Below are positions 1 to 32,000 of a DNA stretch of 32,000 bases, piece by piece (position 1 is the first letter of the stretch; each line of letters opens with the position of its first letter). Position numbers and translations under genes: made by a program. The DNA comes from Haloquadratum walsbyi C23 (lineage in GTDB: Archaea; Halobacteriota; Halobacteria; Halobacteriales; Haloferacaceae). Location of the stretch: the NCBI RefSeq assembly GCF_000237865.1, contig NC_017459.1, positions 1,110,001-1,142,000 on the forward strand, written 5' to 3'. Under the pieces are notes generated by a model that saw only the letters and a program-made list of their open reading frames with translations, ran no database searches and was not told the origin of the DNA.

Positions 1-140
1 CAGATATCCGGCATCTCTTTATCCGGGAGATTCTTCTGCCGACGAGCTTGCTTTATTAATGACGCTGGTGAGAAGACCGATTGCTCGTCGTAGGCTTTTG
101 CCCTCTGAAGTGGAAACTGTGAGGAGTGTTCGTCTGACAT
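1..140 (-). CDS. 5' part of an ORF running off the left edge; hypothetical protein
   Basis: ATG at 138-140 (minus strand) is followed by 46 stop-free codons to the window edge (MSDEHSSQFPLQRAKAYDEQSVFSPASLIKQARRQKNLPDKEMPDI...). Hand-translated. It is missing from the ORF track only because fewer than 60 aa lie in the window. No family recognised. Confidence 0.3.
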   Translation of the reverse strand, partial: MSDEHSSQFPLQRAKAYDEQSVFSPASLIKQARRQKNLPDKEMPDI

Positions 141-244
141 AGATAAAACTCCAGTTAAATGTTCAAAGACCCATCGCCATCACAAAATGAACCGATTGGT
201 GAACTATCCTGCCCACTTAGATCTACAGGCGGAACAGACCGAGT

Positions 245-1710
245 GCCTCGGGGCTTAATAGTACTCCATGAAACATTTTGAACCATCGGTCCTACGCAAC
301 AGTATCAGCAGCTACTCTATGACAAGATTTTGAATTGAATTCCTCAGTAAGTTTTCAGGAGCACCAGACCCCGAGGCGGTTCACAGCGGATTCTTGAAGC
401 AAGGACTTCGTAATTCTCAGATGCACTTTGTAGACACAACCGCAGCGTCCATTATTCGGAGTGCTTTTAGAGATTCTCGCAACTGTCATTGCTCTCGGAC
501 ATCTTCACGCCCCATTGCGTCTTGACAAGAGACAGAATCGATCCTCGCCACCCACGGTCACCGGGAGGCGGTTATCAGTAGACATAATTTCTATGTATGG
601 ACAGCTCTGCCAATATTAACAGTTCGGGGGGTCCCTATTTTATCAAAATCCCCTCGGGGTCAAGTGATCTGGGACGCTGGGGGGTGTCTCATCATCCAAA
701 GTGCGTTTCGCTCTCTCGAACGAGCATGAGGCACTCGACCTGCTCCGTCTGTAGAAAGATTACGGAGCAACCACCCGTGGTATGGCGATACTGTTTCTAC
801 TACCGGCTGGAGTACTGACTTGGTGCTGGCACTTCGGGTATGTCCACCAGACATGAACAGGATTTTCTCACATCCTCGCTCCGCGGCTGCGAGCGACATC
901 TCGTTGAGGTAGTGGTTCCGCAATGTCTCACAGACTTCACATCACGACGACCGGGAGAACGTCGCAGTCCCACGGCAAATGACCGCCCCGAATCCATCTG
1001 AGATCCTGAACGTCGAGGGGGTCTGCACCTCGTTGTCTCTCGCCGACCCCCTCACACAGCAGCAGATTGAGTTTTGTTTGACCCCACTGGTGGTCTCGTC
1101 TCGATCGCGATTACACGAGAGGGCTTGCGCGGAACGAGCGAATTCTTCTGGAATAGGTGTCTCGCAGTAGTTCCCACGCCTCGTATAATCGTTTCACACT
1201 CAGAGGAAATTCTCCCGATGGTATAGAAACTCGTCCGGCGCTACACTCGTCATCTCTTCACGGCGCAACCCAGCATAGCCCGTGCACCAAGCCGGAAGGC
1301 AATCTCTCACCTGAGGGACTTCGACTCACTAATGATGGCATCGACCTCGTCATTTTCGTCGGTCTGGTTTAACCGGACTCGCTTCCTGTTTCGTTCGTCG
1401 TAGTTGTCGAGTCGAATTTGGGATTAACCAGCTACGCCTACATATTAATCCATGCAAGACTACCCGTTCAGGGGCATCTGAGCGTTTGGTCGAGCCGAAT
1501 CAGTAGTGAATCGCCTCGGGGTCAAGTCCCGGAGTACTCGCTTTGCTTTCTCTGTAGGATTGGAAGAAATCATACCCCGGCGCTTAGCGGTCAGTATGAC
1601 TGTGGTCTCAGTGTAAAACCCCGCGTGTATATCATTGCGTATATGTCCTATTTTCGTTTTACAAGCGGTACGAGGCGAATGCCACGGGGCTTTGATGTGA
1701 CCCCGAGGCA
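245..1710. repeat. Cluster of short GCCTCGGGGTC-type motif copies in both orientations; probable relics of IS200/IS605 (IS1341-type) 3' ends or MITE-like fragments
   Basis: cctcgggg occurs at 246-253, 652-659 and 1514-1521 (+). The reverse complement ccccgagg occurs at 369-376 and 1701-1708. The copies at 652-665 and 1514-1527 both read cctcggggtcaagt. No convincing intact ORF covers this 1.7 kb. Confidence 0.4.
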
Positions 1711-1838
1711 CTTCACAGACAACTATATGTATTTTACATATAAGTGAGGCTACTCTGTATGTGTTCGAAGCGAGCGCAGATTGCGTCACTATCCGTGTGG
1801 ACGTGAGTCTCTTATCAAAAGACACAATCTCATGATCA

Positions 1839-2283
1839 ATAGCAACTCATGAGCTAATTGCCACACATATTAAATAAGAGTATAAATCCAAAATTGGAAG
1901 TAAAGTATGACATCGATAAATCAAAGTTAACTAATTAGTTAGAAATAGTACGCAACGAAGACTGAATGATAGATAACTAGTGGCAAGTGGAATTATATAA
2001 TTATTCTCCGGCGACTCTCAATTGCGATATCCGATATATCGAGATCTGAGTTGGTAGTTGGTAGTTGTATTTACTTCATCGTATCATATATTCTGTGGTG
2101 CTGTGTTCTTCTCTGCATCTCAAGAGAAGCATTCATTCACTAGTTGAGCGTGTTTGACTATCCGGGCTCCTGTCATTGTTTGGAATCATTAATCAAATTT
2201 TGTTCCTAATTAACTCATGACCAAGTTTGACCCAGAGAAATTAAATGATAAACCCGAACATTACTTCGAAGAGATTGAGCAGG
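1839..2283 (+). repeat. Left copy of a ~445-bp diverged direct repeat (candidate attL region) ending in a 29-bp core identical to 14905-14933
   Basis: Collinear by-eye alignment with 14490-14933 at an offset of 12650-12651 nt. Shared blocks include ctcatgag, gaagtaaa..ataaatcaa, ccgtatcatata, tccgggctcctgtca and ggaatcatt. The last 29 nt, cgaacattacttcgaagagattgagcagg (2255-2283), are identical in both copies. Similarity stops abruptly after it. Confidence 0.75.
2187..2194 (+). promoter_or_regulatory. TATA-box-like element about 27 nt upstream of the ATG at 2217 (would give a leaderless transcript)
   Basis: ggaatcattaatc is conserved with ggaatcatttaatg at the same distance from the ATG of the paralogous copy at 14867. 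Spacing and AT-rich hexamer fit haloarchaeal promoter architecture. No experimental support. Confidence 0.35.
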
Positions 2284-2561
2284 TGGACTTCTTTGCGGTA
2301 GCCCCTGACCGCGAGGATGAGCAAATAAGCGTCAAGACAACAGCAGTGAAACCTGATGACCTATGGACCGATATTAACGCCGAGGAGTTTGACCGAATAC
2401 TTGACCGCCTCACCGACCTTCTGACATCGGCCTATGTAATCACATACTGGACATCACTGTCCTCCGGAGAAACTGAGGAGGTCGAAATACTGTACGAACA
2501 TCCCACAGTTGGGGCTGGATATGACACCTGTCGTGTCTCGGTGTCAGAAGACGCTGGATGA
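2217..2561 (+). CDS. Chimeric small ORF: the first 22 codons are homologous to the conserved gene at 14867, the remaining 92 codons are unrelated
   Basis: MTKFDPEKLNDKPEHYFEEIEQ matches MTKFDPEKFDNKYEHYFEEIEQ of 14867..15208. Divergence begins exactly at the end of the 29-bp identical core (2283). ATG start. The C-terminal part is acidic with no recognised family. Confidence 0.55.
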   Translation: MTKFDPEKLNDKPEHYFEEIEQVDFFAVAPDREDEQISVKTTAVKPDDLWTDINAEEFDRILDRLTDLLTSAYVITYWTSLSSGETEEVEILYEHPTVGAGYDTCRVSVSEDAG

Positions 2562-2588
2562 CGGATGACGGATGACATTTTCTCGGAA

Positions 2589-3800
2589 TTAAATGGAATC
2601 AACCTCGCTGAGTGCCTCTGTAGTGACATCGCTTAGGTCCGTGTCCGCGGTCCTGGCGGAAACGTTCATCAACTTCAACATGCGAATACCGCTCACGAAC
2701 CATCTCCTCCGAGTTATCGAGGCAACAGGCAGCCACAGTATATCCGAATGCCTGGACGAAAACCTCACCCATCCCGCGGCTTCCGTGAGTCGCTGGAGTA
2801 TTGAGCGGGCGGCGTCCATCGTGGTCGACAGTGATTGTATATTCTTATTGAGTGCCAGTATGAGATCCTGAGCGTGCTCATCACGTAGCCCCTCAATTGC
2901 CTCCGATTGCTCCCCCCGGTCGGCTAACTCCTCCTACACGAACTCTGCGAGCGTCCGCTGATCGAGTATCGGAAACACGGGCTACCACTCCGCCGGCGGA
3001 TCTAGCAGTTTTCGGTAGCTGCGCAACGGGGAAATAACGGGATTGGGCATGGAGGCAGCATCCCACTGCTGCTTCTTCCGATAAACATCCATACTCCCGT
3101 CCTCGAGGTCGATGTCCTCCCATCGCACGCCACGGCGTCACGTCGGGATCACAGAGAAGCTCACCCACGCGGACAGCCGTGTACGCGAGGACGACCACGA
3201 GCACCCGGTCCCGGGTTGCCTTCAGCGCCGCGTACTGGGCTCGTTGCTTGTCGAGTTGGTCCACGTCATCGGGAAGGGGGTGTGGTGTATGCCTCGATGA
3301 CCTCACGCGCCTGCTCGTCGACGTGTCGGGTGAGTGGGTGGCGCTGCTCAGGCGTCCAGGCCTGCTGGTAACCAGGCTTCCGGCTGTCGTCAGGCAGCGG
3401 CGCGGTCGCACCCGCCCGCTGGGCGTAGTGTGCTTTGAGTTACCCTTCGTTGACGTACCAGCCACACCACGCCGAGATGTAGGCGTAGTAGGTCTGGACG
3501 GTGTTCTGCTCGAGCCCGTGATCGCCGGCGAGGTGGTGGACATACTCATGGAAGACTCGCTCGTCGAGGTCCTCGAAAGTCGGGTCACGGTCGATGTCCT
3601 TGGGAGTGATCCCGGTCCAATCGTCGTCGCCGCGCTCGACAAGGCCTACTCCGCAAATCGGGCGAGCTCGTGGGTGGCGTTCCGGCGGTAGTTCCCGCCC
3701 TCGCCGCCGCGACTTTTTCCTTACCCTTGTCCTGGAGATAGCGCTCGAAGGAACTCCGTAACGGCCGTGCTGCGGGTTCCTGTCCGATGGTATCGTCGAT
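2589..3800 (-). pseudogene. Tyrosine recombinase (phage-integrase family), disrupted by several frameshifts and stops
   Basis: Integrase-like pieces sit in different minus-strand frames. One is SFERYLQDKGKEK (N-terminus, homologous to the stub at 10080..10331, with a 30-nt identical stretch at 3676-3705 = 10209-10238). Another is ...ATRDRVLVVVLAYTAVRVGEL (Arg box, in ORF 2893..3642). Others are RWEDIDLEDGSMDVYRKKQQWDA, GEVFVQAFGYTVAACCLDNSEEMVRERYSHVEVDE (catalytic Tyr region) and a tail LSDVTTEALSEVDSI (ORF 2589..2819). In-frame stops seen by hand translation. Confidence 0.8.
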
Positions 3801-4155
3801 TATGCGGAATCAGGTTCCTCCGAATCGTCCAAGTATGAGATTGTAGCCGACATAACCTGGTCGGTGAATTCGTCGGTGACCGAGCCCTGCCGGTCGGCGA
3901 CGTGGTGATCGTCTTTCAGCGTCGCGACCGTCCACGGCAATATGAAAATCTGCTGGCCGGGTTCCCCACGGATCCATGCCTCGCTCGGCACGGCGAAGTT
4001 GCCGAGGTGGTGAGATTGCGTCGCAAACGCGACGGCAATCGATTCCTCATCGGAATAAGGCATCTGCTCGCCGGAGACGACCAGCCATGGGCGAGGGTTC
4101 CCACCATCCGTTTTGAATGGATCGGGACCCAGACGACGGTTCCGCGTTCAGCCAT
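3800..4155 (-). pseudogene. PemK/MazF-like toxin with a 1-nt frameshift near the N-terminus
   Basis: ATG at 4153-4155 gives MAERGTVVWV. The next frame gives PDPFKTDGGNPRPWLVVSGEQ, joining ORF 3800..4063 (MPYSDEESIAVAFATQSHHLGNFAVPSEAWIRGEPGQQIFILPWTVATLKDDHHVADRQGSVTDEFTDQVMSATISYL). Joined, this looks like a haloarchaeal PemK/MazF-type toxin. One missing C in gtcccgatcc would restore the frame. Confidence 0.6.
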
Positions 4156-4161
4156 CCAGAA

Positions 4162-4287
4162 TCACGACTCTTCGTCATCTTGCTCGGTTGTTGAATCGAT
4201 AGAGCCAACGGCGGTCTCCATCCAAGCCTCGACATCGTCGTCGGAGAACCTGGCTTCAATGTCGTTGGCTGTGGTGGCACCGTGCAT
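4162..4287 (-). CDS. 41-aa acidic ORF directly upstream of the MazF-like gene; candidate antitoxin
   Basis: Hand translation: MHGATTANDIEARFSDDDVEAWMETAVGSIDSTTEQDDEES. The stop lies 6 nt before the MazF-like ATG. The argument is positional only. Confidence 0.35.
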   Translation of the reverse strand: MHGATTANDIEARFSDDDVEAWMETAVGSIDSTTEQDDEES

Positions 4288-4327
4288 CCCTGTTGGGTGC
4301 GACCGCGTGTTCGGGGTCAGCGATGGT

Positions 4328-4561
4328 CTAGAACCGGTCGCGGTGTTCGACGAGGTCGTATTCTTCGAGCCGCTTCAGCGTGGGACCGACGCTTCTCTCG
4401 GGCACGTCGACGGTGTCGACAATCTCCCGCTGGCGAAATGCCTGGTCGGCGTGCTTGAGGAGGAAACGATAGACCGCACCCTGGGCGGTATCCGGCGCAA
4501 GGTCGGGAAGCGAGGGGCCGTCCTCGTCGATAGACCGGAAGTCCTCTTTCGAGATGACCAT
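4328..4561 (-). CDS. Small winged-helix (MarR/ArsR-like) DNA-binding protein, possibly C-terminally truncated
   Basis: ATG start. MVISKEDFRSIDEDGPSLPDLAPDTAQGAVYRFLLKHADQAFRQREIVDTVDVPERSVGPTLKRLEEYDLVEHRDRF has the recognition-helix/wing pattern of wHTH regulators. A decayed paralog sits at 11353..11550, and the 5' flank is shared (4582-4604 vs 11568-11590). Confidence 0.6.
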   Translation of the reverse strand: MVISKEDFRSIDEDGPSLPDLAPDTAQGAVYRFLLKHADQAFRQREIVDTVDVPERSVGPTLKRLEEYDLVEHRDRF

Positions 4562-4675
4562 CTCGAGTATTGCCTTGTATGAGAAGCTATTAGATCTTAT
4601 CGACGGAGGTCTCGACGAACACGATGGTAGTTATTGCGCGCCGTCGACAGTCTCCACCTGTCCCTCGAATCTGTG

Positions 4676-5203
4676 TTATCGAAACTCGTCTGGTGTGATC
4701 GTTTCGAGATACTCGACGCTGACGTACCGGAATTCGATATGGTCGCTGAAGCCATATTGAGGGAGAAGCATCTTTGCTGCCCGTCCCGCCGGTTTGTCGG
4801 TTGTCAAGAGAACAACGTGGTCTGCCTGCCCAGTATCGAGTACCTGAGCAGCAGGCCCCACGAGTGCCGTGTCAGCTTTTTCGATGATATCCTCGTCGCG
4901 GTCGGTCTCGTTGGCGATAACTCGCCGTGCGTCGTCCATCACCGTCGAGACGAGCGGATTGGCATAGTCGAGTTCGTCGGCGACGATGATCCACCCCTCC
5001 TCGAATCCATCGGGATAGGGAATGTTCCCTGAGGGGTACCCCTCGGCTGCAGGATCGCCCCCGAGCTCTTCGTAGACGCGCTGTGGAATACGCAACGAAA
5101 CACCAGCCTGTTGGAGGGTCCGACGGAGTCGTTGAAATTTATCCTTATCCGGTCCACCACACCGGACGAAGACGCCGGTATCAGCGATATAGACTGTCGT
5201 CAT
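4676..5203 (-). CDS. PIN-domain-like protein, downstream member of an HTH+PIN pair
   Basis: ATG start. N-terminal VYIADTGVF, then VYEEL, TDRDEDIIEKAD and LLTTDK give the spaced acidic residues expected for a PIN fold. Its ATG overlaps the stop of the upstream gene (ATGA at 5200-5203). Paralog at 9066..9434. Confidence 0.65.
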   Translation of the reverse strand: MTTVYIADTGVFVRCGGPDKDKFQRLRRTLQQAGVSLRIPQRVYEELGGDPAAEGYPSGNIPYPDGFEEGWIIVADELDYANPLVSTVMDDARRVIANETDRDEDIIEKADTALVGPAAQVLDTGQADHVVLLTTDKPAGRAAKMLLPQYGFSDHIEFRYVSVEYLETITPDEFR

Positions 5204-5736
5204 ACAACCGCGTCGGCGTACTCAGACACAACCGGTTCCAGCGCCTGAAGAATAATCTCGGCTTCAAGCGGTGAAAGATCAAGTTCCCGGGCTGCAATCC
5301 GGTGGTTGACCGTACCATCGACGTACTCGTAGGCGTACTTGAGCACGACAGCAAGACCGTCAAGACCGTGACGCTCAATGTAGACATCAATATCCTCATC
5401 CTCATCACGACGGGCAACGGCGGCGATAAGTGCAGGCGTGATTGTTTGGGTTTCTTTGTCCGTCGAGAGTGTGAGTGCAATCGACTCGGCGTCGTATTCG
5501 TACGGGCGCTGCTTACGGGTTTTCTCCACTAAGCCAGCTGCTTGGAGGTTCTGCACGTAGTCGTAGGCGGTCCCCTGTGGAATGCCGAGTTCGTTGACAA
5601 GCTCGGACACGGTGATTGGACCGTGCTGCAAGATGTGGGCGTACAGCCGAGAAAGCGCCGGCTTTTCGAGGAGGTCGGCGACCGTCTGAAGCTGCTGAAT
5701 CGGTGGTCGATCTGATCGGGACGGTGATTGCGCCAT
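5200..5736 (-). CDS. HTH (TrmB/ArsR-like) DNA-binding protein with a C-terminal extension, upstream member of an HTH+PIN pair
   Basis: ATG start. Contains LYAHILQHGPITVSELVNELGIPQGTAYDYVQNLQAAGLV (wHTH). It shares VADLLE.P.L..LYA, GTAY.YV, ITPALI.AV, DIDxYIxRHG and SPL.AE.ILQAL.PVV with the paralog at 9431..10030. Confidence 0.7.
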   Translation of the reverse strand: MAQSPSRSDRPPIQQLQTVADLLEKPALSRLYAHILQHGPITVSELVNELGIPQGTAYDYVQNLQAAGLVEKTRKQRPYEYDAESIALTLSTDKETQTITPALIAAVARRDEDEDIDVYIERHGLDGLAVVLKYAYEYVDGTVNHRIAARELDLSPLEAEIILQALEPVVSEYADAVV

Positions 5737-5745
5737 CTCAGTTAT

Positions 5746-5761
5746 GAATTATCGATAATTC
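5746..5761. promoter_or_regulatory. Perfect 16-bp palindrome GAATTATCGATAATTC 10 nt upstream of the HTH gene start; operator-like
   Basis: Read directly: gaattatcgataattc equals its own reverse complement. It lies in the AT-rich stretch just 5' of the ATG at 5736 (minus strand). Its function is inferred. Confidence 0.35.
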
Positions 5762-6112
5762 AAAATAAGACTTCCGACAATAGAGCGGAACTCGCAACCG
5801 ATCCGGCTCCCGCTGAGAGTCAGTTGCTCGCAGCGGCTTTACCCCGGTGACAGCGGCTTCATAAGGCGGTTGCAGCATCCATGCTCCCTTGATGGCGGCG
5901 GGGAAATTCAAAGTGACCTGATTACTATTCTAATTACAACAAAATGGTATCAGCCCAAAGTGCCAGCTTTTCGGGTCTACAAGCCCTAATAAGCCAAATC
6001 ACATATCGCTATACCAAAACTGAGCCGGCGGTCTCAGCTGAGTCCACCGTACTGAGGAGGAATCCGGCATCTCTGAGGCTGCTATTAAGATGTTCTAGAA
6101 TAGTACTCTATT

Positions 6113-6682
6113 TTAGCTGAGCATAGAGGGTCGCGTTCGGATCACCGCCTTGATGCGGGACGGACATCCGTTAGCTGTTGACCTCGGCAGGCTCTGTCGT
6201 CGGAGCGAGGAAGTCCCATTCGCGGATGGCGAAGCCAACGATCTGGATACGTCGCTGAAGATGTCCCCACTCACGGGCAATACGTCGATGCTGGTCGTGT
6301 TGGGGTGGTTGAGGACGGCGCGGTACTGAATGCTGATGTCGACGTAGTGGGTTGGGTAGTGGTCCTGCTGAGATTCGTGATGCTCGCGAATCTCGAATTC
6401 GATGCCTGAACGGTCGGCAATCGTATCGAGGACCGCTCGGAGCTCCTGTTTGGACCCCCGGTACTCTCCTTCGACGTCAAAATCGAGGTCTTCCGAAAAT
6501 CGCCACGACTGCGGGAAATACAGCTTGGACAGCGCGGTCCCGCCTTTGAACAGGAGGTTGTCGCCGTAGCCGCTCGTGAAGATGCCCCAGAGGAGCCACG
6601 AATTAACGTAGTTCTTCTCGGCGTACCCTTGCCGAACGCCCAGTTCGCGAGCGAGAATCCGGAGCCGGTCCTGACTGATCAT
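6113..6682 (-). pseudogene. abiEii: AbiEii/AbiGii-family nucleotidyltransferase toxin, C-terminally frameshifted or truncated
   Basis: N-terminal 140 aa carry the family pattern: AEKNYVNSWLLWGI, LLFKGGTALSKLY and RFSEDLDFDV. After ...NTTSIDV the frame becomes low-complexity (SLASPSANGTSSLRRQSLPRS). At 189 aa it is shorter than my recollection of this family (roughly 250-300 aa). Confidence 0.7.
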
Positions 6683-6687
6683 CGCGA

Positions 6688-7161
6688 TCAGGACTCCGCC
6701 GGCTCCAGCATGGCTGGCTCGACGTTGATTCGGAGGCGATACGTACTGTCGGTCGATCCGGTGTCGGGCCGCGTCGGGTCCAACAGGGAGTACCCACTCG
6801 TGAACGACGCGACGAGGTCCTCGCGGGCGGGGAGGTCGATGCCGAGCTGGTCGGCGAGGTAGACGATCCGTTTGGTCGCAGCGCCGTTGTCGAGGCGCTC
6901 GAGGTACTCGCCGACAGTGCCCCAGTCACAATCCCGTTCGTCGGCAGTACGCATCGCAGTCGCAAGTTCCCGAAGGCCACCACAGAACTCGGGGTGGTCC
7001 GTACAGTCGACCAGCGTCTTCTCTAGGTCGCTGACCTGCACGGTCGTACCCTCGATCGAGGTCGGCTCACAGCCGAAGAATTTCTGCTCGGTGACTGTCG
7101 TGACGCGGTACGGGACGCCGTGGATCTCTCGGCTTTGTGTTCGGGTCGGCGTGACGACGCG
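6688..7161 (-). pseudogene. abiEi: AbiEi-family antitoxin, N-terminally truncated (no start codon; wHTH part missing)
   Basis: The frame is open from the in-frame TAG at 7162-7164 down to the stop at 6688. Translation: ...REIHGVPYRVTTVTEQKFFGCEPTSIEGTTVQVSDLEKTLVDCTDHPEFCGGLRELATAM... This matches the C-terminal domain pattern of AbiEi. It lies 5 nt upstream of abiEii. Confidence 0.65.
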
Positions 7162-7174
7162 CTACCAGCCGGAC

Positions 7175-7498
7175 TACACGCGCCTGCTCTTCGAGGAGAT
7201 CCGCACGCTCATTGAGGAAAACACCCGCGAGGAGCTGCGCAACGAATTGGCCGCGATCACCGAAGAGATCGAGGAGTGGCAGGCGACCTACGATGTCGAG
7301 ACGTGGGAAGAGCTCGAACAGTCGCTTGCTGATGGCCATCTCGCAAGTGACGAACTTCACGAACGCCGTGACGTGATTACACGCTGGGAAGAGAATCTGG
7401 AGGACCGTCGCCTCATCAAGCACGCGTTGGTGCTCTACTCGGATGTCGAAGCTGCTCGCGAGCAGATGAGGAACGTGGCTGACCGCGCCATGCGATAA
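7175..7498 (+). pseudogene. C-terminal fragment of a coiled-coil HTH-family protein, paralog of 7955..8467
   Basis: TRLLFEEIRTLIEENTREELRNELAAITEEIEEWQATYDVETWEELEQSL aligns with RVLMSRIRELREEVDRPELLDSIQEMKAEIRRYEDQYDVVSPEELAQQL of the intact paralog. The N-terminal HTH half is absent. Upstream in-frame sequence (6872-7170) is antisense to abiEi. Confidence 0.55.
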
Positions 7499-7505
7499 TG
7501 CCGCC

Positions 7506-7958
7506 TTACGGCGGGTTTGATGCGCTATTTAACTGGTCGACGTTGTTTTCCTCGTACGCTGCCCGCCACATTGCGTGGACGGCACGTGTCACGAGTGAGA
7601 CCTCAGTCACGTCGATACACGACGGTTCGACGTCCGTCGTTGCGGCCGCAGGCGGGGGATGGAAATGAATCTCGGGCGAGTGTGTGTTCGGGTGACGATC
7701 GAAGCGCCAATTGACATCGTCGGTATCGACGTAATGGAACGAATACATCCCCAGTTCGCTCCACTGGATATCGAGCCGAGCGCTCTCGGCATCGGCGAGC
7801 CCATCGCTGAAACTGATCTGCAGTCCCGTGGGAGCGACGACGTCGTCGTATGCCGTTTCGTCGACGAGCGGTTCGAGGTCGAGCCAGAGGTCACGAATCC
7901 GCTGGAGTGCCGGAAGATAGATCGGCCCGAACTCGCCGGCGCGGTCGTCGTCGCTCAT
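7506..7958 (-). CDS. Hypothetical protein resembling DUF6516/TumE-type toxins (tentative)
   Basis: Preferred start is the ATG at 7956-7958 (MSDDDRAGEF...), which overlaps the upstream stop as ATGA. The pattern MYSFHYVDTDDVNWRFDRHPNTHSPEIHFHPPP recalls the His-rich core of DUF6516/TumE proteins. This is recollection, not a search. Confidence 0.55.
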   Translation of the reverse strand: MSDDDRAGEFGPIYLPALQRIRDLWLDLEPLVDETAYDDVVAPTGLQISFSDGLADAESARLDIQWSELGMYSFHYVDTDDVNWRFDRHPNTHSPEIHFHPPPAAATTDVEPSCIDVTEVSLVTRAVHAMWRAAYEENNVDQLNSASNPP

Positions 7959-8467
7959 ACAGCGAGCTGGTGGCTGGCCTCGTCGTACGCGAGTGCTGCT
8001 TGCGCGACGGCGAGATTCTGTCGCGTCGTGCGCCACGCGGTGAGGTCATCCCAGCCCTTCGTCTCGCCGGCTTCAAGCTGCTGGGCGAGTTCTTCCGGGG
8101 ACACCACATCGTACTGGTCCTCGTAGCGCCGGATCTCGGCTTTCATCTCCTGGATACTGTCCAGCAACTCCGGTCGATCGACTTCCTCACGAAGCTCGCG
8201 GATCCGGGACATCAACACCCGATCACTGTTGCGCTTGTACAGTGTCGTTTGGCCGTCCGGTTCCGTCTCGGCGAAGCCCGTGTTCACGAGCGACTTGCAG
8301 TGGCGACGCGCTGTCGGCTCGCTCACGAGCGCCCGCTCGCCGATCTCGGCTGCCGATTGCCCGTCGTGGGTCTGTTCAACGACTTCGTACACCCGCTCGA
8401 ACGGCGTGGTGTCGTCTTTCCAGTCCGCCTTGACCTGCTCGTTGATGTCGTCCCACATCTCGGTCAT
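7955..8467 (-). CDS. HTH DNA-binding protein with a C-terminal coiled coil; candidate antitoxin or regulator partner of 7506..7958
   Basis: The track start (8494) is TTG. The first ATG, at 8465-8467, gives MTEMWDDINEQ... Contains SAAEIGERALVSEPTARRHCKSLVNTGF (HTH). 4-nt overlap with the downstream gene. Confidence 0.65.
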   Translation of the reverse strand: MTEMWDDINEQVKADWKDDTTPFERVYEVVEQTHDGQSAAEIGERALVSEPTARRHCKSLVNTGFAETEPDGQTTLYKRNSDRVLMSRIRELREEVDRPELLDSIQEMKAEIRRYEDQYDVVSPEELAQQLEAGETKGWDDLTAWRTTRQNLAVAQAALAYDEASHQLAV

Positions 8468-9065
8468 ACTGGGCGCTACGGAGTGTAGGAACAAATAGTT
8501 TCTCGAGGAAATTATCTGTGATCGTCGTGCAGGTGCGCTGTCAGACTATCTGCTCCGGTAAGACAGCCGGTGGAATCACGGGCAAACTCGCCTTTGAGAA
8601 TATTATGATACCAGCCAGACATTCCTTGGTCGCTACTCGATACGATCACACATCTCTCCGGGTTTCATGAGTATGCGATTCTAATATTCGGAAATTCTAC
8701 TATCTAGCCACTTTTGTGGCGACGGAAGAGTTCTGTACCCGTATCACATCTCCCTACGAATATGGAGACGCCGGCTGCCTATGATATCGTCTGTACAGTC
8801 GCGGCCGACGGTGAGGTGAACGACGGCGAAGGAGTCGTCAGCCTCCTCGTTCGGTGGTGTGCCGCCATCCGATCGTATTTGACTTGGTGTGGGTAACCTG
8901 TCTTGGCTATCCGTATAATCAAACGTGGATTGCCCAAACGACTGTGTAACCAAATCCATCATATCATCCCCAAAGACGAGCGGTTCGGCATACCGACCGC
9001 GTGTCATGTAGCGGAACCACGTGGGGTCGGATAAACACGCCTGGTCGCGCACCGCTTCCCCGGTT

Positions 9066-9434
9066 TCAGGGAAAAATCTCAGACCAGGTCTCGAGGTCGT
9101 GGCTGCGCGCGCAGCGAAGCGAGCACGGAGCGGAGGTGGGGCGGTCGTCGGCGTTCGCGATGTACCGCTGGACGCCATCCATCACCCGCGAGACGACCGG
9201 CTCGGAGAACTCGAGCGGCGCCGCAACTGTCGCCCAGCCCTCGTCGATTGCGGTGTCGACGGGCGGGTTTTCGACATCCGGATCGTCGACGGTCAGCTCC
9301 TCGCACACCCGTTCGGGCAGGACGAAGGTGACGTCGTTCCGTCGAGCGAACCGCCGAACGGCCTGGTACCGGCTGTTCGACGGCTGTCCCATCGCGACGA
9401 ACAGGCCGGTGTCGGCGATGTGGAGCCGGCTCAC
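9066..9434 (-). pseudogene. PIN-domain-like paralog of 4676..5203, C-terminal part shifted into another frame
   Basis: GTG start overlapping the upstream stop (GTGA at 9431-9434). MSRLHIADTGLFV, VCEEL and IANADDR parallel the intact paralog. The expected C-terminus (...FRYxx) appears instead in the frame of ORF 8744..9178 (...LSDPTWFRYMT), and the TTD motif is lost. Confidence 0.5.
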
Positions 9435-10030
9435 GCGTCGTCAGCCGCGTCGCCGTCGTCGATATCCAACTCGTTGAGTCCTGCCCCAGCCTCCTCGATA
9501 TCGTAGTGCTCGTGGACGACGGGCCGGAGCGCCTGGAGGATCATCTCCGCAGCCAGCGGGGAGATTTCGAGATCCTCCGCCATCAGCCGGTGGGTTACTT
9601 CCCCACGTTCCCGAGCGACGGCGTAGGTGAGCGCGGTCGCGAGGCCGGTGACGCCGTGGCGGTCGATGTAGGTGTCGATGTCGGCGTCCGTCTCGCGGTG
9701 ACCGACGGCGTCGATCAGCGCCGGCGTGATGGTGTACTCGCGGTCGCCCGCGGCCGTCGTCACGGTCAGGTCGATCTCCCGAGCAGCATACTTCCGGGGC
9801 TGCTCGTCGTCGGTGACGTCGACGACGCCCGCGTCAACGAGCCGGTTGACGTAGCTGTAGGCGGTCCCCTGTGCAATCTCGAGGTCGTCCATCACGTCCT
9901 GGACGGTCGCCTCCCCCTCCCGAGCAAGGTACGCGTACAGCTGGGCGAGCTGTGGCTCCTCAAGGAGATCAGCGACCGAGAGGAAGTCCTGGACAATGTC
10001 GCCATCGGCGCGGTTTGAGGTGCGTGACAC
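9431..10030 (-). CDS. HTH (TrmB/ArsR-like) protein, paralog of 5200..5736
   Basis: GTG start. Contains LYAYLAREGEATVQDVMDDLEIAQGTAYSYVNRLVDAGVV plus the shared C-terminal blocks ITPALIDAV, DIDTYIDRHG and SPLAAEMILQALRPVV. Acidic tail. Confidence 0.7.
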   Translation of the reverse strand: MSRTSNRADGDIVQDFLSVADLLEEPQLAQLYAYLAREGEATVQDVMDDLEIAQGTAYSYVNRLVDAGVVDVTDDEQPRKYAAREIDLTVTTAAGDREYTITPALIDAVGHRETDADIDTYIDRHGVTGLATALTYAVARERGEVTHRLMAEDLEISPLAAEMILQALRPVVHEHYDIEEAGAGLNELDIDDGDAADDA

Positions 10031-10079
10031 GATTCGTTCTTGATTACAGTTTACAGCGAATCAGTAAAAAGTGTTGAGG

Positions 10080-10331
10080 TCACTCCGCCGGCGTCGCGAC
10101 CAGATGCTCTTCGAGGTCACGGTCAACGTCGTCGGGGATGATTCCGGTCCAGTCGTCGTTACTCCGATCGCCGGCGGCCCATTCGACGAACCGTTCGAGT
10201 TCGCGGGCGGCGTTCCGGCGGTAGTTCCCGCCCTCGCCACCGCGACCCTTGCCCTTGTCCTGGAGGTACCGGTCGAACGTCTCGGAGAGTGGTGTCGAGT
10301 TACCGCGTGACGGTGGGGCGTTTCGATCCAT
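10080..10331 (-). pseudogene. N-terminal stub (83 aa) of a tyrosine integrase, homologous to the N-terminus of the pseudogene at 2589..3800
   Basis: MDRNAPPSRGNSTPLSETFDRYLQDKGKGRGGEGGNYRRNAARELERFVEWAAGD...DWTGIIPDDVDRD. It shares a 30-nt identical block with 3676-3705. The catalytic domain is absent, and the ORF ends where the upstream region of the HTH gene begins. Confidence 0.7.
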
Positions 10332-10340
10332 ACGTGTTCG

Positions 10341-10946
10341 TCACGGGGCCAGCTGGTCGTCCAGGATATCACTACAATCGATCGGAATCCCCTCCCACGC
10401 GGCTTTCACGGCGTTGTATCCAGTCCAGCCCTCACGCTCCAACAGCTCCCCACACGCCTCGCAGAACTGACGACGCGAGATCAGATCGTTGTCGTAGAGG
10501 ATGTAGAACAGAAACGGCGGCGCCACGACACTGGTATCTTCACCATTGTCGTCGACAGCGCGACGGATCGAACGACGGCCAGCCGCGTCCATCAGGATAA
10601 CGTAGTCGACGGCCTGCGGGTTCTGTTCCACTTCCTGCCGGAGGGATTCCTCACCCGCGTCTGCCCCGTGGGGACGGGGCACGCTCGTCACCTGGGTAAG
10701 CGGCGCCTCATCGTCTTCGAGGGCATCAAGCGCGGCACGGCTCCCGTGATGAAGCCGGTACGGCCGGCTCCCTTCCGGCGCTGTCTCTCGCGTGTTCTCG
10801 ACATGCCGCCCTAGTTCCTGTTTGCAGACGTTCGTCGTCGTGAGGCCGACGTGTTCGATAATCTGAGGCCACAAGGAACTATTCGCGACGGCAATCAGTG
10901 CGTCAGTATCGACCAGGATGGGGTACCGCGTGGCGTCCGAGGCTAT
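10341..10946 (-). CDS. PIN-domain protein (DUF3368/COG2405-like) lacking a canonical start codon
   Basis: The frame is open from the codon after the upstream TAA. Translation: IASDATRYPILVDTDALIAVANSSLWPQIIEHVGLTTTNVCKQEL... (PIN N-terminal Asp box). The track ORF starts only at an internal TTG (10874), downstream of that box. The codon right after the TAA is ATA (10944-10946). Confidence 0.5.
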   Translation of the reverse strand: MASDATRYPILVDTDALIAVANSSLWPQIIEHVGLTTTNVCKQELGRHVENTRETAPEGSRPYRLHHGSRAALDALEDDEAPLTQVTSVPRPHGADAGEESLRQEVEQNPQAVDYVILMDAAGRRSIRRAVDDNGEDTSVVAPPFLFYILYDNDLISRRQFCEACGELLEREGWTGYNAVKAAWEGIPIDCSDILDDQLAP

Positions 10947-11258
10947 TTAGACGAGATAGTCGCTGGTGTCATCCTCGGAAGCCTCACGGAATGCATCGAT
11001 ATCCTCTTGTACCAGTTCAAACTCGTCACCGAGGAGCACGCGAGCAGCATCCTCTGAGAGGTCGCCCGATGAATAGCGTTCGTAGATTGCGATTTTATCA
11101 TCATCGGTCATCGTTCGCCGGAGCATCTGAGTGAGCCCCTCGCGTGCAAGTTCACTGATGTTGACTCCGCCCAGATGGACTGAATCGAGCTCGGTCGCTA
11201 CTTCTTTGAGTGGGCCAGCGCGGAACTTGATCGTATCGTCGAGCGATTCCTGACTCAT
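10947..11258 (-). CDS. UPF0175-like antitoxin candidate
   Basis: ATG at 11256-11258 gives MSQESLDD... (alternative ATG at 11310-11312). The C-terminal IAIYERYSSGDLSEDAARVLLGDEFELVQEDIDAF resembles the UPF0175 helix pattern that pairs with DUF3368 PIN toxins. This is recollection. Confidence 0.55.
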   Translation of the reverse strand: MSQESLDDTIKFRAGPLKEVATELDSVHLGGVNISELAREGLTQMLRRTMTDDDKIAIYERYSSGDLSEDAARVLLGDEFELVQEDIDAFREASEDDTSDYLV

Positions 11259-11352
11259 GGCAGAAGGTAACCGGGGGTGCTTGATAAGTTGTTCCCCTAT
11301 GTGTGAACACATGGGAACAGTCGGAATTGCTAGCTACTTCACCCGTATCAGA

Positions 11353-11550
11353 TCACGAGCCCTCACTGTCCAGATTGGTCATTGACTCGGTAGGGCCGTT
11401 GGTGTCAACGATCTCCCGGCAGCGAACGTCTGTCTGGCGTGCTCGAGGAGGAAGCGACACACCGCGCCCTGGGTGTGTTCGGCCGAGGTCGGGGAGTGAG
11501 GGCCCTGCCTCGTCGATAGAGTGGAACTCGTCTTTCGAGAGAGGCATCAT
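11353..11550 (-). pseudogene. Decayed copy of the small wHTH gene at 4328..4561
   Basis: MPLSKDEFHSIDEAGPSLPDLG parallels MVISKEDFRSIDEDGPSLPDLA, then the frame is lost, with ...REIVDT recovered later. The conserved 5' flank agaagctatcagatcttatcgac (11568-11590) differs by one nt from 4582-4604. Confidence 0.5.
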
Positions 11551-11971
11551 GCGTATTGGTTTGTATTAGAAGCTATCAGATCTTATCGACAGGACTCTCG
11601 GCATGAATCGGTAGGGGAGCGATGTTCGCCGGCTTTTCCCTAGGTTCAAGGCCCGCTTCGTGCGGTTCCACGTTTCGTGCTTCCCCAACGGCGTCGGGGT
11701 AGTTTAAAATGGTCGTGATTACGGGCATAATCACAATCAAATAGAATATCGCTCATCTGTAGAAGTGAATACCTGTAGTTTCGATCCTCTCTGATCACAG
11801 GTGTCAGTTCGTTATTCTGCCGACTCTACACCCAATCTTCCGCAGGTACTGACTGCTACAGATGAGCGATCGAAGATTTTCGAACGACCTGTGGAGACCG
11901 GAACCGCTCTGAAACGACTCTCTCAGTGAGAGTGGATTTATAATTTCTGTCGAAGAAGCAGGAAGCCTCGT

Positions 11972-11990
11972 GGCTTTGATGTGACCCCGA
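11972..11990 (-). repeat. 19-nt exact repeat of 1688-1706 (ggctttgatgtgaccccga), same motif family as the 245-1710 cluster
   Basis: Read directly in both places. A 19-mer match is not expected by chance in 32 kb. It lies at the GC transition between the high-GC block and the FkbM gene. Confidence 0.5.
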
Positions 11991-12086
11991 TGCAGGTCCA
12001 CAATGCCGCGGCCTCCATCTCGACAGTGAGAAGTATATTTCTCTTTGACACGAGTGACTTTTGCGAGCGAAAGATCTAATAATGAC

Positions 12087-12803
12087 ATGTCGCTCATGCG
12101 CCGACTCCGGCACAGTCTGGTCGGTGCCATATACGCGGGATATTACCGAGCACGCGACCTGAACTATACGTACGGCAGACCGACACAAAAGACAGTGGGC
12201 GAGGTACAGTTCCGGAGTTATGAGTTGTACAATCTACACGGTCGGGACGAGCTCCTGTTAGGACTTCTTGAGCGAATCGAAAATCAGGATACTGTCTACG
12301 ACATTGGGGCGAATGTTGGCGTCTACACTTGTGCCGCCGCTTCGATAGGTGCAGAGGTAGTTGCGCTTGAGCCGAACGCCGAGGCGCGAGAGAAGCTCCA
12401 GCAGAACATCGACACAAACGGGTTTGATACTACCGTCCTGCCTGTGGCGGTTGTCGATGAAGACGGTACGGAGACGTTTTATCTATCATCATATCCGGAG
12501 ATTTCGTCGCTCCATCGTTCGAACGCGAAGATATCTGGAGGGTCCGTAATTGAGCAAACCAACGTAGAAACACGCACCATTGACTCCATCGTTGGTCACC
12601 ATCCCCAGCCTGACCACATCAAAATCGACGTGGAGGGGGCAGGCGATGATGTCCTTCGCGGGGCGACGGATACGCTCAAGACAGCGATGCCAACGGTATA
12701 CTTCGAGCCACATGGTGACTGTCGCGAGACACGGGACTTCCTCCATGAATTGGGTTATGCTGTCGAAGATCTTGGAGAGGGACTTATCTGTACACCGCGG
12801 TAA
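12087..12803 (+). CDS. FkbM-family SAM-dependent methyltransferase
   Basis: VYDIGANVGVYT (SAM-binding glycine motif), VVALEPN and the IKIDVEGAGDDVLRG block are typical of FkbM-type methyltransferases. ATG at 12087 is preferred over the TTG track start at 12045. Confidence 0.8.
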   Translation: MSLMRRLRHSLVGAIYAGYYRARDLNYTYGRPTQKTVGEVQFRSYELYNLHGRDELLLGLLERIENQDTVYDIGANVGVYTCAAASIGAEVVALEPNAEAREKLQQNIDTNGFDTTVLPVAVVDEDGTETFYLSSYPEISSLHRSNAKISGGSVIEQTNVETRTIDSIVGHHPQPDHIKIDVEGAGDDVLRGATDTLKTAMPTVYFEPHGDCRETRDFLHELGYAVEDLGEGLICTPR

Positions 12804-13186
12804 TCGCCAGGAAACACATCTAATACTCCTGTTCTATCAAAAATTTTATGAGCCTAACGATTTCACTCTGACGATCAGACAGAGCAGAAATGACATAATC
12901 CAGATTGTTCGAACGTGGTCAGAAGCGCCCTGTTCATCATCATCATAAGGTCGGTGGGGAGGACCCGGTCAAGAGAACTGACGAGGGCAGCACTACCTCA
13001 ACGGTATCATCGAGAAGCAAACTTCAGGGTAGGAACCTCCGAGTAACAGGCATCTCGACCCGTACAACGTGCATAAGAATCCATATAGAACTACATATCT
13101 TCTCACCTCGAAGATGCACGCATGCGAGTGAAAGCTTAAAGAAAGTAGATACATCAGGCACTTTGAATCATCTCAAAAATAGGTGG

Positions 13187-13912
13187 CTACACAGGAGTTG
13201 TATCCTTGACGGCCTCAGCAACCCGATCAAGAAACGCGGAGTCGTAATCTCCGTTGACATGATTAATATTCCATAACCCAGGATTTCGTATCTCCTGTCT
13301 TGGAGATTCTGCTCCTACCCAGTCGCTGTTGCGTCTGTCAAGACCGTCCTTCTCGAAGTTGCTCACGAGTGCAATAGCGTTTTGTTCGATGTATGCTCGG
13401 TCGCTATCCGGACCGGGTTCGTCGTCTACGTCGATCCACAGAAACGGGAGATCACGTATGTGGTCGCTCACTTGCCGTTCAAGGTCATGCTCGTTCAGAC
13501 GTCGATTTGGGTCGGCACTCGACCCGTCACCCCAATACGGGTATTCGGCATGGAGATTATGCCGTTCGATAAGTGCTTTCCCGATATGTTTTCGAAACAC
13601 CGAACCTCGGTGGTTGCCGCCACCCGCATATGTTCCGCTGTTTGCCCCCCGATGTGCGCGAAGTCGGCTCCATAATGACGCTCCTGAACCAGACGAAACG
13701 GCGTGCGTTCCGATTCGAGTGAGACGGTGTTGATCGTCAGTGTCCCTGTATTCGTCATGTGCAAATAAGAAGTAGACACCACGCTTAGGCCAGTCAAGAT
13801 AGCCCGTACAGCTTTTGAGTCGATGCTTCCCGCTAACACGGTCTTCAAGATCGATTAATAACTCATACAAACGGTCGAGGTCAGCCTCTCGTGACACTAT
13901 TACCGGATTCAC
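13187..13912 (-). CDS. GIY-YIG-like domain protein of unknown function
   Basis: GTG start. GVYFLFAHDE...LTRIGTHAV...LWSRLRAHRG...GNHRGSVFRKHIGKALI matches my recollection of a family annotated as GIY-YIG nuclease family protein. 241 aa with no internal problems. Confidence 0.65.
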   Translation of the reverse strand: MNPVIVSREADLDRLYELLIDLEDRVSGKHRLKSCTGYLDWPKRGVYFLFAHDEYRDTDDQHRLTRIGTHAVSSGSGASLWSRLRAHRGANSGTYAGGGNHRGSVFRKHIGKALIERHNLHAEYPYWGDGSSADPNRRLNEHDLERQVSDHIRDLPFLWIDVDDEPGPDSDRAYIEQNAIALVSNFEKDGLDRRNSDWVGAESPRQEIRNPGLWNINHVNGDYDSAFLDRVAEAVKDTTPV

Positions 13913-14489
13913 TCCGATAAATAAAGATTCTCAGGGATTGATGTGACAGTAGCAACATATCGAAACCTGCAGTATTCTGAAACCGTTGTGCAGGCGATTG
14001 TTTCGGTCGTTGGCTTTTATATAACTGTATCTCAAATCCTATATGATTGATAGATTATTAGATTTCAACTATGTTTTCATATACAGTTTCAATCAAATAC
14101 AGAGTAGTGGCGTGACGGCGTTGGACGCTGGACACTGGACGCTGAATTGGTTTGACCCTCATTCTCGTCATATCTTGAATCAGAAATTCCGAGGCTCGAG
14201 ATGCCTATCGCCCCTAAATCGACTATTGAGACTGCTCGTCAAGTCCACGTGCACATTGAACTATGATTCTTTTTTTTATCGCTATCAATTTCCCTGCGAT
14301 ACTGGCGCTGTAGAGGACCAGCGATTATATAGAAATAAAACTGTACGACACAATGGAATTCCACTCTGTAAACAAATATACCCACTTTGCCTACAAATAA
14401 ATATTCCGTATATATTTGAAGCATACACAGAGTACGATCTTATTCGCTGAATTGTCGATTTATCACCGAATTGTATAATTTTGCAACGG

Positions 14490-14933
14490 ATAACAGCTCA
14501 TGAGATACTAAATATACGTATTGAGAGAAGAGTGTAACATCAAAAATAGAAGTAAAACATGATAGCAATAAATCAAGGGCAAGTAATTAATCATAAATAA
14601 CGCGCAGTGAACAACAAATTGTGAATAATAAAATATGAATGGAATCATATGGTTATATCCTAGCGATCCCAATCGTGCTACCTGATGTGTGAGAGGTGAG
14701 TTAGTCGTTACATTTGCATCACCGTATCATATACTCTGTGTGCCGTGTTTTTTCTCACGTCTCATGTCTCGTGAGAGGAAACTGTCAATCAGCTGGGCGC
14801 GTTTGATTATCCGAGCTCCTGTCACTGTCCGGAATCATTTAATGAAATCTCGTCCTCAACTAACTCATGACCAAGTTCGATCCAGAGAAGTTCGATAATA
14901 AATACGAACATTACTTCGAAGAGATTGAGCAGG
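14490..14933 (+). repeat. Right copy of the ~445-bp diverged direct repeat (candidate attR region) ending in the identical 29-bp core 14905-14933
   Basis: See 1839..2283. Same order of conserved blocks, and the identical core is cgaacattacttcgaagagattgagcagg. Confidence 0.75.
14836..14844 (+). promoter_or_regulatory. TATA-box-like element about 27 nt upstream of the ATG at 14867
   Basis: catttaatg lies within the conserved ggaatcatttaatg block. Same position relative to the ATG as in the left repeat copy. Confidence 0.35.
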
Positions 14934-15208
14934 CATACTCAGATGCATATCAGCAACTGCATGGCGCGTGTGACTCTGAGACCCTCCGAGCGATTGATCG
15001 AAAAGTACTCAGCGAGAGTGAGCCTCTCTATGAGGGGAATGGGAAGTTCCACGTTCGTCTCCCTGACGATATCGACGAACGTGCACAGTCTCTCCCTGGC
15101 GATGAAGAATCGTTCAACGCTGTTCTTGACGAGTTTACCACCAGAATTGAACATGAACTTCATAATCTCTTTGTCTTTGAATTCGAGGAGCAAACTCGCC
15201 GTGACTGA
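14867..15208 (+). CDS. Small conserved acidic haloarchaeal protein (DUF-type, function unknown)
   Basis: MTKFDPEKFDNKYEHYFEEIEQAYSDAYQQLHG...AIDRKVLSESEPLYEGNGKFHVRLPDD... resembles a roughly 110-aa protein family widespread in Halobacteria (recollection; DUF number not asserted). ATG start. Confidence 0.75.
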   Translation: MTKFDPEKFDNKYEHYFEEIEQAYSDAYQQLHGACDSETLRAIDRKVLSESEPLYEGNGKFHVRLPDDIDERAQSLPGDEESFNAVLDEFTTRIEHELHNLFVFEFEEQTRRD

Positions 15209-15346
15209 CGAGAAAGACTCGGAGGCGACAGCGTCTGCCGTTTGCATCGTCAGTCATCGGTATACGTGATCCCACAGATGAGGTCATAATATGACACACG
15301 TAATATCCATCGAGACAGATCACTACTCAGCAAAGCAATCCAGTCA

Positions 15347-15970
15347 ATGGTTTCATTTCCTGACGGCATCCAAAACAAACGAAGTGCAATGACACGCAAT
15401 CATGATATCAGTGGATTGGATCTTACTGGAGATACATACGTCGTTGAGCAATCCCTGCTGCCGATTCGAAACAAGTACAAAGCGATGGATGCGGATGAAA
15501 ACGTCGTCATCCGTGGGAAGCAGAAAATGTTCAAACTCAAAGAGGAGTTTCCATTCGTTGATTCAAACGGTGAAGAGGTGTTTGAGGTCAATGCTGGAGG
15601 AATGATTGACATTGCTGGTAACTATGTCTTGACAGACTCACAAACGGGTGAAGATCTCATCGTCCTCGATAATGATTATTCACTTCTGCAAGACACTTGG
15701 CGGATACGGGATGTGGACACAGAAGAGAAGATTGCAGAAATTAATTCTCGTGGGACCCTCGTGACAATCGCTCGTAATGTGATTCCGTTCGGTGAGTTCA
15801 TTCCACATAAATATGAGATTACTGACGCCAATGATTCTCATATTGGAAATATCGATGGGCAAATATCACTTCGAGACCGGTATAAAATCACTATTGACGA
15901 TACAAACACTGTGTCGAAAGAAGCCGTTATTGCTGCGGCAATGGTTATTGACGCAATCCAGGGTAACTGA
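15347..15970 (+). CDS. LURP-one-related (tubby C-terminal-like, DUF567) family protein
   Basis: Repeated beta-strand pattern: YVVEQSLLPIRNKYKAMDADENVVIRGKQKMFKLKEEFPFVDSNGEEVFEV... and a terminal RDRYKITIDD...AAAMVIDAI. An alternative ATG at 15389 (MTRNHDISG) is equally plausible. Confidence 0.7.
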   Translation: MVSFPDGIQNKRSAMTRNHDISGLDLTGDTYVVEQSLLPIRNKYKAMDADENVVIRGKQKMFKLKEEFPFVDSNGEEVFEVNAGGMIDIAGNYVLTDSQTGEDLIVLDNDYSLLQDTWRIRDVDTEEKIAEINSRGTLVTIARNVIPFGEFIPHKYEITDANDSHIGNIDGQISLRDRYKITIDDTNTVSKEAVIAAAMVIDAIQGN

Positions 15971-16712
15971 GTGTCCGACTGATCACCGTCCTCAGAAAAG
16001 CGCAGATCAATGCATGTATACGTCGACTGTGTCGCCATCATTATATTTGATTGTCACCGTATTATCACCGTTATTCCAGGCAGCTCTGCCCTCGCGCCAT
16101 CACAATTCATCATTCGTGTCTATGCCATCGCCAGTGTACGGTATCATCAATTCCCCTGGTTTTGATCTAAAACCTGCCAGGAATTCATGAGAAAGGGATT
16201 CCAAACTGCAGAAATAGAACGAGAAATGAGAATACCATGCCGATTATTCCTGCGAGACGGGTTTTGAGTTGAGTTTTCATGACACAATATGATACCCCGG
16301 ATTATTTAGGTATATAGACACTATTTCACAGTTTGAGAGGCTTTCAACATACCTGATATCTTCTCGGCGCTAAAGCGCGAGGATTCGGAATAATATGCGG
16401 ACTGTGTACCCTCTAAGCACAGACTATACTGATAGTTGTACTATAATTATTGGGAATATATTTGATTGGCATATTAAACATGTGAGCTATTGGAAAAGCT
16501 TCGAGGTAAAGATATTCAACGGTCAGGCGATATTAACGAGCAATGAGCATGAGGATGAGTCGATAACAGGTATTGCTACATACCAGAAATCAAGCTGATG
16601 AGGTTTCATACCTATATGCTCAAGTTAGTTGGGAACAAACGAGAAGATATCAGAATATAATAACAAGTGAAGCTTCGACAAATTGGACACTGTATTTGAG
16701 CGTCTTAAGACC

Positions 16713-19097
16713 TCAGGAAGTATTGGAGTTGATGTCGAAGGTGAGTATCCTCTCGTTAGCATCATACTGTATCTCGTCTGAATCAAGTTCCGTGTCATCA
16801 ACAACAACCCTGTTGGGTGGGTTAGCGGCGGCTTCCACGATGACAGTTCCAGGCGGTAAACTGTCTGATGTCGTAACTGTCATTACCTGCCACGATTCAT
16901 CTATTTCCACCTCGATTGAATCTGGGTTTTTGACTTCGGGGTGTCGGACAGTGAACTGCGTGGTCGTTTTTCCTTCGCAAGCTGGATAGACGCGATAGTC
17001 GAGTTCCGCAGGTGGTCCGTCTGCGTGCATTCTCACACGAGGATCCTCTGGAATGATACTTTCGGCGCGTACAAAAAATGGGAGTTCATCAAGATTAGGT
17101 TCGCGTCTTTGACGCTGTGGTCCAACATGATATTCCCCACTCCAATAGTCTACCCACTCGCCGGGTGGGAGGTCTACTTTCACCCGACCATCCACCGATA
17201 AAACTGGTGCGACAAGGAATTCTTCGCCAATCATATGTTGTGTTGCAGAGGCTGAAACCTGCTGGTAGTCCTCAAATTCGAGAGCCATCGGGCGCATTAT
17301 TGCCACACCGGTCGCAATAGCCTCACACCCATAGCTGAGATAATATGGAAGCAGGCGATATCGGAGTTTGGCAAATTCAATGATTATCTTTGTGGCTCTA
17401 TCACCGAACATCCACGGTTCCCTTGGTGTCTTGCCGTGAAATCGTGGGTGAGATAATGAGAGCAGCGCCCACTGAGCCCATCGAATATAGAGTGTCTCTG
17501 ATGGCTTCGGTTTATACCCTCCAATATCGCAACTCCAAAACTGGAATCCTGAGATAAGCAAGCTCAATCCGCCGCGAACGCTTTCTCTGAAACCTTTGAA
17601 TGTTGATCGAGTATCCCCACCCCAGTGTATCGGATACTGCTGTGCACCAACCCATGCCGACCGAGACCAGAGTACGGGCGGTTTATCAAACTCTTCAAAC
17701 GCGCCAGCAACTGCTCGCTGGTACGCGACTGAATAAATATTCTTACCGCCCATCCCAGTGCGTCGGTCAGCAGTCGTTGTCTGTGGCGGGAGATATTCCC
17801 CAAAGTCGGTTTTGAACACGTCGATACCACTCTCAATCAACTCGTGATGAATTTCTTGCCACCATGATATGGCCTCAGGATTTGAGAAATCGATGATTCC
17901 AGCACGTGTAGCTGAATAGCTCGGTCGCCGTAGAATATAGCTTCGCCCCTCATGATCAGTGACTAAGTAGTCATTCTGTTCCGCCGTCCTAAATAGATCT
18001 GTGCCTGTATTGATGTATGGGTACTCCCAAACGGACAGCCTGAAACCTGCCTCTGCAAGATTCGCTTTCATTTTCTCTGGAGAAGGAAATCTCTCGGCGT
18101 CGAACGCCATCTCTGGAGCTTCCATATCCATCCATCCTGGATCGACATGGAGTACATCGCAGGGCATAGAACGCTCTCGAATCTCAGATGCAATATCACG
18201 CACCTGTGTTTGGCTTTCGTATGAGTTCCGAGACATCCAGATACCGTATGTCCACTCAGGTAACTCAGGTGCACGACCTGTTAATGCGGTGTATGAGGAG
18301 ATGATATCTTTGAGTGATTCCCCTGCAAATACGACAATTGAGAGAACAGACGAATCAACATTAATCGCCGTCGCATCGGGCGTATTGCTCCCGAAGTCGA
18401 ATGTAACATCACACGCCGTCTCAACAAGAACGCCGTAGCCACGATCAGATAGAAAAAACGGAACTGGTGCATAGGTGTCGTTGGAGTTTGTGCCGTGTGC
18501 CTGCGACACAGATGCTTCTACTCTACTACCGCTCTTTTCAAAGGTAGTGAACTGTTCTCCCAGTCCGAATATCGATTCCGCAGGGTCAAGCGCGGTGGAG
18601 AAGCCCGTTTGTACCACTTCAAGCGGGTAGTTGTCGACAATGTTTTCTTTATATCCTATCGTTGGAACGGACAGTTCCCCTCGATTATTCGTGACATCAA
18701 TATTAGTGTCGAGTATCCGTTTGTTATCGTAACTCAGAGTAAACGAAGCGGTGTCGGTAGCGACTGAAGCCGAAATGCCCTCAGTATCGAGCTTGACAGT
18801 TTCATCTCCTGAGTTTATATCAACGTTTGTATCACGAGAATACTCATCATACGGCAGACCTAATGGAGAAGAGTCCACTTCAGCTACCTCTGGATTTGGT
18901 CGAAGGACCAGTCTGACGGCTTTCTCAGTGAGGAACTGCACTGAAATTGGAATAGTATGTCTGGGAGTCGGATGTTCGTTATTTAGCGGCTTAGCCGCAC
19001 AGTCAAATTCAAACGGTCGTTCAAAATTAGTCCCACGCACCTCTGTGAGCTCCAACCACATATCAAATATGGACTCAAAAGCAAAATAAATACCCAC
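16713..19097 (-). CDS. Glycoside hydrolase family 31 (alpha-xylosidase/alpha-glucosidase, YicI-like)
   Basis: 794-aa ORF. Contains GIDVFKTDFGEYLP (GH31 nucleophile region, compare KTDFGE in YicI), YPIHWGGDTRSTF (acid/base region), VLHVDPGWM and WSRSAWVGAQQ. The track start is GTG at 19097. The first ATG is at 19061 (MWLELTEV). Confidence 0.9.
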   Translation of the reverse strand: MGIYFAFESIFDMWLELTEVRGTNFERPFEFDCAAKPLNNEHPTPRHTIPISVQFLTEKAVRLVLRPNPEVAEVDSSPLGLPYDEYSRDTNVDINSGDETVKLDTEGISASVATDTASFTLSYDNKRILDTNIDVTNNRGELSVPTIGYKENIVDNYPLEVVQTGFSTALDPAESIFGLGEQFTTFEKSGSRVEASVSQAHGTNSNDTYAPVPFFLSDRGYGVLVETACDVTFDFGSNTPDATAINVDSSVLSIVVFAGESLKDIISSYTALTGRAPELPEWTYGIWMSRNSYESQTQVRDIASEIRERSMPCDVLHVDPGWMDMEAPEMAFDAERFPSPEKMKANLAEAGFRLSVWEYPYINTGTDLFRTAEQNDYLVTDHEGRSYILRRPSYSATRAGIIDFSNPEAISWWQEIHHELIESGIDVFKTDFGEYLPPQTTTADRRTGMGGKNIYSVAYQRAVAGAFEEFDKPPVLWSRSAWVGAQQYPIHWGGDTRSTFKGFRESVRGGLSLLISGFQFWSCDIGGYKPKPSETLYIRWAQWALLSLSHPRFHGKTPREPWMFGDRATKIIIEFAKLRYRLLPYYLSYGCEAIATGVAIMRPMALEFEDYQQVSASATQHMIGEEFLVAPVLSVDGRVKVDLPPGEWVDYWSGEYHVGPQRQRREPNLDELPFFVRAESIIPEDPRVRMHADGPPAELDYRVYPACEGKTTTQFTVRHPEVKNPDSIEVEIDESWQVMTVTTSDSLPPGTVIVEAAANPPNRVVVDDTELDSDEIQYDANERILTFDINSNTS

Positions 19098-19222
19098 TGA
19101 TATTCATAATGACCAGGATGATCATATCACCGGCGAACCTACTGTTTGAGCGCGAAGACAGATTTCCCGACAATGAGCGCACCGCGAAGTCACTCAAATG
19201 CGCTTAAAAATCGAATGAGCAC

Positions 19223-19247
19223 TGCGTCGCCCCCGGCGGGTGACGCA
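19223..19247. other. Strong stem-loop (10 bp including one G-U, 5-nt loop) in the intergenic region
   Basis: tgcgtcgccc / cccgg loop / gggtgacgca, paired by hand. It lies between the GH31 start and the tnpB relic. It could be an IS200/IS605 left-end hairpin or a regulatory structure. Confidence 0.3.
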
Positions 19248-19400
19248 ACAATAGATATAATCGAATTCTGAAAGCTGAAGGGAGAAATACGCTAACATCA
19301 CGGGAATGTTTATACTAGCTAGAATCGAGAGTGGAGACGAAGCGATGTTCATCGAGAAAACGGTGATATCCTGGTCAAGCCACCAACAGAGAAAGAGTGC

Positions 19401-19718
19401 TTGCCCAGAAGGCTATCGCAAGCACGCCGAGTGTACAACAAAACCATCCGGCTTACCAAAGAGGGCGTGGGTTGGAATTTGATTTCGCCTCGTCTTCAAG
19501 ATGATTCCGATCTCGTGAAGAATACGACTCAGCGCATCGTTTCGAAGTCTCTCAGATTGATGGAGAACTACTATGAGTACGACGACTTTGGACTGCCACC
19601 ATACGAAGAACGGTTGCACACCTGCTTTGTGCGAACTACACTGAATCGATATAAACTGTCTCTCACCGACGACGGCAATATAGTTTCGTATCAGCGCGAA
19701 GCCATACAAACATCTTAA
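19401..19718 (+). pseudogene. tnpB: N-terminal fragment of an IS200/IS605-family (IS1341-type) TnpB
   Basis: RRVYNKTIRLTKEGVGWNLISPRLQDDSDLVKNTTQRIVSKSLRLMENYYEYDDFG resembles the N-terminal region of haloarchaeal TnpB/OrfB proteins (the LVKNTxQR..A...Y.E pattern, from recollection). Only about 105 aa are present, with no RuvC or zinc-finger part. TTG track start. Confidence 0.5.
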
Positions 19719-19847
19719 CGATATCCTCAGCGGGAGTGGAACTCACATCGACGTTCTCAAACCCCCGTTTGGAACCGACGAGTATGAAATCAAACGCATA
19801 TTTCAGATTTCCGTGCATTGAACGACTTCCGTTCGTTAATACTGGTT

Positions 19848-20867
19848 GTGCTGGACGATTCACTCACTCGGCGCGCATTGCTCGCAAGCGGTGTAGCGGT
19901 GACCCTCGGACTAACTGGCTGTGCGGAGACTGACCCATCGTCAACGCCTGTTGACACCGCGACTGGTGATACGGCGACAGCGACCGAGACCGCCCTGACG
20001 ACACCTCAACCTGACACTCAAGCCTCGACATCTACCTCCAGTCTGGAAACTGTCGTGTCAATCCCGGGGGAGCGTGTGCCGGAAAATATGGCATTCGACG
20101 CCGATGGTAATCTCTACTTCGGAATCACAGTTGGCGAGGTGCGTCGTCTTTCATCCGATCGGATCGGTGAGACCGGGCTGACCCTCGCGGACACCGAGCA
20201 ACTGGTCACGATGCCAGGAGCTGTCGGAGTTGAGATTGGACCGGATGGCACTGTCTACGTCGCTGCTGCCACACAGGACGATAATGCAGGTGTCTGGGCG
20301 GCTCCCACAGATGATGAGGTGAGCCAACTCGTTGGAATCAGTGGCTTTCCGAACGATATCCTATTTGACGTCGGTCGGTCTCGGATGCTGGTGACTGAAT
20401 CGTCTAGTGGCGTGGTTTACGCTGTCGGGACTGATGGGTTACGCGAGAGATGGCTTGATGATGGCCGACTGGCGACCGAGAGCTTTGGTGCAAACGGTAT
20501 TACTCGAGGTACCGACGGCACTATTTATATTGCGGTGACGCAAGCAGGTGAGACCGGTCGACTCATCGAGGTGCCTGTCCAACCAGACGGGAGTGCCGGT
20601 GAAGCGAGCACTGTCTCAGAAACTGAGGCGATCCTTGGTGCAGACGGGATTACTATCCGTGATGGTGATATTTATGTTGCTGTCAATAGTCAAAACCGCG
20701 TGGTTCGTGTCGATACTGGAGGGACGACGGAGACGATTGCTACCGCAGATGATGGACTGGTCTTTCCTTCAGACGTGTTATTTGACCCCACCTCCAACGA
20801 CCTTTTCATTTGTAATTTCGCAAATCAGTCGCCCGATGATGGGGCAATTCTCCGCAAGAAGATTTAA
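19848..20867 (+). CDS. SMP-30/gluconolactonase/LRE-like beta-propeller, Tat-exported lipoprotein
   Basis: The signal LDDSLTRRALLASGVAVTLGLTGC combines a twin-arginine motif with a lipobox. A Thr/Asp-rich linker follows. Then come repeated propeller motifs: DADGNLYF, GPDGTVYVA, GTDGTIYIA, ADGITIRDGDIYVA. The GTG at 19848 is preferred over the TTG track start at 19818. Confidence 0.8.
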   Translation: MLDDSLTRRALLASGVAVTLGLTGCAETDPSSTPVDTATGDTATATETALTTPQPDTQASTSTSSLETVVSIPGERVPENMAFDADGNLYFGITVGEVRRLSSDRIGETGLTLADTEQLVTMPGAVGVEIGPDGTVYVAAATQDDNAGVWAAPTDDEVSQLVGISGFPNDILFDVGRSRMLVTESSSGVVYAVGTDGLRERWLDDGRLATESFGANGITRGTDGTIYIAVTQAGETGRLIEVPVQPDGSAGEASTVSETEAILGADGITIRDGDIYVAVNSQNRVVRVDTGGTTETIATADDGLVFPSDVLFDPTSNDLFICNFANQSPDDGAILRKKI

Positions 20868-20909
20868 CGCTGAGTTATAGCTAATATAGGCGCAATCCCA
20901 CCATATTCA

Positions 20910-21252
20910 GACCATGGATACGCGTCGTCGCAGCCGGGAGTTTCCGAACATCTTTGCTGCAATATGACGTACCTATAATTATCGGCGCACTGGCTATGAT
21001 CCCACTGTAGCCGCATGCCCAAAAGATGGCGGTTCGAGCGTGAGTGTCCGCCCACGCTGGAAACGGGTGTGCCCCATGTGGGAAGCAAACAACAAGCACC
21101 GGGCGAGCGTCAATATAAGTAACTCCGAGTCTGGTGACACCGACCACCGCTCCTGTGGGGAAACTAACACAGGACCGCGTTTTCGGCTGAAGATAGGAGT
21201 ACCGGGGGGTAAGATGTGGCACTCCAATTCAAAGGGGCTGTCCGTTACCTAA
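20910..21252 (+). pseudogene. tnpB: Decayed C-terminal region of a TnpB (zinc-finger/RuvC-III part), frameshifted
   Basis: Hand translation gives DHGYASSQ... in one frame (compare D.R.TSQ). The next frame gives ...RVCPMWEANNKHRASVNISNSESGDT.... Compare the TnpB C-terminal pattern CP.CG...DRD.NA..NI, followed by a G.SE..PVET-like tail. The hairpin motif at 21341-21380 follows. No intact ORF. Confidence 0.4.
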
Positions 21253-21340
21253 CTTCATACCGATTCGCACGGTGTGTAAGCTTGGCAGTCTGTGGATCTG
21301 CACCTGAAACTCCCAACTCAGCGCAGCGGTGTGATGTCTT

Positions 21341-21380
21341 GGATCCCTCCGCGTGAACGCAGGGGAGGACGTCAAGAGTC
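21341..21380 (+). repeat. C-rich/G-rich hairpin followed by GTCAAGAGT; IS200/IS605 right-end-like motif, copy 1
   Basis: ggatccctccgcgtgaacgcaggggaggacgtcaagagtc. Same architecture and 3' nonamer as 22355-22395. Related to the loop-less forms aaatcccctcggggtcaagtg (around 645-666) and gaatcgcctcggggtcaagtc (around 1508-1528). Confidence 0.45.
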
Positions 21381-21549
21381 ACAGATAATATCTCTCGAGA
21401 TACGTCGGCGAATACGTTATTACTCTCCTTCATTGGCTGATAATCCGAGATGCAACCCCGTATTGTAATATGCTTATCTCAGCACTCGGACGAACTGAAA
21501 CCAACCGATTTATGTCGGTATCGGGACATATAGTGTGCTACGTATAATT

Positions 21550-22224
21550 ATGGATTTTATCTCCGCGTCTTCGCCCTCCAAGTTGCCAGTCATTGGTGTT
21601 CTTGTCGACGCCAGTACGTACAAACATCTGCTCTACCTCCTGATGGCGCTTCCGCTTGGATTTGCTTACTCAGCGCTCTTTTCAATACTCGTAGTTGGGA
21701 TTGCACTTACCGTGATAGGCATCGGCGTTCTTATTCTGCTAGCGGCGCTCTTCATCACTCGAGGGATCGCCAGATTCGAGCGCTGGCTCGCCAACCAACT
21801 ATTAGACGTAGAGCTTGATACATACGATGATGTGGCTACTGATACAGACAGCACGTTTGGAGACCTCACGAAGTATCTTGAGGCAGCCTCAACGTGGCGC
21901 GGCGTCGGCTTCCTTTCAATGAAATTCTTCATTGCCGTGTTTGCGCTTATCCCATTGTTTGTGCTCGCGAACGGACTATCGCTGCTCGTTGCGCCACTAC
22001 AATATCCATATACAGCACGTCTCGGTGAAGTCAACGATGAACCGGTGAGGTGGTCGATCGAAACATTCCCTGAAGCACTCCTGGCGGGTTTGGTTGGTGT
22101 CGTTGGGATCCTCATAATGTTCCATCTGGCGAATCTTAGTGCCTACATTACCCGACACATGGCGACCGCGCTACTTGGAGTTGAGACGTCGACGGTGGAT
22201 GGGAAAACCACCTCACGGACCTGA
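21550..22224 (+). CDS. Membrane protein with a putative-sensor domain (PF13796-like)
   Basis: TYKHLLYLLMALPLGFAYSALFSILVVGIALTVIGIGVLILLAALFITRGIARFERWLANQLL is the typical N-terminal pattern of proteins annotated as sensor domain-containing. There is a second hydrophobic pair later. ATG at 21550 is preferred over GTG at 21535. Confidence 0.7.
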   Translation: MDFISASSPSKLPVIGVLVDASTYKHLLYLLMALPLGFAYSALFSILVVGIALTVIGIGVLILLAALFITRGIARFERWLANQLLDVELDTYDDVATDTDSTFGDLTKYLEAASTWRGVGFLSMKFFIAVFALIPLFVLANGLSLLVAPLQYPYTARLGEVNDEPVRWSIETFPEALLAGLVGVVGILIMFHLANLSAYITRHMATALLGVETSTVDGKTTSRT

Positions 22225-22354
22225 CAGGACACGAGCTCAACCACTACAGGACACACAACTAACAAATACTCGCATCGTGAAAAGTAAGACTCATAATCAA
22301 AGTTACTATAGAGCATTGATTCCAAAAGTTGGGAGTGGTGATATTCCAATGCTC

Positions 22355-22395
22355 GGAAATCCTCGCCCTTCAGAGTGAGGGGGATGTCAAGAGTT
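22355..22395 (+). repeat. C-rich/G-rich hairpin followed by GTCAAGAGT; IS200/IS605 right-end-like motif, copy 2 (no tnpB remnant upstream)
   Basis: ggaaatcctcgcccttcagagtgagggggatgtcaagagttg. See 21341-21380. Confidence 0.45.
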
Positions 22396-22608
22396 GCTAG
22401 ATACTATTCTGCACCTCAACAGTGTGCATGGTATATTCTTTACATTTGAAGTGATAACGCTAGTGGACTCATCAGTTGATAATCAGTTCGTTACGAGACT
22501 TACGATGTTATTATTTTAGATGGTATTATTTAAGTTTCGTTGAGACTTCGATACCTCGGAACCCAACACGGTGAATTCAACAGGATAGGATAGCATTACT
22601 CAGTAAGA

Positions 22609-23472
22609 ATGGTTTCGCAGGCAGAGATCGATCGTCTCCGTCTGGAAGCAGATACAATTATGACGCGGTACCGACAGGTCGAAACAGCACTAAAAGAAGC
22701 TCGTTCGAAGTCCGGCGACCACTGGGAGACGGGTAAGTTGGTCGTGACACTCGACACACCCCACCAGGAGACGATCGAAATTACTCTCAATCTCAATTCT
22801 GATCCGGCAAGCAACGCCCAGTCACGATATGAGAAAGCGAAAGATCTCAAAACCGAACTTGAGCGTGAACGAGACATCGTCGGTCAGTTAGCCCCACTCC
22901 CCGTCACGCCTGTTGCCTATCTTATCTGCTACCATCTCAATGCCGTCGAGGGGAATTATCCACGGTCAATGGCTGGGCATCTCGATGCCCGGCGCGAGCA
23001 GGTTGACGAATTATGTAAGAAAATGGAGACGGCAGGATTGCTTGAACGAGTTGAGTCAGGAACTGTCAAACAACGCCGTGTCAAAGCCAAGCAGGCTGAT
23101 GAGGTTCGTCAACATCATACCTATTATCGACTGTCACGAGAGGGTGACCATCTCCTCCGATTTCTTGATGAACCCAATGGACAACAGAATGTCCTCCGGC
23201 ACCTTCCCGATGGACACACGCTTATTCAACGACTGGCGCGTGGCGGACCAGATTATCCACGGATGACCGCTGACGAACTGGATATGGAGTTCGAATATGT
23301 CCGCCATCTTTACCGCGCGCTTCGACAGGTCGGTCTCATCACTGAGTATGAGGGCTCTACAATCAAGGCGACCGAGCGAAAATTAAAGCCAAAAGACGAA
23401 ACCCATCGTAAGCATACTTACTACATCGTGACTGACCGTGGCGACGAAGCGTTCCGACGTTTAGAGGGTTAA
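22609..23472 (+). CDS. DNA-binding protein with an N-terminal coiled coil and two winged-helix (PadR/MarR-like) domains
   Basis: ATG start, 287 aa. There are two wHTH-like units ending in HHTYYRLSREGDHLLRFL and KHTYYIVTDRGDEAFRRL. The N-terminal ITLNLNSDPASNAQSRYEKAKDLK resembles the NFACT/FbpA linker motif (weak, by eye). Confidence 0.7.
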   Translation: MVSQAEIDRLRLEADTIMTRYRQVETALKEARSKSGDHWETGKLVVTLDTPHQETIEITLNLNSDPASNAQSRYEKAKDLKTELERERDIVGQLAPLPVTPVAYLICYHLNAVEGNYPRSMAGHLDARREQVDELCKKMETAGLLERVESGTVKQRRVKAKQADEVRQHHTYYRLSREGDHLLRFLDEPNGQQNVLRHLPDGHTLIQRLARGGPDYPRMTADELDMEFEYVRHLYRALRQVGLITEYEGSTIKATERKLKPKDETHRKHTYYIVTDRGDEAFRRLEG

Positions 23473-23848
23473 CATATCTCATGAGGCGTCCAATAATACT
23501 GTCTCGTGGCTTCGCATCAATTTTGAGATATTATGTAGTTGGACTCGAGCCTGTCAGATTAAAAAATTAGTTTAATTTTGACGCCGGAAGTGCATTGACG
23601 GTCCGGAAACGACTGGACTTTTCTCTTTATCGAGTACTTTCTTAACTAACCACTGTAATAGTAAAAAGAGTTAATTAATAGCTGTCCCTAATCATGATAA
23701 TATTAATATTAATATAATTTATCATAAACAGTCGCTGGTGAAGTATCTGTGTTGGCAATAGCCTTGATTTCGATACGCTCGCCTTGATTATTTGTAAAAT
23801 CGTATAATATGCCGTCAGGTATTATTAATTCTAACACATTAGATAACC

Positions 23849-24262
23849 ATGGGTATTTTAGTTGCAGTCAGCGATGATAATCAGTTCCAGACAGTTCTGA
23901 ACGTAGCAGTGGGGCTGGCTGATGGATTTAATGATGAACTGTATGTGACTCATATAACAGAAACCGAGAATGCATCCGGGGACGAGCGAGACTTTCGTGA
24001 TGAGATCCGTGAATCCCTCCCAGAGACGACCGTTTCCATTGATATCGGACTCGAGCATCTCAGCCGAAGCGGGCTCCGCTCAGGAACAGCGATTGGCAAG
24101 CAACTGGTTGAACTCTCAGAGAGCGCTGACATCGATCATATTGTAATTGGTCACCGCTCAAAAGGTCGATTGACTACCGCTCGTGAGGGACATACTGGTT
24201 TTGTCGTCGCCGATGAAGCAGCAGTTCCAGTGACAATCGTCCCTGAGGCAGTTGATTCCTGA
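23849..24262 (+). CDS. Universal stress protein (UspA family)
   Basis: ILVAVSDD...ALNVAVGLA-type N-terminus and a C-terminal DHIVIGHRSKGRLTTAREGHTGFVVADEAAVPVTIV (nucleotide-binding G-x2-G-x9-G(S/T)-like region). 137 aa. Confidence 0.85.
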   Translation: MGILVAVSDDNQFQTVLNVAVGLADGFNDELYVTHITETENASGDERDFRDEIRESLPETTVSIDIGLEHLSRSGLRSGTAIGKQLVELSESADIDHIVIGHRSKGRLTTAREGHTGFVVADEAAVPVTIVPEAVDS

Positions 24263-24743
24263 TTGGCTTTCGTAGCCACTCAATGCGCTTGCTATCGATA
24301 ATAGCTACACCCGGTATAACGAGTTGATAGAATATATACTTACAATCGTGATACTGAGTATGTCGGCTGACGATCTCTCAAAGAGGCTCTTGATAAACAC
24401 GGTTGAGACTGAACTCCGACACATACAGTATTTCAGACATATTCTAACGACCATCTGGTGGGTTTCAATATCATCTTTAGTTACCATTAGCTACGATATC
24501 ATAACTGCAGTGACGATGGAAATCGAGTTTACACTCTTCGATGTGTCGCCACTGGGGCTTATTATTCAACTAGATATTCAAACATGAATGCAATCACAGA
24601 ATATATTATAGGACATACTCGGCATATGATATGTATCAGGCACATACAATCAACAGACATTATTTATACAATGTCATCAATATCGAAACCAATTAGATAG
24701 ACATGCACGCAATCACTATCTCAATATTACCCGTCATCATATT

Positions 24744-25514
24744 ATGAAGCGACGTATGCTGATTCGAACTGTTATCGGAAGTATTGCTGTCGGGAGCACG
24801 GCGGGTTGTATCCGCGCATTTCAATCTGATGATCAATCACCACCTCCACGCAAATCGAATATCATCCGTGATATCAGCGTCACAAATAGTGGTGAAATAA
24901 TCAAGGTAACAACTGCCCCAGACGAGTCACAGTGGGTGATGACTCGGCAAGAAATCGATGCTGCATCTTCACGCGCCCAGGTTGAGAATACTAACAATCA
25001 GATTAGTTGGCATCAACGTGCCATTGCGGAGGTTGATTCAGGACTGGACGCAGCATCTCCCATCGGGACAGTCGAAGCAAAAGGAAGAGGTGCAACCGGA
25101 AGAGGGCGCGGTGGATTCTCATCCGCACCGCGCACGTCGAATGGTCGTGCGTGGTACGGTGGTGGCGCATATGCAGCAACGTGGTATAATAACCACGATA
25201 ATGAAGTCTCTCGTGTCCCAGTCACGATCAATATGATTGGGATTGGATTTATTGGCGATAATGACACATTCACTGAACGGTCGATTGGACCTGGACCCAT
25301 CAACTGGGATACAACCTACAATGACCCGACCGGAGATATCCGATCTGATCTTAGTCCGCGGAGCGGATGGTACAGAGTCGGTGCGGAGGTCAATGCTGAA
25401 CTCGCCGGTGGTGGAACCCAACCTCTTGGATGGGAGTGCATTGATCTTCGTGTTCGATCCACTGGGAATGACGAAGAGATAACGAAGAAGTGGAAGGTAT
25501 CACCACGAATATAG
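24744..25514 (+). CDS. Secreted lipoprotein of unknown function (Tat-like signal plus lipobox)
   Basis: MKRRMLIRTVIGSIAVGSTAGC has twin Arg, a hydrophobic core and the lipobox TAGC. There is a Gly/Arg-rich central stretch, GRGATGRGRGGFSSAP...WYGGGAYAATWYNN. No family recognised. Confidence 0.7.
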   Translation: MKRRMLIRTVIGSIAVGSTAGCIRAFQSDDQSPPPRKSNIIRDISVTNSGEIIKVTTAPDESQWVMTRQEIDAASSRAQVENTNNQISWHQRAIAEVDSGLDAASPIGTVEAKGRGATGRGRGGFSSAPRTSNGRAWYGGGAYAATWYNNHDNEVSRVPVTINMIGIGFIGDNDTFTERSIGPGPINWDTTYNDPTGDIRSDLSPRSGWYRVGAEVNAELAGGGTQPLGWECIDLRVRSTGNDEEITKKWKVSPRI

Positions 25515-25638
25515 TCATCTCTACAATGTCAGGTTACAGTTATCTTGCCTCGCCCATCCCCGATCATAATTCCAATCTTGGCCCACGTTTGTTTCATATG
25601 ATAATTGCCTCTGTCACTCAATATAATAGTTACAATCA

Positions 25639-27468
25639 GTGAAGCGGCTCATAACCCCGTCGGCGCAAACCAGCCTACATACTATTACCTTCCTCGTTGC
25701 GTTCTGTAGTTTTACCTATGAACTTGCATACTCAGAGTTATTGACTGTGATGTATGGCGGGACGGTCACCCAGTACGGATTGACAATTGGTATTTTCTTT
25801 TCATCGCTTGGAATTGGATCTTATATCGCCAAACAGTTCGATGAAACCCGCCCTGAAAATGTCTTTCGCACTGAGCTTTATCTAGCGTTTATAGCTCCTG
25901 TTGGTCTGTTATTTATTATCTGGATCAATACGGCTGCACTGCCGCAGCTCCTTCCAGAGATACTGCTTGGATTGCTAGCTCGTCTTCCGGTCGTCGGGAT
26001 TGGCGTCTTATCAGGCTTCGAACTTCCGCTGTTACTTGCACTTGTCAATAATTTAGACTCACCCTCATTATCACCGGGAGTACGGCGAATAACGAATATG
26101 ACCGACCGAGTGATCAATACGATTATTGGAATATTATTTCATACATCTCACTCACGCAGTGAATATGACACATACTCTACAGTTCTTGCAATGGACTACC
26201 TTGGAGGGCTCATCAGCGCTCTGATTTATGTCTTCCTTCTGTACCCAAGCGTTGGACTTATTATCTCTATTTTCGCCCTCGCGCTGATTAATGTCGTTGC
26301 GGCTCTATTCTTTATTTGTCGATTTAGTTCTCGACCATGGGGAATTCTTGCCGAAGGCGACCGTGATATTATCACGAACGAACGAACAGTGTTGGTCGTA
26401 ATTACGATCGTGCTCACAGCAACACTCGGTGGAGCCGTTATCTCTCATCAAACAGTCGATAACACGCTAACAGAGTATTATCTTGAGGGGAACATAGAAC
26501 AAGAGTATCCGCCTGGGACCGTCGATGCTGAGATTACGACTCAGTTCACCACCCAATATCAACACGTCGTACAGTATAATCGCACTTGGAAGGGAAGTAG
26601 TTCGAATCCACTTTTTGCCGGGCAGACAGAGCGATGTCTCCGTCTTGATACAGCAATCCAGGTATGTGATAGTACAGCACGCCCATATCATAATGGACTG
26701 GTGGATGTCCCTCTCTCAATGTATCCAAACACTACAGATACTGATGTGCTTCTCGTTGGTGGCGGTGACTGGATTGCGCTTGATCACCTTCGTCAAGAGA
26801 ATGTTTCTGTTGATCATGTCGATATTGATGCAGAGTTCATGCAATACGCCAAAACGAATTCATTTCTCACAGAATACCACAATAACGCATATACTTACGA
26901 ACATGCAAAAACGTATCAGGCTGACATCTATGATTACCTGCAGCGGACAGATGCGCAGTATGATGTCATTTTGCTTGACCTGCCTGGTGCAAAGACTGAT
27001 GATCTGCTTCCGGTCTACTCGACACAATTCTATCGATTACTAAAGGACTCACTCACAGAAAATGGTGTTGTTGCGACATGGGGTTACTCGCAATACACAT
27101 ATTCATCTCATCAGAAAGCATACTTCAACACTGTCACTCAGGCAGGTTTCACCCAATATCAGTCATATTATGCATATGATGATTATACTGGCAATGGTGA
27201 GACTCGACGCGGAGAGTTATTTTATCTATTTGCCCCGGATTCATCACGACCGGTCATTACCCCTACGAATGGGACCCAGTATGTCAGAAAATATCAAGGA
27301 CAGTATCAGTCGAAGAAGTGGCGCTCAGTACCTACATATCGTGGCGTTAGACCGAATACGCTCTTCAATCCTAACTATGAGATTCTTATTGATACCCAGC
27401 GTAAGCAAGAATCAGCTTCAAATCGACTCAGTCGACTTCAAAACATGACACTATCAGATCTACTATAA
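25639..27468 (+). CDS. Polytopic membrane protein fused to a spermidine-synthase-like (aminopropyl/methyltransferase fold) domain
   Basis: GTG start. About 270 aa of hydrophobic helices (FLVAFCSFTYELAYSELLTVMYGG..., LGIGSYI...). Then LLVGGGDWIALDHL, VDHVDIDAEF, YDVILLDLPG and VYSTQFYRLLKDSLTENGV, which match the spermidine synthase motif order. The canonical GGGDG reads GGGDW here. Confidence 0.8.
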   Translation: MKRLITPSAQTSLHTITFLVAFCSFTYELAYSELLTVMYGGTVTQYGLTIGIFFSSLGIGSYIAKQFDETRPENVFRTELYLAFIAPVGLLFIIWINTAALPQLLPEILLGLLARLPVVGIGVLSGFELPLLLALVNNLDSPSLSPGVRRITNMTDRVINTIIGILFHTSHSRSEYDTYSTVLAMDYLGGLISALIYVFLLYPSVGLIISIFALALINVVAALFFICRFSSRPWGILAEGDRDIITNERTVLVVITIVLTATLGGAVISHQTVDNTLTEYYLEGNIEQEYPPGTVDAEITTQFTTQYQHVVQYNRTWKGSSSNPLFAGQTERCLRLDTAIQVCDSTARPYHNGLVDVPLSMYPNTTDTDVLLVGGGDWIALDHLRQENVSVDHVDIDAEFMQYAKTNSFLTEYHNNAYTYEHAKTYQADIYDYLQRTDAQYDVILLDLPGAKTDDLLPVYSTQFYRLLKDSLTENGVVATWGYSQYTYSSHQKAYFNTVTQAGFTQYQSYYAYDDYTGNGETRRGELFYLFAPDSSRPVITPTNGTQYVRKYQGQYQSKKWRSVPTYRGVRPNTLFNPNYEILIDTQRKQESASNRLSRLQNMTLSDLL

Positions 27469-27470
27469 TT

Positions 27471-27992
27471 ATGTCAGAAGAAGAACTATATCTCATCCAG
27501 TCGAAACACCCACACTCACTCGATGATATTGATATTAAAGCGACTCATGAAACATTGTTTTCTGCACACCCAGCAGAATTCCATATTATTGGAGAATCTC
27601 ACGCTGTAAGCGTTCCAGCACTTCCATTTTATGAAATTTTCTCCTGTCAGCCAATACGGACAGAGCAGGCATCAGATACGACAATCAACACGATTGAACT
27701 CTGTGTGGACACACGACTAAGTACAGTTTACACGCTCGGAGCTGAGCACACAAGTATTCAGACAACCGTCCGAATTGAGCCATTTGAGTCATTTCTAGAT
27801 GTAGGGTCGTTCACGATTGTATACAAATTCGATACAAACGCGTATACAGCAATCAACTGTATCTCACAACGGGAGTATCGAACCTATCATACATATCCTG
27901 AACACGATTTGACGGTTATTTCGTGTCATCAAATCTGTTCTGCATCGAATATAGAGTCGCGAGATATGATTGAAGCAAGCACACAACAATGA
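27471..27992 (+). CDS. Hypothetical cytoplasmic protein separated from the upstream gene by only 2 nt (possibly translationally coupled)
   Basis: The ATG is 2 nt after the upstream TAA (27466-27468). 173 aa, no signal peptide or TM segment, and no family recognised with confidence. Confidence 0.65.
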   Translation: MSEEELYLIQSKHPHSLDDIDIKATHETLFSAHPAEFHIIGESHAVSVPALPFYEIFSCQPIRTEQASDTTINTIELCVDTRLSTVYTLGAEHTSIQTTVRIEPFESFLDVGSFTIVYKFDTNAYTAINCISQREYRTYHTYPEHDLTVISCHQICSASNIESRDMIEASTQQ

Positions 27993-28029
27993 ATGACAAG
28001 CAGTTACCACTAATCCTAGCACACGACGA

Positions 28030-30201
28030 ATGAACTGCCAATATACAGCTACCCCAGAAAAAAGCCAATTCTCATCATTGACAGCCATGTGGTCGTGTCC
28101 ACACGAGTCTCATCAAGAGGGCGAACACTGTGTCTTTCATATGACTCCTGAAGAACGGAGACACCACGATATTACACCACAGGATATTCATGCTACACTT
28201 CTCTCCGAGTTAGAGGCTGAAGCAAATGATAAAAAGGAGTTTATTGGGGCGCACATCCCATATCTTGATCTTGATTATATCGATGTTGAGACAGACAATC
28301 AATATCCACTCGACTTTCGACATACAACAATCAAAAACGGAATTTCGGCTGCTCACGCACGGTTTGAGGAACGCGTTGACCTTCGGAATAGCACTGTTGG
28401 TGGCTTACATGCGCCGAACTGTGAATTTGAAGACGGATTACTTGCCTCTAAGACGGTCTTCACTGATGTGGTCACCCTCTCTGAGACGGTTTTCAATGGT
28501 GATACCGTTGACTTCACCGATACGACCTTTGAGCAGTCCCTCGTATGTGAAGAAATAACAGTTGCTGTTGATATGTTCTTCGAGCATGCAGAATTCAACG
28601 GTCGTGTTTCATTTGATGGTGCATGGTTTGCTGAACAGGCAAGCACGATTGATGACAATACTATCTTCAATCATGCAATCTTTCATGATATCGCATCATT
28701 CAAACATACGTCATTTTATTATACGGCGTTTCAGGATGTTACATTTTATGACATGACCACATTTAAACAAGCCACGGCAAACGGTACAATCCGATTGAAT
28801 GGATCAACATTTCACGCTGCTGCTGATTTCGATGAGTTACACTGTGAGGAGGACATCTCCTTTGGTGACGTCGTATTTCATGGAAAAGCCTTCTTCAGAG
28901 GGGTGTCGGTTATTGGGGGCGCAGACGTGCTTGCAGATGACTTCTCATTAGCGAATACCAGATTTAATGCGGAGACCACCTTTGAACGCGGAACATTTGG
29001 ATTCACAAACGCAGAAGATGCAAAATTCAATGCGTGCGTAAACTTCGAACGGAGTACGTTTAGCGATGATGCAGATTTTGTTAATACCACATTTGCTGAC
29101 ACAGCTGATTTCGATGAAGTGATTTTCGACGGCGATGTTGCATTCACAAATACTACCTTCGACGCGGACGCTGTCTTTCGAGGTGCTGAATTCAACGGGG
29201 GGACGAATTATATTGAATCTGATGCAGTTTTTAATAATGTTACATTCACTCAAAAGGCTGATTTTAGCGATACGGACATCGTTTCGATTGAATTTAATCG
29301 AACTGAATTCCAATCGGATGTTGATTTCACTGACGCTGAGATTACTGAGACATTCATCATTGAGAATCCGGTGTTCGTTGATGATCCATATCTTGATTTT
29401 ACTGATGCAACAATTGAGGAGGGAACAATTATGCAACCAAATCGTGGATGGGGACATTTTGACTTTACGCAAGCAACAGTCGGCGATGTTCTACTGACGG
29501 CGGCTGACCAAGTTGATAGACGAGAGCTGCTTGATTACTTTCGTTTCTGTGACACGACATTCGACACATTTGATTTCTCACAGCATCTTGAGTATCTTGA
29601 TCGAAACAATTGGGTTCTTCATACTTTTGCTCACCCAGAGACTGAATTCACACCAGCACTCGAACTCACACCAGCACGAATTGAGAAGACGTACTTAAAA
29701 GCGAAATCAAGTGCCTCAGCACAAAGCAACATCAAGGCTGCTGGTGAATTTCGGGTAAAGCGACAACAATATGCACGGAGAAAGTTCACTCAGATTGCAG
29801 CCGATTCTGCAGAACCAATTCGAACACGTATCAGAAACGGACTTCGGACAGCAGAGAATCTATTTCTTGAGTTTTCCTGCGGGTATGGACTCCGGTTGTA
29901 CCGAATTACTACCGTGTTCATACTGGTTCCACTGATAGCCGCGATTTTGTTCACTTTTGCTGGACCGCTATTCGAGACTAGTGCCGGGCAGGCTTCACTT
30001 TCCCAAGCATTGAACGCGACCGGTACTCGCACGCTTCTACTCAATGTATACTTTTCATATATCACATTTCTCACAATCGGATATGGTGGCATTGGTCCAC
30101 TCGGTCTTGGGGCTCGATTCCTTGCTGCAATTCTTGTTTATCTTAATGTAATTTTGGCTGGACTCTTCATTTACTCCCTAATTAAACGGAGTGAAATTTA
30201 G
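28030..30201 (+). CDS. Pentapeptide-repeat protein with an N-terminal Cys/His motif and a C-terminal 2-TM potassium-channel pore domain
   Basis: N-terminus WSCPHESHQEGEHCVFH. About 350 aa of A(D/N)F-type pentapeptide repeats (e.g. ADFDEVIFDGDVAFTNTTFDADAVFRGAEFNGG). The C-terminus has TM1 (ITTVFILVPLIAAILFTFAGPLF), a pore helix plus filter YFSYITFLTIGYGGIG (TIGYGG at nt 30073-30090) and TM2 (FLAAILVYLNVILAGLFIYSLI). Confidence 0.85.
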   Translation: MNCQYTATPEKSQFSSLTAMWSCPHESHQEGEHCVFHMTPEERRHHDITPQDIHATLLSELEAEANDKKEFIGAHIPYLDLDYIDVETDNQYPLDFRHTTIKNGISAAHARFEERVDLRNSTVGGLHAPNCEFEDGLLASKTVFTDVVTLSETVFNGDTVDFTDTTFEQSLVCEEITVAVDMFFEHAEFNGRVSFDGAWFAEQASTIDDNTIFNHAIFHDIASFKHTSFYYTAFQDVTFYDMTTFKQATANGTIRLNGSTFHAAADFDELHCEEDISFGDVVFHGKAFFRGVSVIGGADVLADDFSLANTRFNAETTFERGTFGFTNAEDAKFNACVNFERSTFSDDADFVNTTFADTADFDEVIFDGDVAFTNTTFDADAVFRGAEFNGGTNYIESDAVFNNVTFTQKADFSDTDIVSIEFNRTEFQSDVDFTDAEITETFIIENPVFVDDPYLDFTDATIEEGTIMQPNRGWGHFDFTQATVGDVLLTAADQVDRRELLDYFRFCDTTFDTFDFSQHLEYLDRNNWVLHTFAHPETEFTPALELTPARIEKTYLKAKSSASAQSNIKAAGEFRVKRQQYARRKFTQIAADSAEPIRTRIRNGLRTAENLFLEFSCGYGLRLYRITTVFILVPLIAAILFTFAGPLFETSAGQASLSQALNATGTRTLLLNVYFSYITFLTIGYGGIGPLGLGARFLAAILVYLNVILAGLFIYSLIKRSEI

Positions 30202-30256
30202 CACTGAGTAACTCAGCAAAAACATAATACACACTCAGTCGGTAATTTAACTTAGT

Positions 30257-31222
30257 ATGAGCAATGCCCACGAACATGACTTCACTGGAGATATCACACT
30301 CAATGGAGGTGAGGAAACGCCGATTTCAGTTATCGATGCTGAAAATGTCTATTTTCGACGAAACTCGGTCACTGGAAATGTTAAACTCATCAATCCTGAA
30401 TACGTATTTTCATCTCAGAGACCAACCGAAAAAACCGTGCCGTCAGATGACATAGAGACCACTGTTAGTGGGTCAATCGAGGATATATATGTTCCACACA
30501 ATGCAATCGAGGGGACCATCATCATTGATGGCGCACAAGATGTGCACATCGAACCAAATGCAATAACTGGTGATATTGAAATTGTTGGAGAAGAGCAACT
30601 CTTCTATAATCAACTCACAGACTCGCCATATGGACACGGCGTTTATGATGCGCATGGCGTTGGCTGGAAGCGATCAGTGTCTGTGTCCGATCCCAAACAC
30701 GGTGTCAGTGTCACTGGTGGGCGATGCACCGCAGAAATAACTGATGTAACGGCAGATATCGAACTGATTGTATCTGGTTGGAACAATACCATTGATATCA
30801 CTGGGCGAACAGCAATGGTCACGGTCTATTTACTTGGATCGCAAAACACCGTGAGGACAAGTCCATATATCGATCTTGAAACAGACATACAGGCTGGCGT
30901 CGAGAATACCATCGAACAGGAACCAGTTCCTGCCAGTGATATCATCGAGACGACCAGAAAGGAAGCATATGCTGGTCACTTACTGGGACGAGACACCGTT
31001 ACTTTTCAGGAGCCAGCCACAGACAGAGACTACTGCCCAAACTGCGGTGCGAATGCAAGCGCTATCATCACTCGCCGTCAAGAGGATGCACTTTTTCTTA
31101 CCAACACCCCTGTCTACCGATTCGATGCTGGAGGAAATTCATATGAATGTGAAAACTGCTCGGTTAACGCTACCCCAGACATACAGTTGTCTGAGGAGGA
31201 ACGTAAACGAGTCTTAGGTTGA
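30257..31222 (+). CDS. Hypothetical protein: beta-helix-like repeats plus a C-terminal CxxC...CxxC zinc ribbon
   Basis: Repeated x-(T/E)G-(D/N/T)-(I/V) strands: FTGDITLNG, SVTGNVKLI, AIEGTIIIDG, AITGDIEIVG. There is a DUF3060-like block, VTGGRCTAEITDVTADIELIVSGWNNTIDITGRTAMVTVYLLGSQNTV. Then CPNCG...(33 aa)...CENC. Confidence 0.7.
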   Translation: MSNAHEHDFTGDITLNGGEETPISVIDAENVYFRRNSVTGNVKLINPEYVFSSQRPTEKTVPSDDIETTVSGSIEDIYVPHNAIEGTIIIDGAQDVHIEPNAITGDIEIVGEEQLFYNQLTDSPYGHGVYDAHGVGWKRSVSVSDPKHGVSVTGGRCTAEITDVTADIELIVSGWNNTIDITGRTAMVTVYLLGSQNTVRTSPYIDLETDIQAGVENTIEQEPVPASDIIETTRKEAYAGHLLGRDTVTFQEPATDRDYCPNCGANASAIITRRQEDALFLTNTPVYRFDAGGNSYECENCSVNATPDIQLSEEERKRVLG

Positions 31223-31292
31223 TCGGTTGATCGGGATCTCTGCAAAAGAGTGATTACCGCTTTGATCCCAGCGCCATATGTAGAGATGGAAA

Positions 31293-31763
31293 TTATTCAA
31301 GCAGAAGAAAACTCACTCCACCAATCACTGCACTGACAGTGGTCAATATCAGCGTCAAAACGATACCCAATCCGAAGAGAGCAGGAGCGAACGTAAGCCC
31401 AAAGATAAATCCGATTAATGCACCAATTCCTGTTGCTAACACCGGTGATCCACTCTCAGTCTTTGCTCCAATACCCGACCCAGCAGCGACACCTCCAATC
31501 CACGTCAGTGGAATCGGGATTACTCCAGCGATGAGTGCTCCAATAAACATGAGGCCGGCAAGGGCAACAGCACTGGAAGAACTATTCCCTTGATTTGTTT
31601 TTGAACTGATCATATTGAATGTTCGCTTGAGTAAGCCAGACCAACTACTGCGGTCTGAAACTGGTTGTGGAGACACCCGATACCCTGACTGTGAACGTGA
31701 ACTCCCCCCAGTATCATTACTGTCTGTTGTTTTCGTTTGTTCTTTTTGTCGCTCTTTACTCAT
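31293..31763 (-). CDS. Small membrane protein with glycine-zipper-type helices
   Basis: ATG start. Polar Ser/Thr-rich N-terminus, then AVALAGLMFIGALIAGVIPIPLTWIGGVAAGSGIGA... and GIGALIGFIFGLTFAPALFGLGIVLTLILTTVSAVIGGVSFLL. Convergent with the cluster to its left. Confidence 0.6.
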   Translation of the reverse strand: MSKERQKEQTKTTDSNDTGGSSRSQSGYRVSPQPVSDRSSWSGLLKRTFNMISSKTNQGNSSSSAVALAGLMFIGALIAGVIPIPLTWIGGVAAGSGIGAKTESGSPVLATGIGALIGFIFGLTFAPALFGLGIVLTLILTTVSAVIGGVSFLLLE

Positions 31764-31915
31764 GTGAATGCATTCGTACTCCAGACAAATGAATGGCTAC
31801 ACTCAATTTCACTACTGCTACAATATCACAAGATTCAGTCATGAATGAGTCGGGATCGACAATATGGATATTAACGTGAGATCAACCGTGGAATTCTATA
31901 GCCGGAGCAGGGCAA

Positions 31916-31950
31916 GAACCCCGGATTATACCTTTGGGGTGAAGCCTATC
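31916..31950 (+). repeat. Additional copy of the GAAxCCCC...GGGGTxAAG hairpin motif family
   Basis: agaaccccggattatacctttggggtgaagcc has a 5' gaacccc arm and a 3' ggggtgaag arm. Compare aaatcccctcggggtcaag at around 645. Confidence 0.3.
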
Positions 31951-32000
31951 GAAAGGTTGCACATGATTACTGCGGTTGATGTACTGTTCAATCTTTGAGG

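What the first reader, a model, noticed from the sequence alone, without database searches (positions are those of the whole stretch)
24744..31763. Low-GC co-directional cluster of envelope and repeat proteins with no assigned pathway: best candidate for an undescribed system
Five same-strand genes have short gaps of 124, 2, 37 and 55 nt.
- A Tat lipoprotein with a Gly/Arg-rich core.
- A polytopic membrane protein fused to a spermidine-synthase-like domain.
- A 173-aa cytoplasmic protein.
- A pentapeptide-repeat protein ending in a K+-channel pore.
- A beta-helix plus zinc-ribbon protein.

A convergent glycine-zipper membrane protein closes the cluster. Composition is visibly more AT-rich than the neighbours (hand count 25/60 G+C at 28561-28620), and long AT-rich spacers precede it, which suggests separate acquisition. 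Every product is membrane-associated or a repeat scaffold, and none fits a known operon that I can name.

One speculative link is that polyamines are classical pore blockers of K+ channels, established for eukaryotic Kir channels. An aminopropyltransferase-like enzyme next to a channel could then form a locally regulated conductance. An effector role in stress or virus defence is another possibility.
Basis: partly seen in the sequence, partly recalled or inferred. Interest (0 to 1): 0.7.

Follow-up and report, generated by a model that had tools for sequence, protein, structure and literature searches.

The report
Conserved haloarchaeal aminopropyltransferase–potassium-channel operon
Five of the six flagged genes form a unit conserved across salt-loving archaea, pairing a membrane-bound polyamine-type enzyme and a hidden relative of S-adenosylmethionine decarboxylase with an unusual potassium channel, which may explain where these organisms get an enzyme thought to be missing.

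Summary
The window is Haloquadratum walsbyi. All six ORFs, the gaps and the domain calls are correct. Only five genes form the unit:
- a Tat lipoprotein (DUF8229);
- a 7-8TM aminopropyltransferase-like protein;
- DUF2617;
- a pentapeptide-repeat 2TM K+ channel;
- a beta-solenoid/zinc-ribbon protein (DUF8108).

All five lie together in 41 of 57 haloarchaeal species that carry the channel, in at least three gene orders and with unrelated flanks. They also lie together in every metagenomic contig long enough to show them, and on Haloferax volcanii pHV3, where the enzyme is HVO_B0357.

The glycine-zipper gene is specific to Haloquadratum. The low GC is simply the host's own composition.

New here: DUF2617 is a remote homolog of S-adenosylmethionine decarboxylase (hhalign probability 89-93%). 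It keeps near-invariant counterparts of the catalytic Ser, Cys, His and Glu. It always follows, and is once fused to, a distinct SpeE subfamily (GGGD[WFYH], DLPG), also in non-halophiles.

Halophiles are reported to lack AdoMetDC. The likeliest model is therefore a self-contained aminopropylation pair, coupled in haloarchaea to a K+ channel. Catalysis and channel coupling are inferred, not shown. It is a new variant of the bacterial polyamine/DUF2617 membrane operons.

The parts
24263..24743 (+). AT-rich upstream spacer (38% GC) with one TATA-like hexamer, TTTATA, at 24663-24668. It is a possible promoter of the unit.
   Evidence: This is inferred only. No transcript data exist, and the promoter tool does not cover archaeal promoters.
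24744..25514 (+). g1: Tat-exported lipoprotein of family DUF8229 (PF26682). It has a Gly/Arg-rich stretch and a conserved Trp/Pro-rich C-terminal domain ending in WKVSPRI.
   Evidence: R3, R4, G21 and C22 are invariant in 30 orthologs. TAT_signal hits occur in 7 of the 30. The precomputed Pfam family is PF26682. The local Pfam copy and the PDB give no match.
25639..27468 (+). g2: an N-terminal 7-8TM domain (about aa 14-268) fused to an aminopropyltransferase-like domain (aa 332-513). It is of the HVO_B0357 subfamily. Conserved residues are Q341, Y350-H351, G374-G-G-D377-W, D395-I-D397 and the catalytic-position D447. D447 is followed by P-G-A in place of the usual x-D-P.
   Evidence: - Pfam and NCBIfam matches.
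- Alignment to Thermus SpeE 1UIR.
- Conservation in 43 orthologs.
- Hydropathy.
- 49% identical to the pHV3 'spermidine synthase'.
- The same motifs occur in non-halophile partners.
27471..27992 (+). g3: DUF2617 protein, a remote AdoMet-decarboxylase homolog. It starts 2 nt after the g2 stop codon. Near-invariant residues are G41, S43-H44 (27597-27602), E55 and S58-C59 in the N-terminal half. In the C-terminal half they are F120, T126 and T138-x-H140-T-Y-P-E144 (27888-27902 = HTYPE).
   Evidence: - DUF2617 match.
- Residue conservation.
- hhalign against a SpeD profile: probability 89-93%, E=2e-6 to 3e-7. No shuffle reached the real score, 0/150 for each shuffle type.
- The only PDB hits are AdoMetDC proenzymes.
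- 19 of 90 members hit PF02675.
28030..30201 (+). g4: K+ channel subunit made of four parts:
- an N-terminal CPHxxH...CxFH motif (aa 23-37);
- a pentapeptide-repeat beta-helix of about 450 aa;
- a conserved linker;
- a 2TM pore (aa 626-715, nt 29905-30174) with the filter T682-I-G-Y-G686 (nt 30073-30087).
   Evidence: - Domain matches and invariant columns.
- TM segments.
- T[IV]GYG is kept in 56 of 57 homologs, and the Cys/His motif in 27 of 57.
30257..31222 (+). g5: cytoplasmic beta-solenoid protein (DUF8108/PF26413, with a DUF3060-like core). It ends in a four-Cys zinc ribbon: C260, C263, C298 and C301 (nt 31034-31159).
   Evidence: - Alignment of 29 orthologs.
- 24 of the 29 hit DUF3060.
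- AF2 model with mean pLDDT 69, and about 71-89 over residues 131-300.
- Foldseek against the PDB finds only non-significant generic beta-solenoids.
- Precomputed PF26413.

Best explanation
**What it is.** This is a five-gene operon-like module restricted (as a five-gene unit) to Halobacteria. It is built around an older two-gene pair that also occurs outside halophiles.

**The pair.**
- g2 is a membrane-anchored aminopropyltransferase-like enzyme.
- g3 (DUF2617) lies immediately downstream, translationally coupled or fused to g2. It is a divergent member of the S-adenosylmethionine decarboxylase fold.

**Proposed mechanism (inferred).**
1. g3 processes itself at the invariant x-Ser43 bond to give a pyruvoyl enzyme.
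2. g3 decarboxylates AdoMet.
3. g3 hands dcAdoMet directly to the cytoplasmic catalytic domain of g2.
4. g2 aminopropylates an acceptor at the membrane. The acceptor is not a putrescine-type diamine, because the distal-amine-binding Asp is replaced by Gly.
5. The transporter-like TM domain may move the substrate or the product across the membrane.
6. There the Tat lipoprotein g1 would bind or sense it.

**Haloarchaeal additions.**
- g4 is a tetrameric K+ channel. Its cytoplasmic gate is a pentapeptide-repeat beta-helix instead of an RCK-type ligand sensor.
- g5 is a beta-solenoid/zinc-ribbon protein.
- The simplest reading is that g4 and g5 couple K+ conductance to the state or product of the enzyme pair, for example by polycation block or gating, or by assembly into one complex.
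- The purpose would be cation or envelope homeostasis.

**Shown here.**
- The five-gene linkage.
- The g2-g3 pair in halophiles and non-halophiles, and one natural fusion.
- Homology of the C-terminal half of DUF2617 to AdoMetDC.
- Retention of dcAdoMet-type motifs in g2.
- A canonical K+ filter in g4.

**Inferred.** Self-processing, dcAdoMet production, the acceptor, export, and any coupling to the channel.
For: **Linkage**
- All five genes lie within about 7 kb in 41 of 57 species-representative haloarchaeal loci found with the channel as anchor.
  - Orders seen are g1-g2-g3-g4-g5, g1-g2-g3-g5-g4, g5(reversed)|g1-g2-g3-g4, and other inversions.
  - g1-g2-g3 are always contiguous.
- With g3 as anchor, all 57 metagenomic loci show every partner the contig is long enough to hold.
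- No other flanking family is conserved beyond genus level.
- There are no runs of five or more T inside the cluster.
- Hfx. volcanii pHV3 carries all five genes.

**The g2-g3 pair**
- The two genes are 2 nt apart or overlap.
- A 765-aa natural fusion of the two lies inside the same cluster, on a contig seen in 8 samples.
- Three non-halophile DUF2617-like genes each lie directly after a Spermine_synth gene: full-length (533-552 aa) in two contexts and cut by the contig end in the third. All carry the same GGGD[FW]/DLPG signature.

**DUF2617 is related to AdoMetDC**
- hhalign of 93 representatives against a profile of T. maritima SpeD plus 16 viral SpeD homologs gives probability 89.7%, E=1.9e-6. 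For the C-terminal half alone it gives 93.2%, E=2.9e-7.
- The real score is 42.3. Column shuffles give 12.0 +/- 2.4 and 8-column block shuffles 16.8 +/- 4.3, with 0/150 reaching the real score in each.
- The only PDB sequences hit at E<=10 are four AdoMetDC proenzymes, the best at E=0.013.
- 19 of 90 members hit Pfam AdoMet_dc (best E=1.9e-4). No other family is hit by more than 3 members.
- The near-invariant residues S43, C59, H140 and E144 match the pyruvoyl Ser, the Cys, and the His and Glu of HTxPE. The Ser-to-Cys spacing is 16 residues, against 20 in T. maritima.

**g2**
- The closest solved relative is the Thermus triamine/agmatine aminopropyltransferase 1UIR.
- The GGGD Asp that marks dcAdoMet users and the catalytic-position Asp are conserved (PMC6267482).

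**Literature fit**
- No AdoMetDC homolog was found in any sequenced halophile, so the source of dcAdoMet for these SpeE homologs is an open question (PMC5178350).
- Bacterial DUF2617/lipoprotein/polyamine operons are also reported to include a K+ channel (PMC11237479).
Against: - The alignment of the N-terminal half (the part carrying Ser43 and Cys59) to AdoMetDC is not statistically significant: E about 0.1, probability below 1%. The candidate processing site therefore rests on a motif and its spacing only.
- In the significantly aligned C-terminal half, the position equivalent to the pyruvoyl Ser is not a Ser.
- The AF2 model of g3 failed (pLDDT 35), so the fold is not confirmed.
- Bacterial DUF2617 operons are reported to encode a canonical AdoMetDC as well (PMC11237479). 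That argues DUF2617 may do something other than decarboxylate AdoMet.
- Hfx. volcanii showed no spermidine, and deleting HVO_B0357 gave no phenotype under the conditions tested (PMC5178350).
- The acceptor-binding Asp is missing from g2, so the enzyme may have a non-polyamine substrate or none at all.
- No expression, interaction or flux data exist for any of the five genes.
- About 12 species have the channel without the other four genes nearby, so the channel can work alone.
Confidence: 0.45

Rival explanations
1. It is an envelope-stress or membrane-homeostasis module, analogous to the bacterial PSP-associated polyamine operons. In this reading the SpeE-like protein and DUF2617 do not make a polyamine.
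- DUF2617 would be a neofunctionalised decarboxylase with another substrate, or a non-catalytic binder of AdoMet, dcAdoMet or a polyamine.
- g2 would modify a lipid or a protein, or act as a sensor or transporter.
- The lipoprotein would sense the cell surface.
- The channel would adjust membrane potential or turgor.
For: - Bacterial relatives combine a membrane-fused SpeE with DUF350, Band_7/SHOCT, DUF4178, lipoproteins and PspA. This is seen directly in Burkholderia and described in PMC11237479.
- Those operons are reported to carry a separate AdoMetDC.
- The putrescine-binding residue is lost in g2 (PMC5178350).
- No spermidine is found in Hfx. volcanii.
Against: - g2 keeps the GGGD Asp and the catalytic-position Asp typical of dcAdoMet-dependent transfer.
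- DUF2617 keeps all four AdoMetDC catalytic-type residues at 89-99% conservation.
- No PspA, DUF350, Band_7 or DUF4178 partner is conserved in the haloarchaeal flanks.
Confidence: 0.27
2. The unit is primarily a K+ channel with accessory subunits, and the enzyme pair exists only to make a local polycationic blocker or opener of that channel.
For: - The channel is persistently linked to the enzyme pair in 41 species and in all the long metagenomic contigs.
- A K+ channel also appears in bacterial polyamine operons.
- The filter is canonical.
Against: - The enzyme pair exists without any channel in non-halophiles.
- The channel exists without the pair in about 12 species.
- Polyamine block is established only for eukaryotic Kir channels (general knowledge). 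Nothing in the sequence tests it here.
Confidence: 0.15
3. It is an anti-virus defence or abortive-infection system. On infection, the channel would dissipate the K+ gradient.
For: - Distribution is patchy, and the cluster often lies on megaplasmids.
- An ion channel is a plausible effector.
- The window also holds an AbiEii fragment, but 18 kb away.
Against: - No PADLOC family is hit except a generic methyltransferase-fold match.
- No defence genes recur in the flanks.
- GC is the same as the host's in 43 genomes.
- The position is stable within Haloquadratum.
- In bacteria the core pair sits among NusA, trigger factor and ClpP.
Confidence: 0.06
4. It is a chance juxtaposition of unrelated genes.
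For: None beyond the lack of experimental data.
Against: The five families stay together through at least three rearranged orders, in unrelated flanks and on different replicons.
Confidence: 0.01

Closest known systems
Hfx. volcanii HVO_B0357 (membrane-bound SpeE homolog on pHV3) and its neighbours
   Same: - It is the ortholog of g2: 49% identity, the same GGGD(W/Y) motif and a 7TM N-terminus.
- pHV3 carries all five genes, in the order g1-g2-g3-g5-g4 (PMC5178350; PMC6267482).
   Different: - The literature treats HVO_B0357 as an isolated gene of unknown role.
- The four partners are annotated only as 'hypothetical' or 'pentapeptide repeat-containing'.
- In the paper library searched, none of the partner tags was discussed as a gene; HVO_B0354 turned up only as a misprint for HVO_B0357. 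The old locus tags HVO_B0354, B0355, B0356 and B0358 are my inference from gene order.
Bacterial polyamine-linked membrane operons described with the PSP system (Ravi et al., mSystems 2024, PMC11237479)
   Same: - A 7TM-fused spermine/spermidine-synthase-like protein.
- A secreted protein or lipoprotein.
- DUF2617, as a predicted enzyme with conserved His and acidic residues.
- An intracellular beta-rich protein.
- In one variant, a K+ channel.
- A Burkholderia example with TM-SpeE next to DUF350, Band_7-SHOCT and DUF4178 was seen directly.
   Different: - The haloarchaeal unit has no PspA/CesT, DUF350, Band_7, DUF4178, ATP-grasp ligase, polyamine oxidase or canonical AdoMetDC.
- The lipoprotein is DUF8229, with no detectable DUF4247 match.
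- The channel carries a pentapeptide-repeat domain rather than a ligand-sensing domain.
- g5 (DUF8108) shows no detectable relation to DUF4178 beyond a CPxCG motif.
speD-speE pairs (AdoMet decarboxylase plus spermidine synthase, e.g. the E. coli speED operon); phage SpeD-SpeE fusions
   Same: - A decarboxylase-fold gene is adjacent to, translationally coupled with, or fused to an aminopropyltransferase-fold gene.
- A viral SpeD-SpeE fusion was seen in L141, and a g2-g3 fusion in L161.
   Different: - The gene order is transferase first, then decarboxylase-like.
- The transferase is membrane-anchored and lacks the diamine-binding Asp.
- The decarboxylase-like protein is below the threshold of every AdoMetDC model, and its candidate Ser lies in a different half of the protein from the HTxPE motif. 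From my own knowledge of that structure, eukaryotic AdoMetDC is arranged the same way.
2TM K+ channels of the KcsA/MthK type
   Same: Two TM helices flank a pore helix and a T[IV]GYG filter, and a tetramer is expected.
   Different: The cytoplasmic domain is N-terminal: a pentapeptide-repeat beta-helix of about 600 aa, often with a Cys/His motif, instead of a C-terminal RCK or other ligand-binding domain. I found no described channel with this architecture in the searched literature.

Membership tests
Aminopropyltransferase (SpeE, PF01564) | Significant match to the family model over the catalytic domain | tested here: met
   PF01564 at E=8.4e-15, 55.2 bits against a cut-off of 22.9. The best PDB relative is the Thermus SpeE 1UIR, at E=1.6e-13.
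Aminopropyltransferase (SpeE, PF01564) | Residues that bind dcAdoMet: the GGG(D/E) loop acid, the acidic residue after beta-2 (VDID), and the N-terminal Q and YH motifs | tested here: met
   Q341, Y350-H351, G374GGD377 and D395-I-D397 align to 1UIR and are conserved in 43 orthologs. The same motifs are present in non-halophile partners.
Aminopropyltransferase (SpeE, PF01564) | A catalytic Asp, plus a second Asp (D-x-x-D-P) that binds the distal amine of putrescine-type acceptors | tested here: not met
   The first Asp (D447) is conserved. The second is replaced by Gly in a family-wide 'DLPGA' motif. The same point is made for HVO_B0357 in PMC5178350. g2 is therefore a member of the fold and superfamily, but should not be filed as a spermidine synthase.
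Aminopropyltransferase (SpeE, PF01564) | Transfer of an aminopropyl group from dcAdoMet | not testable with these tools
   Needs an enzyme assay.
Bacterial membrane-fused polyamine aminopropyltransferase (NCBIfam PRK03612) | Whole-protein score above the curated cut-off | tested here: not met
   194 bits against a cut-off of 472. The match does cover both the TM and the catalytic parts, at E=3.3e-57. g2 is a homolog, not an equivalog.
DUF2617 (PF10936) | Score above the gathering threshold | tested here: met
   23.6 bits against 22.3 for the window protein. 31 of 31 and 86 of 90 relatives match, the best at about 3e-10 to 5e-10.
S-adenosylmethionine decarboxylase, prokaryotic class (PF02675) | Significant sequence or profile similarity to the family | tested here: inconclusive
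   - Below Pfam thresholds for single sequences: 19 of 90 members hit, the best at E=1.9e-4.
- Profile against the PDB: the only hits are AdoMetDC, the best at E=0.013.
- Profile-profile comparison: probability 89-93%, E=2e-6 to 3e-7, over 31-46 columns of the C-terminal half. Shuffle controls reached the real score 0/150 times.
- This supports homology of that segment. It does not establish family membership.
S-adenosylmethionine decarboxylase, prokaryotic class (PF02675) | A self-processing Ser that gives the pyruvoyl group, within an (E/S)-S-H context | tested here: inconclusive
   x-S43-H44 is conserved in 90 and 89 of 93 representatives, and position 42 is mostly Ser. However, it lies in the N-terminal half, whose alignment to SpeD is not significant (E about 0.1). 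Cleavage itself cannot be tested here.
S-adenosylmethionine decarboxylase, prokaryotic class (PF02675) | The HTxPE His/Glu and a downstream catalytic Cys | tested here: met
   H140 is present in 92 of 93, E144 in 89 of 93 and C59 in 83 of 93. HTYPE aligns to the HTWPE of 2III and 1TLU.
K+ channel (Ion_trans_2, PF07885) | Two TM helices around a pore loop with a T-[IV]-G-Y-G filter | tested here: met
   - T682, G684, Y685 and G686 are invariant in the 10-sequence alignment A1.
- The filter is present in 56 of 57 homologs.
- The TM segments lie at 626-644 and 697-715.
- The window protein scores 20.0 bits against a cut-off of 22.5. Most homologs carry the precomputed PF07885 hit.
Pentapeptide-repeat proteins (PF13576) | Tandem pentapeptide repeats above the threshold | tested here: met
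   E=2.8e-33, with 7 matched stretches.
Tat-dependent lipoprotein | A twin-arginine motif, a hydrophobic region and a lipobox Cys | tested here: met
   R3, R4, G21 and C22 are invariant in 30 orthologs. TAT_signal hits occur in 7 of them. Export and lipidation were not tested.
Known anti-phage defence systems (PADLOC) | A match of any component to a defence family | tested here: not met
   The only hit is mad2 (E=1e-6) on the Rossmann part of g2. Nothing was found for the other five proteins.
PSP (PspA) envelope-stress operons | PspA/IM30, or its CesT, Band_7, DUF350 or DUF4178 partners, in the neighbourhood | tested here: not met
   No such family appears in the precomputed neighbour lists. 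No flanking family is conserved beyond genus level. g5 does not match DUF4178.

The most novel reading that the evidence does not exclude
DUF2617 is a self-processing, pyruvoyl-dependent AdoMet decarboxylase in miniature. It would have the pseudo-dimeric layout of the eukaryotic enzyme: Ser and Cys in the first half, His and Glu in the second. That would make it the 'missing' AdoMetDC of haloarchaea, and a second, unrecognised AdoMetDC lineage in bacteria, including the DUF2617 proteins of actinobacteria. Together with a dedicated membrane-bound aminopropyltransferase subfamily, it would make an unconventional aminopropylated product at the membrane. In Halobacteria that product would directly control a new class of K+ channel gated by a pentapeptide-repeat domain.
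Probability: 0.3. Interest if true: 0.85.

Novelty: new variant of a known kind. Interest (0 to 1): 0.7.

Why it matters
- **An open question becomes testable.** Haloarchaea carry membrane-bound SpeE homologs, yet no AdoMet decarboxylase homolog was found and no spermidine detected. What these enzymes do, and where dcAdoMet would come from, has been open since at least 2016 (PMC5178350). A cryptic AdoMetDC-fold protein that always follows, and is sometimes fused to, one SpeE subfamily gives a concrete hypothesis.
- **The genetics are tractable.** The whole cluster sits on pHV3 of the genetically tractable Hfx. volcanii.
- **A domain of unknown function gets a fold and a function proposal.** DUF2617 is also present in bacteria, including the M. 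tuberculosis example cited in PMC11237479.
- **A new enzyme subfamily is defined.** The signature GGGD[WFYH]...DLPG marks a distinct aminopropyltransferase subfamily.
- **A new channel architecture is identified.** The K+ channel has a large pentapeptide-repeat cytoplasmic domain and is genetically tied to a polyamine-type enzyme. This would be a prokaryotic setting for testing polyamine-channel coupling.

Tried and rejected
- **AF2 of g3.** Only 6 close homologs were allowed as the alignment, and the model failed (pLDDT 35). The fold could not be checked by Foldseek.
- **AF2 of g5.** The model was moderate (pLDDT 69). Foldseek against the PDB gave nothing at E<=1e-3, only generic beta-solenoids.
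- **g1 (lipoprotein).** The local Pfam copy gives only Tat-signal hits. There is no DUF4247 match and no PDB match.
- **g5 against DUF4178.** hhalign against the Burkholderia DUF4178 protein matched only a CPxCG zinc-ribbon motif.
- **Internal duplication in g3.** The N-terminal half against the C-terminal half is not significant. The N-terminal half against SpeD is not significant either.
- **Defence.** PADLOC found nothing specific.
- **Mobile-element or low-GC island idea.**
  - No bounding repeats.
  - No tRNA in the window.
  - GC equals that of the host in 43 genomes.
- **RNA elements.** Rfam found nothing in 22000-32000.
- **A sixth conserved gene or regulator.** Clustering the flanking ORFs from 43 loci found none beyond genus level.
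- **Canonical SpeD.** tblastn with T. maritima SpeD found none in the window or in 1.7 Mb of fetched loci. It picked out only the g3 genes, weakly.
- **Literature gaps.**
  - The Li et al. 2019 Biochem J paper on AdoMetDC gene linkages was not held.
  - The H. walsbyi transcriptome paper does not mention these genes in its main text.
- **Whole-genome absence of PF02675 in H. walsbyi.** I could not check this directly. It rests on PMC5178350.

Full report
**Source and observation**

The 723-aa protein is 99% identical to HQ_1921A of Haloquadratum walsbyi DSM 16790. A metagenomic contig carries the same gene set at 98-100% identity.

The domain calls hold:
- g1 is a Tat lipoprotein. Its RR pair and G-C lipobox are invariant, and it has a Gly/Arg-rich stretch.
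- g2 has about 7-8 hydrophobic segments and a Spermine_synth domain. It also matches the bacterial membrane-fused PRK03612 model over both parts, below that model's cut-off.
- g3 is a soluble DUF2617 protein.
- g4 has seven Pentapeptide_3 stretches and a 2TM pore with a TIGYG filter.
- g5 is beta-rich and has four invariant Cys.

**Composition**

The 25/60 hand count is correct, but the inference drawn from it is not.
- The cluster is 45.0% GC. The 13 kb upstream is 47.6% and the H. walsbyi genome is 47.9% (PMC5496347).
- The atypical stretch is 2501-11500, at 59% GC. It holds an AbiEii fragment and paired TrmB/DUF7437 regulators.
- In 43 other genomes the cluster's GC follows its flanks, from 46% to 72%, with a mean difference of +0.008 +/- 0.029.
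- No repeats bound the cluster, and the window has no tRNA.

**Synteny**

A scan of one genome per species, using an alignment of channel homologs, returned 57 haloarchaeal loci.
- tblastn with the window proteins found all five genes within about 7 kb in 41 of the 57.
- The orders seen are:
  - g1-g2-g3-g4-g5 (Haloquadratum, Natronomonas, Halohasta, Halovenus);
  - g1-g2-g3-g5-g4 (Haloferax, Halogranum, Natrinema hispanicum and many others);
  - g5 reversed, then g1-g2-g3-g4 (Halosimplex, Natrinema altunense, Halopiger);
  - other inversions.
- g1-g2-g3 are always contiguous and co-directional.
- Flanks differ between genera, and clustering the flanking ORFs found no further conserved family.
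- The glycine-zipper gene and the upstream Usp gene are shared only within Haloquadratum.

An independent metagenome scan anchored on g3 gave 57 loci. Every partner the contig could hold was present.

About 12 species have the channel alone. Many copies of the cluster lie on megaplasmids.

**Link to the model organism and the literature**

The g2 homolog on Hfx. volcanii pHV3 is the annotated 'spermidine synthase'. All five genes are there.

- Prunetti et al. (PMC5178350) describe HVO_B0357 and HVO_0255 as SpeE homologs with seven TM helices and non-conserved putrescine-binding residues.
  - They found no AdoMetDC homolog in any sequenced halophile and no spermidine in the cells.
  - They note that deleting HVO_B0357 gave no phenotype.
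  - They leave the role of these enzymes, and the source of dcAdoMet, open.
- Gomez et al. (PMC6267482) distinguish the HVO_B0357 type (GGGD[W/Y]) from the HVO_0255 type. The window protein has GGGDW.
- A search for the other gene tags, DUF8229, HQ_1921A or Nmlp_2848 found no discussion of any of the partner genes.

**g2 residues**

Aligned to Thermus SpeE 1UIR, g2 keeps Q341, Y350-H351, GGGD377, D395-I-D397 and the catalytic-position D447. The following 'TDP' is replaced by a family-wide 'PGA'. The enzyme therefore looks competent to bind dcAdoMet, but it is not built for a putrescine-type acceptor.

**g3: the main new result**

The first evidence was weak.
- A profile of 31 haloarchaeal g3 orthologs hit the Aquifex AdoMetDC proenzyme 2III weakly (E=0.59). 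The aligned region surrounds the self-processing site and the HTWPE motif.
- In per-member Pfam scans, the only other biologically meaningful families hit were the two AdoMetDC families.
- T. maritima SpeD, whose sequence was checked against 1TLU, was searched by tblastn against 1.7 Mb of loci. It found no canonical SpeD; more than 20 of its about 30 weak hits were g3 genes.

Better profiles strengthened it.
- I built a SpeD profile from 1TLU and 16 real viral SpeD homologs.
- I widened the DUF2617-like set to 93 representatives drawn from 1.84 billion proteins.
- hhalign then gives probability 89.7%, E=1.9e-6. For the C-terminal half alone it gives 93.2%, E=2.9e-7.
- The real score of 42.3 exceeds all 150 column shuffles (12.0 +/- 2.4) and all 150 block shuffles (16.8 +/- 4.3).
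- With the 90-sequence profile, the only PDB hits at E<=10 are four AdoMetDC proenzymes.
- 19 of 90 members hit PF02675, while no other family is hit by more than three.

Residue conservation across the 93 representatives:

| Residue | Present in |
|---|---|
| G41 | 90 |
| S43 | 90 |
| H44 | 89 |
| E55 | 91 |
| C59 | 83 |
| H140 | 92 |
| E144 | 89 |

In AdoMetDC the pyruvoyl Ser, a Cys about 14-20 residues later, and the His and Glu of HTxPE make up the active site. That is established knowledge of the family; the positions in 1TLU are visible.

In DUF2617 the Ser and Cys lie in the first half and the HTYPE in the second. From my own knowledge, eukaryotic AdoMetDC is arranged the same way.

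Caveat: the alignment of the first half to SpeD is not significant (E about 0.1), although it is repeatedly the top-scoring placement.

**The pair is older than the cluster**

- A 765-aa natural fusion of g2 and g3 lies between DUF8229 and DUF8108, next to a pentapeptide channel. Its contig was seen in eight samples.
- Lys-rich, non-halophile DUF2617-like genes were looked up in three contexts.
  - One context has bacterial neighbours: NusA, trigger factor, ClpP and RNase Y.
  - Each gene directly follows or overlaps a Spermine_synth gene: 533-552 aa in two contexts and cut by the contig end in the third. All carry the same GGGD[FW] and DLPG motifs.
  - None has a channel, DUF8229 or AdoMetDC nearby.

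**The other parts**

- The T[IV]GYG filter is kept in 56 of 57 g4 homologs, and a CPHxxH...CxFH motif in 27.
- g5 matches DUF3060 in 24 of 29 members and is PF26413/DUF8108 in the precomputed data. Foldseek finds only non-significant beta-solenoids.
- g1 has no detectable relative outside its own family.
- No run of five or more T lies inside the cluster, and there is one TATA-like hexamer upstream of g1.
- Rfam finds nothing.

**Comparison with known systems**

Ravi et al. (PMC11237479) describe bacterial operons with:
- a 7TM-fused spermine-synthase-like protein;
- lipoproteins;
- DUF350;
- DUF4178;
- PspA/CesT or Band_7-SHOCT;
- in one variant, a DUF4247 lipoprotein with DUF2617, a K+ channel, AdoMetDC and a polyamine oxidase.

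I saw one such locus directly in Burkholderia: TM-SpeE beside DUF350, Band_7-SHOCT and DUF4178.

The haloarchaeal unit shares the enzyme, DUF2617, a lipoprotein, a beta-rich cytoplasmic protein and a K+ channel. Its lipoprotein, channel type and beta-rich protein belong to different families, and it lacks PspA, DUF350, Band_7 and a canonical AdoMetDC. PADLOC gives no support for a defence role.

**Verdict**

The cluster is real, has five genes rather than six, is not a low-GC island, and is not without relatives.

The best-supported mechanism is a self-contained aminopropylation pair, an AdoMetDC-like DUF2617 with a membrane aminopropyltransferase. In Halobacteria this pair has recruited a surface lipoprotein, a pentapeptide-repeat K+ channel and a beta-solenoid/zinc-ribbon protein.

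My confidence in each step:

| Claim | Confidence |
|---|---|
| The five-gene linkage is real | about 0.95 |
| DUF2617 is homologous to AdoMetDC | about 0.8 |
| DUF2617 produces dcAdoMet | about 0.35-0.45 |
| The pair is coupled to the channel | about 0.2 |

Noticed in passing
window 2501-11500: A GC-rich stretch (59%, against 47.9% for the genome) that looks like foreign or plasmid-derived DNA. It carries:
- an AbiEii toxin fragment (6113-6682, minus strand);
- two TrmB-type HTH/DUF7437 genes (5200-5736 and 9431-10030, minus strand);
- a DUF7342 gene (6872-7498, plus strand).

This stretch, not the cluster, is the compositional outlier of the window.
   Followed up: partly
window 31293-31763 (minus strand): The convergent 156-aa glycine-zipper membrane protein has two TM segments. 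It is conserved only in Haloquadratum genomes (72-98% identity) and is absent next to the cluster elsewhere. Its function is unknown.
   Followed up: partly
window 21535-24262: Upstream neighbours are a Sensor-domain membrane protein (21535-22224), a DUF2250 protein (22609-23472) and a universal stress protein (23849-24262). Usp stays next to the cluster in two other H. walsbyi-type genomes (L005, L008), and a Usp homolog also lies beside the Haloarcula montana copy (L026); it is absent from the other loci.
   Followed up: partly
L141 (IMGVR_UViG_3300030012_002034), 501-1333: A viral contig encodes a SpeD-SpeE fusion: an AdoMetDC domain followed by a spermidine-synthase domain with GGGDGG. It is an independent example of the decarboxylase and the transferase joined in one chain.
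   Followed up: no
L015, L016, L017, L019, L021, L024, L025, L028, L048, L050, L057, L059: Stand-alone homologs of the pentapeptide K+ channel, with none of the other four genes within 10 kb. Two are much longer (1056 and 1068 aa in L019 and L057), though those lengths come from my automatic ORF extension. One (L059) lacks the GYG filter. Whether these genomes hold the enzyme pair elsewhere was not checked.
   Followed up: no
window 28096-28140 (g4 aa 23-37) and homologs: A CPHxxH-x(5-7)-CxFH motif sits at the channel's N-terminus in 27 of 57 homologs. It is a likely small metal-binding module, and it is optional within the family.
   Followed up: partly
L163-L165 (metagenomic contigs carrying P0208): In a Lys-rich, non-halophile lineage the SpeE-DUF2617 pair lies among a PemK toxin, ORF6N-domain genes and giant ORFs of 1522 aa and more than 2600 aa. 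This may be a phage or other mobile context. It contrasts with the housekeeping context of L162.
   Followed up: no
L159 (Burkholderia arboris NZ_CP101525.1), 4484-9110: A bacterial membrane-fused SpeE (526 aa) lies divergent from DUF350, Band_7-SHOCT and a double-DUF4178 protein with an N-terminal zinc ribbon. This matches the operon type described in PMC11237479. The record is labelled a plasmid but is 3.5 Mb long and unannotated.
   Followed up: partly
window 12045-12803 and 16713-19097: An FkbM-type methyltransferase (12045-12803, plus strand) and a large GH31-family glycosidase (16713-19097, minus strand; precomputed Pfam in L001) lie in the moderately AT-rich middle of the window. They are unrelated to the cluster.
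   Followed up: no

Follow-up and report, generated by a model that had tools for sequence, protein, structure and literature searches.

A predicted two-helix potassium channel subunit with a pentapeptide-repeat β-helix in Haloquadratum walsbyi, and its association with a SpeE-like gene set

The window, by which we mean the whole stretch of 32,000 nucleotides of Haloquadratum walsbyi C23 DNA that was analysed, carries a complete gene for a 723-residue protein. The protein is 99% identical to Haloquadratum walsbyi HQ_1921A (CAJ52049.1 / UniRef Q18IW6). Because about 80 full-length homologues with 35–84% identity occur in other Halobacteria, and because residues T682, G684, Y685 and G686 are invariant in all 54 homologues that were aligned, the open reading frame is not a chance one. 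Databases label such homologues “potassium channel family protein” or “pentapeptide repeat-containing protein”, and we found no literature on HQ_1921A or Nmlp_2848. The channel protein has four parts: an N-terminal Cys/His motif, a β-helix of about 420 residues, a helical linker of about 130 residues with a basic collar, and a C-terminal pore with two transmembrane helices (2-TM). The order of Cys/His motif, pentapeptide β-helix and KcsA-type 2-TM K+ pore had been proposed in an earlier sequence-only reading of this DNA, and it was confirmed by Pfam, AlphaFold2 (AF2) and Foldseek. The features of the locus are as follows.

24744..25514, + strand: DUF8229 protein, 256 aa, putative lipoprotein (PF26682 on the orthologues in loci L001, L002 and L005)
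25639..27468, + strand: membrane-fused SpeE-like aminopropyltransferase homologue, 609 aa (Pfam Spermine_synth at aa 349–504)
27471..27992, + strand: DUF2617 protein, 173 aa (PF10936 at 23.6 bits against a cut-off of 22.3; synteny)
28030..30201, + strand: pentapeptide-repeat K+ channel subunit, 723 aa plus stop (complete gene, single open reading frame, ATG start)
28036..28140, + strand: Cys/His motif C3...W21-x-C23-P-H25...C34-x-F-H37, putative zinc knuckle (conservation, AF2)
28237..29502, + strand: pentapeptide-type β-helix, aa ~70–491, net charge −59 (Pfam, AF2, Foldseek, Phe periodicity)
29503..29892, + strand: non-repeat helical linker module, aa 492–621, ending in the invariant C617-G-Y-G-x-R-L-x-R625 (AF2, conservation)
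29893..29958, + strand: TM1 (outer helix), aa 622–643 (AF2 helix, hydropathy peak 621–650)
30016..30090, + strand: pore helix aa 663–682 and filter T682-I-G-Y-G-G687, the latter at nt 30073–30090 (AF2, conservation, profile matches)
30106..30195, + strand: TM2 (inner helix), aa 693–722 (AF2 helix, hydropathy 687–719, conservation)
30257..31222, + strand: 321-aa soluble protein with a β-rich N-terminal part and a C-terminal CxxC...CxxC zinc ribbon, proposed partner (synteny)

The AF2 monomer models of the channel reached pLDDT 88.2 with pTM 0.77 and pLDDT 90.9 with pTM 0.81. The only two hydrophobic segments of the protein (Kyte-Doolittle, residues 621–650 and 687–719) flank the filter, and a single residue follows the modelled TM2, within a conserved K-R-S-E-(I/V/L) end. 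The proposal that TIGYGG lies between two hydrophobic C-terminal helices, as in KcsA, holds exactly at nt 30073–30090, and AF2 and Foldseek agree with it: the model puts the filter directly after the pore helix, as a re-entrant pore loop requires. In the same 54 homologues, pore-helix residues S676, Y677, I678, T679 and F680 and residues of TM2 are invariant or nearly so; the filter motif itself is conserved as well as correctly placed. Foldseek superposed the pore on KcsA with a TM-score of about 0.6 and an rmsd of 3–5 Å over ~100 columns and also matched KirBac, while a library of viral structures returned only Kcv-type pores. Profile A3, built from the C-terminal module, retrieved the pores of TOK1, KirBac3.1, Kv1.3 and NaK from the PDB at E values of 2e-7 to 1e-4, and phmmer aligned the filter stretch with the TVGYGD of the KCNT1 pore. 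The Ion_trans_2 family scored 20.0 bits on the window protein (cut-off 22.5; aa 667–718) and 28.8 bits on homologue P0112, and it matched 37 of 61 members at E ≤ 0.001; most homologue entries carry a precomputed PF07885 match. The modelled C-terminus is a canonical TM1 / pore helix / T-I-G-Y-G / TM2 K+ pore, and K+ conduction is predicted. Both termini are presumably cytoplasmic and the protein presumably one subunit of a tetramer.

The channel shares the succession TM1, pore helix, TxGYG and TM2 with the minimal 2-TM K+ channels (KcsA, KirBac1.1/3.1, the MthK pore and viral Kcv). However, GYG is followed by G, N or D in the 54 homologues, where the minimal channels have a fixed D, and the channel has no RCK domain, Kir β-sandwich or KcsA-type C-terminal bundle. 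Since a C-terminal regulatory domain is thus missing, regulation must come from the N-terminal part of ~620 residues.

Immediately before the pore lies the linker, whose AF2 helices span residues 494–503, 516–525, 548–564, 568–591 and 597–617. The repeats and the pore had been described as fused; both are present, but the fusion is not a direct one, as this conserved non-repeat module intervenes. Its basic collar (aa 548–621) contains 15 Lys/Arg residues with a net charge of +9, of which K559, R575, R578, R583, K585, R600 and R606 are conserved in 49 to 54 of the 54 homologues, and C617, G618, G620, R622 and R625 are invariant in all of them (C617-G-x-G-x-R-x-x-R).

The β-helix was recognised by Pfam Pentapeptide_3 with 114 bits (cut-off 27; E = 2.8e-33) in 7 stretches. 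In the AF2 model it forms a regular solenoid of short strands with pLDDT mostly above 90, and it is longer (~420 residues, from about residue 70 to 491) than the stretch of about 350 residues first assigned to the repeats. The repeat had been written as A(D/N)Fxx. A pentapeptide-type β-helix is indeed present, but a strict pentad is not: the Phe ladder alternates spacings of 5 and 6 residues, with autocorrelation peaks at lags 5, 11 and 22 (0.22 at lag 5, against a maximum of 0.14 among 1000 shuffles). The Phe rungs are all conserved across genera, with F213, F239, F289, F333, F361 and others invariant, and the β-helix is kept in 59 of 61 sampled family members. The net charge of the whole protein is −61, and the strong negative charge of the β-helix may simply be a halophilic adaptation.

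Soluble pentapeptide-repeat proteins (MfpA, Qnr/EfsQnr, Np275/276, Rfr32) resemble the channel in their Pentapeptide_3 domain and in the β-helix fold of the AF2 model, for which Foldseek retrieved EfsQnr and MfpA. Unlike them, the channel is membrane-anchored and about 2 to 4 times longer, and its ladder has a period of 11/22 where theirs is a strict 5; nothing found here points to DNA mimicry or to contact with gyrase. Pentapeptide repeats are also joined to a K+-channel-related oligomerisation module, the eukaryotic BTB/T1 “K+ channel tetramerisation” domain, in KCTD9. That protein, however, is a soluble cullin adaptor without a pore, and the resemblance is one of domain vocabulary only.

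The N-terminal string CPHESHQEGEHCVFH (aa 23–37, nt 28096–28140), previously singled out as a possible metal site, proved to be a genuine element. Residues C3, W21, C23, H25, C34 and H37 are present all together or not at all, in 29 of the 54 haloarchaeal homologues, and the motif occurs in 23 of 45 channel loci and in 44 of 150 representatives of the wider family; an Aeromonas short-form homologue bears an analogous one. The region was modelled as short strands with pLDDT 78–89. From the pattern of residues we infer that the motif may bind metal. The idea that it travels with the gene cluster described below was rejected, as the cluster accompanies some channels that have the motif and some that lack it, and both kinds also occur where the cluster is absent.

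The family to which the channel belongs spans archaea and bacteria and comprises, at 50% identity, at least 580 clusters; the bacterial examples from a plasmid search are Nostoc and Aeromonas. Protein lengths range from 300 to 1500 residues: the β-helix varies widely in extent, whereas the collar and the pore are constant. The linker module is conserved across the 580 clusters, and in the representatives listed from them the same C-terminal module of 269 residues is terminal. At least 80 of the 150 wider-family representatives carry the T-x-G-Y-G signature, and about 60 of the 150 have no K+ filter. Many members lie on haloarchaeal megaplasmids in a patchy distribution; bacterial short forms, such as the Aeromonas one among less halophilic homologues of 303–320 residues, stand in housekeeping gene contexts.

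The genes around the channel form a recurrent set. A cluster with DUF8229, SpeE-like and DUF2617 genes was found near the channel in 25 of 43 genomes of Halobacteria species. Across these 25 genomes the triad is found on either side of the channel gene and on either strand, with at least four arrangements, while the gene for the zinc-ribbon protein of ~320 residues stays adjacent throughout: in every one of the 25 genome loci with the cluster, and likewise in loci L001, L005 and L052, it is the co-directional neighbour of the channel gene, sometimes upstream of it and sometimes downstream. The adjacency pattern is repeated in Natronomonas, in a JGI contig and on pHV3 of Hfx. volcanii, where the locus includes HVO_RS01710 (WP_004041187.1) and the neighbour has 323 residues. 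In 17 of the 43 genome loci, the channel stands without any of the four neighbour genes, and therefore it can work alone. The five-gene arrangement of channel, ~320-aa gene and triad was not found in the literature searched.

The 321-aa protein gave only weak matches to DUF3060 and Zn_ribbon_15 and no informative match in Pfam, NCBIfam or the PDB. We infer from the N-terminal sequence of the DUF8229 protein, a KRR...AGC lipobox-like signal, that it may be a lipoprotein. The SpeE-like protein scored 194 bits against NCBIfam PRK03612, below the cut-off of 472. PADLOC gave nothing for the channel and its neighbours, from a library that does not include Hailong, except a weak methyltransferase-type match on the SpeE-like protein. 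Neither in the window nor in the other neighbourhoods inspected does the channel gene have a nucleotidyltransferase gene next to it; the sole nucleotidyltransferase-like frame of the window is an AbiEii fragment (6113–6682), which lies in a GC-rich island at a distance of about 21 kb. As a separate matter, an rRNA operon was considered for the GC-rich 2–12 kb part of the window and rejected, with no Rfam or tRNA match.

In Hfx. volcanii, the position orthologous to the SpeE-like gene is occupied by HVO_B0357, a 7TM + SpeE homologue that has been treated in two papers (PMC5178350, PMC6267482); on its neighbours we found no literature. Neither AdoMet decarboxylase nor spermidine is present in halophiles. 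In the SpeE homologue the residues that bind putrescine are missing, and Hfx. volcanii showed no phenotype when it was deleted; what such homologues do in haloarchaea was explicitly raised as a question (PMC5178350). Ravi et al. described bacterial operons, PspA-associated or PspA-less, that combine a 7TM-fused SpeE-like protein, DUF2617 (a predicted β-sandwich enzyme), a DUF4247 lipoprotein and DUF350, together with a related operon of these SpeE-like / DUF2617 systems that contains a ligand-sensing K+ channel (PMC11237479). The haloarchaeal set resembles these operons in that membrane-fused SpeE-like, DUF2617 and putative lipoprotein genes occur together and in that a K+ channel gene is tied to the system in both. 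It differs in its lipoprotein, which is DUF8229 instead of DUF4247, in the pentapeptide type of its channel and in the additional Zn-ribbon protein of ~320 residues. No DUF350, DUF4247, PspA or AdoMetDC genes were found among the neighbours in the window.

A channel of similar build is HalA (PDB 9nyi), reportedly described by Tan et al. (Nature, 2025). The entry was released in May 2025. The sequence-only reading had called a pentapeptide gating domain on an ion channel uncharacterised, a statement that HalA (9nyi; PMC13434031) contradicts, as does a tested Hailong-like effector in a 2026 paper, which consists of pentapeptide repeats and a K+ channel (IRK) domain (PMC13586616). HalA belongs to the Hailong anti-phage defence system (summarised in PMC13434031 and PMC13276650) and is a tetrameric channel whose cytoplasmic crown binds oligo-dA at the subunit interfaces, the ligand gating the channel and controlling its opening; Na+ inflow and depolarisation have been reported (PMC13434031). 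Foldseek aligned residues 391–723 of our model with 9nyi_A at E = 3.1e-5 and probability 1.00 (TM-score 0.44, rmsd 8.4 Å, 353 columns over 333 residues on each side, about 10% identity). This was the sole match with E < 1e-3 for this segment and the only solved structure that spans the C-terminal third. In both proteins, a single chain runs from a β-solenoid through a helical linker to a C-terminal 2-TM pore of the K+ channel type, and the cytoplasmic N-terminal assembly is the sole regulatory part.

By sequence, the family is separate from HalA. A search of the PDB with the linker profile A5 returned no match at all, HalA included, even at E ≤ 10. Profile A3 and the Aeromonas homologue each gave a longer list at E ≤ 1, and HalA was absent among the best 60 matches of either; the best 60 of A3 were K+ pores only. 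HalA as a sequence relative was therefore rejected, with no similarity detectable by A3, A5 or the Aeromonas short form. The channel is also larger (723 against 333 residues), its β-helix is several times longer, and it carries the Cys/His motif as a further difference. Its K+ filter is canonical and invariant among the haloarchaeal channels, in contrast to a HalA with reported Na+ inflow and depolarisation, and where HalA has the nucleotidyltransferase HalB as a partner, the haloarchaeal channel has other neighbours instead.

The best reading of the locus, to which we give a probability of roughly 0.6, is a K+ channel that is gated by a ligand or a partner and is coupled with the orphan SpeE-like system. 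Because RCK domain, voltage sensor and C-terminal tail are all absent from the channel, the sole candidate for the gate is the N-terminal assembly. By analogy with HalA, four β-helices and their collars would form a crown under the pore, a tetramer and crown geometry that goes beyond the monomer models, and the crown would hold the inner-helix gate shut or open according to the molecule bound. Gene context suggests that the co-directional zinc-ribbon protein of ~320 residues may be the immediate binding partner and that the signal may come from the linked envelope module of the DUF8229 lipoprotein, the 7TM-fused SpeE-like transferase and the DUF2617 enzyme. K+ flux could then be coupled to the state of the envelope or membrane, or else to some small product, cationic or aminopropylated, which would mirror the bacterial PspA/polyamine-type operons, likewise with a ligand-sensing K+ channel. 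Several observations weigh against this reading: the TM-score to HalA is low, the profile searches showed no sequence similarity to it, 17 of the 43 genome loci have the channel but none of the neighbour genes, the Ion_trans_2 score of the window protein falls below the cut-off, the charge of the β-helix may be halophilic adaptation, and halophiles have neither AdoMet decarboxylase nor spermidine and tolerate deletion of the SpeE homologue. The specific proposal that the product or activity of the 7TM-SpeE-like / DUF2617 / lipoprotein module gates the pentapeptide crown, directly or via the Zn-ribbon protein, is put forward tentatively, with a probability of about one in five.

A different source of control would be the membrane itself. 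The channel might be lipid-gated in the manner of Kir and KirBac, with the basic collar as an anionic-lipid sensor of the slide-helix type and the β-helix serving not in gating but as a rigid spacer or scaffold, for example docking the 321-aa protein or reaching other cytoplasmic structures. Amphipathic, K/R-rich helices do lie immediately before TM1, KirBac3.1 is among the best matches in both sequence and structure with TM1 included, and the variable length of the β-helix beside a constant collar and pore suits a spacer. However, conservation of the Phe rungs across genera and retention of the helix in nearly all sampled members exceed what a spacer needs, and HalA is a precedent for a crown of this kind that can gate a channel. 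We consider lipid gating unlikely.

Less probable still is that the channel is an abortive-infection effector like that of Hailong, kept shut by an oligonucleotide or other nucleotide on the crown and opened, with arrest of the cell, when the signal is lost on virus infection. In its favour, HalA leads the structural matches and is alone in being significant over the full length, the conserved basic collar offers a potential binding site for a polyanion, many members lie on megaplasmids with a patchy spread, and the filterless representatives would fit a depolarising effector like HalA. Nevertheless, in the window and in the neighbourhoods inspected the channel has no nucleotidyltransferase gene beside it but SpeE-like, DUF2617, DUF8229 and Zn-ribbon genes instead, and the lack of both a PADLOC match (with Hailong outside the library) and a sequence similarity to HalA in the profile searches, the invariant K+ filter of the haloarchaeal clade and the housekeeping contexts of the bacterial short forms all speak against a defence role.

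DNA mimicry is established for pentapeptide proteins, MfpA and Qnr among them. That the protein is a DNA mimic or protein scaffold, anchored in the membrane by a degenerate and non-conducting pore-like hairpin, would agree with the Foldseek matches to MfpA and Qnr-type proteins, with the sub-threshold Ion_trans_2 score of the window protein and with the degenerate filter of a family subset, but it is highly improbable, as a passive anchor would not keep T-x-G-Y-G, pore-helix and TM2 residues (nearly) invariant in 54 homologues or match K+ pores significantly by profile.

The only similarly built channel studied so far, HalA, is a defence effector. The family of the partner- or ligand-gated channel proposed here is much larger than that precedent and distinct from it in sequence, and the canonical K+ filter is kept by most members. 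Should the crown gate the pore, K+ flux would be controlled in a widespread and unexplored way. Haloarchaea maintain molar intracellular K+ as a “salt-in” strategy, and a regulated K+ channel therefore bears on their osmotic and membrane-potential homeostasis. The conserved link between the channel and the orphan membrane SpeE-like system provides a concrete hypothesis with an assayable output, K+ flux, and Hfx. volcanii, with the same cluster on pHV3, is a tractable host. If gating by the SpeE-like module is true, Halobacteria would possess a new class of K+ channels gated by a signal, and membrane-fused SpeE homologues would for the first time have a functional read-out, in organisms that produce neither spermidine nor decarboxylated AdoMet.

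The channel gene is a single ATG-initiated reading frame of 723 codons on the forward strand (window 28030-30201). Its product is 99% identical to HQ_1921A of Haloquadratum walsbyi (CAJ52049.1, UniRef Q18IW6), which marks the window as H. walsbyi-type DNA. Both motifs singled out in the sequence-only reading were confirmed, the selectivity filter T682-I-G-Y-G-G687 at nt 30073-30090 and the Cys/His string CPHESHQEGEHCVFH at aa 23-37. The Pfam search matched Pentapeptide_3 in seven stretches (E = 2.8e-33, 114 bits), and Ion_trans_2 at aa 667-718 scored 20.0 bits, slightly below the 22.5-bit cut-off. Membrane-spanning hydrophobicity was confined to two segments, aa 621-650 and 687-719.

The residues of the N-terminal motif (C3, W21, C23, P24, H25, C34, F36 and H37) occur all together in 29 of 54 homologues and are all absent from the others. 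The motif was also found in 23 of 45 loci, read upstream of the match, and in 44 of the 150 wider-family representatives, some of which have no K+ filter; a 320-aa Aeromonas caviae homologue starts analogously (C..HC..C-x-W-H). The motif is thus a real conserved element that is optional within the family, and a putative, plausible metal site. The RefSeq model of the gene (P0011, 686 aa) begins at M38 and drops this part (28030-28140). Because the motif is conserved across genera, the comparison shows the GenBank start M1 (28030) to be correct, as judged from homologues, and the RefSeq start to clip a conserved element.

About 80 full-length homologues were found at 35-84% identity, every named one from Halobacteria, and most carry precomputed Pentapeptide_3 and Ion_trans_2 matches. 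In a 54-sequence alignment, T682, G684, Y685 and G686 are invariant, as are C617-G-(Y/H)-G-x-R622-L-x-R625 directly ahead of TM1 and numerous Phe rungs of the solenoid, and the pore-helix residues S676, Y677, I678, T679 and F680 are almost invariant. Loss of the filter among homologues had been named as a possible refutation of the channel reading; because the filter is invariant in this alignment, the reading survives on conservation. This conservation marks the gene as real and constrained.

The AlphaFold2 monomer of the full-length protein (pLDDT 88.2, pTM 0.77) agrees with that of aa 391-723 (pLDDT 90.9, pTM 0.81) and has the following anatomy.

Predicted features of the channel protein (AlphaFold2)
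aa 1-30, small beta element
aa 40-69, helices
aa ~70-491 (window 28237-29502), long regular solenoid
aa 494-503, 516-525, 548-564, 568-591 and 597-617, linker helices
aa 622-643, TM1
aa 663-682, pore helix leading into the filter
aa 693-722, TM2, followed by one residue and the protein end

The predicted pore helix runs into the filter between TM1 and TM2, so that TIGYGG does not lack the re-entrant placement on which the channel reading had been made to depend. In Foldseek searches the last ~100 residues matched KcsA (TM-score ~0.6, rmsd 3-5 A), KirBac3.1 and Kir chimeras, and the solenoid matched EfsQnr and MfpA; a profile of the C-terminal module matched the TOK1, KirBac3.1, Kv1.3, KCa3.1 and NaK pores (E 2e-7 to 1e-4). 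The solenoid spans ~420 aa, not ~350 aa as estimated earlier, and is a Pentapeptide_3-type variant, not a strict A(D/N)Fxx repeat, its Phe ladder alternating 5- and 6-residue steps. The autocorrelation of this ladder peaks at lags 5, 11 and 22, with lag 5 (0.22) exceeding all 1000 shuffles; the period of 11/22 over aa 70-491 differs from the classical pentapeptide coil of 20 residues.

A conserved helical module of ~130 aa separates solenoid from pore. It includes a basic, membrane-proximal collar (aa 548-621; 15 K/R, net charge +9), in which K559, R575, R578, R583, K585, R600 and R606 are kept in 49-54 of the 54 sequences. The protein overall has a net charge of -61 and the solenoid -59, an acidity that may reflect halophily only. 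By the positive-inside rule, both termini are predicted to be cytoplasmic, which fits the positive collar ahead of TM1 and the K-R-S-E after TM2. Kir-like gating by lipids, with the solenoid as a scaffold, would accord with the KirBac3.1 matches and the conserved collar; weighed together with the invariant solenoid rungs, it appears unlikely.

The sole PDB match with E < 1e-3 for aa 391-723 was 9nyi_A, "HalA in complex with oligodeoxyadenylate" (E = 3.1e-5, probability 1.00, TM-score 0.44, 353 columns covering 333 residues of either protein). It was also the top match of the full-length model, and the remaining matches span the pore alone. HalA, a tetrameric channel with a cytoplasmic crown, serves as effector in the anti-phage system Hailong; a 5-nt oligo-dA made by the partner nucleotidyltransferase HalB binds every inter-subunit interface, the channel is predicted by modelling to be open without oligo-dA, and expression of HalA alone depolarises cells with Na+ inflow (PMC13434031; PMC13276650). 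A Hailong-like effector that was tested is described as pentapeptide repeats joined to a K+ channel domain (PMC13586616). Experimental work thus already exists on a K+-channel-type pore that carries a pentapeptide-type crown. The sequence-only reading was therefore right about the architecture and wrong in regarding such a gating module as uncharacterised.

Could the haloarchaeal protein itself be a Hailong-like defence effector? The shared architecture favours this. However, the two proteins are about 10% identical over the structural alignment, and the K+ filter is canonical throughout the haloarchaeal clade, with no exception, whereas Na+ inflow is reported for HalA. The linker profile had no PDB match up to E = 10, HalA included, and HalA was absent from the best 60 matches listed for the module profile and for the Aeromonas homologue. 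Neither in the window nor in the related contexts examined does a nucleotidyltransferase gene lie beside the channel gene, and PADLOC, whose library does not include Hailong, gave no match. We regard a defence role as improbable; by analogy the protein would work like HalA with the same architecture, and we do not claim membership in the HalA family.

An exhaustive HMMER search whose query, aa 455-723, covered the end of the solenoid, the linker and the pore gave 580 clusters (50% identity) at E <= 1e-3 and 227 at E <= 1e-10. Bacterial members with names are a Nostoc plasmid gene and the Aeromonas ORF. In the representatives listed, the module lies at or near the C-terminus of proteins of about 180-1500 aa; Pentapeptide_3 was found in 59 of 61 sampled members and Ion_trans_2 in 37 (E <= 0.001). 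A compact form of ~303 aa is frequent in metagenomes, in housekeeping-like contexts. The Aeromonas caviae KAM479 short form (locus L053, 3578-4540; unannotated there) combines an N-terminal C..HC..CRWH, ~80 aa of pentapeptide repeats, the shared linker, a CGYGE motif and TLGYGD. It is flanked by a response-regulator/TPR gene and an ORF resembling exonuclease III (xthA) by translation, and no nucleotidyltransferase was seen near it. The domain architecture is already catalogued in databases, since public annotation names such proteins "pentapeptide repeat-containing protein" or "potassium channel family protein"; a literature search found no paper on the wider family.

T-[IVL]-G-[YF]-G is retained in at least 80 of 150 family representatives, and about 60 (roughly 40%) have a degenerate "SFxTLVLGG" loop (for example proteins P0180, P0182, P0191, P0195, P0210 and P0222), which may mark a non-selective or non-conducting sub-family. 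These members retain the solenoid, the collar and often the Cys/His motif. That the H. walsbyi protein is likewise a membrane-anchored scaffold with a dead pore is, given its intact filter, very improbable.

The channel gene is preceded in the window by three genes and followed by one.

Neighbours of the channel gene
24744-25514, DUF8229 protein with a KRR...AGC lipobox-like N-terminus
25639-27468, membrane-fused SpeE-like protein
27471-27992, DUF2617 protein
30257-31222, 321-aa protein with a C-terminal CxxC...CxxC ribbon

The N-terminal part of the 321-aa protein is internally repetitive and beta-rich (weak DUF3060 matches), ahead of the double CxxC ribbon; no informative family or structure match was found for it. 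Natronomonas moolapensis and Halovenus rubra have the five-gene set as well. When one genome per species was scanned, 43 channel loci were found, every one in Halobacteria; tblastn with the window neighbours placed all four in 25 of them and remnants in one further. The channel stands alone in 17 loci, and the link is therefore facultative. Wherever the cluster is present, the ~320-aa gene adjoins the channel gene on the same strand, downstream or upstream by locus. The other three genes share the strand of the channel gene at some loci, either upstream or downstream of it; they are inverted and downstream in Halorientalis and Halomicrobium, and inverted and upstream in Haloarcula montana. Linkage that has outlasted at least four rearrangements points to function over inheritance alone.

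A Gly-rich 156-aa membrane protein gene downstream (31293-31763, reverse strand) and DUF2250 and Usp genes upstream (22609-24262, forward strand) are probably outside the system, because among the loci examined this neighbourhood is almost confined to Haloquadratum; the exception is one weaker Usp-like match in Haloarcula montana (L035). A stretch at ~2000-12000 is GC-rich (56-62% against 42-49% elsewhere), with short ORFs only and no tRNA or Rfam match. It resembles a foreign island in decay and is unrelated to the channel gene, which is >20 kb away.

Genes in the GC-rich stretch
5200-5736, reverse strand, TrmB/DUF7437 regulator
6113-6682, reverse strand, truncated AbiEii-type nucleotidyltransferase toxin
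6872-7498, forward strand, DUF7342 protein

A more distant paralogue group retains the cluster on megaplasmids, including Haloferax volcanii pHV3, where it comprises a 241-aa protein, a "spermidine synthase", a 174-aa DUF2617 protein, a 323-aa protein and a 767-aa pentapeptide protein. The last, HVO_RS01710 (WP_004041187.1; locus L052, 6926-9229), has the Cys/His motif and TVGYGD, and a literature search found no paper on it. It shares the cluster with the SpeE homologue called HVO_B0357 in papers, which makes the system genetically tractable in a model haloarchaeon. HVO_B0357 begins with seven TM helices, the residues for putrescine binding are missing from it, and its deletion had no phenotype; halophiles have neither AdoMet decarboxylase nor spermidine (PMC5178350). 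Its active site is conserved (PMC6267482), and the SpeE-like protein of the window retains a G-G-G-D-W motif of the type given there. PADLOC reported a weak "mad2" methyltransferase-type match (25.8 bits) on the latter. In bacterial operons a 7TM-fused SpeE-like protein is encoded together with a DUF4247 lipoprotein and with DUF2617, predicted to be a beta-sandwich enzyme; a related operon has a K+ channel that senses a ligand (Ravi et al., PMC11237479). The haloarchaeal cluster looks like their counterpart by analogy, but its lipoprotein and its type of channel differ, and it has a Zn-ribbon protein in addition.

The analyses show that K+-channel pore features, the solenoid and the basic collar are present, with no other regulatory domain. 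The gene very probably encodes a K+ channel subunit whose pentapeptide solenoid is cytoplasmic. The subunits would tetramerise, as all such pores do, and solenoids and collars would build a HalA-like crown beneath the inner-helix bundle. A ligand or partner on crown or collar would gate the pore; candidate ligands of the collar are anions (lipid head groups, nucleotides), and those of the acidic solenoid are cations (polyamine-like molecules). The neighbouring Zn-ribbon protein could be the direct partner, and the signal may come from the lipoprotein, SpeE-like and DUF2617 proteins. We give this composite a probability of about 0.6; coupling to the SpeE-like module as the gating input, taken by itself, is less likely than not.

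The crown-plus-pore architecture is already known, and what is new here is the gene context, a conserved haloarchaeal gene set that a literature search found undescribed. The family is a large, mostly K+-filter-bearing group of solenoid-crowned 2-TM channels, with function predicted from sequence, and in Halobacteria the channel is embedded in this conserved set beside an orphan membrane SpeE-like enzyme.
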